The notes under the pieces: generated by a model
The model's input: the letters and a program-made list of their open reading frames with translations, nothing else
Told to the model about the DNA's origin: nothing
Databases searched by the model: none
Made by a program: the position numbers and the translations under genes
Sequence record: PQ863256.1
Length of the DNA: 64,000 nt
From: Escherichia phage Ptacy1479
Strand: one strand, 5' to 3'
Shown: in pieces, positions 1-64,000 of the stretch
How positions within the stretch are numbered: the first letter of the stretch is position 1
Layout of the letters: every line of letters begins with the position of its first letter

Positions 1-23
1 GTTAATATATAGGAGACACTAAG

Positions 24-242
24 ATGAAAATGATGAAACAAGCTGTATATGGTTTAGTTTGCTTAGGTGCTGGGGTTGCTGTATCAACAGCAGTTCCTGT
101 TAGTGCAGTCCATCCATTAGTCACTACCCCTGCTCCAGTGGAGAAACTTAGTTCACAATGCAAGCAGCGAACCATTCAAAACAATTTGGTTGTTATTTGC
201 CCTGATGCTGAATCTAACGCTCTGAGAAAGATACTACCTTAA
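24..242 (+). CDS. small exported or membrane-anchored protein directly upstream of endolysin (lysis accessory candidate)
   Basis: ORF with N-terminal hydrophobic segment AVYGLVCLGAGVAVSTAVPV; AGGAG 9 nt upstream of ATG; position 5' of lysozyme gene. Confidence 0.3.
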   Translation: MKMMKQAVYGLVCLGAGVAVSTAVPVSAVHPLVTTPAPVEKLSSQCKQRTIQNNLVVICPDAESNALRKILP

Positions 243-271
243 TTTAAAGGGACCATGAAAGGAGGTTAGAA

Positions 272-763
272 ATGGATAACGTCGCATTGCCACCTGTACA
301 ATTAAACTTAAGCCCAGCTGGAATGGAATTCATCATGAAGCATGAGGGTATGAGAACCAAGGCTTATAAAGATTCCGCAGGTATCTGGACGATATGTGTA
401 GGGGCTACGCGCGATATGAATGGTTATCCGGTTAGGCAAGGATTAACATATTCTATAGAGGATTGTCTAGCTCTGCTAGATAGAGACACACAAGACTCTG
501 TTCGTGCTACTCAGAAAAACATAAGGGTTCCTTTGCTAGTTCATGAATTTGATGCACTCACATCCTTCAATTTCAATGTTGGGGGCGGTGCACTAAGCAC
601 ATCTAAGCTGAGGAAAGTTATCAATGGAGAAGTTAAGGGTGACATATACTCAGAGTTTCTTCGTTGGGATAAAATTACGGTGAAAGGAAAGAAGCAGAGA
701 AGTCAGGGTCTTCATAACAGAAGGGTTGCGGAAGCTGATCTTTATACCGAAGGTAAATATTAA
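272..763 (+). CDS. endolysin, phage lysozyme (GH24, lambda R / P22 gp19 / T4 e type)
   Basis: Motif HEGMRTKAYKDSAGIWTICVG matches the lysozyme catalytic region (E...D...T); FNFNVGGGAL and RRVAEADLY segments; strong RBS GAAAGGAGG. Confidence 0.85.
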   Translation: MDNVALPPVQLNLSPAGMEFIMKHEGMRTKAYKDSAGIWTICVGATRDMNGYPVRQGLTYSIEDCLALLDRDTQDSVRATQKNIRVPLLVHEFDALTSFNFNVGGGALSTSKLRKVINGEVKGDIYSEFLRWDKITVKGKKQRSQGLHNRRVAEADLYTEGKY

Positions 764-775
764 TGGAGGTGCCTT

Positions 776-1579
776 TTGGCTATTGAAACTAATGCGGTCG
801 TCATTACTGACCTGAACCCGCTCTATCCCAGAGATAGGGATTATATCTACGAAGGGGCGGCTCAAATCCGCCTCATCAAACAAACACTAAAGAACACATT
901 CCCTAATGTCACTGAACCTGTTGAGATTGATTCTGATACCTTTAAGATCATGTCAGAGAAACTCAAATTTACCGGTGATGCAATGGATGTTGGCGGTCTT
1001 ATGATTAAGAACGCTGCTCCGGGAACTGGAGATAAAGATGTTGTTACTAAAGGCCAGATGGAGGCTTTTATGAACAACTGGATGGAAAATAAAGTATTCC
1101 GTATTGGGTCTTACTATATCACTGAAGAAGATGTTAATCCAGGTGATTCTGTCTCTCTTGGATTTGGCTCTTGGGCTAAAGTTACTGGCGTTATCATGGG
1201 TACTGGTGTGGTCAACCCTGATGGTACAGTTCCTAATGCCTCTAGGGTTGAGTTTACTTCTGGGGCTACTGGTGGTAGGATCTTCAACACAGTTCAGACA
1301 GAGAACTTACCGTTGATGACTATTAATGGTTCGAGCTTTTCTGTTTCCAGTAACACTCACGCACACAACATTAACTTTGGTCGTGGGGATGCTAGCGGTC
1401 ACAACAGTTCCCCTAACTGGTATAGTCCCGGTTCTGGATTTACCCACAGAACAGAGTCTGATACTCACACCCACACAATATCTGGTTCTGTTAGTTTTGG
1501 ACGTGACGACATATCTCGTCAACCTATTAACACTTTGCCACCATTCAGAGCGGCTCATATTTGGAGACGTATTAGCTAA
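776..1579 (+). CDS. tail fibre / virion structural protein with His-rich C-terminal HxH motifs
   Basis: TTG start 6 nt after GGAGGT; C-terminus THAHNINFG...SDTHTHTISGS resembles metal-binding HxH motifs of phage fibre proteins; function tentative. Confidence 0.4.
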   Translation: MAIETNAVVITDLNPLYPRDRDYIYEGAAQIRLIKQTLKNTFPNVTEPVEIDSDTFKIMSEKLKFTGDAMDVGGLMIKNAAPGTGDKDVVTKGQMEAFMNNWMENKVFRIGSYYITEEDVNPGDSVSLGFGSWAKVTGVIMGTGVVNPDGTVPNASRVEFTSGATGGRIFNTVQTENLPLMTINGSSFSVSSNTHAHNINFGRGDASGHNSSPNWYSPGSGFTHRTESDTHTHTISGSVSFGRDDISRQPINTLPPFRAAHIWRRIS

Positions 1580-1588
1580 GGAGGAATT

Positions 1589-4500
1589 ATGGCGTTGTAT
1601 CCAATAAAATCACTCGGTGCTGTCGGTGTTATTGCTGACCAAGCACCTACTGATTTAGCTCCTAATGCTTTCACTAACGCTATAAACGCTCGGTTTGTTG
1701 AGCAGAGAGTTTTTAAGACGGGGGGCAACGCCCCTCTTTCTTACGTAGATGAAGATAAAGATTTAACTCCTCTGTCTTTCATATCTATGCCTTTCGATTA
1801 CTATAGTGCAGGTAATAGCTTTCTTATTGTAGGCACTGACAAGAAGCTATATAAACTGACAGATGAAAGCTTGACTGATATCAGCAGAAAAGTCGCTACG
1901 GTGACTAAAAAAGCCTCTGCTACTATCAAAATATATCCTGTAGTCTCTAAGATTACCCCTAAAGAGTCTACTATTTCCATGAACTTCAATCAAACTAAAT
2001 CTTTAGAAGTTACAATCTCTCCGGAAGATGCTAATAACCCTGAACTTGTTTGGAGTGTTAGTAACTCTTCTTACGGTCAGGTTACTGTAGACCCTACTGA
2101 CTCTAAGAAAGCCTCTTTGACCTCTTTGAATAAAGAAGGCAATCTTGTAGTGACAGTCCAGACTAAGGATGAATCTGTATCAGCTCAGATTGCTGTCAAC
2201 ATCATCGATGGGGATTCAGGTATTTTCTTGAGTCAAGATACCATAACCGTTCGTAAAGGTGGGAATACCACGATAACTGCGGTGACTGGTAAGACTCCTG
2301 TAAGTTGGTCTACTACCAATGGTTCTATCGTTTCTGTGACCCCTAATGCTAACACACTCACGGCAGTACTTGTAGCTAATGGAGAAGGGACAGCAACTAT
2401 TACAGCGGATAATGGAACAAAAGCTGCATCATGTGTTGTTAATGTAATCCCACAGATTGATAGCATCACTCTGAGCCAAACAGATGTTACCATTAACAGA
2501 GGGACTCAATATATCCTTACAGCTACAGTATCTCCAACGAATGCTCCTAATAAAAACATAACATGGACTTCCTCTAACCCGAATATTGCTACAGTATCTG
2601 GTACAGGTACAGAGGCAACCATTACTGCGATTACAGCTGGCTTCACTGAGATTACCGCTACTACTCAAGAAGGCAACAGAACCGCTGTCTGTATAGTTCG
2701 TGTAGATTTGTCTGGAAGGATGATGAGAACCTCTCTTATGGCTACGTCTTCTACTGAACCAGATGCTCCAGAAGTGGTTGAGGATATAGTAGTTCCTGAG
2801 TCAGAAGAGGTTTTGTATTTTGCATCACCTTCCTCTGGGATATATACTACTGGAATGTCTGAAGGAAATAGCTTCTATGATTACTCAAACGTGGATGACA
2901 TGGAGGGTTTTGCAAGAGCTTCTCTTTTTGCCACCCCTTTAGATTCTGTAACGTTAGATGTAGTTAGTGCTTCTCTGGATGTAGGGGAGGAGATTGTTAT
3001 TACAGCTACAGCTTCTCCAGAGGGTGATTATTCTTACTTGTGGTCTGTGGATAAGACTGGGTATGTCTCCACTACTTCTGTAACTGGCAAGTCTATCAAA
3101 CTTACAGCTCTTCGTAAAGGTGAGATTAACATAACATGTTCTGTCAGTCAAATGACGCAGAGGGATTATGATGCGTTTGATGATTACCCTTGGTATCATG
3201 CTGTTATATCAAACTGTGTTGTTGCTACCACTCACTATGAAACCCCTCAAGTAAAAGAGTTCGAATCTGAATATTTTACCGATCTTCCGGGATGGGGAGA
3301 ACAAACAGTAGTGGATAACGATGGGAACCCCTCGGTTAAGAAGTTCAACTGGAAGTGTGAAAGGGTTCGCTCTTTTAATAACAGACTCTTTGCTCTGAAT
3401 ATGAGGGAGTCAAACGCTTCTGGTGTTACAACTAACTACCCGCTTCGTCTTCGTTGGTCTAATTTTGCTAATGAGAACAAAGCTCCTACTCTGTGGGATG
3501 ACTTTGCCTATGATCGTTTAGTAACATCTGACTTGGCTTCGAACATAGTGGGACAGACTGAGGCTCTAGAAAATGGTTATGCTGGTTACATTGATTTAGC
3601 AGACTCTAACGGGAGTTTAATTGATATCCTACCTCTTAAAGATTACTTATTCGTTTACACAGAGTTTGAAACGTATATTGGTTCTCCAACTAATAACACG
3701 TACCAACCACTGATGTTCAAGAAACTCTTTAATGATTCTGGTATCCTTGCCCCAGAGTGTGTAGTAGAAGTTGAAGGCAGTCATTTCGTTGTTACTCAGA
3801 ATGATGTGATCTTGCATAATGGTGCAACTAAGAAGTCAATTGCTTCCAACCGTGTTAAGAATATGTTGATTAACGAGATATGTCTGGTCAACCCGTTAGC
3901 TACCAGAGTTCACTTACATCAAGATAAAAAGGAGGTTTGGATTCTTTATGTAGGTCCGGGAGAGCCTAAGGAAAGCTATGCTTGTACTAAAGCCGCTGTA
4001 TGGAATTATGAGTTTGATACTTGGTCTTTCCGTACTATTCCTTATGCCCAATGCATCGGTTTGGTTGATCCTCCTGTTCTTGAAAGAGGTCCAATTTGGG
4101 CTGACTTCCAAGAGATTTCTTGGGATGACCCATCAATCAAGGAGCTTGTCTGGAGAAAAGATGCAACAAACTTCCGTCAGAGGATAACCATAGTAGGTTC
4201 TTTCTTACGTGGATTCTATCAAGTGGATATTGGTGCTTTAGATTATTTCTATGATAGGCTCAATGACACTGTTATAGAAAAACCCTTGGAGATGAGGTTA
4301 GAGAGAACAGGCATTGATTTTGATAACGTCACTAATGAATGGAATCAGAAGCATGTCAACAGATTCAGACCTCAAACCACAGGTTCTGGGACTTACATAT
4401 TCGAAGCAGGAGGTAGTCAATTCTCAAACGAATATGGTCATCCACACACATCTAAAACATACACAATCGGTGTTGATAGGCATGTCTCTGTGAGACTGAA

Positions 4501-4600
4501 CCATCCATACCTTTTCTATAATGTTATAGATAATGATGTTAACAGTAATGCTGCTATCAATGGTTTAACGATAGAGTTTGCTGTTGGCGGGCGGAGATAA
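1589..4600 (+). CDS. large virion protein with tandem Ig-like (Big_2-type) repeats, probable tail fibre or spike
   Basis: 1003 aa ORF with RBS AAGGAGG; repeated about 80 aa segments (e.g. LVVTVQTKDESVSAQIAVNII, TATITADNGTKAASCVVNVIP) typical of bacterial Ig-like domains. Confidence 0.5.
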   Translation: MALYPIKSLGAVGVIADQAPTDLAPNAFTNAINARFVEQRVFKTGGNAPLSYVDEDKDLTPLSFISMPFDYYSAGNSFLIVGTDKKLYKLTDESLTDISRKVATVTKKASATIKIYPVVSKITPKESTISMNFNQTKSLEVTISPEDANNPELVWSVSNSSYGQVTVDPTDSKKASLTSLNKEGNLVVTVQTKDESVSAQIAVNIIDGDSGIFLSQDTITVRKGGNTTITAVTGKTPVSWSTTNGSIVSVTPNANTLTAVLVANGEGTATITADNGTKAASCVVNVIPQIDSITLSQTDVTINRGTQYILTATVSPTNAPNKNITWTSSNPNIATVSGTGTEATITAITAGFTEITATTQEGNRTAVCIVRVDLSGRMMRTSLMATSSTEPDAPEVVEDIVVPESEEVLYFASPSSGIYTTGMSEGNSFYDYSNVDDMEGFARASLFATPLDSVTLDVVSASLDVGEEIVITATASPEGDYSYLWSVDKTGYVSTTSVTGKSIKLTALRKGEINITCSVSQMTQRDYDAFDDYPWYHAVISNCVVATTHYETPQVKEFESEYFTDLPGWGEQTVVDNDGNPSVKKFNWKCERVRSFNNRLFALNMRESNASGVTTNYPLRLRWSNFANENKAPTLWDDFAYDRLVTSDLASNIVGQTEALENGYAGYIDLADSNGSLIDILPLKDYLFVYTEFETYIGSPTNNTYQPLMFKKLFNDSGILAPECVVEVEGSHFVVTQNDVILHNGATKKSIASNRVKNMLINEICLVNPLATRVHLHQDKKEVWILYVGPGEPKESYACTKAAVWNYEFDTWSFRTIPYAQCIGLVDPPVLERGPIWADFQEISWDDPSIKELVWRKDATNFRQRITIVGSFLRGFYQVDIGALDYFYDRLNDTVIEKPLEMRLERTGIDFDNVTNEWNQKHVNRFRPQTTGSGTYIFEAGGSQFSNEYGHPHTSKTYTIGVDRHVSVRLNHPYLFYNVIDNDVNSNAAINGLTIEFAVGGRR

Positions 4601-4604
4601 CAAC

Positions 4605-4633
4605 AAGGGGCTTCGTGCCCCTTTTATTGTTTT
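4605..4633 (+). terminator. rho-independent terminator (GGGGC-TTCGT-GCCCC followed by TTTTATTGTTTT)
   Basis: Perfect 5 bp GC stem plus T-tract immediately after the stop of the 1003 aa gene. Confidence 0.5.
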
Positions 4634-4643
4634 GGAGGAACTT

Positions 4644-5654
4644 ATGGGTGCAGGTGGTTTTCGTAAGAACACAGGTCGCAACAACACCACACTCCCGTAC
4701 AACGTTGGGTTTCTCAATAATGTACAGGATACAGAAAATTATAACGTAGCCGTATACGATGAATTACAGAAAGTAAGTACAGCTACTAATCAGATGTTCC
4801 AAGCTATAGATGAAATTCATGATGAAATAGATGTTCGTATCAAAGCTCTAAATGCGATGAATCTACAGTTTGATGAACTTGAGAATAGAATCACTACAGA
4901 GATTGAAACTGCTATTGCAGATATTCAAACACAGATGGGTAATCTATCCACTGATGACATTTGGGATAACTCGGTACAACCACCTGTCAAGCTTGAAAGT
5001 TCTATCTCAGGGATTAAGACTAGCATTGAAGGGAATGATCTAAAGATTCAAACTGTGCAAGGTATCGTCAATGACCAAGGGGAGGAGATAGCTCTAGTTC
5101 AAACAGAACTCACTTCACAAGGGCAACAGATTACCGATGTTGATGGAAGAGTAACTACAGTTCAGAACTCTCTTTCTCAGTATATGAAGCTATCTGAATA
5201 TGAAGCTACTTGGGGTGTTAACTCTTCTGTAAACGGAAAATATGCTGGTGTTAAATTAACTAACAATGGAGTTAACAGCCAATTCCAAGTAACAGCAGAT
5301 AAATTTGTTGTTGGTAATGGAACAACAGGGAACACTCCTTTTGTTTTTGAAAACGGTAGAGCAAAAATGGAGTTTGCTGACATAAAGAACGTCAACATAA
5401 CTACTGCTCAGATCGCTAACGCTAGAATACAGTGGGCCCAAATTGATAATGTCAACATCACAAACGCACAGATTCAGAGTTTGTCCGCTGATAAAATTAC
5501 AGCTGGTTCTATGAGTGGGTCTAATTGGAGACTAACTGTTGGTGGTGATTTTGTCATGGGTGGTACGGGTGGTTCTCAGTTGTGGATGAATGGAAACAGA
5601 ATAGATTTTTATGATGGAAGTGGTGTTCTCAGAATAAGAATAGGGAGTTGGTAA
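4644..5654 (+). CDS. tail fibre-like protein with coiled-coil region
   Basis: Start moved to ATG 4644 preceded by GGAGG and downstream of the terminator; heptad-like N-terminal half, beta-rich C-terminal half with repeated NVNIT(N/T)AQI segments. Confidence 0.4.
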   Translation: MGAGGFRKNTGRNNTTLPYNVGFLNNVQDTENYNVAVYDELQKVSTATNQMFQAIDEIHDEIDVRIKALNAMNLQFDELENRITTEIETAIADIQTQMGNLSTDDIWDNSVQPPVKLESSISGIKTSIEGNDLKIQTVQGIVNDQGEEIALVQTELTSQGQQITDVDGRVTTVQNSLSQYMKLSEYEATWGVNSSVNGKYAGVKLTNNGVNSQFQVTADKFVVGNGTTGNTPFVFENGRAKMEFADIKNVNITTAQIANARIQWAQIDNVNITNAQIQSLSADKITAGSMSGSNWRLTVGGDFVMGGTGGSQLWMNGNRIDFYDGSGVLRIRIGSW

Positions 5655-5655
5655 C

Positions 5656-6690
5656 ATGGCTTATGGAATATGGACAAGACCTGTCGGTCCCGGACCTGCG
5701 GCAGCTTCTGATATTTACATTGACAGTAATTCTACTTTCCCTCAATTTAAGAACAGGGTTAGTGGTAATTACAACTTTAATGGGGGTAGTAGAGATTTCC
5801 CTATTTCTGGATGGGATGGCTCAGGCCAAATCGTTGTAGTTCCTACCGGCTCTTTGTGTTGGCAATGGGAAGTACCTCCTAATCTTGTCCCTGATGTGTA
5901 TGTTGTAAACAATATCAGTATTGTAAATAACTCAACTTTCAGGGTTAGCATAAACATGAATCCCGGAAGTAACCCGCTGTTTGACGTAGCTTTCAACGTG
6001 TATCAAATATGGCCTAGAGCCAATAGAAACTATGGTATAACCTTTTCAAACACAGCTGATTACTTCTCTATATCAGATGCTGGAGTTGTTGGTCAATGCA
6101 TTTGGGCTTGGGAAGGAAATATTAATGGCTCTATGCAAGTTCCTGCCATTAGTGGTTTTGATATGTCAAGAGCTTCGGTATTTGCTAATTGGTCTGGAGG
6201 GCAAGGTTTACTATACGATGCAGGTAGTCGTAATATCAGAGTTTATCAAAATAGGACATACGACAATGGAAACAACAACCAAACAGGTACAATTAATAAT
6301 GTTAGGGTTGCAGTATTCTGTGACGGGGCTGGAGTCCCTACGCACAACGGTGGATTGAATATCTACTCACCTAATGGATCTCAATGCGTATTTTCTACCT
6401 ACAGGACGCCTTTTATAGTTGATCGTTTTATGGCGATGAGTGGAGGGAATACTGGATTATCATACCCTATGATTCCTCTGACAAATGGGGCTGGTTCGAT
6501 TAGAGGTCAAGCTGGTAGTTGGTATTTCCAACACGCAAGATCCCATATAATGAACGGGTCTTCTTTTGGCACAGGGTATGGTCGATATATGTTCCAGTGG
6601 GATAGAAGTTACGATATGGGTGGTGGTGGAGCTATCTCCCTTCAGGTTCCAGTGCTAGATGCTAGGAAGATTTTTAGAAGCATACAATAA
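5656..6690 (+). CDS. virion structural protein (unknown function)
   Basis: 344 aa ORF, RBS GGGAG, co-oriented and tightly packed within structural block. Confidence 0.4.
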   Translation: MAYGIWTRPVGPGPAAASDIYIDSNSTFPQFKNRVSGNYNFNGGSRDFPISGWDGSGQIVVVPTGSLCWQWEVPPNLVPDVYVVNNISIVNNSTFRVSINMNPGSNPLFDVAFNVYQIWPRANRNYGITFSNTADYFSISDAGVVGQCIWAWEGNINGSMQVPAISGFDMSRASVFANWSGGQGLLYDAGSRNIRVYQNRTYDNGNNNQTGTINNVRVAVFCDGAGVPTHNGGLNIYSPNGSQCVFSTYRTPFIVDRFMAMSGGNTGLSYPMIPLTNGAGSIRGQAGSWYFQHARSHIMNGSSFGTGYGRYMFQWDRSYDMGGGGAISLQVPVLDARKIFRSIQ

Positions 6691-6699
6691 GGAGAACTT

Positions 6700-7482
6700 A
6701 TGGCAATTAGAATGGGTATAGAAGAACTAGACCCGATGGTTCAACAGGCTTCAAAGAAGTATGGTATACCAGCTGCTTTGATTCATGCTGTAATTCAAAG
6801 GGAGTCTAGTGGTCGTCCTAAGGTGGCTTCCGGAACTGGTCCTGTTGGTTTGATGCAGATCAGTAAAGGATTAGCCAAAGATTATGGTTACAAGCTAGAA
6901 GATAGGCTTGACCCAGCCAAGAATATCGATATGGGTGTTCGTTACATCAGAGATAACCTGAAAGCTTTTAATGGTGATGTTAGGAAGGCAATGGTTGGCT
7001 ACTCAGAGGGAACTGGTGGTGCTAAGCAGATGTTCGCTGGTAAGAAAGGATTTACCCCTCAGGCTCTTGACTCAATGAACAACAAACACTTTCTTCCTTT
7101 CTATGGTGATGCAGCTTCTCAGATTGCTAACCCTATTGGGGCTTTACAAGCTGTTCAACCAGTTAATCAGTTTAATCCTGACTTGTTAGACAGAGAGAAG
7201 GCTGCACAAGCTCCAACTCAGGCAGAGATTGCTGCTTCTAAGACAGGTGCTTTAGGAGGTAATCCTGTAGAGTTCTACTCTGATGAAGTGCAGGAAGGAG
7301 AAGATCAGAAGCCTCGACAGAACTTTGGTAATGCAGTATTAGGGGTAGCTGCTATGCTTGCTGGTAAACCTCCTACTTCTCAAACAGTTCAGAGGGCAAG
7401 TGCACCACATGCAGCAGGTTCTCAGTACAGTCCACAAACACAAGCAGTGCTCAGACGTTTGGCTAGCATTGGTGTAAAGTAA
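6700..7482 (+). CDS. virion-associated lytic transglycosylase (SLT domain) protein
   Basis: Motif AVIQRESSGRPKVASGTGPVGLMQI matches the soluble lytic transglycosylase catalytic E-S signature; RBS AAGGAG. Confidence 0.75.
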   Translation: MAIRMGIEELDPMVQQASKKYGIPAALIHAVIQRESSGRPKVASGTGPVGLMQISKGLAKDYGYKLEDRLDPAKNIDMGVRYIRDNLKAFNGDVRKAMVGYSEGTGGAKQMFAGKKGFTPQALDSMNNKHFLPFYGDAASQIANPIGALQAVQPVNQFNPDLLDREKAAQAPTQAEIAASKTGALGGNPVEFYSDEVQEGEDQKPRQNFGNAVLGVAAMLAGKPPTSQTVQRASAPHAAGSQYSPQTQAVLRRLASIGVK

Positions 7483-7501
7483 TAATCTTTAAGGAGGACT
7501 T

Positions 7502-8554
7502 ATGTCTTTATTTGGAAAATCAGCTTCTAGCAAAACCACAGTGGCTCCTTCCTCTCAGGTTGATGCCCTGCTGAAGCAGATTGTTGCTAATGCTCAGAAT
7601 ATGCAGAACAACGATCCGGGATTCATTTCCCAACAGCTGGCTGGGTTTAATGGCAACCAACAGGGTGCTCTGAATAATTTGGCAGCTTCTACAACTCAGA
7701 AGCAACTAGCTGATATGTACACGCCTCGTACTCAGCAAGGGTTGGACCAACTAAACTCTCTTGCCCAACAGTATCAGGATATCATAAACGGTGGCGGTAT
7801 AACTGCTGATGGTGTTAATAACTTTAATAAAGGGTTGAATAATTCAGCTCTTGCTCAAGCCACTAGTAAAGCAGCTTCCAACGTATCTCTCGGGAATGGC
7901 TCTGATTCAGGTTCTCTTCGTAGAGCTGCTGCTCAGGGTGCTGCTTTGAATGGTGCTAATACAAACCTAGCTCGAACTATCAATGGAAAGAATATGGGAA
8001 TTAATGCCCTTCAACAAGACCAAAACTTCCAGAGAGGGTTACTTGGTGCTCAGTCGGGGTTAGCTGGACAGAATCTTAATCTTGGTGCACAAGGTGTTCA
8101 GGAAACCCAACAAGCTATCCAGAATCAACTCTTGGCTGGTAATTTACAACAGCGACAAGATCAAGCTCAAGCTGACATTAATTGGCAGAATGCTATTGGC
8201 TCTAGGCAGTATGGATGGAATCAGCTTAACAACCAGCTTAATGTATTAAACAGTGTAAGTCCAATGGCTGGATATACAATTAAGAATGCCGCTCCGGGTG
8301 TTAACACAGGACAGCAGATTCTTGGTGCTGGTATTACTGGATTAGGTATTGCAGGTCGTATGGGCGCTTTCTCTCCTAACCAGCAGACTCAAAATGCTTG
8401 GAGTTCCTATAACAACTCAGGTGGGCAATCTGGAATGGCTGGTCCTATGATTGGAGGTTCTAATCTCTCTCAACAGAGAGGTCAGTCTAACTGGTTATCC
8501 ACAGCAGGTAGTAATATCTTAGGTGGTGTCTTAGGGGCATTCGGAGCAAACTAA
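7502..8554 (+). CDS. Gln/Asn/Gly-rich internal virion or ejection protein
   Basis: 350 aa low-complexity Q/N/G/A-rich ORF with RBS AAGGAGG; paralogous to next gene. Confidence 0.4.
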   Translation: MSLFGKSASSKTTVAPSSQVDALLKQIVANAQNMQNNDPGFISQQLAGFNGNQQGALNNLAASTTQKQLADMYTPRTQQGLDQLNSLAQQYQDIINGGGITADGVNNFNKGLNNSALAQATSKAASNVSLGNGSDSGSLRRAAAQGAALNGANTNLARTINGKNMGINALQQDQNFQRGLLGAQSGLAGQNLNLGAQGVQETQQAIQNQLLAGNLQQRQDQAQADINWQNAIGSRQYGWNQLNNQLNVLNSVSPMAGYTIKNAAPGVNTGQQILGAGITGLGIAGRMGAFSPNQQTQNAWSSYNNSGGQSGMAGPMIGGSNLSQQRGQSNWLSTAGSNILGGVLGAFGAN

Positions 8555-8566
8555 AGGAGATTTGAT

Positions 8567-9535
8567 ATGGGACTTTTCGGAGGCGGGGGTAGTAAAACTA
8601 CTTCCCAAATGATTCGCCCTGAATACATTCAACAGTATATTGACCAGCTTAACAAGCAGATTGGTAATACCAGTTCAGGGGATTATGTTTATCGAGATAA
8701 TGTAGGGTTTAATAACAACCAGACAGAGGCACTTAACAACTTAGCACAATCTGGTGCTCTAGGAACTCTCTCACAGCAGTACATGGATGCAGCAGGTCAA
8801 GGGTTAGGGTATCTAGATAATGCTTATAAAGGCTATCAGAGCCTCTCTGGACAAGGTGGGATTACTGGAGAACAGATTGGTGCTCTCGCTGGTCAACTGT
8901 ATGATGATGACGCTGTGCAAGCAGCTATAACAGCTAATAACGAGCAGGTTCAACAGAACTTGGCACGTAATGCTCTTCCTCAGTTAGCTCAACAGTTTGC
9001 TGGTCAACAAGGATCAGGTGCTCGTATGGCTAAGTCTTTTGCCCAAGGTGATGCTCTGAATCAGATGCAAGGGCAAGCAACAGATATTACCAACAGTGCC
9101 TATAACTCGGCTATTAGCCAAGCTGAAAGCATCCTCTCTGGTAATAGACAGAATCAGGCAGCTGCTCTCTCAGGTCTTTCTAATATTGGTTCTAACCTTT
9201 CTAACCTAGGTCAGCAGGGTGCTAATTTGTCTCAACAGCAAATGATGAATCAATGGAATGCAGGGTTGCAGCAACAACAGCAACAACAGAATGAATATGA
9301 TAATGCCTACCAGAATGCTCAGAACGCAGCTAATTGGGGATGGCAGGATATCAACAACCAACTCGGTGCAGCAGGCGTACTTAACGGTGCTCTCGGACAA
9401 ACCACAACTACTAAAACATCTGGTGGCAAAGGTGGTTTCCTTGGTGGAGCTATGAGTGGTGCAGCAGCTGGCTCTTCCTTTGGGCCTTGGGGCGCATTAG
9501 CTGGGGGTGTAATCGGTGGGTTGGCTAGTACTTAA
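8567..9535 (+). CDS. Gln/Asn/Gly-rich internal virion or ejection protein (paralogue of 7502..8554)
   Basis: 322 aa, similar composition and N-terminal MxLFG motif as preceding gene; RBS AAAGGAG. Confidence 0.4.
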   Translation: MGLFGGGGSKTTSQMIRPEYIQQYIDQLNKQIGNTSSGDYVYRDNVGFNNNQTEALNNLAQSGALGTLSQQYMDAAGQGLGYLDNAYKGYQSLSGQGGITGEQIGALAGQLYDDDAVQAAITANNEQVQQNLARNALPQLAQQFAGQQGSGARMAKSFAQGDALNQMQGQATDITNSAYNSAISQAESILSGNRQNQAAALSGLSNIGSNLSNLGQQGANLSQQQMMNQWNAGLQQQQQQQNEYDNAYQNAQNAANWGWQDINNQLGAAGVLNGALGQTTTTKTSGGKGGFLGGAMSGAAAGSSFGPWGALAGGVIGGLAST

Positions 9536-9548
9536 TTAGGAGATAAAT

Positions 9549-11204
9549 ATGCAACAGACAACTTACGCTCAGGTCAGAAGTCGTGACCCGAGAAATACTT
9601 TCTATGGTGTTAATCCGGGAGCGGCTTCGGCCTCTCCTTATATGGCTAGACCAACTCAGACAGCAGATATTTCTATGTACCAACGTCCTGCTGTACCTTC
9701 ATCTCTTGCGGGTCTTGTCTCTCAGGCAGAAGAAGATCAGAATGCTATGATTAATCCTGGATTCCAGCAACGTCTTATGGAACAGCAGAATCAAGGAACC
9801 CCTACCAGTCTTCAGGGTATTGACATTGGAGCACCAGCCCCTGTAGTGGCTAATCCTAACCTATCCACTGATCAAGGTTTACAAGATGCAGGGCTTATGC
9901 CTAGTGACCCTCTTCCGGTAACACCTCCCCCTAAACCACTAGAAGCTGGTCCTATGGAGTTTACTCCCTCTCAGGTGGAACAGGCACAAGGTGTGATTAA
10001 CACTCTTGCTCAAGGACAAGACACTGGTGATGGGATGGCTGCTGCTACTCGTGCTAAAGATCAAGAACGTGTTAACAATGATATCTTACAGGTTGCGAAA
10101 GCTAAAGACCCCTCAGAAGCTTGGAACAAACTACAGAAAGAACCATTCTACCAAAACTCTAGTTTCTATACAGGTTTGATGGGTGTAGGTCTTTCAATCA
10201 TGTCAGGTAAGTCTCCTATCGAAGCTTTCCAGATTGGTCAGGGAATGGCTAATCAGGATGAGACTAAGAAACAACTAGAAGCTAACCGTGATGCTCTGAT
10301 AGAACAAGGTTTCTCTCAAGACTCAATTGCAGCTGCTATTGCTAATGGAGACCCGTCCCTGCTGAAGATGAAGGCTGTAGACCCTGCTCAGAAAGAAGCG
10401 TTGTATGCTGCTCGTGAAGAACGACAGAATGCTGAATGGGATAGACGTCAGCAGATTCAAGAACAGACTATGCGTGAGCGTGCTGATGAAACTCGTCGTG
10501 CCGCTGAAGAAAGAGCCAACATGAACTTCGAACGTCAGAAAGAACTTATTGGTTATCGTGATCAAGTTAAGGCTGAACGTGCTGAACAAGCTGCTCAGAG
10601 TTTTAACTTTAACCCGAAAGAAGTTCGTCTTGCTCAGAACACAGCTGAAGGTACAGTTGCTAAGCAGTGGGCAGAGAAAGGTGGTCTGTTTAACCAGTCC
10701 AACAAAGACTTGGATTTGGCTGACAAGGCTGTTAAGGATAAAGATTACCAGACAGCTCGTTCTGCTTACATGCAGGCTATCATGAACTCCGCAAGGGCTG
10801 AAATCGGTGCTACTCGTTCTCTTACCGAAGAAGACTTGGGGCACTTTGCAGAAGACCCATCAATCTTTGTTCGTGTTGGCAACAAGTTTGCACTGAAATC
10901 TGGGTGGCGTCCTACTGATTCAGCTCTTGCTTATGCTCGCAAGCAAGCTAACGTTGGTCACACCTCTGCAATGAAAGGCGTTGCTGATGCTAAGAGAGCT
11001 ACTATCGAAGCGTACATTGGTTCAGGTATGGATAAGAAGAGAGCTACTGCATTGGTTAACCGTGCAATTCCTTCTGGCGGTTTCTATGACCCTCTCGGTG
11101 TTTTCTCTGATGAAGCAGAAGAGTATGTTGGTGGTGCAGCAACCAACCCTAAACTGAACGGTGCTTTATCGGCTGTTGAAGACACTAGCTGGTTCACGCA
11201 ATAA
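9549..11204 (+). CDS. virion or ejection protein (unknown function)
   Basis: 551 aa ORF in structural block, charged coiled-coil-like C-terminal half. Confidence 0.4.
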   Translation: MQQTTYAQVRSRDPRNTFYGVNPGAASASPYMARPTQTADISMYQRPAVPSSLAGLVSQAEEDQNAMINPGFQQRLMEQQNQGTPTSLQGIDIGAPAPVVANPNLSTDQGLQDAGLMPSDPLPVTPPPKPLEAGPMEFTPSQVEQAQGVINTLAQGQDTGDGMAAATRAKDQERVNNDILQVAKAKDPSEAWNKLQKEPFYQNSSFYTGLMGVGLSIMSGKSPIEAFQIGQGMANQDETKKQLEANRDALIEQGFSQDSIAAAIANGDPSLLKMKAVDPAQKEALYAAREERQNAEWDRRQQIQEQTMRERADETRRAAEERANMNFERQKELIGYRDQVKAERAEQAAQSFNFNPKEVRLAQNTAEGTVAKQWAEKGGLFNQSNKDLDLADKAVKDKDYQTARSAYMQAIMNSARAEIGATRSLTEEDLGHFAEDPSIFVRVGNKFALKSGWRPTDSALAYARKQANVGHTSAMKGVADAKRATIEAYIGSGMDKKRATALVNRAIPSGGFYDPLGVFSDEAEEYVGGAATNPKLNGALSAVEDTSWFTQ

Positions 11205-11224
11205 GACCTAAGTCCTGCCTTCTA

Positions 11225-11233
11225 TAATGTATA
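11225..11233 (+). promoter_or_regulatory. TAATGTATA promoter-like motif upstream of large virion gene
   Basis: Motif TAATGTATATAGG lies about 40 nt upstream of ATG 11272; same core recurs upstream of four other genes. Confidence 0.4.
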
Positions 11234-11271
11234 TAGGGGGTAGGACATTTTTATTTATAAAAGGAGACGTT

Positions 11272-14200
11272 ATGGCTAACATTAAACCGTGGGAAGAAGC
11301 TTCCAAAGCTCCTGCGTATCTGAATGCCTCTCCGGAGCAACAAGCTCAAATGAGAGAACAATATAAGGCAGCAGGTGGCTCTATTCCTGAGGAACAACCA
11401 GTAGCACAACCACAACAAGAAGAACGTGGTGCTATAGGTGAGTTTGCTCAAGGTGTGTCAAATGCTCTTCAATCTGGTGGTGCAAATATTGCAGCTAGTG
11501 CTGCTAAAGGTATTGGTGGTTTAGTTGAGATTGGTGAGAATCTAGCTGGAACACAAACTAGTTATGGTAAGCGTATCCAAGAGAACTCTCAGAACCTTCT
11601 GAAAGAGCGTATGGATAAGATTGAGGATGGGGTTGGTAAAACTGTTGGTCAGTATGCTGGCGTTGCTGGTGATATTGGTATGACTGTTGCTAACCCATTG
11701 GCTGCTGCTGCTATCATCGCAGGTCGTGAGACAGGCCGTGCATACGCAGACCAAACCCCTGAAGAGGGAGAAGATAAGTCTATTCTAGATGCGGCCTTAG
11801 TGGGTGGTGCTAACTATGCGGCTCAGAGAATCCTTCCGGGTGCTGTTGGTACGGCTGAGTCCACACTTGGACGTATTGGTCAGAACGTTGCTAGTAACGC
11901 AGTGGCTGGTGCTAAAGGTGGCGCTCTTGTCGGTGCTGCTGAAGTTCAGAACAAGTATGGCGATGATAATGATCTAGCTAAGACATTGGAAGGTGTTATC
12001 GAAGAAGGTGCTATGGGTGCTGCATTCGGTGGTGCAGTTGGTGGGGTTCATGGTTTGATTAGCCGTCCGGATTCTGCTGTCTTCAAGAATACTCCAGAGT
12101 ATGCGAAGACTGATATTGCTGCTGATGATGAACTAATTCGCAGTGCTAAGAATATTGATGAATTGAAAGAAGCCTATTCTAAAGCTGAAACTGCTAACGC
12201 TGCTTCTGCTCTGAATCTTCTGGATGAGAATGGATTCCGTATTACAGATGCTGTTGCTGTAGATTCTCCTGCTGCTCAGCGTATTCTTAATACTGACCAA
12301 GCTCGTGCTGAGAAGGCTGCTTCCGTTCAGAAAGAACATTCCAACATTCCGGGCCTTAATCCTTTAGCTTCTCCTGCTAAGACTCGTGGTAAAGCCTTCG
12401 CTGATAACGAGCACAACCAGAAGCAGGCTGTTGCTATGAAGGATGCAATGGCTGATTACACCAAAGACAACACTAAAGCTCTTACGGATGTTCTAGATAA
12501 CCTAGACCGTGAATTAACATCTCTCCGAGCTTCTGGTGATTTTACTGGTAGTCCGATTGATATTAAGAATCGTACACAAGCCGACCGTGACTTCATTGAT
12601 GCTTACAAGACTTTCTACAACGAAGCAAACAGATTCAAAGCTCGTGAAGGTGAAGACTTTAACAACTTTGTAGAGAAAGCTGCTGAACTACAGAAGATGG
12701 CTGATAATGTCTCTCCAGAGATGAAGAAAGCTATCAGTGGGTTGAAGAAACTGAAAGGTATGCCTGAAGGTTTTAATCCTATCCAAGATGCTTACACTCT
12801 GAACAATACAGCTAAGTTCATGAGCAACCAAGATCGTGGTTGGACTTCCCTGACTGATGATGGATTCCGTGAGGCTTCTTCACCTAGTCTGGTAATGAAT
12901 ACTCTTGGTGCTGCTAAGTATGCTCTGAATCGCTTCTCTTCTCAGCGTGCTCGCTCTCAACGTGTTAAGCAACAAGAGTCTAACAGTGAAGCTATCCGCT
13001 CTCTTGCTCGTGGTGATTTGGAAGTTGCTCGTGCTAAATCTACTGCCGAGGAAGCTCGTGCTAGGATGGAAGAAGAACCAGTTGTTGATGACATTAAATT
13101 TAAGACGCAAAATGACGTAGAAACCGAACCGGTTCGGGAGCCTTCTTCTAGTACTGTGACGGAAGAAAATCTTCCTTCTTCTGCTCCTCAAGAAACTCCT
13201 CTTACAGCTCGTGATTTAGTTGCTCAAAGACGTGCTATCCGTCAGGCTGAACAGCGTCGCGCTGAAGAAGAGGCAGCTGCTGCTCAAGAAGCTCCGGTCG
13301 AACAAGCTCCACAGGCTGAACCTCTCCCTGCTCGTAACCCTCTAGAGGAGCGTCGTGCAATGGAACAGCAACGTGCTCAAGAAGAGGCCGCACAGGCTCC
13401 AGAACCAGCCGTAGAGGAACCAACAGTCAAAGCTGAGCCATTACCTGCTCGTGCTCCTAAAGCTCCTAAGGAAGCTGTACAGGACGTTAAACCGGCAAGT
13501 GGTGTAGAACGTTTAGCTGCTATGTCTAGTGCTGCTCGTCAGGCTACCAAAGATCGTGCAGAACGTTTTGCCCGTTCTCTGTACTCTAAGGCTGCTAAGG
13601 CTAAAGCTACTGCTGAAAACTTCTTGGCTTATAAGGGTGATCCTAAGGAATTGATGCGTCGTATTCGTCAGGAAGACAATGCTATCAATACTGAACGTCA
13701 TGAAGAAATGGCTCGTAACCAGCTGGCTTCTCAGCAAGGTATTGCTACTGCTAAGAACAACACTGTACGAACTAATTTTGCTGAATGGGTTAAAGAACGT
13801 GGTCTGCCAGAAGACATTGCTACTAAGGCATTACGTGCTGAAGAGAAAGGTTTAGGTGGGAACGTAACTAACTTGGATAGTCTGAAACGCCGTGCTGAAA
13901 GGTTGTATCAGAAGCAGCGTGAGGATGAATTTGATAGACTGTACCAACAGGCTCTAGAAGAGAACAAAGCTTTCGATAACAAGAATGCTCCTAAACTGAT
14001 TGACCAGAAGAAAGAGCTTCAGTCCGAGATTGACGCTTTGATTGATTCAGAACCTTTACGTCCTGCTCAGAAAGATGCTATGCGTAAGCTGATGAATGAT
14101 TTTGTAGATGGGAAGTTTAAATCTTCAGAGAAGGCTGGTAGGGAAGAGGCTTTGGAAGTTGGTCAGATGAAGGATATTTGGGATGGGTTTATTAATACCT

Positions 14201-15693
14201 ACAACAGAGAAGTGAATGCCTTCAACAAAGCTAACAAGAACTCTCAGTACGAAGCTGCTGCTAAGCACTTACAGGCTCGTGAAGAACGTCTTGCTACCCT
14301 CAGGAAAAAGGCTCAGGCTCGTTCAGATGCTAAGGCTGCTGTTGAGAATGAACGTAAAACTCTAGAGGCTATTGCAGCTCAGAAGAGTGAGATTGAGAAG
14401 ATGATGGAAGGTTTACCTAAACCTGTTCGTGAGGCTCAGGAATCTCGTACATTGAAACAGTTGGCTGCTCACCACGATAAGAATTCTCCAGTTCCTCCAG
14501 AGAAATTCCGTAGTTATATTGAACGTATCCACAACGCCGAGTCAGATTACCTTGATCGTCAGCGTCGTTTAACTGATGCAGAGGAAGATGCTCGTCAGGC
14601 TAAGTGGAATAAGATGTATGAGCAAGCGGAAGAGATGAACCGTAAGTTTGATGTGGACAAGAGAGTTAAGCGCAGTGAAGAGCTTAAAGCGGCCCAAGAG
14701 CGTGAGAATGACCTTATGGCAGTACAACGTCAACGTGATGACATTCATCGCCGCCTGATGCGTACTATGGAAGATAAGGGCATATCTAGAGAGGATGCTG
14801 AAGCATTTGCTGGTTCCTATATGGACAACCGTTATGCACTTCTTGAGAAGCCTATGACTCCTACTGAACATCAGAATGCTCGCTCTCGTATCGAAGCTGA
14901 TGTTGAGAAGTTTGCTAAGAAGTACGAATCAATGACTCCTATCGAGAAAGAGATTGTTAAGGTTACTGGAGATACTGAAGGTAAGCTTGATAACTTGGAT
15001 GCGGATACTAGGAAGGCTATTGAGGAGGCTCAGAAGGTTGACTCTGATATTAAGAAACTGCAAGAGGAAGAGATGGAGATGGAGAAGATTCGTTCTGCTC
15101 TGCCTGACGATGAAAGATCTCAAGCAAATTCTGATATCTTGGAAAGCATTAAACAACAGGAAGAGGTCTTTGCTGATAAAGTAGAGAAAGCTTTCTTGAG
15201 TGGGAAAAGCTTGGATGAATTGGTTAGTGTGGCTGAAGTTTTAGACAGGGTTCATGGTGCAGATAAGGCTGGTAACAACCGTCGCTTTGTACGTGCATTG
15301 CAGACTGCTGCTGAAAACAAGAAGAAGTATGGTGATAATCCGGTAGCTTGGTTTAGTGCTGATGATTACTCTGCCATTGCTAAACTTGGTGCTTCTTCCG
15401 CAGGTGGTAACAAATCCAGAGCACTGGAGAAGATCTTTGGTTCTACAGCTGAACAGGCTAAGAGTAAGTTGCTTGGTAGGGATGATGTAGCGAAGATGAG
15501 ACGTGTGATTGAAGAGAACCCTGATATTAAGATTCCTTCTTACAAGACAACGAATCGTACTGAGTACTTGCAGTTCTTGGAGAAGTTTAATGACGAAGGG
15601 AAGCCGAAGATTAAACGTGGCTCATTGTCAGAGAAGCTTGAACGCAGTAAGCGTCAATCGAGACTCCGTGTAAGAGTTCGACCTAAGGAGTGA
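11272..15693 (+). CDS. very large charged coiled-coil virion or ejection protein
   Basis: Start at ATG 11272 with RBS AAAGGAG; about 1470 aa, E/K/R/A-rich with internal AEPLPAR(N/A)P repeats; function unassigned. Confidence 0.45.
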   Translation: MANIKPWEEASKAPAYLNASPEQQAQMREQYKAAGGSIPEEQPVAQPQQEERGAIGEFAQGVSNALQSGGANIAASAAKGIGGLVEIGENLAGTQTSYGKRIQENSQNLLKERMDKIEDGVGKTVGQYAGVAGDIGMTVANPLAAAAIIAGRETGRAYADQTPEEGEDKSILDAALVGGANYAAQRILPGAVGTAESTLGRIGQNVASNAVAGAKGGALVGAAEVQNKYGDDNDLAKTLEGVIEEGAMGAAFGGAVGGVHGLISRPDSAVFKNTPEYAKTDIAADDELIRSAKNIDELKEAYSKAETANAASALNLLDENGFRITDAVAVDSPAAQRILNTDQARAEKAASVQKEHSNIPGLNPLASPAKTRGKAFADNEHNQKQAVAMKDAMADYTKDNTKALTDVLDNLDRELTSLRASGDFTGSPIDIKNRTQADRDFIDAYKTFYNEANRFKAREGEDFNNFVEKAAELQKMADNVSPEMKKAISGLKKLKGMPEGFNPIQDAYTLNNTAKFMSNQDRGWTSLTDDGFREASSPSLVMNTLGAAKYALNRFSSQRARSQRVKQQESNSEAIRSLARGDLEVARAKSTAEEARARMEEEPVVDDIKFKTQNDVETEPVREPSSSTVTEENLPSSAPQETPLTARDLVAQRRAIRQAEQRRAEEEAAAAQEAPVEQAPQAEPLPARNPLEERRAMEQQRAQEEAAQAPEPAVEEPTVKAEPLPARAPKAPKEAVQDVKPASGVERLAAMSSAARQATKDRAERFARSLYSKAAKAKATAENFLAYKGDPKELMRRIRQEDNAINTERHEEMARNQLASQQGIATAKNNTVRTNFAEWVKERGLPEDIATKALRAEEKGLGGNVTNLDSLKRRAERLYQKQREDEFDRLYQQALEENKAFDNKNAPKLIDQKKELQSEIDALIDSEPLRPAQKDAMRKLMNDFVDGKFKSSEKAGREEALEVGQMKDIWDGFINTYNREVNAFNKANKNSQYEAAAKHLQAREERLATLRKKAQARSDAKAAVENERKTLEAIAAQKSEIEKMMEGLPKPVREAQESRTLKQLAAHHDKNSPVPPEKFRSYIERIHNAESDYLDRQRRLTDAEEDARQAKWNKMYEQAEEMNRKFDVDKRVKRSEELKAAQERENDLMAVQRQRDDIHRRLMRTMEDKGISREDAEAFAGSYMDNRYALLEKPMTPTEHQNARSRIEADVEKFAKKYESMTPIEKEIVKVTGDTEGKLDNLDADTRKAIEEAQKVDSDIKKLQEEEMEMEKIRSALPDDERSQANSDILESIKQQEEVFADKVEKAFLSGKSLDELVSVAEVLDRVHGADKAGNNRRFVRALQTAAENKKKYGDNPVAWFSADDYSAIAKLGASSAGGNKSRALEKIFGSTAEQAKSKLLGRDDVAKMRRVIEENPDIKIPSYKTTNRTEYLQFLEKFNDEGKPKIKRGSLSEKLERSKRQSRLRVRVRPKE

Positions 15694-15699
15694 TAAAAG

Positions 15700-15742
15700 A
15701 AAAGCCCTCAAGGAGAAATCCAAGAGGGCTTTATTTGTTTCT
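15700..15742. terminator. bidirectional rho-independent terminator at convergence of + and - gene blocks
   Basis: Stem GCCCTC...GAGGGC followed by TTTATTTGTTTC on + strand and a T-rich run on - strand, directly after stop of 11272..15693. Confidence 0.5.
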
Positions 15743-16057
15743 AAGTTTTAAAAACCATCAAATTCGTCATACATCCCAATTCTCTTCAGAGGTCTGGATG
15801 TTCATCTTCAAAGCACCCTGAGATGCCTCCGTAGAACCAATCTGATTTACTTCCAAGAATAACAACCTCTTCATTCATATAACCCCCTTAGATTGTGTTT
15901 ATAAAATTAATAAGCTTCTCTTCACTTTCATCAAAAGCTTTTCCAGCTGCTTCCATCTCCCAAGTATCGGCATTGTCAATAAAGCTCTGAGCTTCTAATA
16001 GATCGTGGATTAAGTCGAAGAGTTTATTTTTATCTGATTGTGTGATCATGTCAGTTC

Positions 16058-16282
16058 CTAGATTAAATCGTAATACTGAATAATGTCAGAGAGTTTGAAC
16101 TCTCGAACCTCATCTTTCTCTACATCTATCGCTGTCATAATCCAACAAGGTTTGCCACCATTATGAAAACGGGAGCTAGCAACGGAGGTTCGGAGTGGAA
16201 TAACGGACCGGTCAGCAACCTCGCCTCTCCAATTGCGATAGCGAAAGCGAAGCACTTGTTGCGTAGATTTTTGATCATCACT
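16058..16282 (-). CDS. hypothetical protein
   Basis: ORF starting at internal Met (MSDDQK) abutting upstream HNH gene stop. Confidence 0.3.
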   Translation of the reverse strand, partial: SDDQKSTQQVLRFRYRNWRGEVADRSVIPLRTSVASSRFHNGGKPCWIMTAIDVEKDEVREFKLSDIIQYYDLI

Positions 16283-16679
16283 CATTTCCTTTTTTGAATT
16301 GTTTTCTTGCATCATTTTCCATCTTAGTTTTAATCTTATGACAAGGGTCTTTACACAGAACTTGAAACCCATCTTTCTCACACAGAGCACGAGAGATTAT
16401 TTCATCCCAAGTGGCTTCATGGTCAAGAGGAACTATAGGCTCTATGTGATCAATAGCCATATCCTTTACAGGGTGGTCAGAACCACACATGGCACACTTA
16501 AAGTGCATTGCCAGTCTACCTGTCTTTGGATTAATCTTCTGCTCTGTCTTGGCGTCTGCTAGTGCATCGAACATGGGCTTCCACTTTCTAGTCAGAGAAC
16601 GAATCCCTGACTTGATGAAAGAGTTGTAACGAGCTTCAGTCCACATTCCACTACAGCGAGTCTTCTCAGACTTCGCCAT
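16278..16679 (-). CDS. HNH endonuclease
   Basis: Cys/His pattern CAMCGSDHPVKDMAIDHIEPIV...LCKDPCHKIK consistent with HNH nuclease motif. Confidence 0.55.
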   Translation of the reverse strand: MAKSEKTRCSGMWTEARYNSFIKSGIRSLTRKWKPMFDALADAKTEQKINPKTGRLAMHFKCAMCGSDHPVKDMAIDHIEPIVPLDHEATWDEIISRALCEKDGFQVLCKDPCHKIKTKMENDARKQFKKGNE

Positions 16680-16858
16680 AATCAGCTTCTTCCCAAACTC
16701 GTTTGTTTACACGATGGCTCACTTTGCCCTCACGAGGAATACGACCAGTTCGCTGATCAAACAGTTGATGTTTAATCTTTTGGTCTTTACGAGATTCACG
16801 ATTGGAGGAGTTTTCATCATATGAACGATAATCAAATTTACCCATTATAATATCCTTA

Positions 16859-17677
16859 TTACCAAGATTTATCTAACCATGTCCAGTCGAACAGGTCTTC
16901 CGGAGTCTGACCAACAAAGAGTAGCCGAGCATTCTCAAGCATCTTCTCTTCATCTTCAGTATCGAACTTCTTATAATATTCCATTCGTACTATATGATAC
17001 ATGGTCCACTTATCTGTAACACCAGCCAATAGTTTAGCTGCTGCTTTCTTCCCTATTCCTTGACGTCGAAGCTGGAGCTTACCACCCCACATAACTTCTT
17101 TACGTTCTCCACACCCGGGGATATTATCTGTACCATCTCCAATAAGCATCTGATAGAAGAAATTTTGCCATGAAACTAAATCAGATACGTAGTGAGGAGG
17201 AACCTCTTTCTGTCTTTCTCCACAAGCCCAACGATAATGCCATCCGGGAGTTATCAACAAATCTTTGTCTCTAGTACAGATGATAGTGTTCTTATCTCTA
17301 CGTTGCCTTTCAGCTAGTGCATCATCAGCCTCTCTCCCAAATACATCTATGTATTCATATTTACCTTTAATGTAATCACCAACGTTTTGCCAGTGAAAAG
17401 GCCTTTCTCCGGGAGGTCTATTTGCTTTGTAGTCTTGCTGCTTAGCAACATCGAAACGGAAGTTACCACCTTCGCTGAAGTAGAACACAATCTTACTACA
17501 ACCTGATCGAGCTATGATTGTATCAATCTTATACTGAAGTCGTTCAATCATGAAATTGTAATCAACTGGAACACGTCCTGTGTCAAGAAAGGGATGCTCC
17601 TGAGTAAGAGCACCCACTTCATATCGAAGAACGTCAGCATCCACTATAGCTACTTCAGGGAGCTTAACGTCTTCCAT
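16859..17677 (-). CDS. 5'-3' exonuclease (FEN-type / T7 gene 6-like)
   Basis: Motifs IVDADVLRYEVG and IGDGTDNIPG typical of 5'-3' exonuclease PIN and H3TH regions. Confidence 0.7.
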   Translation of the reverse strand: MEDVKLPEVAIVDADVLRYEVGALTQEHPFLDTGRVPVDYNFMIERLQYKIDTIIARSGCSKIVFYFSEGGNFRFDVAKQQDYKANRPPGERPFHWQNVGDYIKGKYEYIDVFGREADDALAERQRRDKNTIICTRDKDLLITPGWHYRWACGERQKEVPPHYVSDLVSWQNFFYQMLIGDGTDNIPGCGERKEVMWGGKLQLRRQGIGKKAAAKLLAGVTDKWTMYHIVRMEYYKKFDTEDEEKMLENARLLFVGQTPEDLFDWTWLDKSW

Positions 17678-17678
17678 A

Positions 17679-18205
17679 TTATTCTCCTAGCAGCTTACGT
17701 ATTCCATTGCGGAAATTATCGTACTCTTCAGGGTATTCAAACCCACACTCAAGAAGAGCATAGTGAACAACCTTCAACAAATCCTGAACCTTATTCTTAT
17801 CTTTGTGTCGATAAGCATATTTGATCATGTTGGTTTGTTGGAAGTTCAACTGTGGGTTTGCATGATAAAACTCAACAGGTTGAATGATTTTAGATTCCGG
17901 GTTATAGTGTGCCCCACCAACCATAGTATCTAAAGCTGGACTTCTTTTGCTGGTTTGTTCGGTTGTAGGCTTAAAACTAACCACAGGAACAGATGAGTAG
18001 ATTGGGTATTCTTCGCCTACTGGTGGTTTTACTATCAACCTTTTCATTGTATACCGAATCTCTGTATCAGAGGAACCGGATGAAATCTCTTCAATAGATT
18101 TACGATAACTGTCAATAATTGCACGTAACATAGAGATTGTTTTAGTCTTCTCTTTTAATTTCTCTGTTAGTACAATAACTTCTGCTTTTTTGGATTCAAA
18201 CTCGG

Positions 18206-18215
<10 letters not shown>
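17679..18215 (-). CDS. hypothetical protein
   Basis: 178 aa ORF, translationally coupled neighbours. Confidence 0.4.
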
Positions 18216-19499
<1,284 letters not shown>

Positions 19500-19744
19500 A
19501 ATGCATCTCTTTATAAACAGTTTCCGTGTTCTTCTTCCAGTTAGATAAACCGGTAAGAACTCTCTGAGCAACTTCATCAGCTGCCCTACTTCTTTCAATC
19601 TCTAACTCTTGTTGATGCTTTTCTTTATCCAGATTGTTACTGTCTGTTCTGTACTCATTAAACTTCATGCCACCAAAGAATACAAGAGCTGAAAAGATAA
19701 CAAATCCTAGATTATCACTTAAAGTGCTTTGCATATTGTCTCCA

Positions 19745-19770
19745 ACGAAAAAAGCCACCCGGAGGTGGCT
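19745..19770 (-). terminator. rho-independent terminator
   Basis: - strand stem AGCCACC-TCCG-GGTGGCT followed by TTTTTTCG, directly downstream of SSB-like gene. Confidence 0.45.
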
Positions 19771-19791
19771 AAGCTATAACAAGGAGAGTTA

Positions 19792-20538
19792 TTAGAATGG
19801 GCTATCGTTGTCGTCTTCATAAGTAGAAGCAGGCTCTTTATCAATCGTAGGGATTGAAGGGGTAGCTTCTTTCTGCTCTGTTTCAGAAGCACGAGTAATT
19901 TCACGACCAGCCAGAGGCATGTTCTTAGCGTCATTAGCTTGAGTAAGCAGGTTGCGCTGGAACGGGAACATCAGTTGATAGGATGCTACGTTCTCATCGG
20001 TTTCAGCATACGGTTCGAAGAATACCAGAGGACTACGAGCTTCACCAACTGCTGCACGATATTTGGTTGGGATTGGAGAAATGGTCTTGATGGAGTTTTT
20101 AACTTCACCAGCTTTGTTAGTATAAGAGTTAACCAGAATGTTAACAGGCTGACCTAACAGAACATCCTTGAACCAAGACAGATCACCTTTCAGTGCTTGA
20201 ATGCTTGGGTCAATCATCTTGCAAAGATCAAGAATACCAGAGTTCTTAGCTCGTGGGTTTACATCATAGCTCTTGAACTGGCAAGCCGGACGTGGTTCTA
20301 ATGCCTTACCATCGGAATCTTTACCAGTAGCATCAACACCAATCAGCTCGAAAGCCAAATCCATACGGAAAGCCGGATTCTTAGGGGTTACTGCTTTGGT
20401 CTTCGGGTCAATCCAAGGGTCACGATTGTGAACACCCAAACCTACTACACGAACGATACGTGCTTCGTATTCACCATCAGGGATTACATCGTAGTTGGAT
20501 TTACGGGAAGCAGTTGCGATAGTTGGAATCATAGACAT
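19792..20538 (-). CDS. single-stranded DNA-binding protein (T7 gp2.5-like, tentative)
   Basis: 248 aa with acidic C-terminal tail ending EDDNDSPF, analogous to the acidic Phe-terminated SSB tail; located in replication block. Confidence 0.45.
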   Translation of the reverse strand: MSMIPTIATASRKSNYDVIPDGEYEARIVRVVGLGVHNRDPWIDPKTKAVTPKNPAFRMDLAFELIGVDATGKDSDGKALEPRPACQFKSYDVNPRAKNSGILDLCKMIDPSIQALKGDLSWFKDVLLGQPVNILVNSYTNKAGEVKNSIKTISPIPTKYRAAVGEARSPLVFFEPYAETDENVASYQLMFPFQRNLLTQANDAKNMPLAGREITRASETEQKEATPSIPTIDKEPASTYEDDNDSPF

Positions 20539-20597
20539 ATTGTAATTTCCTTATTTAGTTTGAAAGATTGTTGCTCTCTTTGAGCGGTTATGTATAG

Positions 20598-20606
20598 TAT
20601 ACATTA
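20598..20606 (-). promoter_or_regulatory. TAATGTATA promoter-like motif (palindromic with + strand TTATGTATA at 20588..20596)
   Basis: - strand TAATGTATACTATACAT about 55 nt upstream of SSB-like gene start. Confidence 0.35.
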
Positions 20607-20669
20607 CGCTTATACCGATAAGAGTACTATATAATATAAGTATCTTTGGTAGTAGATATAACACACTAG

Positions 20670-20678
20670 TAATGTATA
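20670..20678 (+). promoter_or_regulatory. TAATGTATA promoter-like motif on + strand inside a - strand gene region
   Basis: + strand AGTAATGTATATATTGTATAG in a 415 bp intergenic region; orientation is antisense to flanking genes. Confidence 0.3.
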
Positions 20679-21084
20679 TATTGTATAGCTGATAAAGTTA
20701 TTGCAGGCTTGTATATTGGGCAATTCACAGAATCCCTTGCAAGTACCGAAGGGCAGGAGCCACCTGCGAGATAAAAATAGAGAATTAAGGAATCCTTGAT
20801 TTAGGTTGTAGGGACTCCTAGGGACTTTGATTCTCTAATTAAAAGAATAATAATTACTTATTACCCAAATAATTAACTAACTTACTTAAACCAAATTCAA
20901 GAATAATAGATAAAAAGATTATTCCTAATAAAGCCAAGAAGTAAACAATATAAGTTACCATTCAAGTAAACCTTTAAAATTAGATTTTTCTACTATCCTC
21001 TGATAACGAAGATTAGAATCAGCTTGTTTCTTTAACATCTCATTATATTGATCTCTGATAGAGTCTTTATGAATTACAGGTTCT

Positions 21085-21588
21085 TTAAATAATGAGATCT
21101 TGTTCTTTTCTTCTTTCATCGAAAACCTTCCTAATCTCTTGCAGAGAAACAGCTTTATAATTAATTTGCTCCATTGATGTACAGAAATATCTCCAATCAT
21201 CAATTACATGATTATGTGTATGAGCATAAATATTAAACTTCCCTCTCATCTCATCAGAGTGAATAGGAATGTGAGTTATCCAAAACTCTTTATATTTATA
21301 ATCACCAGAGATTCTACGGAAGACTTTCATCATATCAGGGAGAAGTTCTAATCTGTCATGATTTCCTAAGACCAGATGTTTCTCTCCTTTTACTTCAGCG
21401 ATGATATCAAGGGCATACTTTTCAAACACCCAATCACCAGTAAAGAAAATTTTATCACGCTTAGTTACATGATCAAATGCAGCTAGAATTGCTTTGTCAT
21501 GTTCTTCGATGGTTTTAAATTGCTTACGAAAACTACAGATGTTGCGATGGCCTAAGTGACCGTCTCCTGCAAAATAAACTTCAGCCAT
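21085..21588 (-). CDS. metallophosphoesterase (calcineurin-like Ser/Thr phosphatase fold)
   Basis: Motifs GDGHLGH, GNHD and HTHNH match phosphoesterase metal-binding signatures. Confidence 0.65.
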   Translation of the reverse strand: MAEVYFAGDGHLGHRNICSFRKQFKTIEEHDKAILAAFDHVTKRDKIFFTGDWVFEKYALDIIAEVKGEKHLVLGNHDRLELLPDMMKVFRRISGDYKYKEFWITHIPIHSDEMRGKFNIYAHTHNHVIDDWRYFCTSMEQINYKAVSLQEIRKVFDERRKEQDLII

Positions 21589-21597
21589 AAAGACCTC

Positions 21598-21813
21598 TTA
21601 GATAGTACACCCATCGCAAGTTAAATCACCTAGAAGGGATAGAGAAAGTAATCTGGATTGCTCATCACTGTATAATTGATCAATCTCTTCTTTAAGTTTT
21701 GCCAACTCTGTGAAATTGATAAGTTGACCATGTTCAAGACAGTCTGTTTTTAGTATAAATAAAACTTCAGCGTCTGTTGAATCTTCACTTGAATATTTAT
21801 CAATGTATTCCAT
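21598..21813 (-). CDS. hypothetical protein
   Basis: 71 aa ORF co-oriented in operon. Confidence 0.3.
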   Translation of the reverse strand: MEYIDKYSSEDSTDAEVLFILKTDCLEHGQLINFTELAKLKEEIDQLYSDEQSRLLSLSLLGDLTCDGCTI

Positions 21814-22305
21814 TTTTACTCCTATTAATTATGACCAAGATTTAGCTTTTACTTCGACGTATGTTTTAACTTCACCTTTCAAGACTTCCTGAGAAGTCTT
21901 TGCACTTTCCTCAGAGTGATGTACAACGGTGATCTCTTTCTTTCCAATCTTATAAGTGTGAATCCAAATCATACTTCTTCCTTATATTCCCAATTTCTTT
22001 CATAATACCCAGAGTTGTAGTTTAGGGCGCACTTCTCGGCCTCTTCTATGTCGTCAGTGTTTAGGATATTTACCCATCCTCCAACTTCATCAAAACCTTC
22101 TTCTACTTCGTTAAACCATACGCTATACTTTTTCATCGAGAAGTTCTTCCCCAATCTTTTACATAGCATCGCCCGTTAACCCACTTTGTCTCTGACTTAA
22201 ACTCTTGAGACAATCTCACTTCACAGTCTTCTCTACTGGCATCTCCTCCGATATCAATCAGATATAGGAATAGGGCTATACCTAAAGACCAAAGAATTAT
22301 CTTCT

Positions 22306-22698
22306 TCATCGAATCACCAAAGGCTCTTCAGAGTACACAGGAGCGGCTATTTCTACAGGAGGTGCTGCCCTAAGGTCATTAAGTCTTACGCCCTTCAGCA
22401 TACCGTCTAGGTGGTCCTTTTTGGGGATTCCAACAGGGAAGTCGTCAATCCAGATATCTACAAAGAAACCTAGCTGCCGACATACCTCATCCTTCTGGAC
22501 ACCATTGCAAAAGATGATAGGAATTTGCAAACACTCTGCATCAATCTTAATATCGTGATTATCATACCCATTAGGTTCTGCAAAGCGATAAGTTACAAAA
22601 CGTACATCATAGCCTTTTTCTTGCATTAAAGCCACCACAGAGCGCCACAGCTTTTTATCTGAGGTGTAAGTGTCATCGTAATCTAAACCAATATTCAT
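22306..22698 (-). CDS. HAD-like phosphatase (tentative)
   Basis: N-terminal MNIGLDYDDT resembles HAD motif I (DxDxT); WIDDF resembles motif IV. Confidence 0.3.
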   Translation of the reverse strand: MNIGLDYDDTYTSDKKLWRSVVALMQEKGYDVRFVTYRFAEPNGYDNHDIKIDAECLQIPIIFCNGVQKDEVCRQLGFFVDIWIDDFPVGIPKKDHLDGMLKGVRLNDLRAAPPVEIAAPVYSEEPLVIR

Positions 22699-22832
22699 TC
22701 CCCTAACTCCTCATGTTCGTGACCACAAATAGGGCATTTGTATAAATGGACAGGTGTTTCGAAGATCTCTGACCATTGAGTATCTATCCTTTTAGATACC
22801 GAGCCACATTTATCACATTCAGATTCTAACAT
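22695..22832 (-). CDS. small zinc-ribbon protein
   Basis: 45 aa ORF MLESECDKCG...CPICGHEH with two CxxC pairs; stop overlaps next start (ATGA). Confidence 0.3.
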   Translation of the reverse strand: MLESECDKCGSVSKRIDTQWSEIFETPVHLYKCPICGHEHEELGE

Positions 22833-22847
22833 TTCTAAATCCTTTAG

Positions 22848-22880
22848 ACAAGAAAAGCCGCCCGAAGGCAGCTTCTTATT
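22848..22880 (-). terminator. rho-independent terminator-like hairpin
   Basis: Stem GCTGCC-TTCG-GGCGGC with flanking T-runs on both strands, just after stop of 22878..23058. Confidence 0.4.
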
Positions 22881-23058
22881 TAACTGTTCACTTTAGCTTC
22901 AAGTGTTTCATTTTCAATACTCAAGTCAATCACTACACCAGTAAGCTCAACGACTGCTTGGCGAAGTGCATCTTTACCCATAGAGTGTACTTGAGATAAG
23001 AAGAAAGCTTTACCTTCTTCCGTGGATAGGGTTTCTTTCAGTTCAGTTGCAGTCATTC
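22878..23058 (-). CDS. small hypothetical protein
   Basis: 59 aa ORF MTATELKETL... with GAGG RBS, below the ORF-track length cut-off. Confidence 0.25.
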
Positions 23059-23235
23059 TTTTCCTCTCTCTCTTTCCATAATTCAGCCAGTTCTAAATAA
23101 TATTGTGCTTCATCAGCACGTCCTTGTTCACTACAGATGGCGCTTTGACGATAACACCAATCCGATGGCATCTCTTCCACTTCAATCTCCTTGTTACGAA
23201 CTAATCAATAAGAATAGTTCATTCGTCTTGTTTGT

Positions 23236-23472
23236 TCACTCTGCCAATGCAGGTATCTCTAATCTCTTAATTGTGAATGCTTTGTCTGGAAACTTTCGAA
23301 CTAGCTCCGCTGCTTTGCTAATCGCTAAGTTCTCTGTTTCAAAGATACAGAATTGACCATTCAGAGCGGTAATAGTGGAGCCACCACTGAAGATGGCCCA
23401 AGATTTATAATAACCACGAACACTCATAACCCACCTTAGTGCGTATGCATCCAGTTGAGTCCAATCTGACAA
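23236..23472 (-). CDS. hypothetical protein
   Basis: 78 aa ORF, co-oriented. Confidence 0.3.
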   Translation of the reverse strand: MSDWTQLDAYALRWVMSVRGYYKSWAIFSGGSTITALNGQFCIFETENLAISKAAELVRKFPDKAFTIKRLEIPALAE

Positions 23473-25280
23473 TCAGAGGCCAGAGGACATTCCATGTTCA
23501 AGTACTCACCCGCTTTCTTAACACAAAGCTCAGTGTGTTCTTTGAGTTTCTGTACATCATTACGATTCACTGAGAATTGGCCCTCATCATGCATATCAAT
23601 TACCTTAGCACAACGAACCCCATCCCTCTCAATCCACTTGTTTAGGAACATCATAGCATATTTCATAACAACAGCACCAGCACATTGCAGTAGAGTGTTA
23701 AGTGCTTTATGAACCATAACCTTACCAGTGGCATCTCGTCTCATTGTAATCTTACGACCATCAACACCAATCAAGTATCCTTGAGCAGCTTTCTCTGTCA
23801 TACGATCAATGAGGATTGCAATACATGGGTTCTCTGCCAAGAAACGTGCTCGCATCACTGAACCTTCTTCAGCCCCACCACCTACAATTGAACCAAGCTT
23901 AGCGTCGCCAGCACCGTAGTTGAATGCATAGATAAATGTTTTAGCGTTGTCACGAGTAGGAAGACCAGCAAGTTTCTGGTTATGGGAGTGGATATCACCT
24001 TCAAGGAGAATATCACGATACATAATAGCAGAAGCTAAACCACGTTCTGCCAGAGCTTTCTTAGCCGGATTGTTCTCTTCAATTGCCTCAGCAAGCATAT
24101 CTCTACACTCTTTAATGAGGTAGTGAGCGAGCATACGAAGTTCAAGTCCAGAACCATCATACCCTAAGAATACTTCTTTACCAGCGGGTATGTAATATTT
24201 GTAAGCACCTACAGGTTTGTCTTTCTTCCTCGGCTTACCTTTCTCATAAATTACGTTAGTACCTTTTCGTATATAACAACCATCAGGAACAACGTTAGTA
24301 ATAACGAAAGGACGAGAATGATCACTGTCTGAGTTATAGTCAGACTCAAACAAACTGCGACACTCGTGACCAAACAAACCACGGGAGGGAATATTAACCA
24401 CGATACGATGTTTGAATCGAAAAGTTGGCGTAGCGCAGCTGTTAGCTTCTGCCGAAAGTTTACCATCTTCGCGTTCCTTTGCTATGAGTCCACTGATAAG
24501 ACCTAGCCTGTGAGCCGCTACAACGCGTCTCTTAAGCAAACTTCCGACACTCCCTAGATCACCCCCTAGCCCCTCTTCAAGAGTCTCCTCGAGGTTTGTA
24601 GGAGCTGTAGGCCACTTATTTGATGTGGCTAGTGCTTTCTTAATCTCATCAAACGTTACAGGATTACGGCGATTAGGGTTCAATCCCAAACCAAATACGT
24701 AAGCCTTCATATAGTTCTTAGTTTTAAACCTGAAATGCTTTTCTAAGAACTTCTTAATATCAGCGTCAACCATCTCGGCTGTCTGCTTTTGCTTAGCATT
24801 GCCTCTCATCCAAGCAGTATACCATGCTTGGTATGTTCCATACTTTCGCATATCTTTCTTAATTTCGAAAGTATTCCAAGGTTTCTTAGATACGTTAAAC
24901 TCTGGAGGAAGAAAGCCCTCATCCATAAGAGCCTCTTTAACTCGTGCATCTTTCGATGGGTCAAAGTCTACGTATTCGACACAGGTGAATGCTCCACCAA
25001 TATCTTCTCTCTTCAGCCCAACCCTATCACAATAGGCTTGAGGCCACTTCTGTAAAGCTCCAGACTTCTTAAACGGCTTCATGTAAGTAGAGCCATCTAA
25101 TCTCATCTTAGGTAAGAGAGGAATCAACTCTCTGTCAATATTAACAATAATCTCTTTAAGGAGGTGAACATACCACCGAGCATTTCTTCGGTTGAAACTC
25201 ACTCCGTGCTTTGCTTGCTTAGAGATTATATCAGCGACAGTCATCTCTGTCAAAAATGGAAGAGCGTCCGGGTTGCTCAC
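23436..25280 (-). CDS. DNA polymerase family A, polymerase domain only (split polymerase, part II)
   Basis: Motif A GYDGSGLELRMLAHY, motif B RDNAKTFIYAFNYGAG, motif C IDMHDEG; no exonuclease motifs in this ORF. Confidence 0.85.
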   Translation of the reverse strand: MSNPDALPFLTEMTVADIISKQAKHGVSFNRRNARWYVHLLKEIIVNIDRELIPLLPKMRLDGSTYMKPFKKSGALQKWPQAYCDRVGLKREDIGGAFTCVEYVDFDPSKDARVKEALMDEGFLPPEFNVSKKPWNTFEIKKDMRKYGTYQAWYTAWMRGNAKQKQTAEMVDADIKKFLEKHFRFKTKNYMKAYVFGLGLNPNRRNPVTFDEIKKALATSNKWPTAPTNLEETLEEGLGGDLGSVGSLLKRRVVAAHRLGLISGLIAKEREDGKLSAEANSCATPTFRFKHRIVVNIPSRGLFGHECRSLFESDYNSDSDHSRPFVITNVVPDGCYIRKGTNVIYEKGKPRKKDKPVGAYKYYIPAGKEVFLGYDGSGLELRMLAHYLIKECRDMLAEAIEENNPAKKALAERGLASAIMYRDILLEGDIHSHNQKLAGLPTRDNAKTFIYAFNYGAGDAKLGSIVGGGAEEGSVMRARFLAENPCIAILIDRMTEKAAQGYLIGVDGRKITMRRDATGKVMVHKALNTLLQCAGAVVMKYAMMFLNKWIERDGVRCAKVIDMHDEGQFSVNRNDVQKLKEHTELCVKKAGEYLNMECPLASDCQIGLNWMHTH

Positions 25281-25296
25281 TTTATACTCCTTTAAA

Positions 25297-25719
25297 TTAT
25301 TGGTAAAGTAAATCTGTAAATGCTTGGTTATCTTCTACTACATTCAGCATGGTTGCTTCATCACTATAAGCCCTAACTGTCCCGTTGACAACTGTCCAAG
25401 GAGGGGGCGGAGGAGGTGTATGTGCAGCTCTGGCTTCACGAGGTTGTTCTCGTACTAGATGATCCACAACCCTCTGACCAGCAAGTTCCTCTCTTTCTCT
25501 AATAGATCTTTGGATGTAAGCCAGCTTCATACCCCAAGCTTCTTCAAACTCTTGAGGGTGCTTATCACTGATAACCACATACTGTCGCTCTGGGCGTCCT
25601 GCCCTAATATCTGACAATAATTCATGGAACAAGTCAAGCTCATGTTCAGTGAGACTTTCTTCGATATCATCCCACTTGAGAACTAGGAAACGGTTTTGAT
25701 ATCTAGTTGGTAATGGCAT
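25297..25719 (-). CDS. hypothetical protein (Pro-rich segment PPPPPPW)
   Basis: 140 aa ORF directly upstream of polymerase gene. Confidence 0.35.
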   Translation of the reverse strand: MPLPTRYQNRFLVLKWDDIEESLTEHELDLFHELLSDIRAGRPERQYVVISDKHPQEFEEAWGMKLAYIQRSIREREELAGQRVVDHLVREQPREARAAHTPPPPPPWTVVNGTVRAYSDEATMLNVVEDNQAFTDLLYQ

Positions 25720-25722
25720 AAC

Positions 25723-26007
25723 TCAACCTTTTGGGAATGGCATTAAAGATTCCATAGCAGCTTTAATTTCGCTATTGATCCGTGAATCTCGATAAGAGAT
25801 AAACTTACCTTTGCTGTCACGTAGCATCACATGGGTTCTGGCTGTTTTGTGAGGGAGTAATGTGATACTGGTCGGGATAGCATCAACCCCCACAGAGTAT
25901 TTGTCAATAGTCTTGCTTTCAGCCAACAGATAAGACCAAGTACGCGGTTTCTGCTCCGGGCGGTTGGGGTATGTATCTCGAATCTGTACCATAGCTAACA
26001 TATTCAT
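25723..26007 (-). CDS. small protein, tandem paralogue pair member
   Basis: Shares KTARTxVxLRxxxGKFISY...PFPxG with 26009..26263. Confidence 0.35.
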   Translation of the reverse strand: MNMLAMVQIRDTYPNRPEQKPRTWSYLLAESKTIDKYSVGVDAIPTSITLLPHKTARTHVMLRDSKGKFISYRDSRINSEIKAAMESLMPFPKG

Positions 26008-26008
26008 A

Positions 26009-26263
26009 TTAAACTCCTTCAGGGAATGGGATGAGATTTTCTACTGCAACACGGAAAGATTTTTCTACGTTCTTATTCTTATAAGAGATGAATTTTCCAT
26101 CAGCTCCGCGAAGGAGTACATTAGTGCGAGCTGTTTTTGGGTTTTGTTGAATCATAGAACGAATGATGTGCTCTGAACCTCTGTGGTTATTGGTGAATTT
26201 CCAACTGGTGGTTTTACCGGTACGGGTTACATCAACGATATTTACGATTTTTACAATAGACAT
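26009..26263 (-). CDS. small protein, tandem paralogue pair member
   Basis: Shares conserved block with 25723..26007. Confidence 0.35.
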   Translation of the reverse strand: MSIVKIVNIVDVTRTGKTTSWKFTNNHRGSEHIIRSMIQQNPKTARTNVLLRGADGKFISYKNKNVEKSFRVAVENLIPFPEGV

Positions 26264-26332
26264 ATTTATTACCTAAGAAGTTTATTTTGGTTTATATAAA
26301 AGAAAAGGCCACCTGATTAGGCAGCCTTTGTT

Positions 26333-26626
26333 CTAGAGACGAAGCCAAGTTTGATAGTCAGCTTCAGTGTAATGGTTGTTCCGAGAGTTGTTTTTCATTT
26401 CCTTGAGAGTAGCTCTCAGGTCGATGTTATGCTCTCTCCTTGTTCTATTCGGGTCTGTATCTTCTAATAGATGGGAGTGATCACTACAAGAGTAGTGCTT
26501 ATAGTGGTCCCTGTACCCCCTATTTGTAGAATACTTGGTCATTAAAGTTGCAACTCTTTTTACACCCTCTGCTTTACAGAATTTACAGTAAGTGTGAATT
26601 GTACATCTTTTTGTTTCTGCTGACAC
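26333..26626 (-). CDS. hypothetical Cys/His-rich protein
   Basis: 97 aa ORF with CKFCK and HYKHYSCSDHSH. Confidence 0.3.
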   Translation of the reverse strand: MSAETKRCTIHTYCKFCKAEGVKRVATLMTKYSTNRGYRDHYKHYSCSDHSHLLEDTDPNRTRREHNIDLRATLKEMKNNSRNNHYTEADYQTWLRL

Positions 26627-26636
26627 TATAACCTCT

Positions 26637-26951
26637 TTATGAGCTTAAAGCTCCTTTGCGTGCTCCAGCTGCTTTTCCAGCTCGATCACCACTTTTGCCG
26701 CCGTTTGAACGGTTTGAGCTGACTGATTCAACACGTAAGTTGCTTGACGCATTAGAACCTCCAGACTTGACAGCTCGTTTGTGTCCAACATCTTTACCTC
26801 TGACAGCAGCTTTTCCATCGCGCTTTTCAACGATGCGACGTGCACGGTGGCGCTGAGCATCTCCGCTCTTGCTCCCAACGCCTGTCTCACCACGGGCAAT
26901 TGCGGTACGTCTTTCTTGTGCATAATCTCTCTTTCCTACATGATCTGCCAT
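26637..26951 (-). CDS. basic Gly/Ser/Lys/Arg-rich protein
   Basis: Strong RBS AAGGAG 7 nt upstream of ATG 26951 and promoter-like motif upstream; overlapping alternative-frame ORF 26645..26923 judged spurious. Confidence 0.4.
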   Translation of the reverse strand: MADHVGKRDYAQERRTAIARGETGVGSKSGDAQRHRARRIVEKRDGKAAVRGKDVGHKRAVKSGGSNASSNLRVESVSSNRSNGGKSGDRAGKAAGARKGALSS

Positions 26952-26987
26952 TTAAAACTCCTTAATATATCAGTGTACACTAAGGAG

Positions 26988-26996
26988 TATACATTA
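26988..26996 (-). promoter_or_regulatory. TAATGTATA promoter-like motif
   Basis: - strand ATAATGTATACTCC about 40 nt upstream of ATG 26951. Confidence 0.35.
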
Positions 26997-27368
26997 TGAA
27001 TGATGTTAAAACTCTGCTAAGTACTTAATATCAGAGGCATATACCTCATCAAAAGAAATAGGCTCTCCGTTGTAGAGGAGTTCTATTTTCAGTATACCAG
27101 AGCATTTGGTGTCTTTAGAGTCAACTCTGATAGAGAGTTTATCAACTATATGAGCTTTAATCTCTTCTATCATTAACTCTTGAGTATTACTCACTCCACC
27201 CTCCCGGTGGTACAAAATCATCAGGAACGTCAATGATAGTAGGTTCTCCATCATTCATGCAGGTGTCTTCATTGAACTCTTCACACTCAAAACATGCTCG
27301 TTCGATATTTTTGTAGAAGTCGATGGTTGCTGAACCATCACCACAATCTCGGATAACTAAAGCGACTT

Positions 27369-28112
27369 TCATTTATCTTGTTCCTTTTCCATAGCTTTAA
27401 CAATGGCTTTACAGAAACCAGAACGAACAATGTCATCTGACTCACCGTCTACAATCTCAGCAAACTCATACAGATCATGTTCATCAATAAAGTTAGTAGC
27501 CCAAGTCAGGCCACTCTCACGACCACGCATATCATGCTGGTTTGTATCACCCATGCAAAACAGCTGAGAGGTTTCTCCCAATCGAGTCATGATGGAGAAG
27601 GCTTCATCCTTAGTTGTGTTCTGGAACTCATCTACGATAACAATAGCATCATTGAAAGAACGACCACGGAGGTATTCCAGAGGTACGAACTCGATGTTGC
27701 TATTACCAAGTTGGCATTCATAGAACCCCTTACCATATCGCTGAGTAATAACATCAATGATAGGCATCAGGTAAGGTTCAAACTTCTCACGCATTCCTCC
27801 CGGAAGTAACCCAAGAGAATTGCCCATGCCAACCGAAGGACGACTCAGAATGATCTTCTGAATCTTACCACTCTTCAGTGCATCGATAACCGTGGAAGTG
27901 ATTACAAAGGTCTTACCACAGCCCGCAGGAGCGTCTGTGAACACAACTTGTTTAGTCTTAATAGCATTGAGTAGCTCAGACTGAAACTGGTTCTGAGGGA
28001 CTACAGGCTTTGCTAAAACCACCTCTTCATACTCTCGCTTACCTTTACGAGTAACAAGTGCTTCCCGACGAAGGTCTTTCCGTGATTCTTTCCGTGATTG
28101 ACGACGACTCAT
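27369..28112 (-). CDS. phoH: PhoH-like ATPase
   Basis: Walker A FTDAPAGCGKTF and Walker B-like IVIVDEFQN in PhoH-type arrangement. Confidence 0.7.
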   Translation of the reverse strand: MSRRQSRKESRKDLRREALVTRKGKREYEEVVLAKPVVPQNQFQSELLNAIKTKQVVFTDAPAGCGKTFVITSTVIDALKSGKIQKIILSRPSVGMGNSLGLLPGGMREKFEPYLMPIIDVITQRYGKGFYECQLGNSNIEFVPLEYLRGRSFNDAIVIVDEFQNTTKDEAFSIMTRLGETSQLFCMGDTNQHDMRGRESGLTWATNFIDEHDLYEFAEIVDGESDDIVRSGFCKAIVKAMEKEQDK

Positions 28113-28306
28113 TTACGCTCTCCAATTTCTTCGTAATGACACTCAGTAGTTAAGCAGTCTTTACAGATTGCTGTATAAACCCTGACGTTAGTAAATCGTT
28201 TGTTCTTCCCTTTGGTTGGAGAGCCTTTGGCAAGCTCTCTGATAACCTTGTTACTTAAATGAAGGTTTGTTCCTTCACATCTAGAGCACTTCACCACAAT
28301 GTCCAT
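28109..28306 (-). CDS. small zinc-ribbon protein
   Basis: 65 aa with CSRCEG...CKDC pairs. Confidence 0.3.
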   Translation of the reverse strand: MDIVVKCSRCEGTNLHLSNKVIRELAKGSPTKGKNKRFTNVRVYTAICKDCLTTECHYEEIGERK

Positions 28307-28653
28307 TCAGTAAGAGACCACAGGGAGTCACCTATGTGGGCATTGTCATTCCTGATGAGGTCTTTGATTTTATCAACATCAGTTAAGTGAGTCACATTCA
28401 AAATATCCTCAACATCCGGGGTATATTTAAATATGGCAATAATACTGTTGTGATCTTCAGCATATCTTTCTAGAACATAAACTACACTCATAAGGCATCA
28501 ACCTCTCTCAGATACCACCATTTAAACTCAACACCTTTACGACCACCACCATTCATAACCCAACGCATCATCTCATCAGGTATTCCAAAAGGTTTAAGTT
28601 TCGCATAGTTAGGTTTTTCTAAGAACACAGCTTCAAAATACTCACCATCTTGA

Positions 28654-29010
28654 TCATACTGGTTGATTGCTCTTGTTAGTACCCATACTTTCATTACTCT
28701 TCTCTTTATGAAGTCTATAAACAGCTGTCGCCATGCAAGCAACAGCTTCATTATGCGGAAGGTGCATCCCTGTAGAACCATCCCAATCTTTGAACTCATT
28801 GTCAAAGACTCCGGTAGGTTCTGGATACAGAGCTTGCAGCTCCACTAGATCATTAGCAACTTGTTGCCATTTATCATCAGACCAGATAGGGTCATCCAAC
28901 CAGTAATACAAATAGGAATGGATGATCAATTGCCTTCTATGCCGATTGATTACTTCAGCGGGACTTATTTCACTTCCATTTGAAGTCCTAAATGTATTAC
29001 CGTCGATCAT
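28654..29010 (-). CDS. stand-alone protein resembling NAD-dependent DNA ligase domain Ia
   Basis: IHSYLYYWLDDPIWSDDKWQQVANDLVELQALYPE aligns with LigA N-terminal HxYLYxxDxPxIxDxxYDxLxxELxxLExxHPE signature; no adenylation domain follows. Confidence 0.4.
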   Translation of the reverse strand: MIDGNTFRTSNGSEISPAEVINRHRRQLIIHSYLYYWLDDPIWSDDKWQQVANDLVELQALYPEPTGVFDNEFKDWDGSTGMHLPHNEAVACMATAVYRLHKEKSNESMGTNKSNQPV

Positions 29011-29755
29011 TATGAAAATTTCCGTTCTGTTAAAAAGTATATAACTTCACTATCTGGAGACCGAACTTTCTCTCCATTTACTAATTTCTTAGCATCTTCA
29101 TATGAAGCACAATCCAAAGCAGGGTTATCAGGTGTTGGCTTCCCTAGGAAATATTTCCAAGTCCAACGCTCTCCGTCATCATCTTGACAGTCAAGAGTCC
29201 ACAATGTTTTCATTTAACAACCTTAAATTTGAATGTTGTTGGGTGATAATAGTGCAACCTGTTGATAGTATGCTTTGTTTCAAGGTATGTCCTACAGGAG
29301 TGGCACATAACATGAGACAAACCAGTCACAGGATTGGGCTTAAAATTGATGATAAGCTTCTCTTTCTTACAGAAGCTACAGACTTTCTTTTCCATCTTTT
29401 CTCCAGTGGTCAACGAATTGCTGAAACACTTTATGGTCGAAGGTGAAACCACGAGCAATCCCACACTCTACGAAAGTAGAAGGCATATAGTCTACATCAC
29501 CTTTAGATGTATGACCATAAACTTGAATAAGCTTTTTAATCTTACCCTTCTCTCTTCGAGGAAGCATCCTAAATGCCTCCTGAATATCTGTAATATGTTT
29601 GACTTTCATCAGAAATTCCTGCTAATCCTCTGGATTATGAGAACAGCAATACTCACATACTCCGCAACATGGACAAATTTCTACACTTGGGTCATATGCA
29701 TCATCCACTGTCATTCCGCACTTGGTACAGAACACGTCGTCATCTTCTTCCAATA

Positions 29756-30412
29756 TTAAATCTCCAATGTTTTCTTCAGAGCTGCCCACGAGATTGGGTA
29801 GATCTTAGTCATCTCTTCGTCTACAGATTTAGCAAACACTCGAACTTCATATTGAGCGTGAGAGGAGAGTCGCTGACGACACAACTCAAACCAGCCATAC
29901 AAAGAACCGGTCCACACCCACTCAGTGATCATCCCCTGAGGAAGAACAAATCGAGCTTGCTCTGGTGCAATAAATTCAATCAACTTGTCATATGCTGCTA
30001 GAGAAGCTTCATATGCATCATTAATCAGCATTAATGCTTCAGCTCGTTCTCCGTCGATGAGTTGAATCCCTGAACCTGCATGGAGGTCCGAAGGTCTCGC
30101 AAAAATCTCTTTAGGGATGAAGACTTCAACTGCTCCATCTTTATACCGCCGGGACATTTCGTTCCACGAGAATCCAACCTGATGCTTGCCCAACTGTCTC
30201 GCAATTGCGATAGGTGCTTTGCATCGGAAACTGACTTGCGGGTGTCGGAATGGGGTAACATGCTTCTCTCTTGCGAGGAAGTTGATGAGACGTTCATCAC
30301 GTTCATTTAAATCACCTTCACGGGTTACGCCAAAGGAAACTCGAGCTGCGTTTACTACGCTACGATCACTTCCCATAGCTTCGATTAATGTTGCTTGTAA
30401 TTGTTCATTCAT
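29756..30412 (-). CDS. thyX: flavin-dependent thymidylate synthase (ThyX-like, divergent)
   Basis: HVTPFRHPQVSFRCKAPIAIARQLGKHQVGFSWNEMSRRY parallels the ThyX core with the RHR triad replaced by KHQ. Confidence 0.55.
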   Translation of the reverse strand: MNEQLQATLIEAMGSDRSVVNAARVSFGVTREGDLNERDERLINFLAREKHVTPFRHPQVSFRCKAPIAIARQLGKHQVGFSWNEMSRRYKDGAVEVFIPKEIFARPSDLHAGSGIQLIDGERAEALMLINDAYEASLAAYDKLIEFIAPEQARFVLPQGMITEWVWTGSLYGWFELCRQRLSSHAQYEVRVFAKSVDEEMTKIYPISWAALKKTLEI

Positions 30413-30427
30413 CCGTGAATTTCCTTA

Positions 30428-30637
30428 TTAATATTCCTTGATTGGGGATACCACAAAACCACCAAGAGGTGAGGTAAAAGATTTATGTAAGCTTATTTTG
30501 CTATAAATCTTTGGAGCCATCTTAAGAGCCTTCTTAAAACGACGAGCATCTTTACGAGTAGCAAAATGCTCTGTAACAGGTATAGAATGGTCTTGGTAGA
30601 TATAATACATCACCGTCCAGTATTTTCCCATAATCAA
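30428..30637 (-). CDS. small protein, member of a ~65 aa paralogue family (TRKxAR..KK ... Y-terminal)
   Basis: Shares TRKDARRFKK and C-terminal Tyr with 32114..32729 triplet. Confidence 0.3.
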   Translation of the reverse strand: MIMGKYWTVMYYIYQDHSIPVTEHFATRKDARRFKKALKMAPKIYSKISLHKSFTSPLGGFVVSPIKEY

Positions 30638-30906
30638 ACACCTAGTGCAGTAGTTAAAAATGCTTTCAGGTTTGCCTCAGTCTGCATACCAGAGAGGCTG
30701 TAGTGTGCGCCACTGTTACGGTCAGGTACGACGAAAGCGGGTATGCTTCGTACACCATATTTAACAGCTTGTTCACGACCATCTCCTTCAAGGATATTGA
30801 TCTCTTCCACTTCTACATCAAACTCCCTAACAACCCTCTCAAAGGTGGGAGCCATTGCTTTACATGGAGCACACTGATCACTATAAAACTTAATTACTTT
30901 AGACAT
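30634..30906 (-). CDS. thioredoxin-like protein
   Basis: CxxC active-site-like FYSDQCAPCK near N-terminus of a 90 aa thioredoxin-fold-sized protein. Confidence 0.6.
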   Translation of the reverse strand: MSKVIKFYSDQCAPCKAMAPTFERVVREFDVEVEEINILEGDGREQAVKYGVRSIPAFVVPDRNSGAHYSLSGMQTEANLKAFLTTALGV

Positions 30907-31155
30907 GTAAATCCTTATGCAGTCAGGAGGTGAAGCAGGAACGGGATAACAACAGCTACGATAACCATGATGGTTGATGCTGTTTGAATCTCACCTTTCT
31001 TATCAGGGGTTTCTTCAATAAGCTTACCAGAAGCCCAATAAATACCACCACCAATAAAGATAGCCCAAATACCCCATACGATTGCTGATAACATATATCT
31101 ATATCCTTATAAATAAGTTCGCCCCACCTCGGGTTAGGAGACAGGGCGGAGGTTT

Positions 31156-39948: not shown

Positions 39949-41979
39949 TTAACCTCTATTCAATGAACATTTAGGAGAATTACAATAAACTTGATTCATA
40001 GAACCAAGCGTACAACTTTCAGCATCGCGCCACGGAATCTGCTTAAAACACTCTGAACAGTAACCGAGGGTTGACCACATTGCTTTGGTGAAGTCAGTGC
40101 TTCGGTTTCCGTCGAAGCTGACAACAGTTTTGCGGAGAGCTGTTCGTGATTCAGGAAACACACCTGCTTTCTCAGCAGGTTCCTCCTTTTTTGGCTTAGT
40201 TGAGATTGCAAAAATACTGTTGCTACGTTTCTCAACATAAGCATCAACAACATCCTCCAGAGTGATGCCTGTCTGTTTCGCTGAGGAAGGTAATACAGTC
40301 ATACGACCAATCATGTCTTCAGTTACACGTAAAGCAAATTCAGGACGACGGGCGTTTGTTGTATCTGTTGCTTTAATCCAGACATAACCATCTTTGATCG
40401 TAGCATTAGACACTTTCTTCTTTACTTCTACAGCGCAGACTTTACAGATATCTTCACCACGAAGACGACTAAGTTCATCATCGAACTCGTTCTCTGTTTT
40501 AACTTCACCGCAGATTTCACAAACACCAATAGGAGTTTCCTCCTCTTCTTCCTCTTTAGGTTTAGTCAAACCTTCCAGACATTCAGGATGCCAGTAGCAT
40601 TGATATGCGAAGACCGCTTTAGGTGCATCCTTCCAATCAATGTGTTTGTCACAACCGCCACAGTCACCATGAGAGTGTGCTTCCCAGAATTTACGAGTGA
40701 TAGTAACGCCATTCTTGTTGACGAAACTATCATTCATGTCAAAAGGGATATCATCATCAAAGTCAGCAGTAGTAGACTCAGGCTCCTTTTTCTCCAGAGA
40801 TGGGTCAACAAAACGACCTGCTGTGATCACTAAACGGACCATAGCATTGACTTCGGAGATGCAGGATACTGTCCCACGGTAAACAATTTTAGGGTCTTTC
40901 AGGGCATCCTGATAAGCCTTAATGTCTACGTTATGAACATCACCTTCGATATACTCTTGAGACTTCTCATCGTAGATATAACCAATCATCTTACCACGAG
41001 AAGGAACAGCACCAGCAGTTGCATAAGGAATAAATTCATGTGGTGTAATCTCCACAGTCATGTCGCGGCGAATGTCAATATTTCGATCGCTTGCGATTTT
41101 GTTTTGACTTACCACTGCGTTTCTTCGACGAACGTCTGCCGCTGTCACGCCCGGCTTCGTGTCGTAAGGATTGCTTGTATTGCTTTTTGAGGAACTTTGA
41201 TAGTTGCTTTGGCTGTAGTTGTTCGAGTAATAACTGCCCCAACGATTGGCTACCGTAAAAACCGGAAGCTCGTGGGCGACCTCTTCAACCAGAGTCATGC
41301 CGTTGTTTGACATATCAAAGATATACTCTGTACCAACTTTACATTCAAAATGCTCGTCAATACGGTTCTTATGAGACTTAGAACGCTTCAGAATCCACAT
41401 CAACATATCTTCTTCAGAAGCACCAAACCAATCTCTGTTACAACGTGCGAGGTGGAATGGACGCTCTTCGTTACGGATGATATGAAGGCGGTTATCAGAA
41501 GCATCATGCCAGATTAAAGTGAAAGCACCATCCAGCTTTTGAATAGTCTCTGCTGCACCAATGGTGTTAATAGAGTGGCAGATGTTCTCACTGTCTACCT
41601 CGAAGTTTTTGCTGTCAGGTAACAGATCTTGGTCCATCAAGGTTCCATTATGAACCAGAGTGATGTTACCATGTTGGAAAGGATGGGCGTTCTTGGCGTT
41701 AACTGCACCTTTCGTTGCATGACGACTGTGACCAACAATCCATGAAGGTGCTACAGTGTAAGCTGTTTCACCAGTGGTGTGCTTCTTGTACTCATCTTGT
41801 AAGATGAATGCGAAAGAAGGAAGAGCTTCTTTATAAGTGAAGACTTCCTTAGTGCTTTTACGCTGACCAAAGATACCAGAGGAATGTTGTCCTCGGAATA
41901 CTCCAGCATAAAAGAGTTGGTTGAATACGTCTAAATCGGTGCTTGACAGATTACCGCCAGCTAATACGATGCCACAAAT
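39949..41979 (-). CDS. class-II (Ntn, PurF-type) glutamine amidotransferase domain fused to a Cys-rich C-terminal domain; catalytic Cys preceded by in-frame TAG
   Basis: My translation upstream of the listed ORF gives KICGIVLAGG...RGQHSSGI...GHSRHATKG...NAHPF...LVHNGTL...DSE, matching PurF/GlmS N-terminal motifs; no canonical start between TAG (41983..41985) and Cys codon (41974..41976); upstream SD-ATG at 42012. Confidence 0.6.
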   Translation of the reverse strand: MCGIVLAGGNLSSTDLDVFNQLFYAGVFRGQHSSGIFGQRKSTKEVFTYKEALPSFAFILQDEYKKHTTGETAYTVAPSWIVGHSRHATKGAVNAKNAHPFQHGNITLVHNGTLMDQDLLPDSKNFEVDSENICHSINTIGAAETIQKLDGAFTLIWHDASDNRLHIIRNEERPFHLARCNRDWFGASEEDMLMWILKRSKSHKNRIDEHFECKVGTEYIFDMSNNGMTLVEEVAHELPVFTVANRWGSYYSNNYSQSNYQSSSKSNTSNPYDTKPGVTAADVRRRNAVVSQNKIASDRNIDIRRDMTVEITPHEFIPYATAGAVPSRGKMIGYIYDEKSQEYIEGDVHNVDIKAYQDALKDPKIVYRGTVSCISEVNAMVRLVITAGRFVDPSLEKKEPESTTADFDDDIPFDMNDSFVNKNGVTITRKFWEAHSHGDCGGCDKHIDWKDAPKAVFAYQCYWHPECLEGLTKPKEEEEEETPIGVCEICGEVKTENEFDDELSRLRGEDICKVCAVEVKKKVSNATIKDGYVWIKATDTTNARRPEFALRVTEDMIGRMTVLPSSAKQTGITLEDVVDAYVEKRSNSIFAISTKPKKEEPAEKAGVFPESRTALRKTVVSFDGNRSTDFTKAMWSTLGYCSECFKQIPWRDAESCTLGSMNQVYCNSPKCSLNRG

Positions 41980-42058
41980 TTTCTAATCCACCTGAAGGGT
42001 AAACCCTTTCATCTAATTAACCTTTAAATTGTGCCCCTTTATCAGAGGCACCCATTGA

Positions 42059-43162
42059 TTACAGCGCTTGCTCTAACTGATTTTCCAGATGGTCTGGAAT
42101 GTACCCTGTGATATTGTTATCACTATGACCTGACTCACGCAGTAAGTCAAAAATAGCACGGATACGTTGTTCTGGAGCGTGTCTTACTTGAGACAGGTCA
42201 GTTGTACGAAGCATAACCAGAATCTCTTGGTACAAGTTGTTAGCGTTCCCTCGGACATACCCAAGGAATCCGTAGAAGTCTGACATAAGACGCAAGTCAA
42301 CAAGAACATCTCCGTTGGAGTTGGTTCGACGTAAACGAATACGACCAGACTGTTCTACTTCATGAGAACGACAATACAAAACATCACGGGCCATACAATA
42401 GCCTGAATGCAAATCCGATTCATCCAGATTGTAATCCAGAGGAAGGTAAGGAAGCATTGGGGCAAATCGTACAGTATTTAAGTGCTCAATAAACTGATCA
42501 TTGCTCATATCTGCGTTATCTAGAGCCAGCTTCTTCAACATCAAGAAGCGGTTAACCAGATTGAGAAGTTGACCACGTTTCCACTTAGGCTCACTGATAC
42601 GGAACTCAATTGAACCGTATTGGGCAAGTGGCAGAAGGTTCAGAGATGTATATTTATCCCATGAACGAACCAGACGGTTGAAGAATTCTTCACCATCGTA
42701 GTTAAATGCGTCAGAGGCATTCATTACCTGTGCTTGTACCACTGCAAACGCAGGGCAGAAATTGCTACGGTAACGATGGTAGCCTGAACACTTGAACAAC
42801 ATCTTTTCGTAGAAGGTCCAAGCAAGGATGGTCTTCTTGAGGATATTACTATCAGCATCCCTCATATCCATATGAACGTGAGTAGAGCAACGCCAAGTCC
42901 CCTCGGCGTGCGATTCAGCTACTGCTTCACTCAGGTTGTTGATAGCGTCTAACAACTCCTGTCCGTTGTAAGGTCGTGAACATACCATTTCACAACCATT
43001 ACGCAGGGAACCATCCTCTGTGCAATCCCACATATCTGCTTCGATATGTTCAGAACCTTCGAGTTCAAGTTCAATACCGACACCGCACTGAAGTGCAATT
43101 GAACTATGCGCCTCAGTTAAACGACCTTCTCGATATCCAAAAGTTTGCGCTACAGTTGTCAT
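42059..43162 (-). CDS. COOH-NH2 ligase-type amidoligase (glutamine-synthetase-like fold)
   Basis: GVGIELELEG, GSLRNGCE and CSTHVHMD segments resemble amidoligase / GCS2-type carboxylate-amine ligase motifs. Confidence 0.5.
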   Translation of the reverse strand: MTTVAQTFGYREGRLTEAHSSIALQCGVGIELELEGSEHIEADMWDCTEDGSLRNGCEMVCSRPYNGQELLDAINNLSEAVAESHAEGTWRCSTHVHMDMRDADSNILKKTILAWTFYEKMLFKCSGYHRYRSNFCPAFAVVQAQVMNASDAFNYDGEEFFNRLVRSWDKYTSLNLLPLAQYGSIEFRISEPKWKRGQLLNLVNRFLMLKKLALDNADMSNDQFIEHLNTVRFAPMLPYLPLDYNLDESDLHSGYCMARDVLYCRSHEVEQSGRIRLRRTNSNGDVLVDLRLMSDFYGFLGYVRGNANNLYQEILVMLRTTDLSQVRHAPEQRIRAIFDLLRESGHSDNNITGYIPDHLENQLEQAL

Positions 43163-43776
43163 AACGAATCCACCAACGTAATATTATAATTGCTAAGGTT
43201 TTCAGAGATGTGATGAAAATACTCCAGAAGTCGCATCGGTTGTTGACCGTAAGAGTCACGAGGCGCTTCCAGATCTACCTGACCTACCAGTGCACCTTTA
43301 TAATGCACTTTACCATCTGTAGGATTGATGTAAATATAACGAGTAACCAATCCATCAAATTCAGGATTGAACAGACTGTAAACCATTTCACCAGAGATAG
43401 AACGACCAATCCCCGGAGCGTTTCGAATCTTATTACCCATCAAACCCTTCGCTCTCTGACGAACAGGGTTGATATGAGTCCAGCTTACGGTATTACCGTT
43501 ATGGAACAGATAACCAACATCAGGTGATTCAAGAATCAAGGTTGGGTCGAACACTGGAATATTCATCGTAGTGTTTCGGAGATTCCCATGCTCATTCTTG
43601 TACCACTGCTCTACAACAAAGTATAGAGCCTGTTCTGCTTCGTGTGAGAAGTCATCGCTGCGGAAGTTACCGCTCTGCTCAACACCAATCACAAAACACG
43701 GAAGGTTGATATTGCCTGCTCGTTTAGCAATCCATGTACCATTATAGTAATGAGAAAAATCAGCTACTAAGCTCAC
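43159..43776 (-). CDS. hypothetical protein in amidoligase island
   Basis: 205 aa ORF, overlapping stop/start with amidoligase. Confidence 0.4.
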   Translation of the reverse strand: MSLVADFSHYYNGTWIAKRAGNINLPCFVIGVEQSGNFRSDDFSHEAEQALYFVVEQWYKNEHGNLRNTTMNIPVFDPTLILESPDVGYLFHNGNTVSWTHINPVRQRAKGLMGNKIRNAPGIGRSISGEMVYSLFNPEFDGLVTRYIYINPTDGKVHYKGALVGQVDLEAPRDSYGQQPMRLLEYFHHISENLSNYNITLVDSL

Positions 43777-43785
43777 GATAACCTC

Positions 43786-44592
43786 TTATGCTACCTGAAG
43801 GAGTTTGATCTGCTGGTCCGCTTCTTTAACGTTGTTCCCGTTAATGATTTCATGAAGCTTCTCAATCGGAAGGCGAGAATGCAATGCCATCAGAGTGGAC
43901 ATATCACACTGCTGAACAACCTTGTCAACCTGATCGTAAACAAACTTACGGTTTTCACGATCACTAATCCAGAAGTTGGACAGCGAACGATATTCGATAC
44001 CGTAGTCCTTATAACGGATTGCAGACGCTTTACCGTAGAGTTCTTTACGGCGAGTATCTTTGTCCATAATTACTGCTGGAAGTGACAGGAAGTAATCACA
44101 CAGCACACCAAGCATCATCTGAGTTTGCAGAGTGATATCCAAAGCACCAACTACGCCAAGATGTACGTGACCACCGGCAGTACGAAGCCCCTTGTTCTGA
44201 GAAGTTGGGGATGGGTTTTTCTGACCAGTGAAAGCGTTGAAGTCAGGAGTGCATCCAAAGATGAACGCTGATTCATTAAAGGTCTTCATCTCTTCTTCGG
44301 TGAAGATGTGAGAGCTGACACCCGGAGCTGTTTCCATATCCAGCTTGTTCAGGACATTATTGGTGAGATCAATACCACGTTGCATGTTATCGTTAAACGC
44401 TTCAAAACCGCTCTGTGGGTCGATATCAAACTCAGCCAATACGTTGTCCTCTTGAAGACGAACATCCTTAGCCAGAGCGATCTTATCGTCCTTAGAACAG
44501 CCTAATAGACCGGCTACAGAGGTGATGATACCGTTGCTGGTACGAACAAACATTTCCGGGTCCGACCCGATAAGGAATTTGCGCTTAGTCAT
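43786..44592 (-). CDS. hypothetical protein, possibly a second divergent carboxylate-amine ligase
   Basis: FLIGSDPEMF and GGHVHLGV loosely parallel GxExE and HVH segments of the adjacent amidoligase. Confidence 0.3.
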   Translation of the reverse strand: MTKRKFLIGSDPEMFVRTSNGIITSVAGLLGCSKDDKIALAKDVRLQEDNVLAEFDIDPQSGFEAFNDNMQRGIDLTNNVLNKLDMETAPGVSSHIFTEEEMKTFNESAFIFGCTPDFNAFTGQKNPSPTSQNKGLRTAGGHVHLGVVGALDITLQTQMMLGVLCDYFLSLPAVIMDKDTRRKELYGKASAIRYKDYGIEYRSLSNFWISDRENRKFVYDQVDKVVQQCDMSTLMALHSRLPIEKLHEIINGNNVKEADQQIKLLQVA

Positions 44593-45556
44593 TGTAATAC
44601 TCCACTAGTTCAGAAAAGAGAGATGAGATTGTGTTACCAACTTCTTCAAGAGTAAGACCGGAATCTGCTCCAGTTCTCTGAATCAGTCGGGCTGTAAAGT
44701 TTTGTACTGTAATGTTTCCCAACTTGTCGTCTATTGCTTCACGTTTGTGACCATAACAGTTGGACCAGAGTCTTAACCACTCTGACATTGTTTCATACTC
44801 GTCTGGGTCTTGATCTTTAGCACGAGCAAATCTTCGTAAGGCATCTTGGTTGTGGTTACGAACATAACCATTCTCATTGTCGCCAACACCGAAGGGGTTT
44901 TGAACCCATACTTGCTTCGTATATTCATCAGAGTCTACAACCAAAGGAAGGAAAGCTGCTGCTGACATATTGTTGTTAATAACAATAGAGGTGCTCTCGC
45001 TACTCCCATTGGCTCTCCCTCGTTGAGACCACCCACCAAAGAAGTCACGACCCAACCCAGCTAACACTAGAGCGATGCCGATGCGTTTACGCTTCAGCCA
45101 CTCTTCCCTGTCTTCAATTCCTTCTGCTAGGAAATCCATTCCACGATACTGTCCTTCCAGAATGCTACGGAAGAGCATAAGTCCTGTGAAGATCTGATCT
45201 GCTGGATGCTCACGGAGGTTGACAGCAACACTATTCGCTGAGGTGATCGTAAATACGTCACGATAGCAAGACATGGAGTTCATAATGTCTGCCGTTTCAA
45301 CCAAGTTCTTTTCAATATCAGATGCAATATGACCGTGAAAAGAGTGAGTCCAGTAATTCAACATCTCCAGTTGCAAGTTGATATCACGGTTGAAGCGACG
45401 ATAACGACCTTCTTCCGAGATAACTTCACCATTAATGTCATTTACACACTGGCCTTGCATGTAGTTGTGGATACCGAAGCACCCACGACCTAAGAACTTC
45501 TGTTCCCCTAAATCCTGTTGAAGATTAAGAGGTACGATCGTTGTGGAGATTGACAT
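44585..45556 (-). CDS. hypothetical protein in amidoligase island
   Basis: 323 aa ORF, overlapping neighbours. Confidence 0.4.
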   Translation of the reverse strand: MSISTTIVPLNLQQDLGEQKFLGRGCFGIHNYMQGQCVNDINGEVISEEGRYRRFNRDINLQLEMLNYWTHSFHGHIASDIEKNLVETADIMNSMSCYRDVFTITSANSVAVNLREHPADQIFTGLMLFRSILEGQYRGMDFLAEGIEDREEWLKRKRIGIALVLAGLGRDFFGGWSQRGRANGSSESTSIVINNNMSAAAFLPLVVDSDEYTKQVWVQNPFGVGDNENGYVRNHNQDALRRFARAKDQDPDEYETMSEWLRLWSNCYGHKREAIDDKLGNITVQNFTARLIQRTGADSGLTLEEVGNTISSLFSELVEYYND

Positions 45557-45566
45557 AACTAACCTT

Positions 45567-46760
45567 TTATTTTCCTAAAAATAATCCGCTCATAACACCA
45601 TCCCACTCAGAGGACGGAATCACTGAATACTCCGAACTTTGGTCCAGAGTTCCACTACTAAATCGCTGAACAATGTTATAGATGTTGAACAGATCTTTAG
45701 TCTCAGCACGAATGCCGTAGATTAACCTGTCAGCTGTTCTTTCATTTTTAGACACGCGACGGGTAAAGTTAACCAAAAGATTATCACCTTTAAGTATCTC
45801 TGACCCATCTTTTACTAGATCGGGGTGCATCACTGGCAAGAACATTGAGTTGTTAACTCGCAATTCTGCTGTTTCGTCGTTCTCATAATGAATCCACTTA
45901 AAGTCTTCATCACGGAAGTGACCGCATCCATCTCTGTATGACTGTTGACGCCAAGGAACTTGAAATGCTTCAGCGTATTTATCAGCCATGCCGACTGTAA
46001 ACAGCGACGCTGGGAAGATACAAGCATCCCAATCGTTACCAACCAGAGTTGCTTTCTTTTCCCCTAAGAGGTTAGTGTAAGTGCTAACCATTCGTGAGTA
46101 AGCATAAGCCTGAAGGATTGTCCAGCCTTCAACCAACCATTTATGAAGGAAGGTTTCAACTTGACTCTCTTCATCTTCACAATAGAAGGTTCGGTCTAGC
46201 ATCAAATAGAACAGACAACGATCAGCAGGGATGTTCTCAGTTGCTACCCCCATAAAACCTTTCTCGTGCCAGCGTAAACAGGAGGGACGATCTTTATCCA
46301 CAAATGCTTCCATAGCTTCCAGTACAGCACGAGGTGTGGTTCGATGTTCAGGGTTTTTGTCGTTCCAACGTTCGATGTTATTTTTAAGCTCGCCTTCATG
46401 ATCAATTGCACCCCAACCTAAAGCTGCGGATATAGGTTTTTCATCACGCCAACGTCTAAAACCTAACATCTTCATGTGAGTTCCGGAGTTCCAGATATGC
46501 TTGATTTTACACATATCCATCTCTCGGCTTAATAAGAACTCTTCCCCATCAGCACTACGAACGTTAGCTTCTTCATGCCACACTCGAACGTGCATATTCC
46601 ACCCATGAGTTGCCTCATACATGTTAGGGTCGAAGTATTCATCTTCGTCATCATCTTCATCAACGCCACCATTATAGTTGCGAAGCTGAAGGAACCCATA
46701 ACAAGGAGGATTGACCGTTAAAACATTACCTTCAGTATCTTCTAATGTTACTGGAAACAT
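45567..46760 (-). CDS. hypothetical protein in amidoligase island
   Basis: 397 aa ORF, first large gene of the island. Confidence 0.4.
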   Translation of the reverse strand: MFPVTLEDTEGNVLTVNPPCYGFLQLRNYNGGVDEDDDEDEYFDPNMYEATHGWNMHVRVWHEEANVRSADGEEFLLSREMDMCKIKHIWNSGTHMKMLGFRRWRDEKPISAALGWGAIDHEGELKNNIERWNDKNPEHRTTPRAVLEAMEAFVDKDRPSCLRWHEKGFMGVATENIPADRCLFYLMLDRTFYCEDEESQVETFLHKWLVEGWTILQAYAYSRMVSTYTNLLGEKKATLVGNDWDACIFPASLFTVGMADKYAEAFQVPWRQQSYRDGCGHFRDEDFKWIHYENDETAELRVNNSMFLPVMHPDLVKDGSEILKGDNLLVNFTRRVSKNERTADRLIYGIRAETKDLFNIYNIVQRFSSGTLDQSSEYSVIPSSEWDGVMSGLFLGK

Positions 46761-46771
46761 TACACCAACCT

Positions 46772-47134
46772 CTATTGGTTTTTAATCAACTCAATCGATT
46801 TACGGATATAGAGAATATCTCGGAAGTTTCGATAGTTGTTCATAAATTGATGCTTCTGGAAAGTAGCTTCTTCCAGAGCTTTCTTTGCGTCTGCGTAGCT
46901 TTTACGGGCAAGATGTACAACCCGTTCTGGTAGCATGTTTGCATGACGGATGACATACTTGTGAGCTTTCATGTTGCTTTGCTCACGAGCAATCTTACCT
47001 TTAGCAACTTTGATACCATTTGCAATCCAAGCAAGTTCCTGCTCAAGCTCATCGTTGGACATTCCACCGAGGTTTGATGCAACCTTGTTCAGAGTTTCAA
47101 TATTAACGTTGCCCTTGATGGGACGTGTATTCAT
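46772..47134 (-). CDS. hypothetical protein
   Basis: 120 aa ORF. Confidence 0.35.
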   Translation of the reverse strand: MNTRPIKGNVNIETLNKVASNLGGMSNDELEQELAWIANGIKVAKGKIAREQSNMKAHKYVIRHANMLPERVVHLARKSYADAKKALEEATFQKHQFMNNYRNFRDILYIRKSIELIKNQ

Positions 47135-47742
47135 ACTTACTCCTGTTGTTTACACTCGTCAATAACCCACTGATAAGTGGATTGCTCAGAAAAGAAACAC
47201 TGAATAAATCCAGATGTTCTCTGCGTTACCAGTGCTAGTGCACAAATCACTACCGCTGCTGCTAGCAGTTTTAAATCTAATTTAGACATATTTCCTCTCA
47301 TTGAATTTAAAAAAGGACTCTCCGAAAAGAGCCAAGCTTTAAATCCAAAAAAAAGATATTACCCAATATCTGTGGATAACCTGCTCTTAAAATATCTATC
47401 CGACGGATGTTTGAGGAACACTCCTCGCCCTAGCATCGGCCCCATACGGGAAATATATTAAGATTAGGTTAGTTGAGTCAGAATAACTCACATAGCCCTC
47501 CGAGGAAGGCTATAGGCGTTACTACAACTAAAAATCACCTGATTTTACAAAACTATCACTAAGAATTTCGTCAATCTCTTTGCTAGTCAAATCTTTCCTG
47601 AACCAGCAACAAGGAACATCCACTCATTGACCAGAGTTGTTCTCTACAGAACATCGATTCCCTGTCTTACTCTTGCATTTATAGGATTTTCCTTTATCTA
47701 GGCGATAGTGTAATCTGTAAACGACAGACACAAGTGTTATCA

Positions 47743-47976
47743 TCACTCGCCTTTCTTAGCACGATCTTTGGCAGTTTTGCCAGTGCGGATTCGATGAGAA
47801 ACGTTAACCAGAGTGCCACCATCAACTACGGTAACGCTCTTGTTTTTAGCCAGATCGAACACAGTCTTCTCTGTGCCGCCCAAGCGAATTTGCTTAGGCT
47901 CGCTGAAGGTTTGGGTTGATTTGGATTGGAACTGGAACGGTTGACGGATTGCGTCGATTGCGCTTACTTTAGACAT
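47743..47976 (-). CDS. hypothetical protein
   Basis: 77 aa ORF. Confidence 0.3.
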   Translation of the reverse strand: MSKVSAIDAIRQPFQFQSKSTQTFSEPKQIRLGGTEKTVFDLAKNKSVTVVDGGTLVNVSHRIRTGKTAKDRAKKGE

Positions 47977-48208
47977 AGGGGAAATTCCTTAAAAAGTCAT
48001 GGCTGCGTAGAGGGAATTCCCTACGCAAATTGGGCTGCCCACAGAGAGGCGTCATAGTACTAAAAGGAGGAGAGAAGAGGGCTTATTTAGTTACCTTTTT
48101 TCTGTCCGTTTACAAACCAGATAATTGAGCCGTCAGGCTGTCGTTGACCGAAGCCTTTTTGGTTAATCATATCGTCATAAGAATATGCTTTACGTCTCAT
48201 TTGTTTTC

Positions 48209-48451
48209 CTATGGAGTTAAGATAATTTCAGCCTTACTAAACTTCTCACCAACTTCAAGAGTATCAGCAACAGGACGAGGCACACCTGTACCCAAACAAA
48301 CAGCCCTTCGATACCCTCCAGTCACAGGCATCATCAAATAGATGACCTGATTATCATCTTCTTTTAAAGTGAAGATATCAGCGATCGCTAGATCTTTAAC
48401 AAAGAGTTTCTTTTCTTCTTCATGATGAACTTTGATATGTATTGTGCTCAT
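48209..48451 (-). CDS. ~80 aa multicopy family protein (array 1)
   Basis: Shares L..G..F and (N/C)L.TG motifs with about ten other ORFs. Confidence 0.4.
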   Translation of the reverse strand: MSTIHIKVHHEEEKKLFVKDLAIADIFTLKEDDNQVIYLMMPVTGGYRRAVCLGTGVPRPVADTLEVGEKFSKAEIILTP

Positions 48452-48453
48452 GC

Positions 48454-48705
48454 CTACTCCTGAACCACTGACATACGAATCATTTCTACCTGATCATCAA
48501 GACCTTTAACAGATAATACACCTGTGGAAAGGTTTATCACAGGAACCCAGCCACTGGCTATGCGAATGTTACCAGAAGCATTTTCAACCCTCATGTAATA
48601 CTGAGGAGAAGCACTTCCGTTCTGAACTACGAAGGGGTTTCCGGGAATGATTGTTTCCAATCGTACCGTAGTATCCTTTTTCTTAGGGATGATTTTCATT
48701 AGCAA
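48454..48705 (-). CDS. ~80 aa multicopy family protein (array 1)
   Basis: IPGNPFVVQN and VINLSTGVLSV motifs. Confidence 0.4.
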   Translation of the reverse strand: MLMKIIPKKKDTTVRLETIIPGNPFVVQNGSASPQYYMRVENASGNIRIASGWVPVINLSTGVLSVKGLDDQVEMIRMSVVQE

Positions 48706-48947
48706 TCACTCACTAAAAGTTCTGCCGACACAGGAATAACTTGGCACCAGCTAGACGGTGCTGTTACGTTACCATCAGATAGACGGAGAGAGAGTACTCG
48801 ATCAGAGTTAACGGTTACATTAGGACTTTCAGATACAGTCCCTTTGACATAGAGAGTAGCACTCTCGGGGAATTTAAACACTGCTCCGCTGGGAAGGGTG
48901 TTGAGATCAACCTTGGTCACTTCTTCTTTCTTGTGAGTAATCTTCAT
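48699..48947 (-). CDS. ~80 aa multicopy family protein (array 1)
   Basis: LPSGAVFKFPES motif; tandem with neighbours. Confidence 0.4.
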   Translation of the reverse strand: MKITHKKEEVTKVDLNTLPSGAVFKFPESATLYVKGTVSESPNVTVNSDRVLSLRLSDGNVTAPSSWCQVIPVSAELLVSDC

Positions 48948-49198
48948 TTAGAATCCTTAATAACGTTAGCTTCAACCTTAACAGGAATAACAGAGATGCC
49001 CTCAACGGGGCCACTTAAGTGTCCATCTTCCAGTCTAACACACACGACTCGATCTCGTGCAACTTCTACCCAATTAGTAGATGCCGCAGTACAGACCATA
49101 TGAATTGGACCGTTCTCTTCCAGCCGGAAGGTATCGCCCTTCTTCAGAGTGTGGAGTTTCACAGTCTTGATAGTTTTGTTCAATTCGTTAACTTTCAT
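48944..49198 (-). CDS. ~80 aa multicopy family protein (array 1)
   Basis: LKKGDTFRLEEN motif; tandem with neighbours. Confidence 0.4.
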   Translation of the reverse strand: MKVNELNKTIKTVKLHTLKKGDTFRLEENGPIHMVCTAASTNWVEVARDRVVCVRLEDGHLSGPVEGISVIPVKVEANVIKDSK

Positions 49199-49206
49199 AT
49201 TGATTC

Positions 49207-49518
49207 CTATTTGAGTTTCAGGCTAATATTAAGGTGCATACATGCCCTGTTCTGTACAGCAGCATAGCTTCTGCCGAGCATGTCAGCCATTCTCTGAATA
49301 GACATAAACCCGGCATTACGGATAAGGAACTGGTCTTCTTCTTTAGACCACTTAACTCGGATTACAGCTCTAGAGATACCAAACTTAGTGCAAGCTGTAT
49401 TAACTGCATTCTCCGTTACATTCATAATCTGAGCAACCTCTTGAACAGAGTACTCTTTGATTAGTCTCCGAAGATTTTCAATCTGTATCGGAGTCCATAT
49501 AGTTCTTCGAGCTTTCAT
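49207..49518 (-). CDS. putative DNA-binding protein with two tandem HTH-like repeats
   Basis: Two about 40 aa repeats (WTPIQIENLRRLIKEYSVQEVAQIMNVTENAV / WSKEEDQFLIRNAGFMSIQRMADMLGRSYAAV) resembling sigma region-4 or Myb-like HTH. Confidence 0.35.
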   Translation of the reverse strand: MKARRTIWTPIQIENLRRLIKEYSVQEVAQIMNVTENAVNTACTKFGISRAVIRVKWSKEEDQFLIRNAGFMSIQRMADMLGRSYAAVQNRACMHLNISLKLK

Positions 49519-49563
49519 ACATCCTCCAATTAAATATTTATATAAGACTTGCTTAGATAAAGA

Positions 49564-49597
49564 TTCAATAAAATAGGGGGAGGGGACGAATCCTCCC
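49564..49597 (-). terminator. rho-independent terminator
   Basis: - strand stem GGGAGG-ATTCGTCC-CCTCCC followed by CCTATTTTATTG. Confidence 0.4.
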
Positions 49598-49810
49598 TTA
49601 TCCTATTAATTAATATTGCATGTAAGATCTAACAATCGGTTGCCTTTGTAGGAATAAGCGTTATGCTAATCCAGCACTAAACTCCCGCCCCCCTTAGTGG
49701 GCTGGGTTATTAAAGGGTAACGCCCTTATGGGCTAGTTACGTGAATGTTAGTTTGATAGGAGATCTGAAGTCCTATCTCAAAGGACTCTCGTAAGAATCC
49801 TTCACGATAG

Positions 49811-49996
49811 TCACGCTTTGAGCGTGGTACAGATTAATGTTGCATGTCTTTGGTTATACAGTTCGAAGTAACGAGGCTTGCTCCAGTCTCTGTCTCTGGT
49901 AAATGATTGAAGGATGAAGTGTCTGTCACACCCAAGCCACTCAGAAACATCCATCGCTAGACGTATAGGAGAACCTCTGAACTCTTTCCTTTCCAT
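49811..49996 (-). CDS. hypothetical protein
   Basis: 61 aa ORF. Confidence 0.25.
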   Translation of the reverse strand: MERKEFRGSPIRLAMDVSEWLGCDRHFILQSFTRDRDWSKPRYFELYNQRHATLICTTLKA

Positions 49997-50005
49997 CCTA
50001 ACCTC

Positions 50006-50239
50006 TTACTTTTTGACGGGAAGAATCATATCCCACAGCCATGCCCACAAAATAATGGATATAAGAATCACAGCAACGATGGGCCATAGAAAAACTATAA
50101 TCGCTATCTTTGATAAGTTTGGTTCGTTACCCCACCCTCTGAACTCGACACTACCTTTTACATCGAGGAGTTTTATCAGAGCTGAAACTGTCACCATACC
50201 TATCAAGTAGACAATCAAGATACTAACAAGACTGGTCAC
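50006..50239 (-). CDS. small integral membrane protein (two predicted TM helices)
   Basis: Hydrophobic segments LVSILIVYLIGMVTVSALI and IAIIVFLWPIVAVILISIILWAWLW. Confidence 0.4.
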   Translation of the reverse strand: MTSLVSILIVYLIGMVTVSALIKLLDVKGSVEFRGWGNEPNLSKIAIIVFLWPIVAVILISIILWAWLWDMILPVKK

Positions 50240-50396
50240 AAGGTTGATCTCCGCATGTTTTACAAATTACTGGTGAATAACTACAGGCAGGGTAGACAGA
50301 AACCCCATCCCACGTCTCACACCCACAATCAGGACATGTGCCGTTTGATTCCATGTCATCATCGTCATCTACTTCACCGCCACCAAAACAACTCAT
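50223..50396 (-). CDS. small Cys-rich acidic protein
   Basis: 57 aa ORF MSCFGGGEVDDDDDMESNGTCPDCGCE...CKTCGDQPC with GGGAG RBS; below ORF-track cut-off. Confidence 0.3.
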   Translation of the reverse strand: MSCFGGGEVDDDDDMESNGTCPDCGCETWDGVSVYPACSYSPVICKTCGDQPCDQSC

Positions 50397-50405
50397 ATGA
50401 ACTCC

Positions 50406-50678
50406 CTAGTAATTTACGCCGGTGAGAGTAGCATGTTTCATGGGAACTACTTTAGCGTGTGGAAGAAACCCATCCGTTTCACCATTGGTCAGGTTTACAG
50501 CTTTCTGATACCCACCGCGAAAGGTTGTTGTTTTTATCCAAAAACACCCATTCCATTTAAACACATCACCTCCTGAGAGAGTGGACATTTCTACCGGAGG
50601 TATTCCCTCAGTTGCATTAATTATCATAGCATGTATCCCAATACATATAGTTAACATACGTTCTCGGTTTGAGTCCAT
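50406..50678 (-). CDS. ~80 aa multicopy family protein (singleton copy)
   Basis: LSGGDVFKW and AVNLTNGETDG motifs. Confidence 0.35.
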   Translation of the reverse strand: MDSNRERMLTICIGIHAMIINATEGIPPVEMSTLSGGDVFKWNGCFWIKTTTFRGGYQKAVNLTNGETDGFLPHAKVVPMKHATLTGVNY

Positions 50679-50865
50679 ATATAATGAAGTGAGTCTTCTT
50701 AATTCTTTCCTTCAGTGTGTAATAAAGGCCATCACTGAAGTTACCAATCTTCACTTGGAAACGTAAGGAGCGAGCATCCATTCGAAGCATAGAGTTTAAC
50801 TGGAACTTACTACTCCCAGCCATCTCTTCAAGAAGCTTCTTCGTATTCCAATAATGAGCTGTCAT
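50617..50865 (-). CDS. hypothetical protein
   Basis: Start at ATG 50865 with TAAGGAG RBS. Confidence 0.35.
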   Translation of the reverse strand: MTAHYWNTKKLLEEMAGSSKFQLNSMLRMDARSLRFQVKIGNFSDGLYYTLKERIKKTHFIIYGLKPRTYVNYMYWDTCYDN

Positions 50866-50866
50866 A

Positions 50867-51148
50867 CTACCACTCCTTACCGGTCGTAGTCGTAGAACCA
50901 CCACACCACTGCGCATCTGACAAGGTTTTAGTTTCCTCATCTACTGCTGCACCGTTCAGGCATGAGATACCATTGTAACGCATATCAATTTCACCAGAAG
51001 GAACCTTCTCGCCTTTGTGCCAACGAGAAACACAAACACCTTCCACTGCTACTGCACACCATCCATCAGGACGGCTCTGTACGCAGCCTGTAAGGGCCAC
51101 ACAGACAAGGAAGATACAGATTAAGGATATTACACCACCCCAACTCAT
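50867..51148 (-). CDS. lipoprotein (candidate superinfection-exclusion or envelope protein)
   Basis: Signal peptide with lipobox LTGC (ISLICIFLVCVALTGC). Confidence 0.45.
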   Translation of the reverse strand: MSWGGVISLICIFLVCVALTGCVQSRPDGWCAVAVEGVCVSRWHKGEKVPSGEIDMRYNGISCLNGAAVDEETKTLSDAQWCGGSTTTTGKEW

Positions 51149-51160
51149 AACTACCTCCGA

Positions 51161-51409
51161 TTACATATTGAGAGCCAATTCTGCGTTCTTATAAACTACA
51201 CAGCGGCTGTTGTCAGAGAAGGTATCTAAGGATACAGCGTAACCTTCTTTCATATCCAGAACCCCCTCGAAAGGTTTACCTCTAAGATTACCGGTAATCT
51301 TCATATACAAACCCACCTCTCTTCCATTGAGTTCAAGGATAGAGAAAGGTACATTGAATGGGGTTTCTTTAAATGGAACAGTTGGTTTTGAACCTTCTTT
51401 GAATTTCAT
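51161..51409 (-). CDS. small protein, possible divergent member of the ~80 aa family
   Basis: Start at internal Met 51409 (GAGG RBS); ILELNGREVGLYMKITGNLRG segment. Confidence 0.3.
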   Translation of the reverse strand: MKFKEGSKPTVPFKETPFNVPFSILELNGREVGLYMKITGNLRGKPFEGVLDMKEGYAVSLDTFSDNSRCVVYKNAELALNM

Positions 51410-51426
51410 ATCAACCTCTTGGAATG

Positions 51427-51505
51427 TGGTGCGCCCTACAGGACTCGAACCTGTAACCAATAGCTTAGAAGTAAAGTTTCTATCCTTGTAATGAAGTTTT
51501 CATTG
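51427..51505 (-). other. tRNA-like 3' fragment or pseudo-tRNA (T-arm, acceptor 3' strand and CCA only)
   Basis: - strand ...ACAGG-TTCGAGT-CCTGT-AGGGCGC-A-CCA has a good T-arm and CCA; no complementary 5' acceptor strand or anticodon stem could be folded. Confidence 0.25.
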
Positions 51506-51580
51506 TGGCGTTCCCTCGTGGAATCGAACCACGAATAAGAGCTTAGAAGGCTCCAGTTATATCCGTTTAACTAAGGGAAC
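51506..51580 (-). tRNA. tRNA-Arg(UCU): tRNA-Arg (anticodon UCU)
   Basis: Manual fold: acceptor GTTCCCT/AGGGAAC, D-stem GTTA/TAAC, anticodon stem GGAGC/GCTCT with loop CTTCTAA, T-arm CGTGG-TTCGATT-CCACG, discriminator G, encoded CCA; 75 nt. Confidence 0.8.
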
Positions 51581-51586
51581 ATTACA

Positions 51587-51943
51587 ATGAAAACTTGCAC
51601 AACCTGTCACACCCAAAAGGAAGATTCAGATTTTTACAAGAAAGGAGATCGACTTCATTCTATGTGTAAACAATGCTTCAATGCCTACTGTATTGAACGT
51701 TGGAGACAAAGAAAGACTCAAGCGGTTAAAGATTTCGGAGGTAAATGTCATGACTGCAATCAAGAGTACCCAGATGCAGTCTTTGATTTCCACCACCTAG
51801 ACCCTTCTGAAAAAGATTTTGATTGGAATAAACTAAGACTCCGATCTATTGACTCTATCAGAGAGGAGTTAAGCAAGTGCGTAATGCTCTGTGCTAACTG
51901 TCACCGTATTCGTCACATCGATTGCTCTATACAATTGAGCTAA
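51587..51943 (+). CDS. HNH homing-type endonuclease
   Basis: Cys/His-rich MKTCTTCH...CKQCF...HHLDP...CANCHRIRH; lone + strand gene next to tRNA. Confidence 0.6.
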   Translation: MKTCTTCHTQKEDSDFYKKGDRLHSMCKQCFNAYCIERWRQRKTQAVKDFGGKCHDCNQEYPDAVFDFHHLDPSEKDFDWNKLRLRSIDSIREELSKCVMLCANCHRIRHIDCSIQLS

Positions 51944-51957
51944 CGGCGCAGGGTTAT

Positions 51958-52158
51958 TTAGATCATATCTCGCTTGGTGATATGACCACATGTTTTACAT
52001 CGAAGTATATAACGAGTTCCTGTACTTTCCAGTTTACCAAACTCATTGTATGTATTTAAACTAACCGCTTTGATTGTCTCCCACTCATGGAGGTGGAATA
52101 GGTATTTAAACCACTTGATCATGTCATGAACCTTTGATAGAAAAGGATATAGCTTCAT
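51958..52158 (-). CDS. hypothetical protein (CxxC-containing)
   Basis: 66 aa ORF with RCKTCGH. Confidence 0.25.
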   Translation of the reverse strand: MKLYPFLSKVHDMIKWFKYLFHLHEWETIKAVSLNTYNEFGKLESTGTRYILRCKTCGHITKRDMI

Positions 52159-52307
52159 TTAGGGAACGAAACCGTCCAACATACTGACCTGCGGCAGAGG
52201 TTACAACAAACCACTGACCTATAAGAGTGATTCCTGCAATCCGTCGGTTATCTTTATCAGCCACTCTCCAGTAGTCTTTGTGGATTTGCTTTACATTCAT
52301 ACCAACC

Positions 52308-52559
52308 TCAAGCACAAGCAGGGAGAGTAATGATTTTATACTGACCTTCAAACTCTCCAAATAAGCCCAAGAATGTAGGACTGTAAGTACCAGTGCAAAC
52401 AAACTCATCAAACAATGCGTTATAGCTAGGCTTAATCTTCCAAGCCCATACATAACCCATCTTGTCAATTGCAATGTAACGAGTGTTCAGAGGAACAGTC
52501 ATCATCACATCGTCAACCTCGATCACTTTAGTTATTGGTGCAGCTTGAAAGTTTTTCAT
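52308..52559 (-). CDS. hypothetical protein
   Basis: 83 aa ORF. Confidence 0.3.
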   Translation of the reverse strand: MKNFQAAPITKVIEVDDVMMTVPLNTRYIAIDKMGYVWAWKIKPSYNALFDEFVCTGTYSPTFLGLFGEFEGQYKIITLPACA

Positions 52560-52732
52560 ACTTTACCTTTGATAAAAATGTCATTACCACAGACACAGCA
52601 TGAACGAACAACAGTAGCGCCACGCTGAACGATACGAACCTCTTCCTTAACCAGATTAACACGAGCACCACAGCAAGGAGAGTTAACATAAGAGTAACCA
52701 GCTTGTGTATTCTTGATTGTTTGCTTAGACAT
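52556..52732 (-). CDS. small zinc-ribbon protein
   Basis: 58 aa ORF MSKQTIKNTQ...SPCCGARV...SCCVCGND; below ORF-track cut-off. Confidence 0.3.
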   Translation of the reverse strand: MSKQTIKNTQAGYSYVNSPCCGARVNLVKEEVRIVQRGATVVRSCCVCGNDIFIKGKV

Positions 52733-52733
52733 T

Positions 52734-53081
52734 TTATTCGAGATCTCTTAGTTGTTCAGCCAATTGTTCGCACTCGTTGATGCAGAACTCTTCTGTTCTT
52801 GGAACCCCATTAGGGTTGAACCGTGTCTTATCACACGCATGGGCACAATCAAATCCGACCGTATTTAAACCACCCATTTCTTCGAGAGAATCCTGCCACG
52901 TAACACCGCCATGGACGTCGACATAACAAACCTCTTCCTCGTCCCCATTATATCCGGTGAAGTTTTTACTGCTCAGAGTGTCTGGCAACTCCACATACCC
53001 ACAAAAGTGGGAGTCATTCATGTGCATAATAACAGCACGAAGACCTGATTTAGTTACCCAATCTTTAACCATGCGTCTCAT
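52734..53081 (-). CDS. hypothetical protein
   Basis: 115 aa ORF; VDVHGGVTW and GFDCAHA segments, family not recognised. Confidence 0.35.
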   Translation of the reverse strand: MRRMVKDWVTKSGLRAVIMHMNDSHFCGYVELPDTLSSKNFTGYNGDEEEVCYVDVHGGVTWQDSLEEMGGLNTVGFDCAHACDKTRFNPNGVPRTEEFCINECEQLAEQLRDLE

Positions 53082-53120
53082 ATAAGCACCTCTTGTTAGT
53101 TTAAGTAAGAGCTGACCCTT

Positions 53121-53153
53121 AATTAAAACAACAAAGGCCGCCCGAAGGCAGCC
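53121..53153 (-). terminator. rho-independent terminator
   Basis: - strand stem GGCTGCC-TTCG-GGCGGCC followed by TTTGTTGTTTTAATT, right after stop of 53159..53410. Confidence 0.5.
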
Positions 53154-53158
53154 TCTCT

Positions 53159-53410
53159 TTATTGACTAACACCACAAATCAGATGATTCTGTAGCATTTC
53201 GTCTTCTGCATTATACAGGAATGCAAACATCAACTCCTTAGCCACATCTCTTGAGCAATTAAGACACTTAGAGATTTGCGTTAGTTGCATGTTGCGTTCT
53301 GTGTGTTCCATCAAGGCAATGCGAATGATTTCTCGCATACCTATCACATGGGTTGTCTTAACCGGCATAGGTCCAACTGCCTTGCTTGTTACAGATGGCT
53401 GACATTGCAT
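53159..53410 (-). CDS. hypothetical protein
   Basis: 83 aa ORF followed by terminator. Confidence 0.3.
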   Translation of the reverse strand: MQCQPSVTSKAVGPMPVKTTHVIGMREIIRIALMEHTERNMQLTQISKCLNCSRDVAKELMFAFLYNAEDEMLQNHLICGVSQ

Positions 53411-53856
53411 GAATCCAGAAGCCTTCCAGTTTCAGAGCACCATTAGCTACTGCATCCATACGTTCAGGGCGGTTCATACGTTTGGTTGATACTTTCATAC
53501 CTATCTCTCTTTGTTAGTGGAGGCATTATTGCCAGTTGATATAAGGGATAGCCCTAGTCAGTAGACTAATCCTGACCGCGTACTCATTGCCGACCTTCTC
53601 TGCCTAAGAGTTCAGGTTCTAGAGCTATCTCTTATTCCAACTGGTGAAGACTCCCTACCCCTAGGAAGTCTCCTAAATCCCAAACCAATACGTACCCCTA
53701 CATATCGGAAAGTCTATCGAAAATTAACAGGTTTTAGTCTAACACCGGATGTTCGAGCAAGCTCTCCCTAGCGGTGCGGCATATGCCTGATTGATATAGT
53801 TAATGAGGAACACCCTCACATAGCCCTCTGATAAACACAAGGGCTATAAGTCGATG

Positions 53857-54168
53857 TTACTTAACTGATTCAATCATTTTACGAACGTTAGCCACACCTT
53901 TCTGAATCAAAGGCAGGAACTCATCACCCAAACTAGAAGATAGAAGACTCAAACTCCCCGTCTTAATGCCACGACATGCTGACTCTACTTCTTCCGGCAA
54001 CAATGTCATATTAAACCACGGAGATTTAATCTCTACTGTAAATCCGGGGTTATATCGGCTCTCGCTATGATTAAACTCCAGATAGGTAACACCGGAGCAG
54101 TGTTTCATTTGAGCACGAATTGTTACAGCGGGCTTACATATCACAAAAGAAGAAACAGACATAATCAC
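53857..54168 (-). CDS. hypothetical protein
   Basis: 103 aa ORF. Confidence 0.3.
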   Translation of the reverse strand: MIMSVSSFVICKPAVTIRAQMKHCSGVTYLEFNHSESRYNPGFTVEIKSPWFNMTLLPEEVESACRGIKTGSLSLLSSSLGDEFLPLIQKGVANVRKMIESVK

Positions 54169-54173
54169 TTACC

Positions 54174-54392
54174 TTACTTTTGAGTCACATGTAGATCAGG
54201 GCGAGGTGTAACAGTAGTGCCGCCCTTAAAAAGACCAACATGACCAGTACGAAGATTGGCTGCTTTATGTGAACCATTATTTGCTACCTCTTCAAGCAGC
54301 AACCAGAACCGGCTATCATAAAAGAAAACCGACCCACTTTCTAGATCACATATTTTTGAAAACTTAAGAGGTTTACCTTCATTGATTTCCAT
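54174..54392 (-). CDS. ~80 aa multicopy family protein (array 2)
   Basis: LESGSVFFY and AANLRTGHV motifs. Confidence 0.4.
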   Translation of the reverse strand: MEINEGKPLKFSKICDLESGSVFFYDSRFWLLLEEVANNGSHKAANLRTGHVGLFKGGTTVTPRPDLHVTQK

Positions 54393-54647
54393 TTACTTAC
54401 CCTTGTTGGTAATCACTGCATCAGGAATAAGGACTACAGGAATATCTGAAGCGAGCTTCATAACCTGATTGATGTTTAAATTAAGCACCACACAACCGGC
54501 ACTAGGCTTAACTTCGGCTACGTGTGGAGTGAAGAGTTGCACAATCATGTAATAACTTATACCGGTGTTTTTAACTTGGAACACATCCCCAAGCTTCAGA
54601 TCACTCAACTTAAGTTCTGGATTCTTCCACTCAAGATCAATCTTCAT
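54393..54647 (-). CDS. ~80 aa multicopy family protein (array 2)
   Basis: LKLGDVFQV motif. Confidence 0.4.
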   Translation of the reverse strand: MKIDLEWKNPELKLSDLKLGDVFQVKNTGISYYMIVQLFTPHVAEVKPSAGCVVLNLNINQVMKLASDIPVVLIPDAVITNKGK

Positions 54648-54883
54648 TCTTCCGCCTTGTTCGTGAGTCGAGCGTTGTGAACTTTCTTAACAACTTCATG
54701 AGTGAAACCATCAGAAATCACACCAGTTGAAAGGTTAATATATTTTCTCTGATCTCCTGATTTGTTATAAACACTTGAGGACATATAATAATCGCTCGTG
54801 TTCAGAGGGAATTGAAAAACCTCCCCCGACTCTAAATCACCAAGACAAATAATTTTAGGGGTGTAGTTCATGTCAATCTTCAT
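54644..54883 (-). CDS. ~80 aa multicopy family protein (array 2)
   Basis: LESGEVFQF and INLSTGVISDG motifs. Confidence 0.4.
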   Translation of the reverse strand: MKIDMNYTPKIICLGDLESGEVFQFPLNTSDYYMSSSVYNKSGDQRKYINLSTGVISDGFTHEVVKKVHNARLTNKAEE

Positions 54884-55109
54884 CTTTAGCCTCGATGTTG
54901 GTTATATGAAGATCACTACGTACCTGGCAGACTTCATCCCGTTTAAAAGGCATGAGCTTTCCAGTTACCACATCAACACAGTTCACATAGTTATCTGCGT
55001 ATAATGTGTCGGTTCTGATATAAAGAGAGTCTTTACGCTCAAATAGAACGCCCGGCTTCATGTTATTTAAGCGAAGCATTGTACGATCGGATTTAATATT
55101 AACTTTCAC
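54873..55109 (-). CDS. ~80 aa multicopy family protein (array 2)
   Basis: MKPGVLFER and VDVVTGKL motifs. Confidence 0.4.
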   Translation of the reverse strand: MKVNIKSDRTMLRLNNMKPGVLFERKDSLYIRTDTLYADNYVNCVDVVTGKLMPFKRDEVCQVRSDLHITNIEAKDED

Positions 55110-55111
55110 TG

Positions 55112-55369
55112 TTAATCCACCTTATTAGTAAGACGAACATTATCTACTATCTGAACAACAGTATCTTTTCTTAACATTGTTACTTTATCTGAAGTAAGAT
55201 CTACTACTACCCTTTCATCAGACTTCCAACTAGCCGAATAAACGGTTGAGGAATCTAGCTTTACTGTAAGATATAATTTATTTTTAGGTGGCACAGTTTC
55301 AAAAACACTTCCAACCTTCAGATCTTTCAGCTGCTTAACTACAGGGGCTGTATTAATGTCATGCTTCAT
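55112..55369 (-). CDS. ~80 aa multicopy family protein (array 2)
   Basis: Start at ATG 55369 with AGGAG RBS; LKVGSVFET motif. Confidence 0.4.
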   Translation of the reverse strand: MKHDINTAPVVKQLKDLKVGSVFETVPPKNKLYLTVKLDSSTVYSASWKSDERVVVDLTSDKVTMLRKDTVVQIVDNVRLTNKVD

Positions 55370-55655
55370 TGTTAATCTCCTGCTGCTTAGCAATAGCTAC
55401 TCGCAAGTCTTCATTAGCACGAGCAAGGCGTAATACTTCATGATTAAGGCTCTGAAGACGCTTATTTCTGTCTTCAACTTGCATAATAAGATCGTTAAGT
55501 GTTACTTTAACTTTCTCATTGTACATCTCGTCCACTCGGACTAGGGATTTATACATTCTCTCCCAGCTTGCTGCTTTGTTTCTGAGAACAATAAACCCTA
55601 TAACGCTGATAGTTAAACAGAGTACAAAAAGGAATTTATATACCTCTAAAGTCAT
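55359..55655 (-). CDS. membrane-anchored coiled-coil protein
   Basis: N-terminal TM FLFVLCLTISVIGFIVL followed by heptad-rich segment. Confidence 0.4.
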   Translation of the reverse strand: MTLEVYKFLFVLCLTISVIGFIVLRNKAASWERMYKSLVRVDEMYNEKVKVTLNDLIMQVEDRNKRLQSLNHEVLRLARANEDLRVAIAKQQEINNEA

Positions 55656-55854
55656 ATTATTTACCCTTTATCAGAGATTAAAAGTAATATTATTTAAGTA
55701 AGTTATATTTAGTAAACTTATTTTCTAAGAAATTTTCAAAGGGTCTATATACAGAGCATTACCCATAGTCCCAGAATACTACCATCTTTTTCAATAAATT
55801 TACTAAGTGGTTGGTTTATAAAGGAATTTAGTTTGTCAAATCTGGCACTAGTGA

Positions 55855-56244
55855 TTATTCCCTAGAGCTATTATCGAACACTAAATCACCACAATACATA
55901 GGATTGGCATACCATTTTGGCACCCCTTCGCTCTTACTCTGAAAGTAAGTCCCACTATACAGCGGAACATAATTCTTCTTAAGGGCACGTTTAGCCAGCC
56001 GCTCGCTTTCTCCAATGGCCTGCTTAGTCATCGGATTTTTATCACGAATCAGCTTTACATAACGTTTATAAGGTTTCTCCTGTTTTAATAGTACCGGAAT
56101 CCACTCAAACTGGTTCTTTTGTCTTATCACCTGTTCAGCGGTCAGTTTTCGTTGGGCCATTCTATTTATCACGGTATCCGCAACCATAGCTTTACATGCG
56201 GTTGGCTGATTCCCTGCCTCATAATAAATAGTCAATGTCAACAT
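55855..56244 (-). CDS. SleB/CwlJ-family cell-wall hydrolase-like protein
   Basis: TIYYEAGNQPTACKAMVADTVINRM resembles the conserved N-terminal IYGEARGE...VILNR block of the cell-wall hydrolase family. Confidence 0.45.
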   Translation of the reverse strand: MLTLTIYYEAGNQPTACKAMVADTVINRMAQRKLTAEQVIRQKNQFEWIPVLLKQEKPYKRYVKLIRDKNPMTKQAIGESERLAKRALKKNYVPLYSGTYFQSKSEGVPKWYANPMYCGDLVFDNSSRE

Positions 56245-56630
56245 TAGCTGGGCCGTTGTTATCAGAACTTGCTACCTCCTGTTTTACGGGCATAAAAAAG
56301 CCCCAGCCGTAGCCGGGGCAAACCTGAAAGCAACACATGACCGTTGCTATAAATACACTCGCAAATGCACTTACAGCAACGCAAAAAGCCGCTCAAAGGC
56401 GGCTATGCGGAAGCTTCAAATGGGGAGAGGGCACGGCGCGACAGAAAGAGCGTCATAGTACTAAAAAGAGAGACTATTGGAGAGGTTACTTATTGCCTTC
56501 CTTAATGCCTTGTTTTCTTGTTTAACCAATTCGTTTTCTTCTTGCAAGGATGCTACCAGATGGACCAGAACATCAACTACTGCATCACCTTGCCGCATCT
56601 CTCTGACTTTATTTAGAATCTCTGAATAAA

Positions 56631-57074
56631 TCATTTTACCCTCGCCTCTTTAATGGGGTCGATGTATTTCTCAACGCCCCACTTGTGTTTACTATCTGCG
56701 TAGAAAACATCAGGTGCACATTGGCTTGTTTTAGGGAAGGCTTGCGGGTCTTTCGTGCTCCCCTTAAACTTCTGTTTACCTCGAGTGCGACCATTACAGA
56801 AGATTTCTAACTTCTTCTCTTCTTCTGTTTTAGCGCCCCCGCTCTGTAATAGAGAACGTTTATGATCAGCTAACAACAACGCATCAGCCCGATGGACACG
56901 ATGGCCTACACGTTTTGCCACACTGGAAGGAACATGGGATTCAGCCTCAGCCTTTGCAGCACGACGTTTTAAACTACGCTTGCTAATATGATTGGTTGCC
57001 TTCGGTTTCTCTTTCTCCAGTTCAGAGATAGCAAAACAACGACCGCCCTTCATGCTGATTTTAGATTTAGCCAC
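56631..57074 (-). CDS. hypothetical basic protein
   Basis: 147 aa Lys/Arg-rich ORF. Confidence 0.35.
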   Translation of the reverse strand: MAKSKISMKGGRCFAISELEKEKPKATNHISKRSLKRRAAKAEAESHVPSSVAKRVGHRVHRADALLLADHKRSLLQSGGAKTEEEKKLEIFCNGRTRGKQKFKGSTKDPQAFPKTSQCAPDVFYADSKHKWGVEKYIDPIKEARVK

Positions 57075-57143
57075 AATCTTATTCCTTTCAGTGATAAGTT
57101 ATATCGGGCAAGCCCATCAAGGCGATAGGCTTGAACAAATAAC

Positions 57144-57353
57144 TTAATCAAGTAAACCAAATGATTTCCAACTACGTAACAGGATTGTACCATCGTCCAT
57201 AGCTACACTTAATTGCAATAACTTTTTATTGATACTACTCACCGTTGTAATTCGTCCGGTTGTACATTTACCTTTGTTGCTGTAAAGATATACAACACGA
57301 CGGCCTAACAGTCGGGAGGGAGCTTTCTTAAACTCTGAAATATTAGTGATCAT
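57144..57353 (-). CDS. hypothetical protein
   Basis: 69 aa ORF. Confidence 0.3.
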   Translation of the reverse strand: MITNISEFKKAPSRLLGRRVVYLYSNKGKCTTGRITTVSSINKKLLQLSVAMDDGTILLRSWKSFGLLD

Positions 57354-57574
57354 GATGCTTGATACCTTTGGATGTGTTCAATACGGGTGGATTGAGCAAA
57401 GGATGCTTTAACAGCCATTTTTCTAACTTCTTCTTTACGTTGGTTAGTGTGTACAGTATCCCAATGACTATTATCACGTTGGCGCTGTAATATCTTACTA
57501 CATTTTCGATGGTTGCCCGTGCTGCGATGTTTCTCACAAATAGGACACTTACCAAAATTGTTACTGAATATCAT
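57350..57574 (-). CDS. hypothetical Cys/His-containing protein
   Basis: CPICEKH...H..C near N-terminus. Confidence 0.3.
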   Translation of the reverse strand: MIFSNNFGKCPICEKHRSTGNHRKCSKILQRQRDNSHWDTVHTNQRKEEVRKMAVKASFAQSTRIEHIQRYQAS

Positions 57575-57798
57575 TTTCTTAATCCCAACTTTCTTAAGAT
57601 ACGGCCTAACGTTGTTTCTTGCGTGATAATATAGCTGATCGCTTCACGTTCCAACGTTTCAATCTTCATTGGCGACGGATACCATTCACCGGTAATAACA
57701 CATTTACATTCAACGCCATACTTTTTAGATAGGCGGTAATGTTGACCGTTGACAAGATTTCTATAGATCGTGGTATGTGTAATTAACATGATCGTCAC
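57571..57798 (-). CDS. hypothetical protein
   Basis: 75 aa ORF. Confidence 0.3.
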   Translation of the reverse strand: MTIMLITHTTIYRNLVNGQHYRLSKKYGVECKCVITGEWYPSPMKIETLEREAISYIITQETTLGRILRKLGLRK

Positions 57799-57900
57799 CT
57801 TTGATTAGATTCTTTGATTAATGCACTGAATCAATGCACTGATAAAAGAAAAGGCGCTACCCGTTAAGATAGCGCCTTATGTTTATTCAAATTGTCTTAC

Positions 57901-58800
57901 TTATGCCGCCTGACGTGCCGCCATAATTTCAGCCGCTTTACGCAACACTTCTTCCTCTTCTTCTTTCGCAGCTTGTTCGGTACGGGTAGCAACCGTTGAA
58001 GAGATACGACCGCGCAGGCTTTCTAACTTCTCCTGCATAGCTGCAACAGCCTTTTCCATTTCATCAGCGTATGAATCGAGGGATTCTAATTCCTTGCTTG
58101 ATGCGTTCATCAGATAATCATCAGAGATCGCTACCGTTGAGGCCGTGACTTTCTTGATGAGTGAATCAAAGGATTTTTTAACCTTCCCTACTTCTTCACT
58201 AAGGGCGATAGTGTTGTCGCTGGTAGCGCCATTGCGCTCATCAGCCAGTAATTTGGCTTCAATACGGATTGCGTTCAAGCGTTCAACCAAAGCGTAAATA
58301 TCTTGGTTAAAATCTTCCTTGTTTTTCGCCGGAATTTGCAGGTGTGCCGCCACGTTGTCATTACAACCCTTATAAAAGTTAGGGTTATCGACTTCAATTT
58401 CACGGCCTAAAGCAAAGTTTTCGAAAGCGTTTGACCAGCGAGCGCGGTTTTGTTCCATTTTAGCCTTGATTTGCGCTTCTTTCGCGTCTTCTTTAGCTTT
58501 CGCCTCACCTTCCAGATTAATCCACTTTTTACGACCGTTCGCCGCATCAGTGTTAAACTTGATAGGAGTTAAGAAAGTAATTGCAGTGGCAATAACATCC
58601 ATATCACGGAAACGTTCAGTTAACAAGAAGTCAACCGCCGCCTGCAATACGTCCAGCTTCTTACCATTACTGCGGAAGTGCTGTAAGTGCCCTAACAGGA
58701 AGTTAGAAACATCTTGTTTGATCGCCGCGTTATTACTGCGAATGTTGTTAGCCAGAGCATTAAAACCGGATTCGTTAACCAGAGTAAAGATTTTAGCCAT
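57901..58800 (-). CDS. hypothetical protein, first gene downstream of the long ORF-free region
   Basis: Start at ATG 58800 with AAAGGTGA RBS; about 300 aa with coiled-coil acidic C-terminus. Confidence 0.45.
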   Translation of the reverse strand: MAKIFTLVNESGFNALANNIRSNNAAIKQDVSNFLLGHLQHFRSNGKKLDVLQAAVDFLLTERFRDMDVIATAITFLTPIKFNTDAANGRKKWINLEGEAKAKEDAKEAQIKAKMEQNRARWSNAFENFALGREIEVDNPNFYKGCNDNVAAHLQIPAKNKEDFNQDIYALVERLNAIRIEAKLLADERNGATSDNTIALSEEVGKVKKSFDSLIKKVTASTVAISDDYLMNASSKELESLDSYADEMEKAVAAMQEKLESLRGRISSTVATRTEQAAKEEEEEVLRKAAEIMAARQAA

Positions 58801-59623
58801 GATATTCACCTTTCAATTGTAAGGGCGCTATTGCCCCGCTCTCTATGAGCTTGCTTAAGTCACTATTAACTTAACTCTAACCACTCACTATTAAGTAGTT
58901 ATAGGTAAGTGGGGCGGTCTTATCAGGAGTTAACCTTGCCGCCCCCTTATCCGTGATGTTTCATCTGGTATCTTTAATTAGTCGCTATAAACGAAGCCGA
59001 CCTGATAGCGATGATCAATCATCACAATAAGGCTATGCGTCCGACTCTAATTAGTTACGTTTATTGTAACCGTCGGCAATATCGTCTACTTTGTTTTCGC
59101 TCCCGCCTATCCTTTGTGCCAACTCCTAACCGCTAACCATCGCCCACTACGGGAGGTTATTGCGGAAAGGTCATTGACCGCCTAGTATTCCGGCGTTTTA
59201 TATCTTTCAGCAGGTTTACTACATAACCCGACTATGTACATTCCGATACTCTGGACTCTCAAGCCGTTCACATCGTAAACGTTCGCATTAAACCTTATTG
59301 TTAAATAGCAATTTGCCACTTTTTAACCACTCCCCGCCGCTCTCAATTGAGCGTTATTTCTTCGGGCTTGCCTACCCTGATTAACTTCTTTCACTGTAGC
59401 GCCTTGTTAGCGATGACCGCCGCTACCCTTAACCGTGGGCGATTAGCTTAAGTCTTTGCGTGCACTCAATGAATCCGTTTATCAGTGGTGACGTTTCCAG
59501 TAAGGGATTGTAAGGCTGTTTTCTCTGATAGTTTAGAGAGTCTTACACCGTTTTATCTGGTATGTTATCCGATGGTTATTATCATCTAACATATTCAACC
59601 GATATAGGAGAATGTTTAAATTA

Positions 59624-59634
59624 TTAAAGAGCGG
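59624..59634 (+). repeat. TTAAAGAGCGG repeat copy 1
   Basis: Exact 11-mer shared with the copies at 59859 and 60171. Confidence 0.5.
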
Positions 59635-59858
59635 TAAATCTATCAGCGTGCTTTCTCACGCTATGCAACTGTTAGCCGTTGTTGCGCTTTTCACTGAAGC
59701 GGTGATTTGCTTAGTGAGTGCTCATTATGAATCATGTTGTTTTCGCTGTCAACCACTTTTTTAATCTTTTTTCGTCGTTCCCGCTATTGGGAGGATATAT
59801 CAATCAGCTTTATTTGATTGAGGATTAAGCGGTGAGGCTTAACTTATGATTCATATTG

Positions 59859-59869
59859 TTAAAGAGCGG
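59859..59869 (+). repeat. TTAAAGAGCGG repeat copy 2
   Basis: Exact 11-mer. Confidence 0.5.
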
Positions 59870-60170
59870 TTACTACATTCACAGCTTAACACATCGTGTT
59901 AGCTTGTCAAACTCTTTTTATCATCTTCTTTTATTCCGTTCCCTTATCTCGCGTGAATCTTTGCGAAAGGGCAAGATGATAAGTCTGATTTATCTCTCAG
60001 GAATCTAGTGCGCTTTCAAGCGTTGACCATTTGAAAGTATCGAACAAATGAGGCTTATTTTGTTGCTCATCATCCGCCTGTTTCACGTATGAATCAGGAA
60101 TCAATTCTAGCGGTCAACTAAGCGCCTTATAGTAATGACATTAACGCCACCTGTAAGACAAATCATGTTT

Positions 60171-60181
60171 TTAAAGAGCGG
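60171..60181 (+). repeat. TTAAAGAGCGG repeat copy 3
   Basis: Exact 11-mer preceded by T-run. Confidence 0.5.
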
Positions 60182-60278
60182 GATTTTTCAAGTCATCGCT
60201 GACTTTGCTCATTATGTATCAGGCTTTTTTCGGTGTCAATACTCTTTTTAAGAATATTTTCACTTTCTAGCCTGATTT

Positions 60279-60288
60279 TTAAAGAGCG
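60279..60288 (+). repeat. TTAAAGAGCG repeat copy 4
   Basis: 10-mer core preceded by T-run. Confidence 0.5.
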
Positions 60289-60745
60289 TAGCACTTTCAT
60301 TGTGCGTCTTACTGTCGGTATTCCTACCGCTCCCCGTTGAAGCCTTTTACCGTGATGCTAATCACCTATCGAGGAGTTTTTACTTCTTGTTGCTTACTGC
60401 TTACTACGGGATTCATATTAATATATAGGAAAATCTTGTCAATACCCTTTTTTCAAATTATTTTATATCTTACTGTTTTATAAAGGAATTTATTTTAGGG
60501 AGGATAGGAACTACAAAGAAATCAGGGGATAGAGGAACGGGCGCGCGTGATACATCATAAGAAACGGCTTGTAAAGCAATAATAAGCGGCCTATAACGCA
60601 TCACAACGAGCTAAAGGGGAGTAAGGCATACAATCACCCTATAAAATAGAAAAGCCTCGCATAGAGGCTTATAGGAAGGATTAGAGAATCAGATAGATTA
60701 TGACCATAGGCATGACTACGGCACAATAAAGAAGAAAGAGTAAGC

Positions 60746-61111
60746 CTAAGGATTTACACATTGACCGTTACCGGATTCTACTTCGTTCATGGACTCATCA
60801 AAGAGTGTCAACGATGAGCGCATCAAGTGATCCACCGTGATTTGTTTACCAGTGGATTCATTTACCAACTGTATAGTTTTATCGTATGATTGCACATAAT
60901 CGAAATCATTTACATGCAAAATAATAACCTTAGGTGACTTTTTACCAGTCGAATAGTTTTCTATCAAATAGGTACACTGTAAACCTTCCACCGTAGCAGG
61001 GGAGAATGTTGCAGCTTTAACGCTACCCATAGCCGATAGCAGGACACCTAACAGAAGAATGACCAGAAAGAAGCCTACAACCGTTTTAACGACGAATTTA
61101 ATAAACCACAT
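60746..61111 (-). CDS. membrane-anchored (signal-anchor) protein
   Basis: N-terminal TM VVGFFLVILLLGVLLSAMG then soluble domain. Confidence 0.4.
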   Translation of the reverse strand: MWFIKFVVKTVVGFFLVILLLGVLLSAMGSVKAATFSPATVEGLQCTYLIENYSTGKKSPKVIILHVNDFDYVQSYDKTIQLVNESTGKQITVDHLMRSSLTLFDESMNEVESGNGQCVNP

Positions 61112-61215
61112 AGCAATAAACCTTTTTAATTAAAGAATGTAAGAATAAAGCATATCAGCGACGAATAACGCCACTGTAACAACGAACAAGCAACGCCAAA
61201 AATAATCATGAATCA

Positions 61216-61506
61216 TTAGTTGCCCTTACCTTTAAATAGTGCTACCCTAAGCAGTTCAACTTCTTCCAGCGATAAGAGAATCCGACGTTGCGCCAAATAC
61301 TGACCAGCTAGGATGGTATCCATGATTAAAGCAACAGCGGGAAAACTCACCGTTTTAATATTATCGCCGACAATAAACAAGATTAAGCACTTGTCGGAAT
61401 CGTCAGTATATGAGAAATCGATCTCACCATAATTATGAGTCGGTATAGTAAAGCTATGCTCTTTAGCCATTAGACCAATCCTTATTGTATTTAAGCATAG
61501 ACACAC
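61216..61506 (-). CDS. hypothetical protein
   Basis: 96 aa ORF. Confidence 0.3.
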   Translation of the reverse strand: MCLCLNTIRIGLMAKEHSFTIPTHNYGEIDFSYTDDSDKCLILFIVGDNIKTVSFPAVALIMDTILAGQYLAQRRILLSLEEVELLRVALFKGKGN

Positions 61507-61687
61507 ACTCAGGGCCGGACAAAGTGCCGCCTAAGTAAGTAACCGTCATTCGTGCGCTAAACTCTGAAAGATTGCACAATACGGCAAGGGGTACGCGACT
61601 TTCACCGTGACTACTTGCAACTAACACAACATTATCAAAGATGGTTACGCTATCATTAACAAGGATGTTATTCCCCATTGGTATCAT
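61463..61687 (-). CDS. hypothetical protein
   Basis: 74 aa ORF. Confidence 0.3.
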   Translation of the reverse strand: MIPMGNNILVNDSVTIFDNVVLVASSHGESRVPLAVLCNLSEFSARMTVTYLGGTLSGPECVSMLKYNKDWSNG

Positions 61688-61934
61688 CCTTAATTAGTCC
61701 ATGATTGAGCAGGTTAGCCAGTGATAATCCACCGTCAAAATAAACAGAACGAAAATCTGCGCGGGTAATTTCAAGGCCAGCAAACTTTAACCAGTTTTTA
61801 GCCGATTGAAAATCCATTTTGCAAAAAGTAATGATAGGAACAGTAAGCTGACCATCAAGCGTATTAAACATGATAGCGGTATCGCCAATAAAACAAGAAA
61901 AGCCACTAGATAATCTAATTTCTTTAATAGCCAT
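61668..61934 (-). CDS. hypothetical protein
   Basis: 88 aa ORF. Confidence 0.3.
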   Translation of the reverse strand: MAIKEIRLSSGFSCFIGDTAIMFNTLDGQLTVPIITFCKMDFQSAKNWLKFAGLEITRADFRSVYFDGGLSLANLLNHGLIKDDTNGE

Positions 61935-61970
61935 TATTTATACTCCCAAAAGATTGGCAAATTAATTTAT

Positions 61971-62843
61971 TCACTTACTAGCCTTAATACAGTTGGCTAA
62001 ATTAACGTGAACGGTATAAACAGCATTATCAGCGTTATTATAAACAGTTGTGGCGATCATCGACTCATTGACCGGACCGTAACTCACTAGATTCGTTACA
62101 GCTTTAACGTCTTCATAACGTTGTACAGTGCCAAATGTCACCATATCCGCATCGTTATCGGTACGCTTAAGCACCAAATCATTGTTAGGCTGACCGTCTA
62201 ACGTTTTAGATTGAAAGAGAACGCCATCATTAGTAACGTTGCTAAATTTCATCTTTAGCACGATGGAAGTGTCATCACTATCAGCACCGTTACAAATCAT
62301 CCAACCTTTATTGATGGAACTAGAGAAGACACTAGCCGCATCAGTTGCAGGAGCAGGACTAGCAACAGCCTTATCAGAAAGAGATGTGACCAGTGCACTA
62401 ACACCGATGGCTGCAACCAGTGCATAACTAGCCAGATTGACAGACTTCATTATCTTACTTGCAACAGTAGGCTTGATTGGCTGTTTCTTAGTTTTCTTGT
62501 TCCATGCTTCAACCATGACAGACAAGCGGGATAATTCAGCTTTCACATCGCGGCACGACTCGGGCCAATCCTTCTGATTCCAGCTATCTAAATTTGCCTG
62601 AATGTAACAATTGATAGCGTCCTGCATATCGGTAAAGCCATTCTCTTTGAACGTGCTTTCATCTTCACACTGTAAAGCGTTCGCAGTAGAGTTAATGATC
62701 AAGCAAGCCAACATAACGGAATTTTTGAATCCTTTACGTGCGCTTTCGTTTTCCATCCACGCAATAGGACTACCAACAGTTAAGCCCAAAGAGGAAAGAC
62801 TTTCGTTTGCTTTGTTCAAGTGGTTAATCGCTACTTTTGACAT
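61971..62843 (-). CDS. bitopic membrane protein, first gene of the - strand block
   Basis: 290 aa with central TM LASYALVAAIGVSALVTSL. Confidence 0.4.
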   Translation of the reverse strand: MSKVAINHLNKANESLSSLGLTVGSPIAWMENESARKGFKNSVMLACLIINSTANALQCEDESTFKENGFTDMQDAINCYIQANLDSWNQKDWPESCRDVKAELSRLSVMVEAWNKKTKKQPIKPTVASKIMKSVNLASYALVAAIGVSALVTSLSDKAVASPAPATDAASVFSSSINKGWMICNGADSDDTSIVLKMKFSNVTNDGVLFQSKTLDGQPNNDLVLKRTDNDADMVTFGTVQRYEDVKAVTNLVSYGPVNESMIATTVYNNADNAVYTVHVNLANCIKASK

Positions 62844-63626
62844 TTTGTTAATCCTTTTGGTTGATGAAAAACTACAAACTACACTCGCAACTATATATTA
62901 AAGGAAAAAGCTGTCAACCATTTATTTTCTAACTTTCTTGCATCTTACTGAAAACTAAAGGAATTTAATTTACTAAACTTCCCATACTCAGAGAATCAGC
63001 TTACTGACTATTGTTACTTTATAACACTAATCCTACGGGTAGCAGACCAACATACCAGGGCAAACGGGGATACAACAACCGCAGAACAGACCACGGGGAA
63101 ACATGCCAGATAGTGCGGTAATAATATACCACTTAAATAATTAGTTAACTATTAATGACTCAAACATCAAATACCCTTCGCTTACGCTCAGGTACGCTGA
63201 AAAAGAAAGTAATAAAAGAAACAATAAACATCAAACATAATCTTTCCACTTGATTAATACATATATCATTATTGCACTCATAATCATTACTATTGAAACT
63301 ATTTACAATCAAACTATGGGGGAAGTGGGCTATTACTTATGGGTATTATTAGACCTGTTATTATCACGCCTTAACAGAGTCTAGCCTTTCTCTCACTCTT
63401 TAAAGGGGTACTAAATAAACGGGTAGCTAATGAATAGGATGTTATACACGGGGAAAGAATAACGGGGAGTAGGCACGGGGAAAGGTGGAACGTTGAAAGG
63501 GAAGGTAAAGGCATTGCCAATAACCCTTTTTTAAATGAGGACTCCCCCTTTTTAGGAAACACGCGGGAAGCGGCTAGCCCCACTCGGTCAAATCAGAATT
63601 TTAAACTGTTATATATAAGGTTGAAT
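62844..63626. other. divergent intergenic region with G-rich ACGGGGA iteron-like repeats
   Basis: About 0.8 kb without ORFs, between - strand gene 61971..62843 and + strand genes from 63627; ACGGGGA at 63064, 63093, 63448, 63462, 63475. Confidence 0.5.
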
Positions 63627-63773
63627 ATGAATCTCGATACTAAAGAGTTTATTAAAATTGCAATAGAAGATAATCTAAAGAAGCTCGGTGATATTTCTTT
63701 ATCAGATAGAGAACGAGTGGAAGCAGCTAACATGCTAGTGTTACTAACTAAAGCATTACGGGAGTTGGAATGA
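63627..63773 (+). CDS. small hypothetical protein
   Basis: 48 aa ORF with AAGG RBS. Confidence 0.3.
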   Translation: MNLDTKEFIKIAIEDNLKKLGDISLSDRERVEAANMLVLLTKALRELE

Positions 63774-63931
63774 ATCTAATTAAAGTATTTAGACGGATGA
63801 AATGTAAACATGATTACTATCTTCTTCGTAAAGCTTACGGGGATGAAAGAATACACGGTCTTTACCTGTCAACATGGAAGTGTAAGGAATGTGGTAAGCT
63901 ACGGTTTAGTGAATGGATGGACAGGCCATAA
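63770..63931 (+). CDS. small zinc-ribbon-like protein
   Basis: 53 aa ORF with CKHD...CKECG; ATGA overlap with upstream gene. Confidence 0.3.
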   Translation: MNLIKVFRRMKCKHDYYLLRKAYGDERIHGLYLSTWKCKECGKLRFSEWMDRP

Positions 63932-64000
63932 TGGAATGGATATTCTGGTTAGTAATAATCTTCTCCTTATTCATCTGCTTCTCTATAGCAAGATGTATCA
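63931..64000 (+). CDS. small hydrophobic protein (3' truncated by window end)
   Basis: Starts MEWIFWLVIIFSLFICFSIARCI; TAATG overlap with previous gene. Confidence 0.25.
   Translation, partial: MEWIFWLVIIFSLFICFSIARCI

Follow-up and report, generated by a model that had tools for sequence, protein, structure and literature searches.

The nine-nucleotide word TAATGTATA, which recurs in the genome of Escherichia phage Ptacy1479 (PQ863256.1), is with a probability that we put at about 0.93 the -10-like element of promoters that depend on the phage sigma factor gp36 and on gp79, with four sites restarting middle and late transcription. The stretch of DNA analysed, referred to here as the window, comprises 64,000 nucleotides of this genome. 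The finding recognises a published promoter class anew in one more Kuravirus isolate, and as such it is already known; the promoter biochemistry is derived from the literature, and the present analysis shows the sites, their non-random placement, their conservation and orthology, and which proteins are the sigma factor and its co-activator.

A 4-kb stretch of the window is ~96% identical to many genomes of Kuravirus, the phiEco32-like podophages of E. coli, and, judged by this similarity, the window derives from such a phage. It is collinear with phiEco32 from position 14826 of that genome to its right end. At 63383-63625 the window passes the right end of phiEco32, crosses the terminal repeat, which is there only once, and enters the left end, so that the assembly is circularly permuted and its terminal repeat collapsed. 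The sigma factor gene of the window encodes an orthologue of gp36 in which the DNA-contacting residues E79, H80, Y83, R84, W90, S91, S94, N95, Y186 and R187 are all kept; a comparison with the PDB returned the solved gp36 structure (9m7y chain F, E = 1e-145), and the match to Pfam Sigma70_r2 was weak. An orthologue of gp79, which is both an inhibitor of the sigma-70 holoenzyme and a co-activator of the gp36 holoenzyme (PMC12276001), is also encoded.

In phiEco32 the mapped promoters of the gp36 holoenzyme, P6, P13, P26, P40, P58 and P68, share a single consensus element, tAATGTAtA (PMC8948821, PMC4331800). They precede genes 6, 13, 26, 40, 58 and 68, the first three being late promoters and the last three middle promoters (PMC8948821, PMC4331800, PMC4281155), and the P68 element is the variant aAATGTATA (PMC8948821 Table S3). 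In phiEco32, by primer extension, transcription starts 6-8 bp 3' of the element (PMC8948821); a search for RNA-seq or other start-site mapping in Kuravirus phages found none. A 2025 study assigned AATGTA to positions -14 to -9 (Xu et al. 2025, NAR, PMC12276001). In that work both P26 and P68 were transcribed in vitro by the gp36 holoenzyme and stimulated by gp79, 4-fold in the case of P26, and the P68 open complex was solved by cryo-EM, with gp36 reading the element as a -10 (PMC12276001). The N-terminal domain of gp36 reads A-14, A-13, T-12 and G-11, and at P68 its sigma-4-like C-terminal domain contacts -37G through R187 and the T opposite -34A through Y186; mutations at these contacts in the -35 region abolish transcription (PMC12276001).

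We propose that the same mechanism would operate in Ptacy1479. E. coli RNA polymerase core carrying gp36, and helped by gp79, would use the TAATGTATA promoters, with the N-terminal domain of gp36 reading the four bases from -14 to -11, DNA opening from -11, the C-terminal domain touching the -35 region at -37 and -34, and transcription beginning ~7 nt past the 9-mer. After the shut-off of sigma-70 transcription by gp79, the four sites would restart transcription before the homologues of gp26, gp40, gp58 and gp68.

The five sites named in the initial annotation are all present in the window, four as exact copies and one with a single mismatch (see the table). That annotation had also proposed a genome-wide search for the motif, and this returned four exact matches in the 64-kb window against a shuffle expectation of 0.66, with 0 of 100 dinucleotide-preserving shuffles reaching four. 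Nor does the motif occur equally often in coding regions: under the published annotation of phiEco32 the exact 9-mers of that genome are intergenic in five cases out of five, for an intergenic fraction of 0.089 (binomial P = 5.7e-6). The one-mismatch class as a whole is without enrichment in the window (18 observed, 20.6 expected), as is the core AATGTA (42 observed, 45.8 expected). The signal is confined to the full 9-mer and looser versions carry none; with no enrichment among one-mismatch variants, sequence does not suffice for calling weaker sites. Across the relatives compared, namely phiEco32, SU7 (genus Suseptimavirus), MN05, TH42, NC-B, PE006, XT32 and contigs from IMG/VR, which contributed only five Kuravirus contigs, the 9-mer is unchanged at all five sites in every genome and the flanks diverge.

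Several features suggested by mechanical annotation were set aside. A naive map of open reading frames wrongly puts three of the sites within ORFs, and the published phiEco32 annotation was used in place of the map. The small ORFs over 20551-20723 were judged spurious. Since the motif includes an ATG, mechanical ORF calling begins the 1488-aa gp26 ORF inside the promoter, at 11227, and the true start of the gp26 homologue, which has an RBS, is the ATG at 11272. Relatives do not keep as motifs the copies with one mismatch at 20588 (+) and 20679 (+); the former is part of a palindrome at the P40 orthologue and the latter part of the initial transcribed region of the site at 20670 (+), which we call X+. 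The annotated promoter features of SU7 and 4E8 do not coincide with 9-mers, and were left unused.

Table. Promoter elements, associated structures and genes in the window. Transcription starts are predictions extrapolated from phiEco32; an empty cell means that no strand applies.
Feature	Position	Strand	Detail
P26 orthologue, late, -10-like element	11225..11233	+	exact TAATGTATA; predicted start ~G11240
P40 orthologue, middle, -10-like element	20598..20606	-	exact TAATGTATA; predicted start ~20591
P58 orthologue, middle, -10-like element	26988..26996	-	exact TAATGTATA; predicted start ~26981
P68 orthologue, middle, -10-like element	32081..32089	-	AAATGTATA, one mismatch; predicted start ~32074
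P68 -35 region	32100..32113	-	TTGGTAGTAGATAT; G32111 = -37, A32108 = -34
X+, fifth site	20670..20678	+	exact TAATGTATA; predicted start A20685
X+ -35 region	20646..20659	+	TTGGTAGTAGATAT; G20648 = -37, A20651 = -34
X+ stem-loop	20685..20701	+	ATAGC-N7-GTTAT; begins at predicted +1
Near-invariant non-coding block, ~90 bp	20748..20838		downstream of X+; 7 variants in 18 genomes
Terminator-like hairpin and T-run	11212..11258	+	15-bp stem 11212-11246; 9-mer at apex
P58 read-through hairpin	26957..26988	-	ACUCCUUA directly after the 9-mer pairs with the SD UAAGGAGU of gene 58
P68 read-through-only structure	32042..32097	-	UAACUCUC in the P68 spacer pairs with GAGAGUUA at the gene 68 SD
gp26 homologue	11272..15693	+	ATG 11272
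gp40 homologue	19792..20538	-	ATG 20538
gp58 homologue	26637..26951	-	start 26951
gp68 homologue	31712..32041	-	start 32041
Sigma factor gene, gp36 orthologue	18595..19239	-	214/214 identity to phiEco32 gp36 over 18598..19239
gp79 orthologue gene	38057..38305	-	82/82 identity to phiEco32 gp79 over 38060..38305

On position and context, the sites at 11225 (+), 20598 (-), 26988 (-) and 32081 (-) are orthologues of P26, P40, P58 and P68, respectively; P6 and P13 lie outside the window. All four are intergenic, each directly upstream of its own gene (the orthologues of 26, 40, 58 and 68), and the start codons that follow them are preceded by good ribosome-binding sites. The context of the P26 orthologue from -45 to +75 is identical to that of phiEco32 P26, and the element is invariant in eight relatives. 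The P40 orthologue matches phiEco32 36632(-) in synteny and context, its 9-mer being invariant in 18 relatives and its upstream sequence variable, and the P58 orthologue matches phiEco32 42937(-), with the stretch from 9-mer to RBS invariant in nine relatives and no conservation upstream. At the P68 orthologue AAATGTATA is identical to the published variant element, having the same A at the first position, and the region from -45 to +75 differs from the phiEco32 template by one spacer base. Phage Ptacy1479 shares with phiEco32 the 9-mer, the P68 variant, the P68 -35 bases, the downstream genes, flanks that are identical or nearly so, and an identical sigma factor and gp79; nothing substantial differs at the four sites, and the window represents another isolate of the same virus group.

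Given that these sites are orthologous to mapped gp36 promoters, and that the 9-mer is invariant, the initial annotation was right to propose that the motif is a promoter element of the sigma factor that the phage encodes, a proposal further supported by the identity of gp36 and the published consensus, and the feature is already known; the consensus for phiEco32-like phages that it mentioned also agrees with the published element. It had further placed the motif at a fixed 35-55 nt upstream of start codons. Counted from the first base of the motif, this is borne out at the P26, P58 and P68 orthologues (47, 45 and 48 nt, respectively) but not at the P40 orthologue, where the distance is 68 nt, and it has no application to X+, which has no gene downstream on its strand.

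The -35 region is also consistent with recognition by gp36. Numbering the sites with AATGTA centred at -11.5 places a G at -37 and an A at -34 in P68, in agreement with PMC12276001. Among the 13 sites checked, A is found at -34 in every case, all five window sites included, which fits the reported gp36 contacts, and a purine is found at -37 in 12; this is an A at the P26, P40 and P58 orthologues, and G-37 and A-34 are both present at the P68 orthologue and X+. There are exactly two copies of the 14-mer TTGGTAGTAGATAT in the window, one at P68 and one at X+, and each ends 10 nt before the 9-mer. The late promoters P13 and P26 share a different word, TAAGACCTA, at -38 to -30 (phiEco32 9075-9085 and 25988-25998; window ~11199-11210), and the distinction between TAAGACCTA and TTGGTAGTAGATAT, the -35-region word common to P68 and X+, may separate late from middle promoters.

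RNA structure is predicted at the P26, P58 and P68 orthologues. The hairpin at P26 folds with -22.8 kcal/mol (z = -4.56) and is followed by the tail ATTTTTATTT; a stable, G+C-containing stem-loop directly followed by a T-run is the arrangement of an intrinsic (rho-independent) terminator, and this hairpin tops the terminator-like matches listed for 10500-30000. On inspection of the alignment its arms differ in SU7-type phages and still pair. The hairpin probably ends gene 25 transcripts, and since the P26 element sits at its apex, the putative gene 25 terminator and the restart promoter P26 overlap, with the predicted P26 start falling in the 3' arm.

The structures predicted for P58 and P68 involve the SD sequences of the downstream genes. 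Read-through RNA at P58 folds with -14.7 to -17.2 kcal/mol and has the SD paired, and promoter-started RNA folds with -0.6 to -1.2 kcal/mol; at P68 the corresponding values are -19.4 to -21.1 kcal/mol for read-through RNA and -0.5 to -2.3 kcal/mol for promoter-initiated RNA. In relatives the P68 structure shows one compensatory change, from A-U to C-G, and the inner hairpin is re-made. The predicted SD-masking structures at P58 and P68 are conserved in relatives and would be available only to read-through transcripts, which suggests that genes 58 and 68 would be translated only from gp36-initiated transcripts. The P40 element makes up one side of the near-perfect palindrome TTATGTATA-g-TATACATTA (20588-20596 with 20598-20606); relatives retain the inverted repeat, TGTATA / TATACA, around a centre of 1 or 3 nt.

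Genes 40 and 41 are separated by 315 bp, in which X+ and P40 stand back-to-back, and the direction of X+ is opposed to every neighbouring gene. Inspection of the sequence and its ORFs found no gene downstream on the + strand; the two ORFs there (32 and 21 aa, with TTG starts and no SD) were rejected, and the segment that holds them is replaced in other phages. The site is present and exact in phiEco32 as well, at 36704(+), yet it is not among the six gp36 promoters listed for that phage, the original 2012 paper apart. The primary source for phiEco32's gp36-dependent promoters of the middle and late classes is reportedly Pavlova et al. (2012, J Mol Biol 416:389, PMID 22261232), and X+ may have been tested in that work and found silent.

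The case for X+ as a promoter comes from its likeness to P68 and from its conservation. TTGGTAGTAGATAT spans -39 to -26 at X+ in the published numbering, with the same N10 spacing as at P68. Among 18 relatives (14 distinct sequences, two genera) TGGTAGTA.AT and positions -15 to -5 are invariant in all 18, and the 10-nt spacer varies in sequence and is constant in length, a pattern that looks like a promoter-type footprint. In ES17 and one IMG/VR contig ~190 bp are inserted between P40 and X+, and X+ is kept, only its -35, -10 and downstream parts being conserved. The stem-loop at the predicted +1 is paired in all eight distinct variants (100% of cells), with compensatory changes at two of the five pairs and G-U pairs that work on the + strand only, the minus strand giving no fold (0 kcal/mol). 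The stem has 5 bp, and P68 carries one like it at the corresponding place.

An alternative is that X+ is an inactive relic, a decoy or an element acting at the level of DNA; it could be a duplicate of the sequence upstream of P68, a palindrome that binds a protein, or a piece of a signal for replication or packaging. The missing downstream gene and the silence of the published lists are in keeping with this, as is the near-invariance of the adjoining block, which a DNA site could also show. The putative RNA is unremarkable in fold energy, the predicted transcript being not significantly more stable than shuffled sequence (z = -1.6) and the values for transcript and block on both strands lying between z = -1.1 and -1.6, none of them significant. 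However, a relic would be expected to decay, and both the -35 and the -10 of X+ are invariant with a spacer of fixed length; moreover, X+ persists as a module despite the insertion that separates it from P40, and the pairing of its stem-loop is maintained by changes that are valid only in + strand RNA. We consider a relic, decoy or DNA-level element unlikely, at something like one chance in four, and X+ is probably an active promoter.

If X+ is active, its product is probably a non-coding RNA, and candidate roles include a stable small RNA, an antisense transcript and a replication primer. X+ would then be an inferred seventh promoter of the same P68-like kind, giving a non-coding transcript that starts with a stem-loop. 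In its fullest form this proposal, to which we give somewhat less than even odds, holds that X+ is an unlisted seventh gp36 promoter, paralogous to P68 from -39 to ~+20, which makes a conserved ~155-nt non-coding RNA or an origin-priming or antisense transcript against the middle-gene cluster. Such an RNA may consist of the +1 stem-loop, a variable middle and a 3' domain that hardly varies and ends close to 20838. GC skew in the window tracks gene orientation and is uninformative on an origin.

The 3' domain of this putative RNA would correspond to the non-coding block beside X+, which was compared among 18 genomes of Kuravirus and Suseptimavirus. The block contains a GCAGG-N5-CCTGC hairpin, a long AT-rich hairpin at 20778-20838 and a direct repeat of TAGGGACT (20809 and 20819), and its variation is too small for a covariation test. 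The segment between the X+ hairpin and the block exists in two unrelated versions among relatives. The block has neither an above-chance match in Rfam nor a homologue in E. coli, and the X+ region as a whole showed no similarity to E. coli genomes; a search of 20540-20960 against Rfam gave one match, at chance level (E = 8.5), and at the gathering threshold Rfam returned only a tRNA-Arg, the one tRNA also found by ARAGORN. On the minus strand the block hairpin is followed by TTTTTAT, and it could be a terminator ahead of P40.

For the motif as a whole, the sites might be host sigma-70 promoters, or promoters used by both sigma-70 and gp36, with the 9-mer an AT-rich variant of the host -10. The SU10 genome paper reports BPROM predictions of sigma-70 promoters at the positions of middle promoters and proposes dual use (PMC4281155), and a weak sigma-70-like pair, TAGATA-18-TATATT (9/12), overlaps X+. 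Yet matches of this quality occur at chance frequency in that region (4 against 4.6 expected), and the promoters have been assigned to the gp36 holoenzyme, with gp79 blocking sigma-70 transcription (PMC8948821, PMC12276001). The conserved bases AATGTA, with G at -11, fit the contacts of gp36 (PMC12276001) and not TATAAT, in line with the initial impression that the motif does not resemble a sigma-70 -35/-10 pair. We regard host recognition as very improbable.

That the recurrence is due to chance in AT-rich intergenic DNA (the genome has ~42% G+C, and the 20-22 kb region less), or that the motif is a mere part of hairpins, as its position at the apex of the strong hairpin at 11225 and within the palindrome at 20598 might suggest, is a reading to which we attach almost no weight, as it is already contradicted by the shuffles and the intergenic placement in phiEco32, by the retention of the 9-mer in two genera at five loci whose flanks are unrelated, by the other sites not lying in hairpin loops comparable to that at 11225, and by the published biochemistry.

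Three further observations concern promoters in the window and its relatives. A perfect sigma-70 consensus (TTGACA, 17 nt, TG-n-TATAAT, 12/12) is found at 25253..25225 (-), within the DNA polymerase gene and ~30 nt from its edge; it is kept in phiEco32, MN05, PE006 and XT32 and missing in SU7, TH42 and NC-B, and because it lies within coding sequence it is possibly a coincidence of codons. At 58810-60745 there are ~2 kb without an ORF of at least 50 aa on the coding strand, corresponding to the phiEco32 gap between genes 124 and 125, and this appears to be a spacer with early sigma-70 promoters as described in the SU10 paper (PMC4281155). Finally, in three metagenomic phages (L012, L013 and L014) with a gp40 of 67-70% identity, TAATGGATA or AAATGGATA is present at ~1375-1390, ~110 nt upstream of gene 40, and may represent the form of the promoter that a related sigma factor uses; neither a divergent copy of the motif nor the conserved block was found in these three.

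Phage T4 offers parallels to several of these features. Its late promoters consist of a short -10-type element, TATAAATA, that is read by the small phage sigma factor gp55. At the middle-mode origins ori(uvsY) and ori(34) the transcript from a middle promoter forms an R-loop primer, and X+ resembles these in being a middle-type promoter without a gene beside AT-rich DNA; T4 differs in its sigma factor, in how co-activation works and in sequence, and an origin role for X+ is speculation by analogy. T4 gene e, which encodes lysozyme, is subject to translational masking of read-through transcripts. P58 and P68 are similar in that promoter-adjacent sequence is complementary to the SD and the RBS is predicted to be free only in promoter-started RNA, and differ in that masking is predicted here from folding and limited covariation.

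Among phages with a divergent sigma factor, Salmonella phage 7-11 and Cronobacter phage GAP52 are comparable in that their sigma factor (gp47) directs the host core polymerase and their late promoters occupy equivalent genome positions (PMC8948821). In contrast, they have a bipartite consensus, GTAAtg-N16-aCTA, no gp79 homologue and no middle class, and sites of the TAATGTATA type were not found by the authors in either genome (PMC8948821).

For the annotation of Ptacy1479 the gains are temporal classes for the promoters, the place where gene 26 truly starts, and sites at which engineered phages could take up payloads. The remaining interest lies in X+, a P68-like site that is unlisted, conserved and gene-less and that stands beside a near-invariant block, and in the predicted masking of ribosome-binding sites: if translation of genes 58 and 68 is indeed confined to transcripts from their own gp36 promoters, the sigma switch would be coupled to a switch in translation.

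Follow-up and report, generated by a model that had tools for sequence, protein, structure and literature searches.

The locus described here lies in the replication gene block of a 64-kb stretch of phage DNA (64,000 nucleotides, referred to throughout as the window), together with the SSB-like gene 40, an exonuclease and a DNA polymerase. Over bases 19500-22000, the window shares 94-98% identity with about 100 phages of Escherichia and Shigella from the phiEco32 group, which belong to the genera Kuravirus, Suseptimavirus and Nieuwekanaalvirus of the subfamily Gordonclarkvirinae, and the sequence match identifies the window as a Kuravirus (phiEco32-like) genome. All genes from 16.8 kb onward are located on the minus strand. 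Gene 40 is labelled a ssDNA-binding protein in one GenBank record, and neither PHROGs nor Pfam assigns it a function. The genome encodes a sigma factor, gp36, that is 100% identical to phiEco32 gp36 over 214 amino acids. Six gp36 residues (E79, H80, Y83, W90, Y186 and R187) have been found to read promoter DNA by cryo-EM and mutagenesis (PMC12276001). All six are present in the protein encoded in the window.

The region upstream of gene 40 had been described in an earlier note as a 415 bp intergenic region without open reading frames (ORFs) between 20690 and 20950. The description applies to 20539-20853 and fails at 20854-20961, where the minus strand carries a 35-codon ORF that is annotated in phiEco32 as phi32_41 and matches a PHROG family; the certainly non-coding gap is therefore 20539-20853. 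On the plus strand, the absence of ORFs in 20690-20950 holds except for a 32-codon ORF with a TTG start (20701-20799), which is not conserved. The minus-strand ORF overlaps an AT-rich tract whose gene content varies between relatives. The genes, promoter elements and repeats of the locus are arranged as follows.

18595-19239, minus strand: gene of the sigma factor gp36
19792-20538, minus strand: SSB-like gene 40 (phi32_40 homologue)
20539-20591, minus strand: predicted 5' UTR of the gene 40 mRNA, 53 nt, between the P40 start (~20591) and the gene 40 ATG (20538)
20588-20606, no strand: near-palindrome TTATGTATA-G-TATACATTA, reading TTATGTATAGTATACATTA, with arms that match at 8 of 9 positions around the central G
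20598-20606, minus strand: -10-like element TAATGTATA of promoter P40, with the predicted start at the A at 20591
20609-20622, no strand: short inverted repeat (CTTAT-ACCG-ATAAG) at -18 to -31 within the P40 spacer
20646-20659, plus strand: -35 element TTGGTAGTAGATAT of the predicted rightward promoter PR, with -37G at 20648 and -34A at 20651
20670-20680, plus strand: -10-like element TAATGTATATA of PR, a full match to the extended consensus tAATGTATAtA
20836-20985, no strand: AT-rich tract, the AT-richest 150 bp of the window (80% AT), directly 3' of the RNA hairpin described below
20854-20961, minus strand: 35-codon ORF, the phi32_41 homologue

The motif shared by these promoters, TAATGTATA, is the published gp36-holoenzyme promoter element, tAATGTAtA(tA), which precedes the start site by 6-8 nt and has AATGTA centred at -11.5 (PMC4281155, PMC12276001, PMC8948821). 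Positions are numbered here with AATGTA at -14 to -9, and the P40 start at ~20591 is derived from this geometry. Six phiEco32 gp36 promoters are on record, the late promoters P6, P13 and P26 and the middle promoters P40, P58 and P68, each named after the gene in front of which it lies; the list goes back to Pavlova et al. 2012 and is taken here from the summaries in PMC4281155 and PMC8948821. In P68, for which an open-complex structure is available, the -35 region is bound by the C-terminal domain of gp36, with R187 and Y186 contacting -37G and -34A, and mutation of these bases abolishes activity (PMC12276001).

TWATGTATA occurs five times in the 64-kb window, at 11225 (+), 20588 (+), 20598 (-), 20670 (+) and 26988 (-), compared with 1.39 expected occurrences; none of 100 shuffled sequences reached five. 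A further promoter copy, AAATGTATA at 32088 on the minus strand, was added to this set. The six sites correspond to P26-like, P40, P58-like and P68-like promoters and to two plus-strand copies, at 20588 and 20670. A is found at both -14 and -34 in all five good promoters of the window. The P40, P58-like and P26-like promoters have -34A, but carry A at -37.

Both the near-palindrome at 20588-20606 and the motif copy at 20670-20678 have the sequence reported in the earlier note. The P40 element forms the right arm of the near-palindrome: read as its reverse complement, 20570-20610 matches exactly the SU10 promoter aagcgtaatgtatactatacataaccgctcaaagagagcaa located between CDS37 and CDS38. Judged by this match, the minus arm is the already known gp36-dependent middle promoter P40 of gene 40, and the plus arm TTATGTATA (20588-20596) therefore represents the first transcribed bases of P40, read backwards. 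The predicted gene 40 leader also includes the block AAGATTGTTGCTCTCTTTGAGCGG (20564-20587), which is conserved in all Gordonclarkvirinae relatives that we aligned. The suggestion that the palindrome acts as a bidirectional element finds no support. The plus arm has T at both -14 and -34, and it degenerates to TTTGTATAC or TTGGTATAC in Suseptimavirus (SU7), ECBP2 and Bas88-type phages. Because it lacks -14A and -34A and is not conserved, the plus arm is probably not a promoter.

Rarity does not distinguish the palindrome, since near-palindromes of equal quality are no rarer in the genome than chance predicts (9 seen in the window versus 8.7 expected); the non-random feature is its coincidence with a promoter motif. 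In Crifsvirus, the P40 homologue is located inside a different dyad, ACACTAATGTATAGTGT, centred elsewhere. The short inverted repeat in the P40 spacer is kept as CTTATACAGATAAG in SU7-type relatives.

The copy at 20670-20678, TAATGTATA on the plus strand, is predicted to belong to a complete P68-type gp36 promoter, which we name PR and which has the layout TTGGTAGTAGATAT-N11-AATGTATATA. All 14 bases of its -35 element are identical to those of the P68-like promoter at 32113-32080 (-), and the 11-nt gap to AATGTA is the same, with AATGTATATA following it in both. The pattern TGGTAGTA-N(10-20)-TAATGTATA is found once in the window against an expectation of 0.00. TGGTAGTA and TAATGTATA are present without change and at constant spacing in 27 of 27 distinct sequences, which come from 40-odd Kuravirus, Suseptimavirus and Nieuwekanaalvirus genomes and contigs. 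A comparison with five relatives (SU7, EP335, SR02, KBNP1711 and 4E8) shows conservation of 11 of the 11 bases of the -10 element and 13 of the 14 bases of the -35 element, whereas the 10-nt spacer between them (20660-20669) is only 30-50% identical. Conserved elements around a variable spacer indicate selection on a two-element promoter.

PR is absent from the published list of six gp36 promoters, going by the summaries in PMC4281155 and PMC8948821, and no record that we inspected annotates it. While P40 is already known, PR would thus be a seventh, unlisted promoter of the phiEco32 class. It has the same tAATGTATAtA as the phiEco32 gp36 promoters, the -35 element (including -37G and -34A) and spacing of P68, and a cognate sigma factor in the same genome that is 100% identical to that of phiEco32. 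In contrast to the phiEco32 promoters, each of which fronts genes, PR fronts none; P40 has the usual location in front of a middle or late gene, whereas PR faces the middle operon. It is the only promoter of its class in the window without a plus-strand gene downstream, and it is oriented against the whole minus-strand operon. From the promoter geometry, transcription from PR is predicted to start at the A at 20685. The predicted start sites of P40 and PR are 94 bp apart, back to back and in opposite directions.

The region of ~155 nt that follows the predicted PR start, from 20685 to ~20840, contains no conserved ORF. A small protein encoded by the only plus-strand candidate (20701-20799) was considered and rejected, as this ORF is frameshifted in SU7-type relatives and replaced in the class B phages introduced below. 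There is likewise no minus-strand ORF under the invariant 3' domain. On the plus strand the region can be divided into three domains, with the following elements.

20685-20701, plus strand: P1 hairpin AUAGCU-GAUAA-AGUUAU, beginning exactly at the predicted +1
20702-20744, plus strand: central domain, class A in the window, with an unrelated 69-nt class B in 12 Kuravirus records
20745-20840, plus strand: 3' domain, nearly invariant, including ACCGAAGG
20753-20767, plus strand: GC hairpin GCAGG-AGCCA-CCUGC of the 3' domain
20768-20778, plus strand: A-rich linker of the 3' domain
20779-20836, plus strand: long imperfect hairpin of the 3' domain, 58 nt
20809-20826, plus strand: direct repeat, two copies of TAGGGACT, inside the long hairpin

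Two base pairs of P1 show double compensatory changes (U-A to G-C and back, and exchanges among C-G, A-U and U-A), and in 10 of 22 sequences a G-C pair alternates with G.U; the G.U pairs can form on the plus strand only. In class A, the central domain varies mainly within a predicted loop. Class B has its own hairpins, one of which contains a stem with a compensatory U-A/C-G exchange. Covariation is limited to P1 and this one class B stem.

The 3' domain is the best conserved stretch in 1.25 kb, with a mean pairwise identity of 97-98% versus 63-95% in the flanking coding sequence. In comparisons with EP335 and KBNP1711, identity is 97-98% across the central and 3' domains but drops to 76-83% in the coding DNA to either side. 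The few changes in the 3' domain are indels in loops or bulges, substitutions in loops, and one A-U to G-U change in the long hairpin. Being invariant, the domain neither supports nor opposes a particular fold. Folding energy is always better on the plus strand, by a mean of 7 kcal/mol; shuffled controls differ by a similar amount and Z-scores are similar on both strands, and we discarded this measure as a guide to the transcribed strand because the advantage is largely compositional.

A search for intrinsic terminators on the plus strand found none in 20300-21300 and no convincing one up to 27500, and the long hairpin is followed by only AUUUAAAA on this strand. A discrete 155-nt species is therefore an assumption. 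Three resemblances were considered and dropped. A pseudoknot between the CCC of the class A loop and the GGG repeats was rejected by eye, as the run lengths do not co-vary. A likeness to SRP RNA domain IV failed on the lack of a GGAA loop in class A and on differing stems. A likeness to CRISPR repeats, again judged by eye, was also set aside; for neither of the latter two was there an Rfam match.

The PR-RNA segment is covered in all 98 phage records that match a 451-nt intergenic query. A separate search for gene 40 at 80% identity or more also returned 98 records, which we assume to be the same ones. PR and the RNA are absent from seven distant relatives (four Grimontviridae phages and three IMG/VR contigs), in which the gene 40 homologue has only 75-145 bp upstream. 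A scan of IMG/VR and metagenomes for remoter copies recovered the same phage group only. Rfam gave no relevant match at E<=10 for the window region and four relatives, and ARAGORN found no tRNA or tmRNA at the locus, its only call being a tRNA-Arg at 51.5 kb. There was no blastn match to the RNA region in 5,426 E. coli genomes and no exact match to its core in GTDB genomes. Complementarity of the RNA to other phage transcripts, scored as 10-12-mers, was at chance level. The class B module occurs only in the 12 Kuravirus records; hits in ICP1 were dismissed as chance (E=0.5). Our literature search found no RNA-seq study of a phiEco32-like phage. The earlier note had proposed that the copy at 20670 may drive a non-coding or antisense transcript, and this proposal gains strong support from comparison, through the P68 -35 element, the invariance across three genera and the conserved ORF-free region with its covarying hairpin. 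We regard the PR-RNA as a candidate new RNA family.

From what is observed of the promoter determinants, their conservation, the hairpin covariation and the absent coding capacity, we infer a role for this RNA. Our preferred reading, to which we assign a probability of roughly 55%, is that P40 and PR form a divergent pair of gp36-dependent promoters and that PR directs synthesis of a non-coding RNA, most likely a countertranscript of the oop type. [quoted passage not shown] The gp36 holoenzyme would fire divergently, leftward for gene 40 and rightward for an RNA of ~155 nt (184-188 nt in class B relatives) whose 5' hairpin would be protective, whose central module is exchangeable and whose 3' domain hardly varies. 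Such an RNA would be made against the flow of the middle operon and must therefore meet read-through transcripts from P58 and P68, to which it would be fully complementary. Given this opposed orientation and complementarity, the simplest role would be that of a countertranscript like that of lambda pO/oop, which would insulate or tune expression across the boundary between gene 41 and gene 40 via promoter interference and pairing (cf. PMC3985674). A plain antisense role leaves the invariance of the 3' domain unexplained, which makes a specific partner likely; the invariance suggests that the RNA has a specific binding partner as well.

Lambda oop is a 77-nt RNA with a clear intrinsic terminator that overlaps the 3' end of cII (PMC3985674; PMC5869508). 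Like pO, PR faces the main operon from a promoter of its own, adjoins replication genes and is followed by a putative short non-coding RNA, so that convergent transcription and pairing with read-through mRNA would be unavoidable. Unlike oop, the PR-RNA is about twice as long, lacks a canonical intrinsic terminator at its end, has no sequence similarity to oop and is predicted to require a sigma factor of the phage. No coding sequence is overlapped by the conserved part of the RNA, which extends to ~20840; the stop of the nearest minus-strand ORF is at 20854, and any overlap with coding sequence depends on the position of the RNA 3' end.

Other readings start from the DNA that PR faces, from the opposite strand, from the RNA itself or from the dyad. 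The primary origin of T7 consists of the phi1.1A/1.1B promoters and an AT-rich region, and T4 ori(uvsY) and ori(34) consist of a middle promoter and an unwinding element. The locus would resemble these origins to the extent that, within a replication gene cluster, a predicted phage-specific promoter precedes the DNA with the highest AT content of the region; the AT tract begins 150 nt from the predicted start site. PR may send polymerase into the AT tract at 20836-20985 as part of a transcription-primed origin, opening the duplex or supplying a primer for the phage DNA polymerase, with the conserved 3' domain governing hybrid formation or replisome loading. This would suit the only promoter of its class that has no gene ahead of it and faces a whole operon, in a replication block and with no plus-strand terminator before an AT tract that is the AT-richest 150 bp of 64 kb and also holds one of the two AT-richest 100-bp stretches. 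We nevertheless hold an origin to be unlikely. The GC skew shows no switch at 20.7 kb; in this genome it tracks gene orientation and transcription, and it was uninformative as an origin marker. The tract is mostly a small annotated ORF, variable in content and length, and it is the structured part that is conserved instead; T7 and T4 origins do not need some 150 nt of conserved, predicted structured RNA before the AT-rich DNA. Furthermore, the covariation in P1, with its G.U pairs, argues for selection on the RNA itself. RNA II and RNA I of the plasmid ColE1 are structured, promoter-driven non-coding RNAs in which the fold matters and which are linked to an opposing transcript. The PR-RNA differs from them in that there is no homology and no evidence for a primer function, and in belonging to a lytic phage rather than a plasmid.

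It is quite unlikely, in our view, that the hairpin acts on the minus strand, as a terminator or an RNase III-type site between gene 41 and gene 40, with PR being incidental or modulatory. Processing hairpins of the T7 RNase III type occur in polycistronic phage mRNAs, and the hairpin of this intergenic region is similarly long (~58 nt), imperfect and conserved among relatives. Its position is exactly between two genes of the same orientation, close upstream of an internal promoter; on the minus strand it is followed by AUUUUUAU, a better U-tract than that of the plus strand, and its minus-strand folding Z-scores are comparable to those of the plus strand in several relatives. However, the wobble pairs point to the complement of the mRNA as the folded strand: the invariant U.G and G.U pairs, the A-U to G-U change and the P1 G.U pairs all become A.C mismatches on the minus strand. 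The terminator scan was empty on both strands and published annotations place terminators elsewhere. Sequence change is normally tolerated in terminators, but identity in this domain reaches 97-98%. A putative promoter of its own lies upstream of the hairpin, and the minus-strand reading leaves unexplained an invariant, correctly spaced two-element promoter with a covarying hairpin at +1. We think it somewhat unlikely that the RNA acts in trans by binding protein, whether to sequester a host factor (decoy or sponge), to counter defence or to regulate the polymerase, with the 3' domain as the binding surface and the antisense position irrelevant. The 3' domain is more conserved than the neighbouring proteins and tolerates variation only in loops and bulges, the architecture is modular with an exchangeable central domain, and the 5' hairpin is typical of stable RNAs. 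The A(N)GGA motif occurs four times, and in one lineage both copies of the paired TAGGGACT repeat are shortened to AGGACT; the number of GGA triplets is, by a rough estimate, about twice the expectation. Gordonclarkvirinae are reportedly unusually resistant to defence systems, which is circumstantial, and the lack of an Rfam family and of similarity to E. coli or GTDB sequences speaks against a trans-acting RNA. Lastly, the dyad at 20588-20606 is a doubtful candidate for an operator through which a dimeric regulator shuts off P40, or for a true bidirectional promoter. It spans -15 to +4 of P40, where operators are classically found; Kuravirus and Nieuwekanaalvirus retain it with variation at the centre base alone, and a promoter followed by its own inverted copy would be expected to arise by chance with small probability. 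Suseptimavirus and ECBP2-type phages, however, keep only 6-nt arms at a different spacing, the geometry differs again in Crifsvirus, and similar near-palindromes occur in the window at chance frequency. No candidate repressor has been identified, and as a promoter the plus arm is without -14A and -34A.

phiEco32 is the model system for the way in which a minimal sigma factor encoded by a phage directs transcription, and a cryo-EM structure on P68 has recently been solved; phages of the phiEco32 group are common in nature, have been used in therapy studies and are described as poorly studied. As a seventh promoter of the P68 type, aimed against the operon and followed by an RNA better conserved than the proteins around it, PR would add a non-coding component to the gp36 transcription program. 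They would represent the first candidate antisense regulator in the phiEco32 group or, should the origin reading apply, its first candidate replication origin. On the comparative evidence, we consider PR and its RNA a well-supported addition to a model transcription system and not a new principle.

A broader proposal, which we put forward only tentatively, is that PR produces an abundant, gp36-dependent structured RNA needed for normal infection, acting either as a primer or activator of the replication origin of the phiEco32 group or as a protein-binding decoy for a host factor or defence system. Such RNAs may constitute a new family confined to Gordonclarkvirinae of E. coli, in which the class A or class B central domain serves as an exchangeable specificity module. 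P1 types have been reassorted with module classes among phages: in SR02 and MN05 the P1 type is the same and the class differs.

The mRNA leader of gene 40, the SSB-like gene transcribed leftward from the known gp36-dependent middle promoter P40, carries a conserved block in the alignment of relatives:

20564-20587, minus strand: leader block AAGATTGTTGCTCTCTTTGAGCGG

The block is kept across all aligned Gordonclarkvirinae relatives, with a single base different in EP335 and KBNP1711, and in the mRNA it includes a small hairpin (GCUC-AAAGA-GAGC). By analogy with T4 gene 32, the block could act in translational control of the SSB-like gene. Hairpins may also form at the predicted transcript starts of promoters of the phage sigma factor gp36. 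At the predicted start of the P58-like promoter, the window counterpart of phiEco32 P58, there is a perfect palindrome:

26972-26981, minus strand: AGTGTACACT

Small hairpins are likewise possible at the start of the P68-like (32060-32075) and P40 transcripts, and 5'-terminal hairpins may be a shared feature of gp36 transcripts in general.

The gp36 promoter motif extends to distant relatives. In the Crifsvirus phages A24 and ECO319P1 (L036 1368-1384; L038), TAATGTATA is present ~70 nt upstream of a gene 40 whose protein is only ~41% identical, which runs counter to published statements that GAP52/7-11-type phages lack the promoter motif.

In myPSH1131 (L018 505-648), P40 is separated from PR, the proposed rightward promoter, by a ~150-bp insertion that is also found in the related sequences L003, L031 and L032. 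The insertion encodes a 47-codon minus-strand ORF, MKFNHKYAATEKARAYV..., whose ATG overlaps the -35 element of PR. The absence of a dedicated promoter for this ORF implies that minus-strand transcription reads through the region of the predicted rightward RNA.

In the 3' domain of this RNA, both TAGGGACT repeats (20809-20826) have a shorter G-run, GAGGACT and TAGGACT, in one lineage of the aligned relatives (Paul, XT32, TH42, NC-B, E20-1 and ECBP2); this concerted change is explained by none of the folds tested. At position 20838 the window alone has A where the consensus has T (TCTCTAATT vs TCTCTATTT), and the long hairpin loses an A-U pair at its base as a result.

Judged by sequence identity, mosaicism between SU7 (L011) and the window is sharp: gene 40 is 82% identical, whereas gene 42 and the phosphoesterase gene are 95-97% identical, which makes the intergenic RNA region a recombination boundary. 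An HNH homing endonuclease gene (L001 3294-3707) follows directly downstream of gene 40 in WFI101126, SU10 and others; it is missing from the window at the corresponding place, ~19780.

Elsewhere in the window, a sigma-70 promoter matches the consensus at 12/12 positions:

25225-25253, minus strand: TTGACA-17-TATAAT with extended -10 TG

The DNA polymerase ORF starts with GTG at 25280, and this promoter falls inside its first 55 nt. Of the window's two AT-richest 100-bp stretches, the one away from the RNA region lies at 55633-55732 (82% AT).

Follow-up and report, generated by a model that had tools for sequence, protein, structure and literature searches.

Organization of the amidotransferase locus

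The window analyzed here is a 64,000-nt stretch of the genome of Escherichia phage Ptacy1479 (PQ863256.1), a Kuravirus related to phiEco32. All features described below lie on its minus strand. An amidotransferase gene (39949..41979) which, read from an ATT start, comprises 676 codons plus a stop encodes a 76.1-kDa orthologue of phiEco32 gp83. The gene upstream of it (42059..43162), orthologous to phiEco32 gp84, was assigned to Amidoligase_2 on the basis of Pfam (PF12224) and existing annotations and is part of the same pathway cluster; Pfam searches of the window place amidoligase, COOH-NH2 ligase and ATP-grasp genes around the amidotransferase. After the amidoligase gene, a terminator-like hairpin without a U-tract is predicted (42031..42051). 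This hairpin shows compensatory differences between genera (GUGCC/GGCAC versus GCGC/GCGC) and is labelled 'terminator' in the WFI101126 record.

The amidotransferase start region reads ATG (42012..42010), eight sense codons, TAG (41985..41983), AAA, ATT (41979..41977), TGT (41976..41974) and GGC ATC GTA, as described in the initial annotation of this sequence, and there is no ATG, GTG or TTG on this strand between the TAG and the Cys codon TGT. The first canonical in-frame starts after the Cys codon, TTG 41640 and ATG 41637, are found 113 codons on; judged from the gene's own codon usage, a run of 113 codons without a canonical start has a chance of ~0.011. Upstream of the ATT is a Shine-Dalgarno (SD) sequence, AGGTGGA (41987..41993), which forms an anti-SD duplex of -5.9 kcal/mol. 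The paired stretch ends at -8, leaving a 7-nt spacer, and the in-frame TAG lies in the SD-to-start spacer (GAUUAGAAA). A stem-loop, AAGGG-UUUA-CCCUU (41995..42008; dG -5.3 kcal/mol), ends 1 nt 5' of the SD. The coliphage SD contains a central mismatch and is itself only moderate.

The upstream ATG and the TAG delimit a mini-ORF (41983..42012; MKGFTLQVD*) that had been credited with a good SD, AAAGG, at a distance of 9 nt. The mini-ORF and its AAAGG are indeed present, but the spacer to the ATG is 8 nt and the anti-SD duplex reaches only -3.4 kcal/mol. Moreover, conservation applies not to the SD-ATG mini-frame but to the stem-loop abutting the true SD.

A search for other signals in the leader found no sigma-70 promoter or intrinsic terminator at the site. 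A gp36-dependent promoter (tAATGTAtA) was considered, using as criterion an AATGTA core 6-8 bp upstream of the transcription start, and was rejected: the coliphage window has TAAAGGTTA at this place, which does not match the consensus. The published gp36 promoters of phiEco32 are located only upstream of genes 6, 13, 26, 40, 58 and 68 (PMC8948821). The AATGTA sequence is kept in the relatives BUCT695, L020, L021, A24 and P59. When the leader was compared with the Rfam 15 covariance models, only two sub-threshold chance matches were obtained (16.7 and 14.2 bits, with gathering thresholds of 44 and 70). The MFE fold of the leader also gives an alternative hairpin, GGUUUACC/GGUGGAUU, that would sequester the SD. 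A long-range helix from the MFE fold, GGUUAAUUAGAUG/CAUCGUAUUAGCU, was dropped because inspection of the alignment showed that only GAUG/CAUC is kept in BUCT695.

The product is identified as a class-II glutamine amidotransferase

A search of the PDB with the single amidotransferase sequence gave no match, and a family profile was needed. Position 1 of this profile, the Cys encoded by TGT (41974..41976), aligns with Cys1 of mature E. coli GlmS (1xff, E 1.2e-13) and also with Cys1 of PurF (1ecb). C1-G2 is invariant in two alignments, of 10 and of 22 homologues. R28-G29, N110-G111 and D128-S129 are likewise invariant in the family alignment and align to the GlmS motifs RG, HNG and DTE, for which the reference motifs were the Arg-Gly at R26, the Asn-Gly oxyanion motif at N98-G99 and the Asp at D123. 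Pfam GATase_6 and GATase_7 both score above their cut-offs, the GATase_6 match (residues 76-176) starting upstream of Met115, the first downstream in-frame Met. The C-terminal extension of ~450 residues carries CxxC motifs, and Pfam recognizes no synthase domain in it. These alignments identify the protein as a class-II (Ntn) glutamine amidotransferase that requires Cys as its mature N-terminal residue, in agreement with the initial annotation.

The segment between the ATT and Met115 behaves as protein-coding sequence. Codons 2-114 contain no stop in frame, their differences fall 15/13/58 on the three codon positions, and their dN/dS is 0.087. By these measures, codons 2-114 are coding and under purifying selection.

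Comparative evidence for initiation at AUU

In the distant orthologues of phages 7-11, P59, Csa009, Vp_R1, A24, L020 and L021, the gene begins ATG-TGT-GG (MCGIV), with ATG occupying the place of the ATT (41977..41979). The SD 7 nt upstream of the ATT is the strongest of those compared, with -5.9 kcal/mol versus -3.4 kcal/mol for the mini-ORF ATG and -3.3 kcal/mol for the Met115 ATG. Homologous leaders have AGGAGGA (the Melvirus phage and L207) or AGGCGGA (BUCT695) as their SD.

The comparison of homologous phages at the position of the TAG, which the initial annotation had proposed, revealed the same leader in 98 phage records at 90-100% identity (75-nt query, at least 80% coverage). A 55-nt block (41972..42026) is invariant across three coliphage genera, Kuravirus, Suseptimavirus and Nieuwekanaalvirus, whereas only 49-59% of sites are invariant in the flanking coding sequence, where dS is ~1.6. 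Aeromonas phage BUCT695 has the leader as well, and versions of it lacking the upstream ATG occur in L207 and in a marine Melvirus phage. The Melvirus counterpart of the hairpin is AGGGGU-UGUG-ACCCCU. In a metagenome scan with the pattern GATGAAAGG-N15-40-ATTTGTGGNAT, only two of 120 matches were real, both with the identical leader; the pattern was too loose, and the scan gave no new leader variants.

Comparative sequence analysis thus establishes the position of the start, its SD and the hairpin, together with their conservation, and strongly supports the suggestion that AUU serves as the initiation codon. We estimate a probability of roughly 0.88 that the amidotransferase is translated from the AUU at 41979..41977. 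The TAG at 41983..41985 is a leader triplet in the untranslated spacer and not a recoded codon. In the related leaders L175, L178 and L214, the spacer contains a UAG as well, there in another reading frame.

Alternative explanations for the upstream TAG

A termination-reinitiation mechanism would retain AUU as the start codon. The 9-codon mini-ORF would be translated, melting the hairpin, and ribosomes stopping at the UAG would restart at the AUU 3 nt on, making the mini-ORF a coupling device of the phiEco32/BUCT695 lineage. The proximity of UAG and AUU and the location of the SD inside the mini-ORF fit such a scheme, as does the invariance of the mini-ORF ATG in all phiEco32-like leaders and in BUCT695. 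Reinitiation helped by an SD close by is well documented, as in M13 gene V-VII, where the stop likewise lies a few nucleotides from the next start and the SD within the upstream frame (PMC2268962). Here, however, the upstream frame has nine codons and a weak SD, and it is absent from homologous leaders, namely those of the Melvirus phage and L207, which lack the upstream ATG. In addition, the -5.3 kcal/mol hairpin occupies +5 to +18 relative to the mini-ORF AUG, both substitutions in BUCT695 alter the mini-ORF peptide (F to L and V to A), and other AUU/AUC leaders have no comparable mini-ORF. We therefore regard reinitiation as improbable, and comparison of the leaders indicates that the mini-ORF is lineage-specific and probably incidental.

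Readthrough of the UAG, as had also been proposed, would start translation at ATG 42012 and yield a propeptide of 12 residues that would be cleaved off, as it is in B. subtilis PurF. In favour of readthrough, the mini-ORF shares the frame of the amidotransferase, some class-II amidotransferases are known to lose a propeptide, and a UAG with A as its next nucleotide does not terminate as strongly as the best contexts. Nevertheless, the ATG-TGT orthologues begin Met-Cys and have no propeptide, and the upstream ATG that readthrough would depend on is missing in the Melvirus phage and L207. Of the 41 lineages of the family with a non-ATG codon before the Cys, 35 have an in-frame stop upstream of the Cys and no canonical start between the two; in the other AUU/AUC lineages the stop may be TAA, TGA or TAG, and its distance varies. 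A tRNA scan of the 64-kb window, with the remaining 13.7 kb of the genome outside it, found only tRNA-Arg(UCU) and no suppressor tRNA, and TAG terminates other ORFs (3 of the 52 long ORFs in the window). Readthrough is thus very unlikely.

Functional truncation has a similarly small chance of being correct. Under this explanation, translation would start at Met115 (ATG, 41637..41639) and the 114 upstream codons would be a decaying remnant. Met115 is the first canonical ATG start and the annotated start in the Ptacy1532 and Paul GenBank records, and the resulting 63.7-kDa product agrees with the 63.8-kDa truncated model against which the proteome of SU10 was searched, where the amidotransferase was seen by 9 peptides. 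That product would lack the catalytic Cys, however, and all of the catalytic motifs (Cys1, Arg-Gly and His-Asn-Gly) are encoded upstream of Met115, in an open frame whose low dN/dS is not that of a remnant. The SD of Met115 is weak, and other records choose other downstream ATGs.

Only the oddity of the site would suggest that the sequence or its assembly is wrong, or that this isolate recently acquired an amber mutation, and both can be dismissed, the site being identical in phiEco32, in ~100 independently sequenced phages and in two metagenome contigs. Since the same leader recurs in 98 phage records, we consider error and amber mutation to be excluded, and readthrough to be all but excluded.

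Annotation of the start in public records

The ATT start has been annotated before. The phiEco32 CDS phi32_83 (GenBank/RefSeq; ABY52884/YP_001671828) begins at the homologous ATT, as does the CDS in the record of the BASEL phage Bas90. In a literature search whose scope did not include the original phiEco32 papers (Savalia 2008; Pavlova 2012), we found no paper discussing the phi32_83 ATT start. Most other records, that of Ptacy1532 among them, truncate the gene; further examples are Paul, ECBP2, KBNP1711, EP335, SU7, BUCT695, the Melvirus phage and Pseudomonas phage O4. The records differ in which downstream ATG they choose, which argues that these starts are gene-caller artefacts; the truncated, Cys-less calls result from gene finders ignoring ATT and ATC. 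Functional predictions and proteomic databases carry this error on. What is already known, then, is the ATT start of phiEco32 and Bas90; what the family comparison adds is the recurrence of AUU and AUC across the family.

Near-cognate starts and SD-abutting hairpins across the family

The codon preceding the Cys was tallied in 115 phage homologues after dereplication: ATG occurs in 74 of them, ATT in 26, ATC in 9, TTG in 5 and GTG in one, so that ATT or ATC is found in 35 of the 115 lineages (~30%). A tree of the first 78 loci, which were not dereplicated, indicates at least 11 start-codon switches. In AUU/AUC leaders, the SD is always -5.8 kcal/mol or stronger and the spacer is 6-9 nt. A match to AGGAGG at 5-6 of the 6 positions was found in 22 of 33 AUU/AUC leaders versus 26 of 71 ATG leaders.

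Hairpins beside the SD were scored when their 3' end fell at -22 to -11; most end at -15 or -16. They were present in 17/33 AUU/AUC leaders versus 5/71 ATG leaders (Fisher p = 8e-7, with shared ancestry only partly corrected), and shuffled leaders gave a mean count of 4.0 and a maximum of 10. When only leaders lying in intergenic gaps of 12-60 nt were compared, the hairpin was present in 8/16 with AUU/AUC and in 0/21 with ATG (p = 3e-4). Thirteen lineages have different stems at the same leader position, and each stem position is represented by 3-5 base-pair types. The hairpins were found by a complementarity scan, which makes covariance-model pair counts circular; the ATG leaders and the shuffles serve as the controls. 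The remaining 16 of 33 AUU/AUC leaders have no hairpin at -22 to -11, so the module is not uniform; some of these have a CCUUC-like sequence further upstream that pairs with the SD instead.

A closely related pair differs in both features. Pseudomonas phage O4 has the hairpin and ATC, whereas PA11, whose protein is 99.5% identical, has TTG, no hairpin and no AUU/AUC.

Comparison with known systems

The direct orthologue, phiEco32 gp83, has the same leader and start region as described here and does not differ at the site. The phage amidoligase neighbourhood (PF12224; PF14395, 'phage phiEco32-like COOH.NH2 ligase-type 2') corresponds to the cluster in the window, and the literature on it concerns the proteins rather than translation signals. 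The product resembles GlmS, PurF and AsnB in having a Cys1 nucleophile, here predicted to be freed by Met removal, and in its Arg-Gly, Asn-Gly and Asp motifs. Cellular class-II enzymes, however, start with AUG-UGY or, like B. subtilis PurF and GltB, carry a propeptide; the phage enzyme described here has AUU before the Cys.

Very few bacterial genes, for example infC and pcnB, are known to start at a conserved AUU or AUC. The weak AUU start of E. coli pcnB, which encodes poly(A) polymerase I, is believed to limit a potentially harmful enzyme to a low level. That case concerns a single gene in one lineage, whereas AUU/AUC starts in the amidotransferases extend to ~30% of a diverse phage family and come with a structured leader. 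We know of no SD-abutting hairpin in infC, whereas many amidotransferase leaders have one. The amidotransferase gene shares with infC a conserved AUU/AUC start with a preceding SD (PMC5499595). Expression of infC, which starts at AUU or AUC, is controlled by its own product IF3; ppGpp and nutrient limitation strongly reduce initiation at non-AUG codons, and infC reaches fairly high levels despite its AUU (PMC5499595). The difference is that infC is regulated by its own product, while the amidotransferase is a phage metabolic enzyme whose link to IF3 is putative and drawn here by analogy.

A putative translational control module

With AUU as the start codon, we propose that the 30S subunit binds the SD AGGUGGA 7 nt before the AUU, the stem-loop directly 5' of the SD holding it exposed, and that fMet-tRNA pairs imperfectly with the AUU. 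Peptide deformylase and methionine aminopeptidase would then remove the initiator Met, Cys being accepted as the next residue, and Met removal would expose Cys1 as the N-terminal nucleophile of a predicted peptide beginning CGIVLAGGNLSSTDLDVFNQLFYAGVFR. The upstream ATG mini-frame would overlap the hairpin by chance.

Comparison of the leaders identifies the combination of stem-loop, strong SD, A/U-rich spacer of 6-9 nt and AUU or AUC as a recurrent module in the phage amidotransferase family. By analogy with infC, the module most likely holds a glutamine-consuming enzyme low and sensitive to IF3 and the host translational state; Met removal, low output and sensitivity to IF3/ppGpp are what we infer from the arrangement. 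A more far-reaching idea, which we advance tentatively and at somewhat less than even odds, is that the stem-loop, strong SD and AUU or AUC constitute a selected, exchangeable control module of phage Ntn-amidotransferase genes that couples the enzyme to IF3/ppGpp, the SD-abutting hairpin acting as an enhancer or insulator of the near-cognate start. As part of this idea, the module would be swappable as a unit, in line with its presence in O4 and absence from the near-identical relative PA11.

If this is true, the amidotransferases would, to our knowledge, rank second in size only to infC among gene families that initiate systematically at AUU/AUC. With AUU or AUC in ~30% of its lineages, a single phage enzyme family offers a natural experiment on near-cognate starts, in which stronger SDs, fixed spacing and a covarying SD-abutting hairpin may reveal what makes such a start work and why it is selected. 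AUU models are at hand in E. coli with phiEco32 and the BASEL phages Bas86-94, and P. aeruginosa provides a matched natural pair, O4 with AUC and the hairpin versus PA11/TC6 with UUG and no hairpin.

An AUU start for the amidotransferase

The region shares 100% identity with Escherichia phage Ptacy1532 (PQ863255), a Kuravirus, and 97% with phiEco32. Its minus strand reads TTAATTAG ATG AAA GGG TTT ACC CTT CAG GTG GAT TAG AAA ATT TGT GGC ATC GTA. A mini-ORF runs from the ATG (42012..42010, -) to the in-frame TAG (41985..41983, -) and is followed by an ATT (41979..41977, -) and the TGT of the catalytic Cys (41976..41974, -). From the ATT, the frame is open for 676 codons (gene at 39949..41979, -), and 113 codons separate it from the first in-frame ATG, GTG or TTG (41637..41976, -). 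The TAG-AAA-ATT-TGT layout lacking a nearby canonical start, as described in the initial annotation, is therefore real, although the spacer between AAAGG and the mini-ORF ATG is 8 nt rather than 9. Judged by the gene's own codon usage, a start-free stretch of this length has a probability of about 0.011, and may reflect avoidance of internal starts after a weak start; it is not universal, since ECBP2 and SU7 have an ATG at CDS codon 11.

Pfam matched GATase_6 and GATase_7 at residues 76-193. When a family profile built from ten members was aligned to known structures, its position 1 (Cys) fell on Cys1 of mature E. coli GlmS (1xff, E 1.2e-13) and PurF (1ecb), with the Arg-Gly, His-Asn-Gly and Asp-Ser/Thr motifs in register. 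The surrounding genes encode Amidoligase_2, a phiEco32-like COOH-NH2 ligase and an ATP-grasp-like protein. By these Pfam and profile matches the protein is an Ntn-type amidotransferase predicted to require an N-terminal Cys, as had been presumed in calling it class II. The approximately 450 C-terminal residues (39949..40900, -) gave no Pfam match and no recognisable synthase domain; within them are an acidic EEEEEE run and multiple zinc-ribbon-like motifs of the CxxC / Cx2C...Cx2C type.

The AUU at 41979..41977, one of the explanations first put forward, emerges from five lines of evidence as the predicted start. Distant orthologues (Salmonella phage 7-11, Proteus P59, Cronobacter 009 and A24, Vibrio Vp_R1 and two IMG/VR contigs, the latter at 62-64% identity) begin with ATG TGT GGN ATH GT (MCGIV), placing an ATG precisely at the position of the ATT, and every one of them lacks an N-terminal extension. 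The 113 codons after the ATT, within which all catalytic motifs fall, are under strong purifying selection (dN/dS 0.087, dS 1.6 against KBNP1711; 15/13/58 differences by codon position). An SD, AGGTGGA, lies 7 nt 5' of the ATT, with an anti-SD pairing energy of -5.9 kcal/mol; pairing is poorer at the downstream ATG 41637 (-3.3 kcal/mol) and at the mini-ORF ATG, whose SD had been described as good but is weak (-3.4 kcal/mol). Comparison with homologous phages, as proposed in the initial annotation, recovered the identical leader type in 98 phage records and two metagenome contigs, so the site is not peculiar to one isolate. Finally, the CDS had already been annotated from the ATT by those who deposited phiEco32 (GenBank and RefSeq) and BASEL phage Bas90; among the leader matches listed, a CDS spans the ATT in only 8/60. 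Because the AUU start is already present in some public annotations, this specific site is explained rather than exotic. In the Ptacy1532, Paul, ECBP2, KBNP1711, EP335 and SU7 records, the gene is begun at various downstream ATGs and the catalytic Cys is lost; most deposited annotations omit this residue, with starts 10 to 114 codons in (PQ863255, MN045231, NC_018859, NC_023593, NC_070979, MZ342906, OL799327, PQ867847 and KU535860).

Conservation of the leader and alternative explanations

A run of 55 nucleotides, TAAAGG through TGTGG (42026..41972, -), does not vary between representatives of Kuravirus, Suseptimavirus and Nieuwekanaalvirus; in the flanking coding sequence, only 49% (upstream) and 59% (downstream) of sites are invariant. 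The leader is thus, as judged from these alignments, under strong constraint. Invariance includes the 5' portion of this leader in the coliphages, TAAAGGTTAATTAGATGA. Aeromonas phage BUCT695, a member of a different family, is homologous to the coliphages from TTTAAA onwards. It retains the leader, which differs in the loop of the hairpin (T to A), in the SD (T to C) and in the 5' TTTAAA-GT-A segment. A Melvirus phage has ...AGGGGU-UGUG-ACCCCU-AGGAGGAUUAGAAA-AUU-UGU-GG and contig L207 has UCAAGCU-GUA-AGCUUGA-AGGAGGAUUAGAAA-AUU-UGU. Common to these leaders are a stem-loop immediately preceding the SD, the SD itself with an A/U-rich, UAG-containing spacer, and the AUU, but not the mini-ORF. Spacers contain UAG repeatedly (as GGAUUAG or GGAUAG), in frames that differ.

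Ribosomes terminating on the mini-ORF might reinitiate at the AUU in the phiEco32/BUCT695 lineage, which would leave the AUU as the start. This is unlikely because the mini-ORF SD is weak, a hairpin occupies +5..+18 relative to the mini-ORF AUG, and that ATG is missing from homologous leaders. Readthrough of the TAG, suggested initially as the source of a removable propeptide, is contradicted by the extension-free orthologues, by the lack of an upstream ATG in the leaders of the marine Melvirus phage (PQ867847) and L207, and by BUCT695, in which both mini-ORF substitutions alter the peptide. Moreover, TAG is an ordinary though rare stop, ending 3/52 long ORFs, and the only tRNA gene in the window is tRNA-Arg(UCU) (51506..51580, -). 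A truncated protein starting at Met115 (ATG 41637) is contradicted by the coding signature upstream of it. Conservation across phage records excludes a sequencing error or amber mutation, both raised at the outset.

AUU and AUC starts across the family

Two protein-guided IMG/VR scans, together with cultured phages, yielded 165 loci whose tblastn match begins at Cys1, dereplicated at 98% identity to 115 lineages. The codon before Cys is ATG in 74, ATT in 26, ATC in 9, TTG in 5 and GTG in 1; ATA or CTG was found in none of the 115. Clustering at 70% or 50% identity leaves the AUU/AUC share at 28-33%, and on a neighbour-joining tree of the first 78 loci the start must have switched to or from AUU/AUC at least 11 times. 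An upstream in-frame stop with no canonical start in between is present in 35 of the 41 non-ATG lineages. In bacteria, AUU and AUC are described as start codons only 'occasionally found' (PMC5499595), and their excess here is overwhelming even against a generous 1% background. We found no description in the searchable literature of family-wide AUU/AUC use together with a covarying hairpin that abuts the SD.

Every AUU/AUC leader has an SD of at least -5.8 kcal/mol in strength, with spacers confined to 6-9 nt, whereas 11/73 ATG leaders are weaker than -4.5. AGGAGG is matched at 5 or 6 of 6 positions in 22/33 AUU/AUC versus 26/71 ATG leaders (p = 0.006). ATG-start members follow the preceding gene in tight coupling, with a median gap of 2 nt; in AUU/AUC genes the median is 28 nt. 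A hairpin of at least 5 bp with its 3' end at -22..-11 occurs in 17/33 AUU/AUC versus 5/71 ATG leaders (Fisher p = 8e-7); shuffled AUU/AUC leaders gave a mean of 4.0 and a maximum of 10. The difference persists when the comparison is restricted to intergenic gaps of 12-60 nt (8/16 versus 0/21, p = 3e-4). Hairpin 3' ends peak sharply at -15/-16 in AUU/AUC leaders, abutting the SD, and are scattered in ATG leaders. Stem sequences are unrelated among the 13 distinct hairpins, and each position of the stem shows 3-5 types of base pair, a mark of selection acting on structure.

The link between hairpin and start codon is seen in a natural swap. The leader of Pseudomonas phage O4 (L263/L319), whose GenBank CDS is shortened to an internal Met, reads AACCUC-GUU-GAGGUU-C-GGAGGA-UAAAAUU-AUC-UGU. 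PA11 (L264/L317) and TC6 (L318) encode a protein 99.5% identical to that of O4 behind an unrelated leader with GGAGGT, a TTG start and no hairpin. This looks like exchange of a leader module between close relatives. Separately, in some AUU/AUC leaders lacking an SD-abutting hairpin (IMG/VR contigs L244, L303, L305 and L210), the SD would instead pair with an upstream CCUUC-like anti-SD mimic, which hints at another mode of control for this weak start.

A possible role for the leader module

AUU and AUC starts are inefficient and belong to the class that IF3 discriminates against. Sequence comparison shows the start position, SD and hairpin; from established knowledge, fMet-tRNA would initiate at the AUU, and deformylase and methionine aminopeptidase would then expose Cys1, since Cys is an accepted residue after the initiator Met. 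The weak codon may become usable through the strong SD and flanking hairpin. Possible roles of the hairpin are to prevent pairing of the SD, to shield the site from ribosomes arriving from upstream, to stabilise an mRNA that is sparsely translated, or to stack on the SD-anti-SD helix. In our working model, the module would set a low output of a glutamine-hydrolysing enzyme, dependent on host state. ppGpp and nutrient limitation strongly depress non-AUG starts, and infC itself uses AUU or AUC for autoregulation (PMC5499595). Contrary to the low-output model, infC also illustrates that AUU need not mean low abundance (PMC5499595).

Other elements near the leader

In the predicted MFE fold (41940..42030, -), the SD would be sequestered by an alternative hairpin, GGUUUACC/GGUGGAUU, and a long-range helix would enclose the start region; neither is supported by the available sequence variants, which are few. 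At 42013..42030 (-), coliphages have TTTAAAGGTTAA, which is invariant but does not match the gp36 promoter consensus. Five relatives (L012, L014, L020, L021, L010) carry TTTAAATGTAA(A/T) 12-20 nt before the start, which contains the AATGTA core of the phiEco32 gp36 promoter. A terminator-like hairpin without a U-tract follows the amidoligase gene (42031..42051, -), with compensatory changes between genera. Labelled 'terminator' in one record, it could be an attenuator, processing site or stabiliser.

Follow-up and report, generated by a model that had tools for sequence, protein, structure and literature searches.

What do two long gaps without evident genes have in common in the early region of a virulent phage? 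The window considered here, i.e., the whole analysed stretch of 64,000 nucleotides, comes from a phiEco32-like phage (Kuravirus), whose leftward early gene cluster contains both gaps. A preliminary description, made from the letters of the sequence, proposed that these gaps share a conserved structured element, the CACATAGCCCT hairpin, which could be a regulatory site or a small RNA. phiEco32 is a model phage for transcription and has its own sigma factor, gp36, and an RNA polymerase-binding protein, gp79. The host polymerase has to pass through the terminator-rich early region of this phage.

Both hairpins are present. The first of them, CTCACATAGCCCTCCGAGGAAGGCTATAGG, occupies positions 47487–47516 of the plus strand and the second, CCCTCACATAGCCCTCTGATAAACACAAGGGCTATAAG, positions 53813–53850, i.e., they are shifted by 1 and 2 nt from the places given initially (47488–47517 and 53811–53848, respectively). 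On the minus strand, the 12-mer GGGCTATGTGAG is common to both gaps and occurs exactly twice in 64 kb (47487–47498 and 53815–53826), while only about 0.01 shared 12-mers are expected by chance for two gaps of ~400 nt, according to our estimate. The first gap is shorter than the 450-bp region free of ORFs that had been reported: it looks so long because a small gene at 47528–47746, a homologue of an annotated 71-aa gene, is interrupted by TGA. The true first gap (47302–47527, 226 nt) is mostly occupied by the conserved RNA and DNA features listed in Table 1. No credible ORF was found in the second gap (53499–53856).

Table 1. Features of the two intergenic gaps and their surroundings in the 64,000-nt window
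Feature	Position	Strand	Characteristics
CPT_Paul_096 homologue (71 aa in relatives)	47528..47746	-	Outside the RNA; split by TGG->TGA at 47624-47626
RNA core, copy A (128 nt)	47396..47523	-	R1 = 147.8 bits
P1 of copy A (hairpin of the preliminary description)	47492..47513	-	AUAGCCUUC-CUCG-GAGGGCUAU, 9 bp, without U tract
P2 of copy A	47475..47489	-	GAGU...ACUC; inner pair exchanges U-A / C-G / G-C
P3 mini-hairpin	47441..47450	-	CCC-GUAU-GGG; conserved RUAU loop; G-C to C-G swaps, 2/3 pairs
P4 (6 bp), 7x7 internal loop and P5 of copy A	47400..47439	-	CUAGGGC / AAACAUC; 4/6 P4 pairs compensatory
Candidate double DnaA box	47370..47390	-	TTAAGAGCA-gg-TTATCCACA-g; 21/22 identical to the site upstream of E. 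coli nrdD
P6 hairpin	47347..47371	-	AGAUAUU-GGGU-AAUAUCU, then U8; missing in 3/4 aligned Moazamivirus phages
Intrinsic terminator	47309..47333	-	GGCUCU-UUUCGG-AGAGUCC + U6; conserved in Kuravirus and Moazamivirus; innermost stem pair compensatory
RNA core, copy B (123 nt)	53739..53861	-	R1 = 55.8 bits, E=7e-11
P1 of copy B (second hairpin of the preliminary description)	53820..53847	-	AUAGCCCU(U)-loop-(G)AGGGCUAU
P4, internal loop CUAGGGA / GAACAUC and P5 of copy B	53743..53776	-	
Two further hairpins of gap 2, P6 (53685-53708) and P7 (53646-53673)	53646..53708	-	UAGGGGUA loop in each; compensatory pairs
Terminal module of gap 2	53547..53629	-	67-nt segment (53554-53621) inside an outer helix, GAUAGCUCUA / UAGGGCUAUC

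The CACATAGCCCT hairpin proved to be one helix, P1, of a larger RNA motif that has five helices and a length of 123–137 nt, and the similarity between the gaps extends far past the hairpin. A covariance model (R1), trained on copy-A and Moazamivirus sequences only, without any copy-B input, recovered copy B at full length in a search of the window (score and E-value in Table 1); it gave scores of 55–72 bits for copy B sequences and found no third copy in the whole window. Thus, the proposal of a conserved structured element common to two long gaps was borne out by the R1 matches, by conservation in related genomes and by covariation, and the check suggested at that time, conservation and covariance in related phages, revealed that the hairpin is conserved and covaries. 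As to the hairpin being the element itself, it is a real helix, but merely the first of five, and the best-conserved part, an internal loop, is situated 60–110 nt downstream.

Copy A consists, in this order, of AGUAAC, P1, P2, a linker, P3, P4 around the internal loop and P5, and terminal AUAG; core lengths among homologues are 120, 122, 123, 127, 128, 130, 135, 136 and 137 nt. Across 40 distinct sequences, the predicted pairs were formed in 97.9% of cells, as compared with 84.1% in shuffles and 34–48% in slid controls, and changes on both sides (compensatory) were found in 15 of the 26 pairs. The fold z-score was -5.06 for the minus strand of the 250-nt first gap. Five of the eight P1 pairs are altered on both sides, with 100% of cells paired. 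The 5' part of P2 can alternatively pair with AGUAAC (47518–47523) to form a helix P0 around P1, and it is P0 that was chosen by RNAalifold; together, P0 and P1 give a stacked irregular helix of ~15–17 bp with an internal loop. P1 was also considered as an intrinsic terminator and rejected, since it is followed by GUGAG with no U tract and the terminator scan was silent on it. The invariant heart of the motif is the 7x7 internal loop with the consensus CUAGGGM/RAACAUC. Even the non-Watson-Crick positions closing this loop covary (A..G 23 times, C..A 15, A..A 2, C..G never), and the switch between A..G and C..A recurs within copy A, within Moazamivirus and between copy-B subtypes.

The motif is read on the minus (gene-sense) strand, where 54 G.U pairs stand against 6 A.C mismatches, fold z-scores are better and the model score is ~148 bits as compared with ~22 on the reverse strand. 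Protein coding across the core is not supported, because none of the three frames is free of stops at the 5' edge and substitutions in the helices are compensatory; core lengths of homologues differ by 1–14 nt, not in multiples of three. Two small ORFs crossing the core (31 and 33 codons) were rejected because their frame relative to the conserved motifs varies and indels are not multiples of three.

Known families of structured RNA were searched for with Rfam 15, which at gathering thresholds found only a tRNA-Arg in the whole window, and at E<=10 gave nothing but noise in both gaps (at most 20 bits, with cut-offs of 38–80). The same tRNA-Arg (51506–51580), located in the same operon, was the sole tRNA/tmRNA-like call of ARAGORN, and no mention of these elements was found in the literature searched. 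It may be concluded, with a probability of about 0.9, that the gaps contain two paralogous copies of an undescribed conserved five-helix RNA motif, which is a part of the leftward early polycistronic mRNA.

Covarying helices flanking invariant unpaired nucleotides could indicate a riboswitch or a self-cleaving ribozyme with the internal loop as its binding pocket or active site. As in riboswitches, a conserved core is joined to a downstream platform of variable kind (a terminator for copy A and for Moazamivirus, elsewhere hairpins near the ribosome-binding site), and copy A resembles terminating riboswitches and attenuators in that a folded domain is followed within 100 nt by an intrinsic terminator and then by a ribosome-binding site. 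Self-cleaving ribozymes are common in phage gaps. However, no Rfam family was matched even at E<=10, no conserved anti-terminator pairing was found, the downstream genes have no common function, no terminator accompanies copy B or the Citrovirus copies, and the position of the element is fixed relative to the upstream stop codon and not to the start of the next gene. This explanation seems to us very unlikely.

The distribution of the motif is patchy over three phage families, all infecting Enterobacteriaceae. Salmonella phages of Moazamivirus contain one copy recognized by R1, two Citrovirus phages have weaker copies, and a distant copy with fully compensatory P1 and P4 was found in a Citrovirus-like contig by R1 without training on Citrovirus (51.9 bits). 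Identity of the motif between Kuravirus and the 7-11 group is 68–73%, although homologues in 7-11 exist for only about a third of the phiEco32 ORFs (PMC8948821). The RNA retains 86–94% nucleotide identity where the adjacent 397-aa protein has only 41–46% amino acid identity. The motif is dispensable, since it is missing from GAP52, which is related to 7-11 and has the same surroundings of the endolysin gene. Pattern scans of IMG/VR and JGI metagenomes yielded only kuravirus- or Moazamivirus-like contigs and chance matches, a 14-mer scan of IMG/VR being set aside for its mostly chance matches; a scan of GTDB genomes added the Citrovirus-like L104 and a misbinned kuravirus contig, L108. A mosaic boundary coincides exactly with the 5' edge of copy B, as most relatives cease to match at 53862.

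Genes downstream of the motif differ from carrier to carrier (a 54-aa membrane protein, endolysin, a 46-aa protein, a 50-aa membrane protein), with no Pfam function in any of them and no common function, and no candidate binding protein common to all carriers was found. Gating of lysis genes was discarded because endolysin follows the element only in Moazamivirus; holin and lysozyme of Kuravirus are late genes (PMC4281155). Whichever gene precedes it, the element begins at the stop codon of a co-directional ORF or no more than ~10 nt past it; P1 starts 5–10 nt past this codon in almost every carrier, and in copy B the UAA stop of the upstream 103-aa gene makes up nt 3–5 of AGUAAC. Neither of two promoter candidates is conserved: a sigma-70 promoter inside the element (CTGACT-18-TATATT, 47452–47481) is not kept in 7-11 or in copy B, and the gp36 promoter (tAATGTAtA) is represented only by a 7/9 look-alike, TAATATATT, in copy A and is missing from SU7-type copies. 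Because the element starts at the upstream stop and lacks a conserved promoter, it must be co-transcribed, and a discrete RNA, if any, has to be cut out. The idea of a small RNA with its own gene is, therefore, not supported, while that of a shared regulatory site is plausible; besides the promoter, the layout of an independent sRNA gene lacks a terminator everywhere except copy A and Moazamivirus.

The terminator behind copy A, annotated as such in 7-11, SU7 and 4E8, ends 7 nt before the ribosome-binding site of the gene of the 54-aa membrane protein (47137–47301), so that downstream genes need read-through. Between this terminator and the core lies a 37-nt stretch (47359–47395) that resembles the region just upstream of E. 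coli nrdD, the gene of anaerobic ribonucleotide reductase, with matches in 5423 of 5426 E. coli genomes. The stretch includes the candidate double DnaA box of Table 1; its counterpart upstream of nrdD is bound by DnaA in ChIP (PMC11317965, Table 1). Like the double boxes of E. coli (nrdD, the oriC R4 region, datA, DARS1/2), the candidate consists of two 9-mers 2 bp apart, with a perfect downstream box and a trailing G. It differs from them in belonging to a virulent phage, in lying in a transcribed gap and in overlapping an RNA helix, since 47370–47390 pairs, as the 3' strand, with UAACCU (47465–47470) in a long-range helix; relative to nrdD, its orientation is opposite to transcription. The double box is found at copy A and in Moazamivirus only, and not at copy B or the Citrovirus copies. 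Four perfect DnaA boxes occur in the window, while ~0.5 are expected from its length by our estimate, and boxes with no more than one mismatch number 32 against 18.5 in shuffles.

At the RNA level, the same stretch is complementary to the E. coli nrdD leader over 27+6 contiguous bp, including flanks that differ in Salmonella; this local match alone is meaningful, because whole-length RNAduplex against nrdD is uninformative for long inputs. It would suit a released trans-acting non-coding RNA, which would either sequester a host factor as a decoy or sponge or act as antisense RNA, and whose copy A form would be a stable RNA of ~215 nt, from P1 to the terminator, with 47359–47395 pairing to the 5' UTR of nrdD mRNA just upstream of the Shine-Dalgarno sequence. 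The sRNA-like terminator hairpin and U tract at the end of copy A and Moazamivirus copies are consistent with such an RNA, the patchy spread over three families of enterobacterial phages fits an accessory module aimed at the host, and host-takeover functions reside in the early region. Against it, along with the missing conserved promoter, the similarity to nrdD is largely accounted for by the double DnaA box at the DNA level, and the long-range helix partly ties up the complementary stretch. Neither an nrdD-like segment nor a terminator accompanies copy B or the Citrovirus copies. Tracking of the host by Moazamivirus was rejected, as its flanks do not follow the Salmonella nrdD leader. A trans-acting product is, in our opinion, quite unlikely.

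The double box, 21/22 identical to a ChIP-verified site, brings up an element acting as DNA: a protein-binding, replication or recombination site, for example a DnaA-dependent origin or a single-strand initiation signal, or a linker for modular exchange, with hairpins forming in single-stranded DNA or being incidental. The AT-rich surroundings, the excess of DnaA boxes in the window and the mosaic boundary at copy B agree with this. Nevertheless, the box is limited to copy A and Moazamivirus, the phage encodes its own primase-helicase and polymerase, and covariation in the helices with a strand-specific excess of G.U pairs speaks for a single-stranded molecule of the sense strand. A search for a replication origin by GC skew failed, as the skew tracks only the direction of transcription and shows nothing at 47 kb. 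A function of the whole motif as DNA can be considered highly improbable.

The second gap continues in another way, with two hairpins and a terminal module. UAGGG occurs 5 times in this gap and 44 times in 64 kb of the same strand. Positions 53554–53621 show ~80% identity to the leader that separates nutL from the N-like gene 24 in P22-like phages, and eight compensatory pairs distinguish the kuravirus and P22-like versions; the same outer helix is kept through compensatory changes. Unlike the shared element, the module is an add-on, replaced in NJ01 and SU7 by a simple hairpin. An N-like antiterminator was sought downstream of gap 2, and the 46-aa phi32_112-like protein encoded there gave no BLASTP alignment to gp24 or N. 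Neither gap contains a convincing lambda-type nut site with boxA (CGCUCUUUA-like) or boxB; at the mismatch limits, the terminator stem and P2 contain the only near-matches to boxA, GGCTCTTTT and TCCTCATTAACTA, respectively. The svsR prophage sRNA (PMC12803456) is unrelated, since it maps to the 3' end of cI and not to the matched leader.

These surroundings, together with the position of the motif, call to mind a module of RNA processing or stability, in which P0 and P1 after the stop codon are cut or protect the upstream 3' end, and the rest of the gap serves as a processing scaffold. The short distance of P1 from the stop, the stacked irregular P0+P1 helix, the long irregular helix that ends gap 2 and has its homologue in the P22 gene-24 leader, and a tRNA-Arg gene that requires excision in the same operon would all be in favour of it. 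The equivalent lambda N leader reportedly has an RNase III site. In the early mRNA of T7, which is made by host RNA polymerase, RNase III sites are likewise paralogous conserved hairpins with internal loops situated just after stop codons of a polycistronic message. However, the T7 sites are single irregular hairpins of ~50–60 nt, whereas P1 makes up just the first fifth of the phage motif, whose invariant nucleotides are elsewhere: the P4-loop-P5 domain is conserved best, not P1. RNase III needs ~20 bp and makes little demand on sequence, which leaves the invariant 14-nt internal loop with its isosteric covariation unexplained, and only two copies are present among many early genes of the cluster. 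We consider this explanation unlikely.

With a little more than even confidence, we assume that the motif is a structured RNA whose action is in cis, on the early transcript that contains it; its constant position directly after the stop of a co-directional ORF favours regulation in cis. A more specific version, to be taken as tentative and with the odds against it, is an intercistronic cis-acting regulatory RNA, whose internal loop docks a protein and whose state decides the fate of the downstream transcript. The analysis establishes the fold of the motif, its strand, conservation, position and neighbours; the binding of a factor and an effect on termination are what we infer for such a regulator. 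The RNA would fold once the ribosome leaves the upstream stop codon, and the purine-rich 7x7 loop, with tandem sheared-type pairs beside P5, may be the platform on which a protein docks, be it a host factor or an early protein of the phage. The folded or bound state would then determine what becomes of the transcript further on. For copy A and Moazamivirus, the choice would be between a stop of the polymerase at the intrinsic terminator ~65 nt further on and read-through, i.e., factor-dependent antitermination or attenuation. Copy B might control processing or translation of the composite leader of the phi32_112-like gene and also transcription past the strong terminator at 53133–53156.

Regulation of a terminator is favoured because a conserved terminator follows copy A and Moazamivirus copies and has to be read through. 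Such cis regulation would fit the question of antitermination raised for 7-11, a relative of phiEco32, where the authors of a transcription study regarded an undefined antitermination strategy as likely (PMC8948821). Several facts count against this preferred explanation: no terminator closely follows copy B or the Citrovirus copies, GAP52 has no motif, neither an anti-terminator pairing nor a common candidate for the binding protein was found, and the downstream genes differ. Moreover, strong terminators upstream of copy B at 60.65, 57.85 and 56.3 kb are not preceded by the motif, so it cannot be a general antitermination device of the phage.

Among known systems, put (putL/putR) of HK022 and EAR of Bacillus are similar as structured cis RNAs of long transcripts upstream of intrinsic terminators; like put, the motif has two copies per genome, and, like EAR, it is intergenic inside an operon. 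There is no homology with put: the best match of R1 in the whole HK022 genome, with filters off, had 9.1 bits (E=2.4). In addition, put consists of two adjacent stem-loops (~70 nt) and lies just downstream of early promoters, whereas the phage motif has five helices with the 7x7 loop and its copies follow ORFs kilobases from promoters, the strong sigma-70-like promoters of the window being at 59.7–62.9 kb. That strong terminators precede copy B is a further difference from put and EAR. PeSL cassettes of T4-type phages and REP elements are also conserved intergenic hairpin modules bordering variable small early genes, but PeSL carries an early promoter, which is not conserved in the phage motif, REP are simple palindromes, and neither has a covarying multi-helix core.

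A bolder version, in our opinion rather unlikely, is a new class of cis RNA, which by itself or aided by a host factor would reprogram the RNA polymerase of the host to pass terminators, with copy A coupled to the DnaA box. If this were true, virulent enterobacterial podophages would have a processive antiterminator similar to put and EAR, read-through from copy A into delayed-early genes would respond to host DnaA or the state of replication, and the antitermination strategy postulated for 7-11 would be supplied.

The near-copy of the DnaA site of nrdD suggests that a virulent phage may recruit or titrate the host replication initiator or, possibly, target nrdD mRNA. The motif itself is supported by covariation, is better conserved than the flanking protein compared with it, has an invariant non-canonical loop and occurs in three phage families; such features usually point to a specific molecular partner. 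Even if its role is confined to processing or stability, it represents a new family of Rfam grade and amends the annotation of "empty" gaps in these genomes.

In the preliminary description, two hairpins had been placed in long intergenic gaps, and both are present, with coordinates off by 1–2 nt; the 12-mer GGGCTATGTGAG (minus strand) occurs only twice in 64 kb, at these two sites. The structured element suggested to be common to both gaps is real and extends well beyond the hairpin, as follows from the covariance model R1 and from covariation in 40 sequences. In the minus-strand sense, about 125 nt of gaps 1 and 2 can be aligned past the hairpin, and the differences fall at matched helix positions. 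The structure was derived from an alignment of copy A (gap 1) from eight kuraviruses with four Salmonella phages of the genus Moazamivirus and includes P1 (8–10 bp), P2 (4–6 bp), P3 (3 bp with a RUAU loop) and P4 (6 bp), the latter enclosing a 7x7 internal loop and P5. R1, constructed from this alignment without any copy-B sequence, detects copy B (gap 2) in all kuraviruses with 54–72 bits (55.8 bits, E=7e-11 in the window); its hits in the window number exactly two.

Covariation was studied in a set of 40 distinct sequences after their alignment to the model. Standard pairs occupy 97.9% of the cells, compared with 84.1% in column shuffles (0 of 500 as high) and 34–48% when the partners were slid by 1–3 columns, and changes on both sides were found at 15 of 26 pairs. 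Particularly, G-C/C-G exchange (22:18) was observed in P3, G-C/A-U (23:17) and A-U/C-G/G-C (17:16:7) exchanges in P4, and C-G/G-C/A-U exchange (19:17:4) in P5. The alignment is model-fitted and the sequences are related, yet these exchanges divide lineages that were found independently. The loop-closing nucleotides beside P5 covary in a non-Watson-Crick manner (A..G 23, C..A 15, A..A 2, C..G 0), and the switch between A..G and C..A is seen repeatedly: within copy A, within Moazamivirus and among copy-B subtypes. By Leontis-Westhof isostericity, such a pattern is to be expected from a trans Hoogsteen/sugar-edge ("sheared") pair, which forms the tandem 5'-GA/5'-GA arrangement together with the neighbouring G.A. 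The remaining loop sequence, CUAGG/ACAUC, does not vary among kuraviruses, Moazamivirus and the best Citrovirus-like copy.

The acting strand can be recognized from several features. Helix positions contain 54 G.U pairs versus 6 A.C mismatches, the sense strand has better fold z-scores than the antisense one, R1 gives only about 22 bits on the reverse strand, and minus-strand folding of the gaps is unusually good (z = -5.06 and -3.49). The core is 120 to 137 nt long, with length differences not divisible by three, and each of the three frames meets a stop codon no more than about 20 nt from the 5' edge. Taken together, these data indicate a sense-strand RNA of early genes rather than a peptide gene. 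A site acting at the level of DNA is an alternative; because the covariation is strand-specific, an exclusively DNA-level role or chance resemblance is unlikely.

The phage belongs to phiEco32-like podophages (Kuravirus, Gordonclarkvirinae), and about 97 phage records match both regions at 80–99% identity. Both sites are flanked by minus-strand genes of a cluster that has been described as early, with transcription by host sigma-70 RNA polymerase (PMC8948821; PMC4281155). Gap 2 corresponds to the phi32_112/phi32_113 interval of phiEco32. Gap 1, described earlier as 450 bp free of ORFs, is non-coding at 47302-47527, whereas the remainder is a gene homologue; it appears twice its true size due to a nonsense change TGG->TGA (47624-47626) in this CPT_Paul_096 homologue.

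Features of the two gaps and the early gene cluster (window coordinates unless a locus is named)
Feature	Coordinates	Strand	Remarks
Copy A	47396-47523	-	gap 1
Copy B	53739-53861	-	gap 2
71-aa gene homologue (CPT_Paul_096)	47528-47746	-	annotated in phage Paul; conserved early gene, kept in phiEco32
Conserved intrinsic terminator	47309-47333	-	3' of copy A; also in Moazamivirus; 7 nt before next ribosome-binding site
Strong intrinsic terminators	56300-56319, 56387-56404, 57851-57878, 60652-60670, 53133-53156, 49578-49597	-	inside early gene cluster
Near-consensus sigma-70 promoters	59724-59752, 60211-60239, 60415-60442, 62890-62917	-	TTGACA-16/17-TATAGT or CATAAT
Perfect DnaA boxes	3046-3054, 8495-8503, 46294-46302, 47371-47379		
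First gene after motif	47137-47301; Klyazma (L141) 5046-5198; Citrovirus-like contig (L104) 3325-3803; phage 7-11 (L097) 25222-25647		

The spread of the motif in enterobacterial phages is patchy. Copy A is 86–99% identical across Kuravirus and Suseptimavirus, whereas in the SU7, 4E8 and KBNP1711 groups the amino-acid identity of the adjoining 397-aa protein falls to 41–46%. One copy, at 68–73% nucleotide identity, is carried by Salmonella phages 7-11, SE131, SeKF_80 and pSal-SNUABM-01 (Grimontviridae, Moazamivirus); 7-11 homologues exist for only about one third of phiEco32 ORFs (PMC8948821). When GTDB genomes were scanned with a pattern, a full-length homologue (51.9 bits) was obtained in the 48.7-kb contig JBOFGJ010000684.1 (L104), in which P1 and P4 are wholly rewritten with pairing retained and the loop is intact. 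Its proteins group with those of Citrobacter phage CVT22, Erwinia phage Pecta and Klebsiella phage Klyazma (Zobellviridae, Citrovirus). Weaker copies were found in Klyazma (27.4 bits, E=5e-5) and CVT22 (21.6 bits, E=1e-3), in gaps that open with the upstream gene's stop codon. Further carriers in metagenome and IMG/VR scans were kuravirus- or Moazamivirus-like contigs only. The motif is absent from HK022 and P22-like loci and from Cronobacter phage GAP52, a 7-11 relative; no Rfam 15 family matches it, and the element is unmentioned in the searchable literature.

Some side observations concern the same genomes. The L104 contig was binned within a Flavobacterium MAG, and a kuravirus-like contig with copy A at 153 bits (CALKAR010000070.1) within a Peptococcaceae MAG; both assignments are probably binning errors. 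In L104 (1978-5668), the same acidic C-terminal tail, D/E-E-E-N-E, is shared by at least six small early ORFs. A 712-nt unannotated gap of 7-11 (37134-37846), downstream of the phi32_112 homologue, has no R1 match. CTAGGG occurs twice, 12 nt apart, at 24557-24574 (minus strand), outside the early region.

The motif is closely connected with the end of the upstream gene. In window copy B, phiEco32, WFI101126, SU7_A, 4E8_A, SE131 and SeKF_80, the UAA stop forms nt 3-5 of the conserved AGUAAC/AAUAAC, although the upstream genes differ; in other carriers this stop is within 10 nt of the motif. AGUAAC can pair with GUUAUU located after P1, forming an alternative helix P0 (in copy B, AACAYC with GRUGUU, where C-G, U.G and U-A versions occur), and P0 and P2 are mutually exclusive. 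A ribosome at the stop codon would be expected to block P0 formation.

The downstream modules are variable. Copy A and the Moazamivirus copy are followed by a long-range helix UAACCU...AGGUUA with compensatory extension and by the conserved terminator, beyond which the genes have no space for their own promoter. Copy B is followed, in order, by two covarying hairpins with UAGGGGUA loops, a terminal module and a small hairpin, after which comes the ribosome-binding site of the phi32_112-like gene. UAGGG occurs 5 times in gap 2 versus 44 on the same strand of the whole window; UAGGG(G)UA is repeated in hairpin loops (53646-53708, 53556-53770), and the Klyazma gap (L141, ~5215-5250) has a GGUAGGGGUAUC loop. 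UAGGG(G)UA may be a repeated binding motif akin to CUAGGG of the core loop. In four lineages, the product of the first gene 3' of the motif is either a small hydrophobic protein or an endolysin whose N-terminus is hydrophobic; the pattern fails for copy B and CVT22, and kuravirus lysis genes are late genes.

Two add-ons, each belonging to one copy of the motif, lie outside the shared part. In gap 2, the 67 nt at 53554-53621 (minus strand) are about 80% identical to the nutL-gene 24 (N-like) leader of P22-like Salmonella phages (L092/L093, 1501-1567), with eight compensatory pairs in the enclosing helix; a plain hairpin replaces this segment in NJ01- and SU7-type kuraviruses, and it had no match among E. 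coli genomes. In gap 1, BLAST against 5426 complete E. coli genomes matched a single chromosomal site in 5423 of them, 14–55 nt upstream of the nrdD start codon. The 37 nt at 47359-47395 (minus strand) are 86–95% identical to this region (E. coli nrdD locus L142, 1196-1242) and include tTTAAGAGCAggTTATCCACAg, identical at 21/22 positions to the nrdD "double DnaA box", which was bound by DnaA in ChIP-seq (PMC11317965, Table 1). Because of the orientation of this stretch, the nrdD 5' UTR has an antisense counterpart in the phage sense RNA (27+6 contiguous pairs, ending beside the Shine-Dalgarno sequence). The Salmonella nrdD leader (L143, ~720-760) keeps the double box with a different flank, and Salmonella phages retain the perfect box only, not tracking the flank. 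This comparison suggests DnaA binding as the conserved reading, and only kuraviruses on E. coli could make use of antisense action on nrdD. Perfect boxes (TTATCCACA) number four in 64 kb versus about 0.5 expected from length alone, and those with at most one mismatch 32 versus 18.5 +/- 4.6 in shuffles. GAP52 (L144, 12156-17160), lacking the motif, encodes its own NrdD and NrdG, in contrast to the kuravirus nrdD-upstream look-alike.

The scan revealed 27 terminator-like sites versus 13 +/- 4 expected, and this abundance implies that early transcription is either split into units or reads through. The sigma-70-like promoters sit within repeated 46–74 nt blocks (repeat families D3, D9 and D11), and a further internal early promoter, so far unrecognised, may be marked by a related block at 55787-55834. 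In copy A and Moazamivirus, the motif might control read-through of the terminator directly 3' of it. A simple put-like device is disfavoured by the strong terminators upstream of copy B with no preceding motif, by copy B and Citrovirus copies without a nearby terminator, by the lack of the motif in GAP52 and by the fact that no conserved anti-terminator pairing was found. Alternatives are a module for stability or for processing by RNase III/E, an RNA released as a decoy or antisense molecule, and a riboswitch or ribozyme. The overall picture is of a co-transcribed sense RNA with an invariant non-canonical loop, variable downstream modules and patchy distribution, and in our opinion the motif is most likely a cis-acting, factor-binding regulatory RNA.

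Summarizing, it may be concluded that the assignment of the motif to a new structured RNA family, outside every family compared here, is well supported, and its function is directly testable in phiEco32.

Follow-up and report, generated by a model that had tools for sequence, protein, structure and literature searches.

Small beta-barrel proteins in phages and cells

[quoted passage not shown] In the temperate Bacillus phage phi3T, the protein Nip is made of SH3-like domains and binds the defence protein SpbK without catalysis, being a precedent for an SH3-like counter-defence binder of phage origin (PMC11984713). Cellular proteins also contain SH3-like barrels, as in FeoA, the KOW domains of NusG/Spt5, L2, EF-P, the Tudor and PWWP domains, and the DtxR family.

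We analysed a 64-kb stretch of DNA, hereafter the window, of Escherichia phage Ptacy1479, a Kuravirus in which one family of small proteins is present in ten, or perhaps eleven, strongly diverged copies. Like the T4 set, the window family consists of small, presumably early and non-essential proteins with several paralogues per genome, both families are predicted to be five-stranded bent beta-barrels of ~80-90 residues, and the nearest solved structures are the same for the two (FeoA, the IdeR/SloR SH3-like domains, and the Hfq/KOW class). The T4 proteins, unlike those of the window, possess a further C-terminal domain, are scattered instead of arrayed, and lack the G..F, Y-M-K-T and V-N-L-x-T-G motifs. 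Identity with the T4 GoF/MotB.1 family was rejected because GoF and MotB.1 show no sequence-profile relation (hhalign against our 129-sequence family alignment gave P = 0.11 and P = 0.25, respectively), and a scan of T4 positions 1-20000 returned no family member. Nip is a longer protein of 279 aa in which an HU-like dimerisation domain accompanies two SH3-like domains, and it is single-copy, whereas the window proteins are single-domain and multi-copy; its SH3-like domains have no profile similarity to the family (hhalign P = 0.05-0.3), and identity with them was likewise rejected. As for the cellular barrels, no Pfam profile matches and the fold scores stay at the level found between any two SH3-like barrels, the window family being set apart by motifs of its own and by a conserved N-terminal MK(I/V). 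Neither a KOW (PF00467) profile or motif, nor an FeoA (PF04023) or DtxR-family SH3-like domain, nor a Pfam LSM or Hfq match was found, and the predicted B2 model has no N-terminal helix of at least 4 residues as looked for in the LSm/Hfq comparison.

Two tandem arrays of one paralogous family

The members are homologous and form one paralogous family, arranged as two tandem arrays, A (A1-A4) and B (B1-B5), plus the singleton S1, with S2 as a further singleton candidate (Table 1). The eleven ORFs of the preliminary description all exist on the minus strand, with coordinates equal or close to those it gave. Shine-Dalgarno checks and orthologue lengths favour shorter starts for A2, S1 and B5. For A2, we chose the ATG at 48699 rather than the TTG at 48705, in keeping with the 81 aa of its orthologues, while S1, which had been extended to 50678, begins instead at Met18 of that longer ORF, precisely at the residue where its PHROG match starts, and its orthologue P0047 (86% identical) also has 73 aa.

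Table 1. Family genes and candidate in the window
Gene	Coordinates	Strand	Length	Description	PHROG
A1	48209..48451	-	80 aa	Diverged member; last gene of array A	12612
A2	48454..48699	-	81 aa	Family member	7431
A3	48699..48947	-	82 aa	Family member	7832
A4	48944..49198	-	84 aa	Family member; first gene of array A	7832
S1	50406..50627	-	73 aa	Singleton family member	6570
S2	51161..51409	-	82 aa	Accessory ORF, candidate only; between lipoprotein gene and tRNA-Arg	
B1	54174..54392	-	72 aa	Family member; last gene of array B	6570
B2	54393..54647	-	84 aa	Family member	9955
B3	54644..54883	-	79 aa	Family member	9955
B4	54873..55109	-	78 aa	Family member; GTG start	16423
B5	55112..55369	-	85 aa	Family member, from ATG at 55369; first gene of array B	

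The common ancestry of nine core members (A2-A4, S1 and B1-B5) was established by leave-one-out searches of the 811 six-frame ORFs of the window, in which each was retrieved by the profile of the other eight at E = 6e-13 to 3e-6 (A2 1.2e-6, A3 6.5e-11, A4 6.6e-12, S1 2e-6, B1 2.7e-6, B2 1.2e-11, B3 5.7e-13, B4 7.6e-8, B5 6.5e-10), with the best non-member at E of at least 0.03. A profile of array B plus S1 retrieved all three core members of array A (E <= 6e-5), and one built from proteins outside the window only retrieved all nine (E = 4e-18 to 3e-12). The closest paralogue of B1 is S1 (BLASTP E = 1.6e-4), and BLASTP also links A3 with A4 (2e-13) and B3 with B5 (5e-10). The window proteins belong to PHROGs 7832, 6570, 7431, 8365, 16423, 9955 and 12612, separate database entries all annotated "unknown function" that we merged; the window members match them at E = 1e-13 to 4e-49, with full-length cross-matches.

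It could be argued that unrelated small ORFs share these motifs by chance or through their composition, or that the ORFs are not real genes, given that pairwise identities are just 16-34% and cross-array BLASTP gives E ~1e-3. We give this reading practically no weight: the leave-one-out and external-profile retrievals at 1e-6 to 1e-18 leave a clean gap to the controls, the matches cover the full length in register, the anchors keeping fixed distances, and none of nine neighbouring small proteins matches any family PHROG. Ribosome-binding sites are present (AGGAG for A1, AAGGTGGA for B4, GCAGGAG for B5), and orthologues are under purifying selection in more than 100 phage genomes; profile retrievals and dN/dS together refute the objection. 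The proposal of one family in two arrays plus a singleton was supported. The rest of the window yielded no further member; of the "about eleven" copies first counted, ten are firm and the ORF at 51161..51409 is not demonstrably one.

A1 and S2

A1 matches the outside-window family profile at an hmmsearch E of 0.002, its orthologue alignment matches the family with an hhalign probability of 92.5% (P = 5e-7), and its own PHROG is matched by 27 of the 129 family members. In SU10, SkaterBoy, SGF2 and YF01, the protein in the A1 slot scores 1e-10 to 7e-9 against the family profile. In A1 itself, Ala replaces the invariant G20, while F23, Y-L-M and x-L-G-T-G are kept, and the NLxTG motif reads CLGTG, or VNLGTG in its orthologues. 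By these profile comparisons, A1 is a diverged family member.

S2 may be a very distant relative. It has no hmmsearch match to the family profile or to the family PHROGs, and a loose resemblance only to the family anchors; hhalign aligns it full-length and in register with the family (probability 75.8%, P = 2e-5). As a single sequence, it ranks second among 250 control ORFs (P = 1.8e-3, the next ORF having 0.017), short of significance once corrected. The AF2 model, made from 3 sequences, is all-beta but of poor quality (pLDDT 48). S2 has 2 related clusters only and is absent from seven related phages.

A rigid predicted barrel with two variable loops

In the 129-sequence alignment, the motifs first picked out from the sequence, MK(I/V), L..G..F, an aromatic residue and (N/C)LxTG, proved to be true family signatures: M1 is conserved in 97%, K2 in 65% and I/V3 in 95%; G20 and F23 of the core motif L17-x2-G20-x2-F23 are each present in 100%; the aromatic Y/F/W33, within a Y33-M-K-T36 block, in 98%; G54 of the V49-N50-L51-x-T53-G54 block in 97%; and V65 in 92%. 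All the anchors are present in the nine core members. The scaffold is rigid: the inter-anchor spacing is fixed, and conservation falls on the hydrophobic core and on Gly/Asn turns, no catalytic-type polar constellation being among the conserved positions. Length variation is confined to two loops, of 6-14 residues between F23 and Y33 and of 8-33 residues between T36 and V49.

The AF2 model of B2 (pLDDT 78.8, about 85-91 in the core; pTM 0.67) bears out the small beta-barrel guessed at the outset, having five strands at residues 22-25, 33-35, 51-56, 61-66 and 70-73. On this model, the members would be small (72-85 aa), soluble, single-domain, SH3-like five-stranded beta-barrel proteins. Its structural neighbours in BFVD are the same family in other phages, and fold searches gave generic SH3-like neighbours only. 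By analogy, the two loops would correspond to the RT and n-Src loops flanking the ligand groove of SH3 domains, the variable loop having low confidence in the model on which this analogy is drawn.

Old duplications and probable exchange of alleles among Kuraviruses

Amino-acid identity reaches at most 34% between paralogues and 44% between orthogroups, and no nucleotide repeats or residual nucleotide similarity remain between paralogues, which rules out recent duplication or gene conversion. As first suggested, the duplications are old on this measure, and they arose in tandem. The accompanying suggestion of diversifying selection did not hold: compared with the best counterparts in seven related phages, gene-wide dN/dS is 0.03-0.34 for every member, below 1 throughout, so that gene-wide positive selection is rejected and the genes are, by this ratio, kept under purifying selection.

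Between near-identical phages, genes are gained, lost or replaced by other alleles chiefly at the family slots. Members are less similar to their counterparts than neighbouring genes are (68% vs. 96% identity, p = 0.001), and the eight genomes compared have 7-10 copies each, in at least 15 orthogroups. B5 is missing from Ptacy1532, SU10 and YF01, and the S1 allele of the window is just 41-44% identical to the same-slot allele of seven other Kuraviruses. Not every copy is a variable cassette, given that the A2, A4 and B4 slots are 92-97% conserved, with A4 at 97% (dN/dS 0.04) and B4 as the most conserved slot of all (88-100% identical across eight phages, dN/dS 0.03). Since the high divergence is accompanied by raised synonymous divergence (median dS 0.9 in family slots vs. 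0.26 in neighbouring genes, ~3.5-fold, p = 1e-4), old alleles swapped by recombination would fit better than rapid protein evolution in place.

Putative early operons and possible functions

The genes are tightly packed, with overlaps of 1-11 nt plus ribosome-binding sites. A4 lies directly downstream of a D5-like regulator gene (49207-49518) and overlaps A3 by 4 nt (ATGA), A3 shares 1 nt of its stop codon with the start of A2, B3 and B2 overlap by 4 nt, and B5 overlaps an upstream 98-aa membrane/coiled-coil ORF (55359-55655) by 11 nt. Three strong sigma-70-like promoter sites (11/12 matches) stand upstream on the minus strand at 59752, 60239 and 62917. The placement in an early region, which had been proposed, agrees with the position of the genes, the homologous region being of the early class in phiEco32 and SU10 (PMC9965538, PMC4281155, PMC8948821). 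The 34 proteins detected in particle preparations of SU10 include no family member (PMC4281155), and virion association was accordingly rejected.

The best explanation, which we hold with moderate confidence, is that of a repertoire of early-acting binding modules for host takeover or counter-defence, an idea drawn from the absence of enzymatic features and from the genomic context, the latter making such a role plausible. The proteins would be made early in infection from translationally coupled operons, and each paralogue would be a non-enzymatic binding module whose variable loops and surface bind a different partner, most probably a protein or a defence component of the host. As a set, the copies would make up an exchangeable repertoire tuned to the infected strain. 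In its favour are the hypervariable yet constrained repertoire, the restriction of indels to two loops, the multi-copy sets of unrelated phages, the mostly acidic character of the family and the Nip precedent. Points against it are that a gene-wide dN/dS below 1 gives no direct arms-race signal, that the window members depart from the acidic family median, and that the A2, A4 and B4 slots are well conserved.

We consider it unlikely that the family instead comprises LSm/KOW/Tudor-like proteins that bind nucleic acid or the transcription/translation machinery, with targets differing per paralogue, and act early on RNA stability, termination, or RNA polymerase or ribosome function. Such a role would recall the GoF(D25Y) mutant, which stabilises an mRNA, although the wild-type T4 proteins showed no RNA effect (PMC12152347) and the family has no sequence relation to GoF or MotB.1. 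The window members are near-neutral to basic (pI 5.7-9.3), and A2, A4 and B5 (pI 8.7-9.3) would suit it, but the family as a whole is mostly acidic (among 129 members, median pI 5.2, 62% below pI 6 and 9% above pI 8), which argues against generic nucleic-acid binding. Nor do these 129 members have any KOW, LSm or other nucleic-acid-binding Pfam signature, or a conserved basic/aromatic surface motif, the conserved positions being those of core and turns.

A narrower form of the binding-module repertoire, in which each paralogue inhibits one anti-phage defence system, seems to us similarly improbable. It would explain the broad resistance of the Gordonclarkvirinae to restriction-modification and other defences, and it is favoured by the Nip precedent, by the family slots being the most variable genes between related phages, and by the neighbourhoods of members elsewhere: NAD-salvage (NAPRTase, PRPP synthetase) and TerC/TerD genes in a 98-kb phage, and DUF932, DUF4313 and DUF6927 genes adjoining some single copies in mobile-element-looking regions. 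Against it, the family has no similarity to those characterised anti-defence proteins that could be compared, Nip included, the BASEL paper proposes that restriction-modification resistance comes from DNA modification (dCTP deaminase and nucleotidyltransferase), and phage N4 carries one copy and some phages two, so that a large repertoire is not general.

A superfamily across phages and its significance

Outside the Kuraviruses, the family profile retrieves the 74-aa N4 gp21 at E = 5e-18, and multi-copy sets occur in unrelated phages (a 190-kb phage has 7 genes within 7 kb, the 98-kb phage has 4, and two others have 2), as do two-domain fusions. A tblastn search with the family consensus gave one phage only. 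Giant proteins (cadherin, NHL repeats, Ig_7) were matched by the first profile as apparent domain fusions; with a broader profile these matches disappeared or became marginal, and they were discarded as spurious. Certain other giant proteins still match, as does a five-repeat SprT-like protein encoded on a Bacteroidota chromosome, and none of these offers a functional clue. Searches of Pfam, NCBIfam and PDB sequences matched no named family, in agreement with the initial failure to recognise one, and the accessible literature yielded no account of these PHROGs as one superfamily, of their tandem expansion or function, or of the function of N4 gp21.

It is in the early regions of phages, above all, that host-takeover and anti-defence proteins still await discovery. 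Here, at least seven PHROGs of "unknown function" are merged into one superfamily of ~2,000 sequence clusters without a Pfam entry or solved structure, of which the classic phage N4 carries a member. The otherwise 95%-identical genomes of Kuraviruses, which are used in phage-therapy work, vary chiefly at the genes of this superfamily. Ten small soluble proteins make a tractable target list for interaction and phenotype screens, the rigid barrel with two variable loops provides a testable structural hypothesis, and the definition of the family remains useful even if its function is mundane. It is improbable, in our view, that the superfamily serves phages generally as a "specificity scaffold", its loops re-tuned to host immune or housekeeping proteins, with the 7-10-copy Kuravirus sets as a counter-defence arsenal; if true, this arsenal would help to account for the uncommonly wide range of hosts and defences that the Gordonclarkvirinae can overcome.

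Membership of the family

All eleven ORFs singled out in the preliminary description were found on the minus strand, and shorter starts are favoured for A2, S1 (73 aa, start at 50627) and B5 by inspection of start codons and ribosome-binding sites and comparison with orthologue lengths. Pairwise BLASTP was convincing only within the two tandem arrays, A and B (A3-A4, 2e-13; B3-B5, 5e-10; B2-B5, 3e-7; B4-B5, 2e-6), reaching only about 1e-3 across them, and it was the proposed HMM comparison that settled homology, with nine core members retrieved at E <= 3e-6. The PHROG models of different members cross-match one another end to end, and none of nine small neighbour proteins matched these models. 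When each member was left out in turn and searched for among the 811 six-frame ORFs of the window, A2, A3, A4, the singleton S1 and B1-B5 were each retrieved (E = 6e-13 to 3e-6), with no non-member among these ORFs scoring better than E = 0.03. A profile built from array B plus S1 retrieved all three of A2-A4, and another built from non-window proteins alone retrieved the nine core members at E = 4e-18 to 3e-12.

The last gene of array A, A1, reached E = 0.002 with a broad profile, its orthologue alignment matched the family with an hhalign probability of 92.5% (P = 5e-7), its PHROG (12612) is matched by 27 of 129 family members, and its slot in SU10, SkaterBoy, SGF2 and YF01 holds a more canonical member (E = 1e-10 to 7e-9); on these profile matches, A1 is a diverged family member. 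The possible second singleton, S2, had no HMM match to the family; its hhalign comparison gave 75.8%, full-length and in register, and as a single sequence it ranked second among 250 control ORFs with a P-value that fails multiple-testing correction, while its AF2 model is all-beta at an unreliable pLDDT of 48. The estimate of about eleven copies thus holds for ten, the nine core members plus A1, with S2 as a candidate eleventh, and no further members were found elsewhere in the 64 kb window. Neither S2 nor the phrog_3566 ORF directly downstream of array B has a counterpart in the early regions of seven other Kuraviruses, and in phage Paul an HNH endonuclease takes the S2 position, so that both positions are variable insertion slots.

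Coordinates of the features discussed in the text
Feature	Coordinates	Strand	Remarks
A1	48209-48451	-	diverged member
A2	48454-48699	-	
A3	48699-48947	-	
A4	48944-49198	-	
S1	50406-50627	-	window allele 41-44% identical to allele in other seven phages
S2	51161-51409	-	82 aa; candidate member
B1	54174-54392	-	
Between B1 and B2			extra member in Ptacy1532 and SkaterBoy
B2	54393-54647	-	
B3	54644-54883	-	
B4	54873-55109	-	
B5	55112-55369	-	slot absent in Ptacy1532
Acidic Cys-rich ORF	50223-50396	-	57 aa
tRNA-Arg(TCT)	51506-51580	-	
HNH-like ORF	51587-51943	+	118 aa, Cys-rich
CxxC ORF	51958-52158	-	66 aa
phrog_3566 ORF	53857-54168	-	103 aa
"DNA helicase" ORF	55359-55655	-	98 aa
Promoter-like sites	59752, 60239, 62917	-	11/12 matches each
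Second paralogue set	32114-32323, 32323-32532, 32532-32729	-	middle-gene region; 65-69 aa
dCTP-deaminase-like ORF	32934-33467		177 aa
SprT-like repeat protein, L016	3583-5019		Bacteroidota chromosomal contig
SprT-like repeat protein, L017	8001-9437		Bacteroidota chromosomal contig
Four-member locus, L018	10001-14794		98-kb metagenomic phage contig
phi3T gene 104, L020	11116-11409		homologue of SPbeta YopY

Predicted fold and conserved architecture

The small beta-barrel guessed at earlier is borne out by structure prediction, the AF2 model of B2 (30-sequence family alignment; pLDDT 78.8, pTM 0.67, core blocks 85-91) being a predicted five-stranded SH3-like barrel. Foldseek of this model against the PDB gave nothing under E = 0.035, and its significant matches among predicted viral structures are uncharacterised small proteins of Kuraviruses and other phages, so that the fold is fixed at class level, without a specific functional label. 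The motifs first described by eye are true family anchors: the conserved columns are M1-K2-I/V3, L14, L17, G20 (100%), D/E21, V22, F23 (100%), Y33, M34, K35 and T36, followed by V49, N50, L51, T53, G54 (97%), V65 and V68. All of these are turn positions or belong to the hydrophobic core, and they include no polar set of catalytic type. Anchor spacing is constant except in two loops, F23-Y33 (6-14 residues) and T36-V49 (8-33 residues), which we infer to be the RT and n-Src loops of the SH3 topology.

[quoted passage not shown] These fold neighbours and the GoF precedent favour the main rival reading, an LSm/KOW-type role on nucleic acids or the transcription machinery, which we consider rather unlikely given that no matching sequence signature was found and that most of the family is acidic (median pI 5.2, 9% basic; window members span 5.7 to 9.3).

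Distribution beyond the window

Pfam and NCBIfam gave no match for any member, and no PDB sequence matched the 129-sequence profile. When 1.84 billion cluster representatives were searched exhaustively with a family profile, 2,183 matched at E <= 1e-3. The best 150 of these include 120 stand-alone proteins (67-100 aa) that align over their whole length, and about sixteen fusions of two domains. Matches to a few giant proteins were judged spurious. The unannotated PHROGs and gp21 of phage N4 (E = 5e-18) are true members. Several copies per genome are found repeatedly in unrelated phages. A 190-kb metagenomic phage has seven genes (eight domains) inside 7 kb, four of them forming an array; a 98-kb phage has four copies amid NAD-salvage and TerC/TerD genes; another phage, which has a YonG-like gene, carries a tandem pair, and Vibrio phage 1.101.O two copies. 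In the 98-kb phage, the four members are interleaved with PRPP synthetase and NAPRTase (the NAD-salvage pair), TerC, two TerD and a ProQ-like gene.

In Bacteroidota, a 478-aa cellular protein, encoded between housekeeping flanks (SusC/D, LpxK, RF-1), carries an N-terminal SprT-like metalloprotease domain and then five tandem family-core repeats (each E = 2e-7 to 4e-6), and therefore the barrel may have cellular relatives. SPbeta-like phages may have a distant relative in gene 104 of Bacillus phage phi3T, which matched positions 4-59 of the family profile weakly (E = 0.005 among 172 ORFs).

Evolution in Kuravirus early regions

The 7.5-kb family region has matches in about 100 Kuravirus genomes from phages of Escherichia/Shigella (podoviruses of C3 morphotype, phiEco32/SU10-like), and the stretch is unusually mosaic, because the best match, Ptacy1532 (94% identity), covers 77% of it and most others 50-60%. 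Published work assigns the homologous region to the early, sigma-70-dependent gene class, which consists in bulk of small hypothetical genes (PMC9965538, PMC4281155, PMC8948821). Three strong promoter-like sites lie upstream of the entire leftward gene cluster, the total count of such sites in the window being not above chance.

Eight Kuravirus early regions hold 7-10 members per genome, in at least 15 orthogroups with at most 44% identity between groups, which occupy syntenic slots that vary by presence/absence and by replacement of alleles. Compared with their best counterparts in the seven related phages, family genes have a median identity of 68% vs. 96% for 20 neighbour genes (p = 0.001), with median dS of 0.9 vs. 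0.26 (p = 1e-4) and dN/dS of 0.19 vs. 0.08; slots A2, A4 and B4 are conserved like ordinary genes. Paralogues show no nucleotide similarity to one another, and dN/dS is below 0.35 for every gene. Taken together, these values point to ancient tandem duplication followed by lasting purifying selection, with old, diverged alleles exchanged between phages. Old duplications had thus been rightly proposed, and diversifying selection has to be withdrawn gene-wide; apart from this and the member count, the preliminary description was real and accurate.

Several other genes of the window deserve mention. The CxxC ORF, named for its C-terminal motif, is the sole non-family gene of the region with family-like variability (46-98% identity to counterparts in related phages). 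The HNH-like ORF (CxxC pairs, "NCHRIRH"), the only plus-strand gene within the leftward early cluster, lies beside the tRNA-Arg(TCT) gene and has the look of an inserted homing endonuclease. The highly acidic 57-aa ORF (10 Cys, CPDCGC and CKTCGD motifs, a DDDDD run; 93-98% conserved among related phages) is possibly a zinc-ribbon mini-protein. The 98-aa ORF, labelled "DNA helicase" in phrog_12154 and several related genomes, probably owes this label to error propagation; its product is much too small for a helicase and has a hydrophobic N-terminal segment and then a heptad-like charged region. A second tandem set, unrelated to the barrel family, comprises three abutting genes with a common "TR.EAR..KK" mid-motif and "KV[IHY]YY" C-terminal end, separated by one 75-aa ORF from the dCTP-deaminase-like ORF.

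Functional reading and significance

The best-supported reading, to which we would give about an even chance, is that the family members are small binding modules whose different paralogues would engage different host or defence targets. It is suggested by the rigid non-catalytic scaffold, the variation in two loops, the presumed early expression class and the tight operon packing, and also by purifying selection, a repertoire hypervariable between near-identical phages, and the multi-copy sets of unrelated phages. In a narrower version, plausible but rather unlikely, the members would act specifically against defence systems. The BASEL study (PMC11990801) noted restriction resistance of Gordonclarkvirinae without a known inhibitor, but offers DNA modification as the explanation. 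Nip of phi3T is a counter-defence protein with SH3-like domains (PMC11984713), and these have no sequence relation to the family.

Our literature search found no paper on the family, its expansion or a function, and we regard it as an uncharacterised newcomer in a familiar category, the expanded families of small early phage proteins, here with a predicted SH3-like barrel. Its size, the lack of any entry for it in curated domain databases, and the role of its genes as the main variable element of Kuravirus early regions make it moderately interesting.
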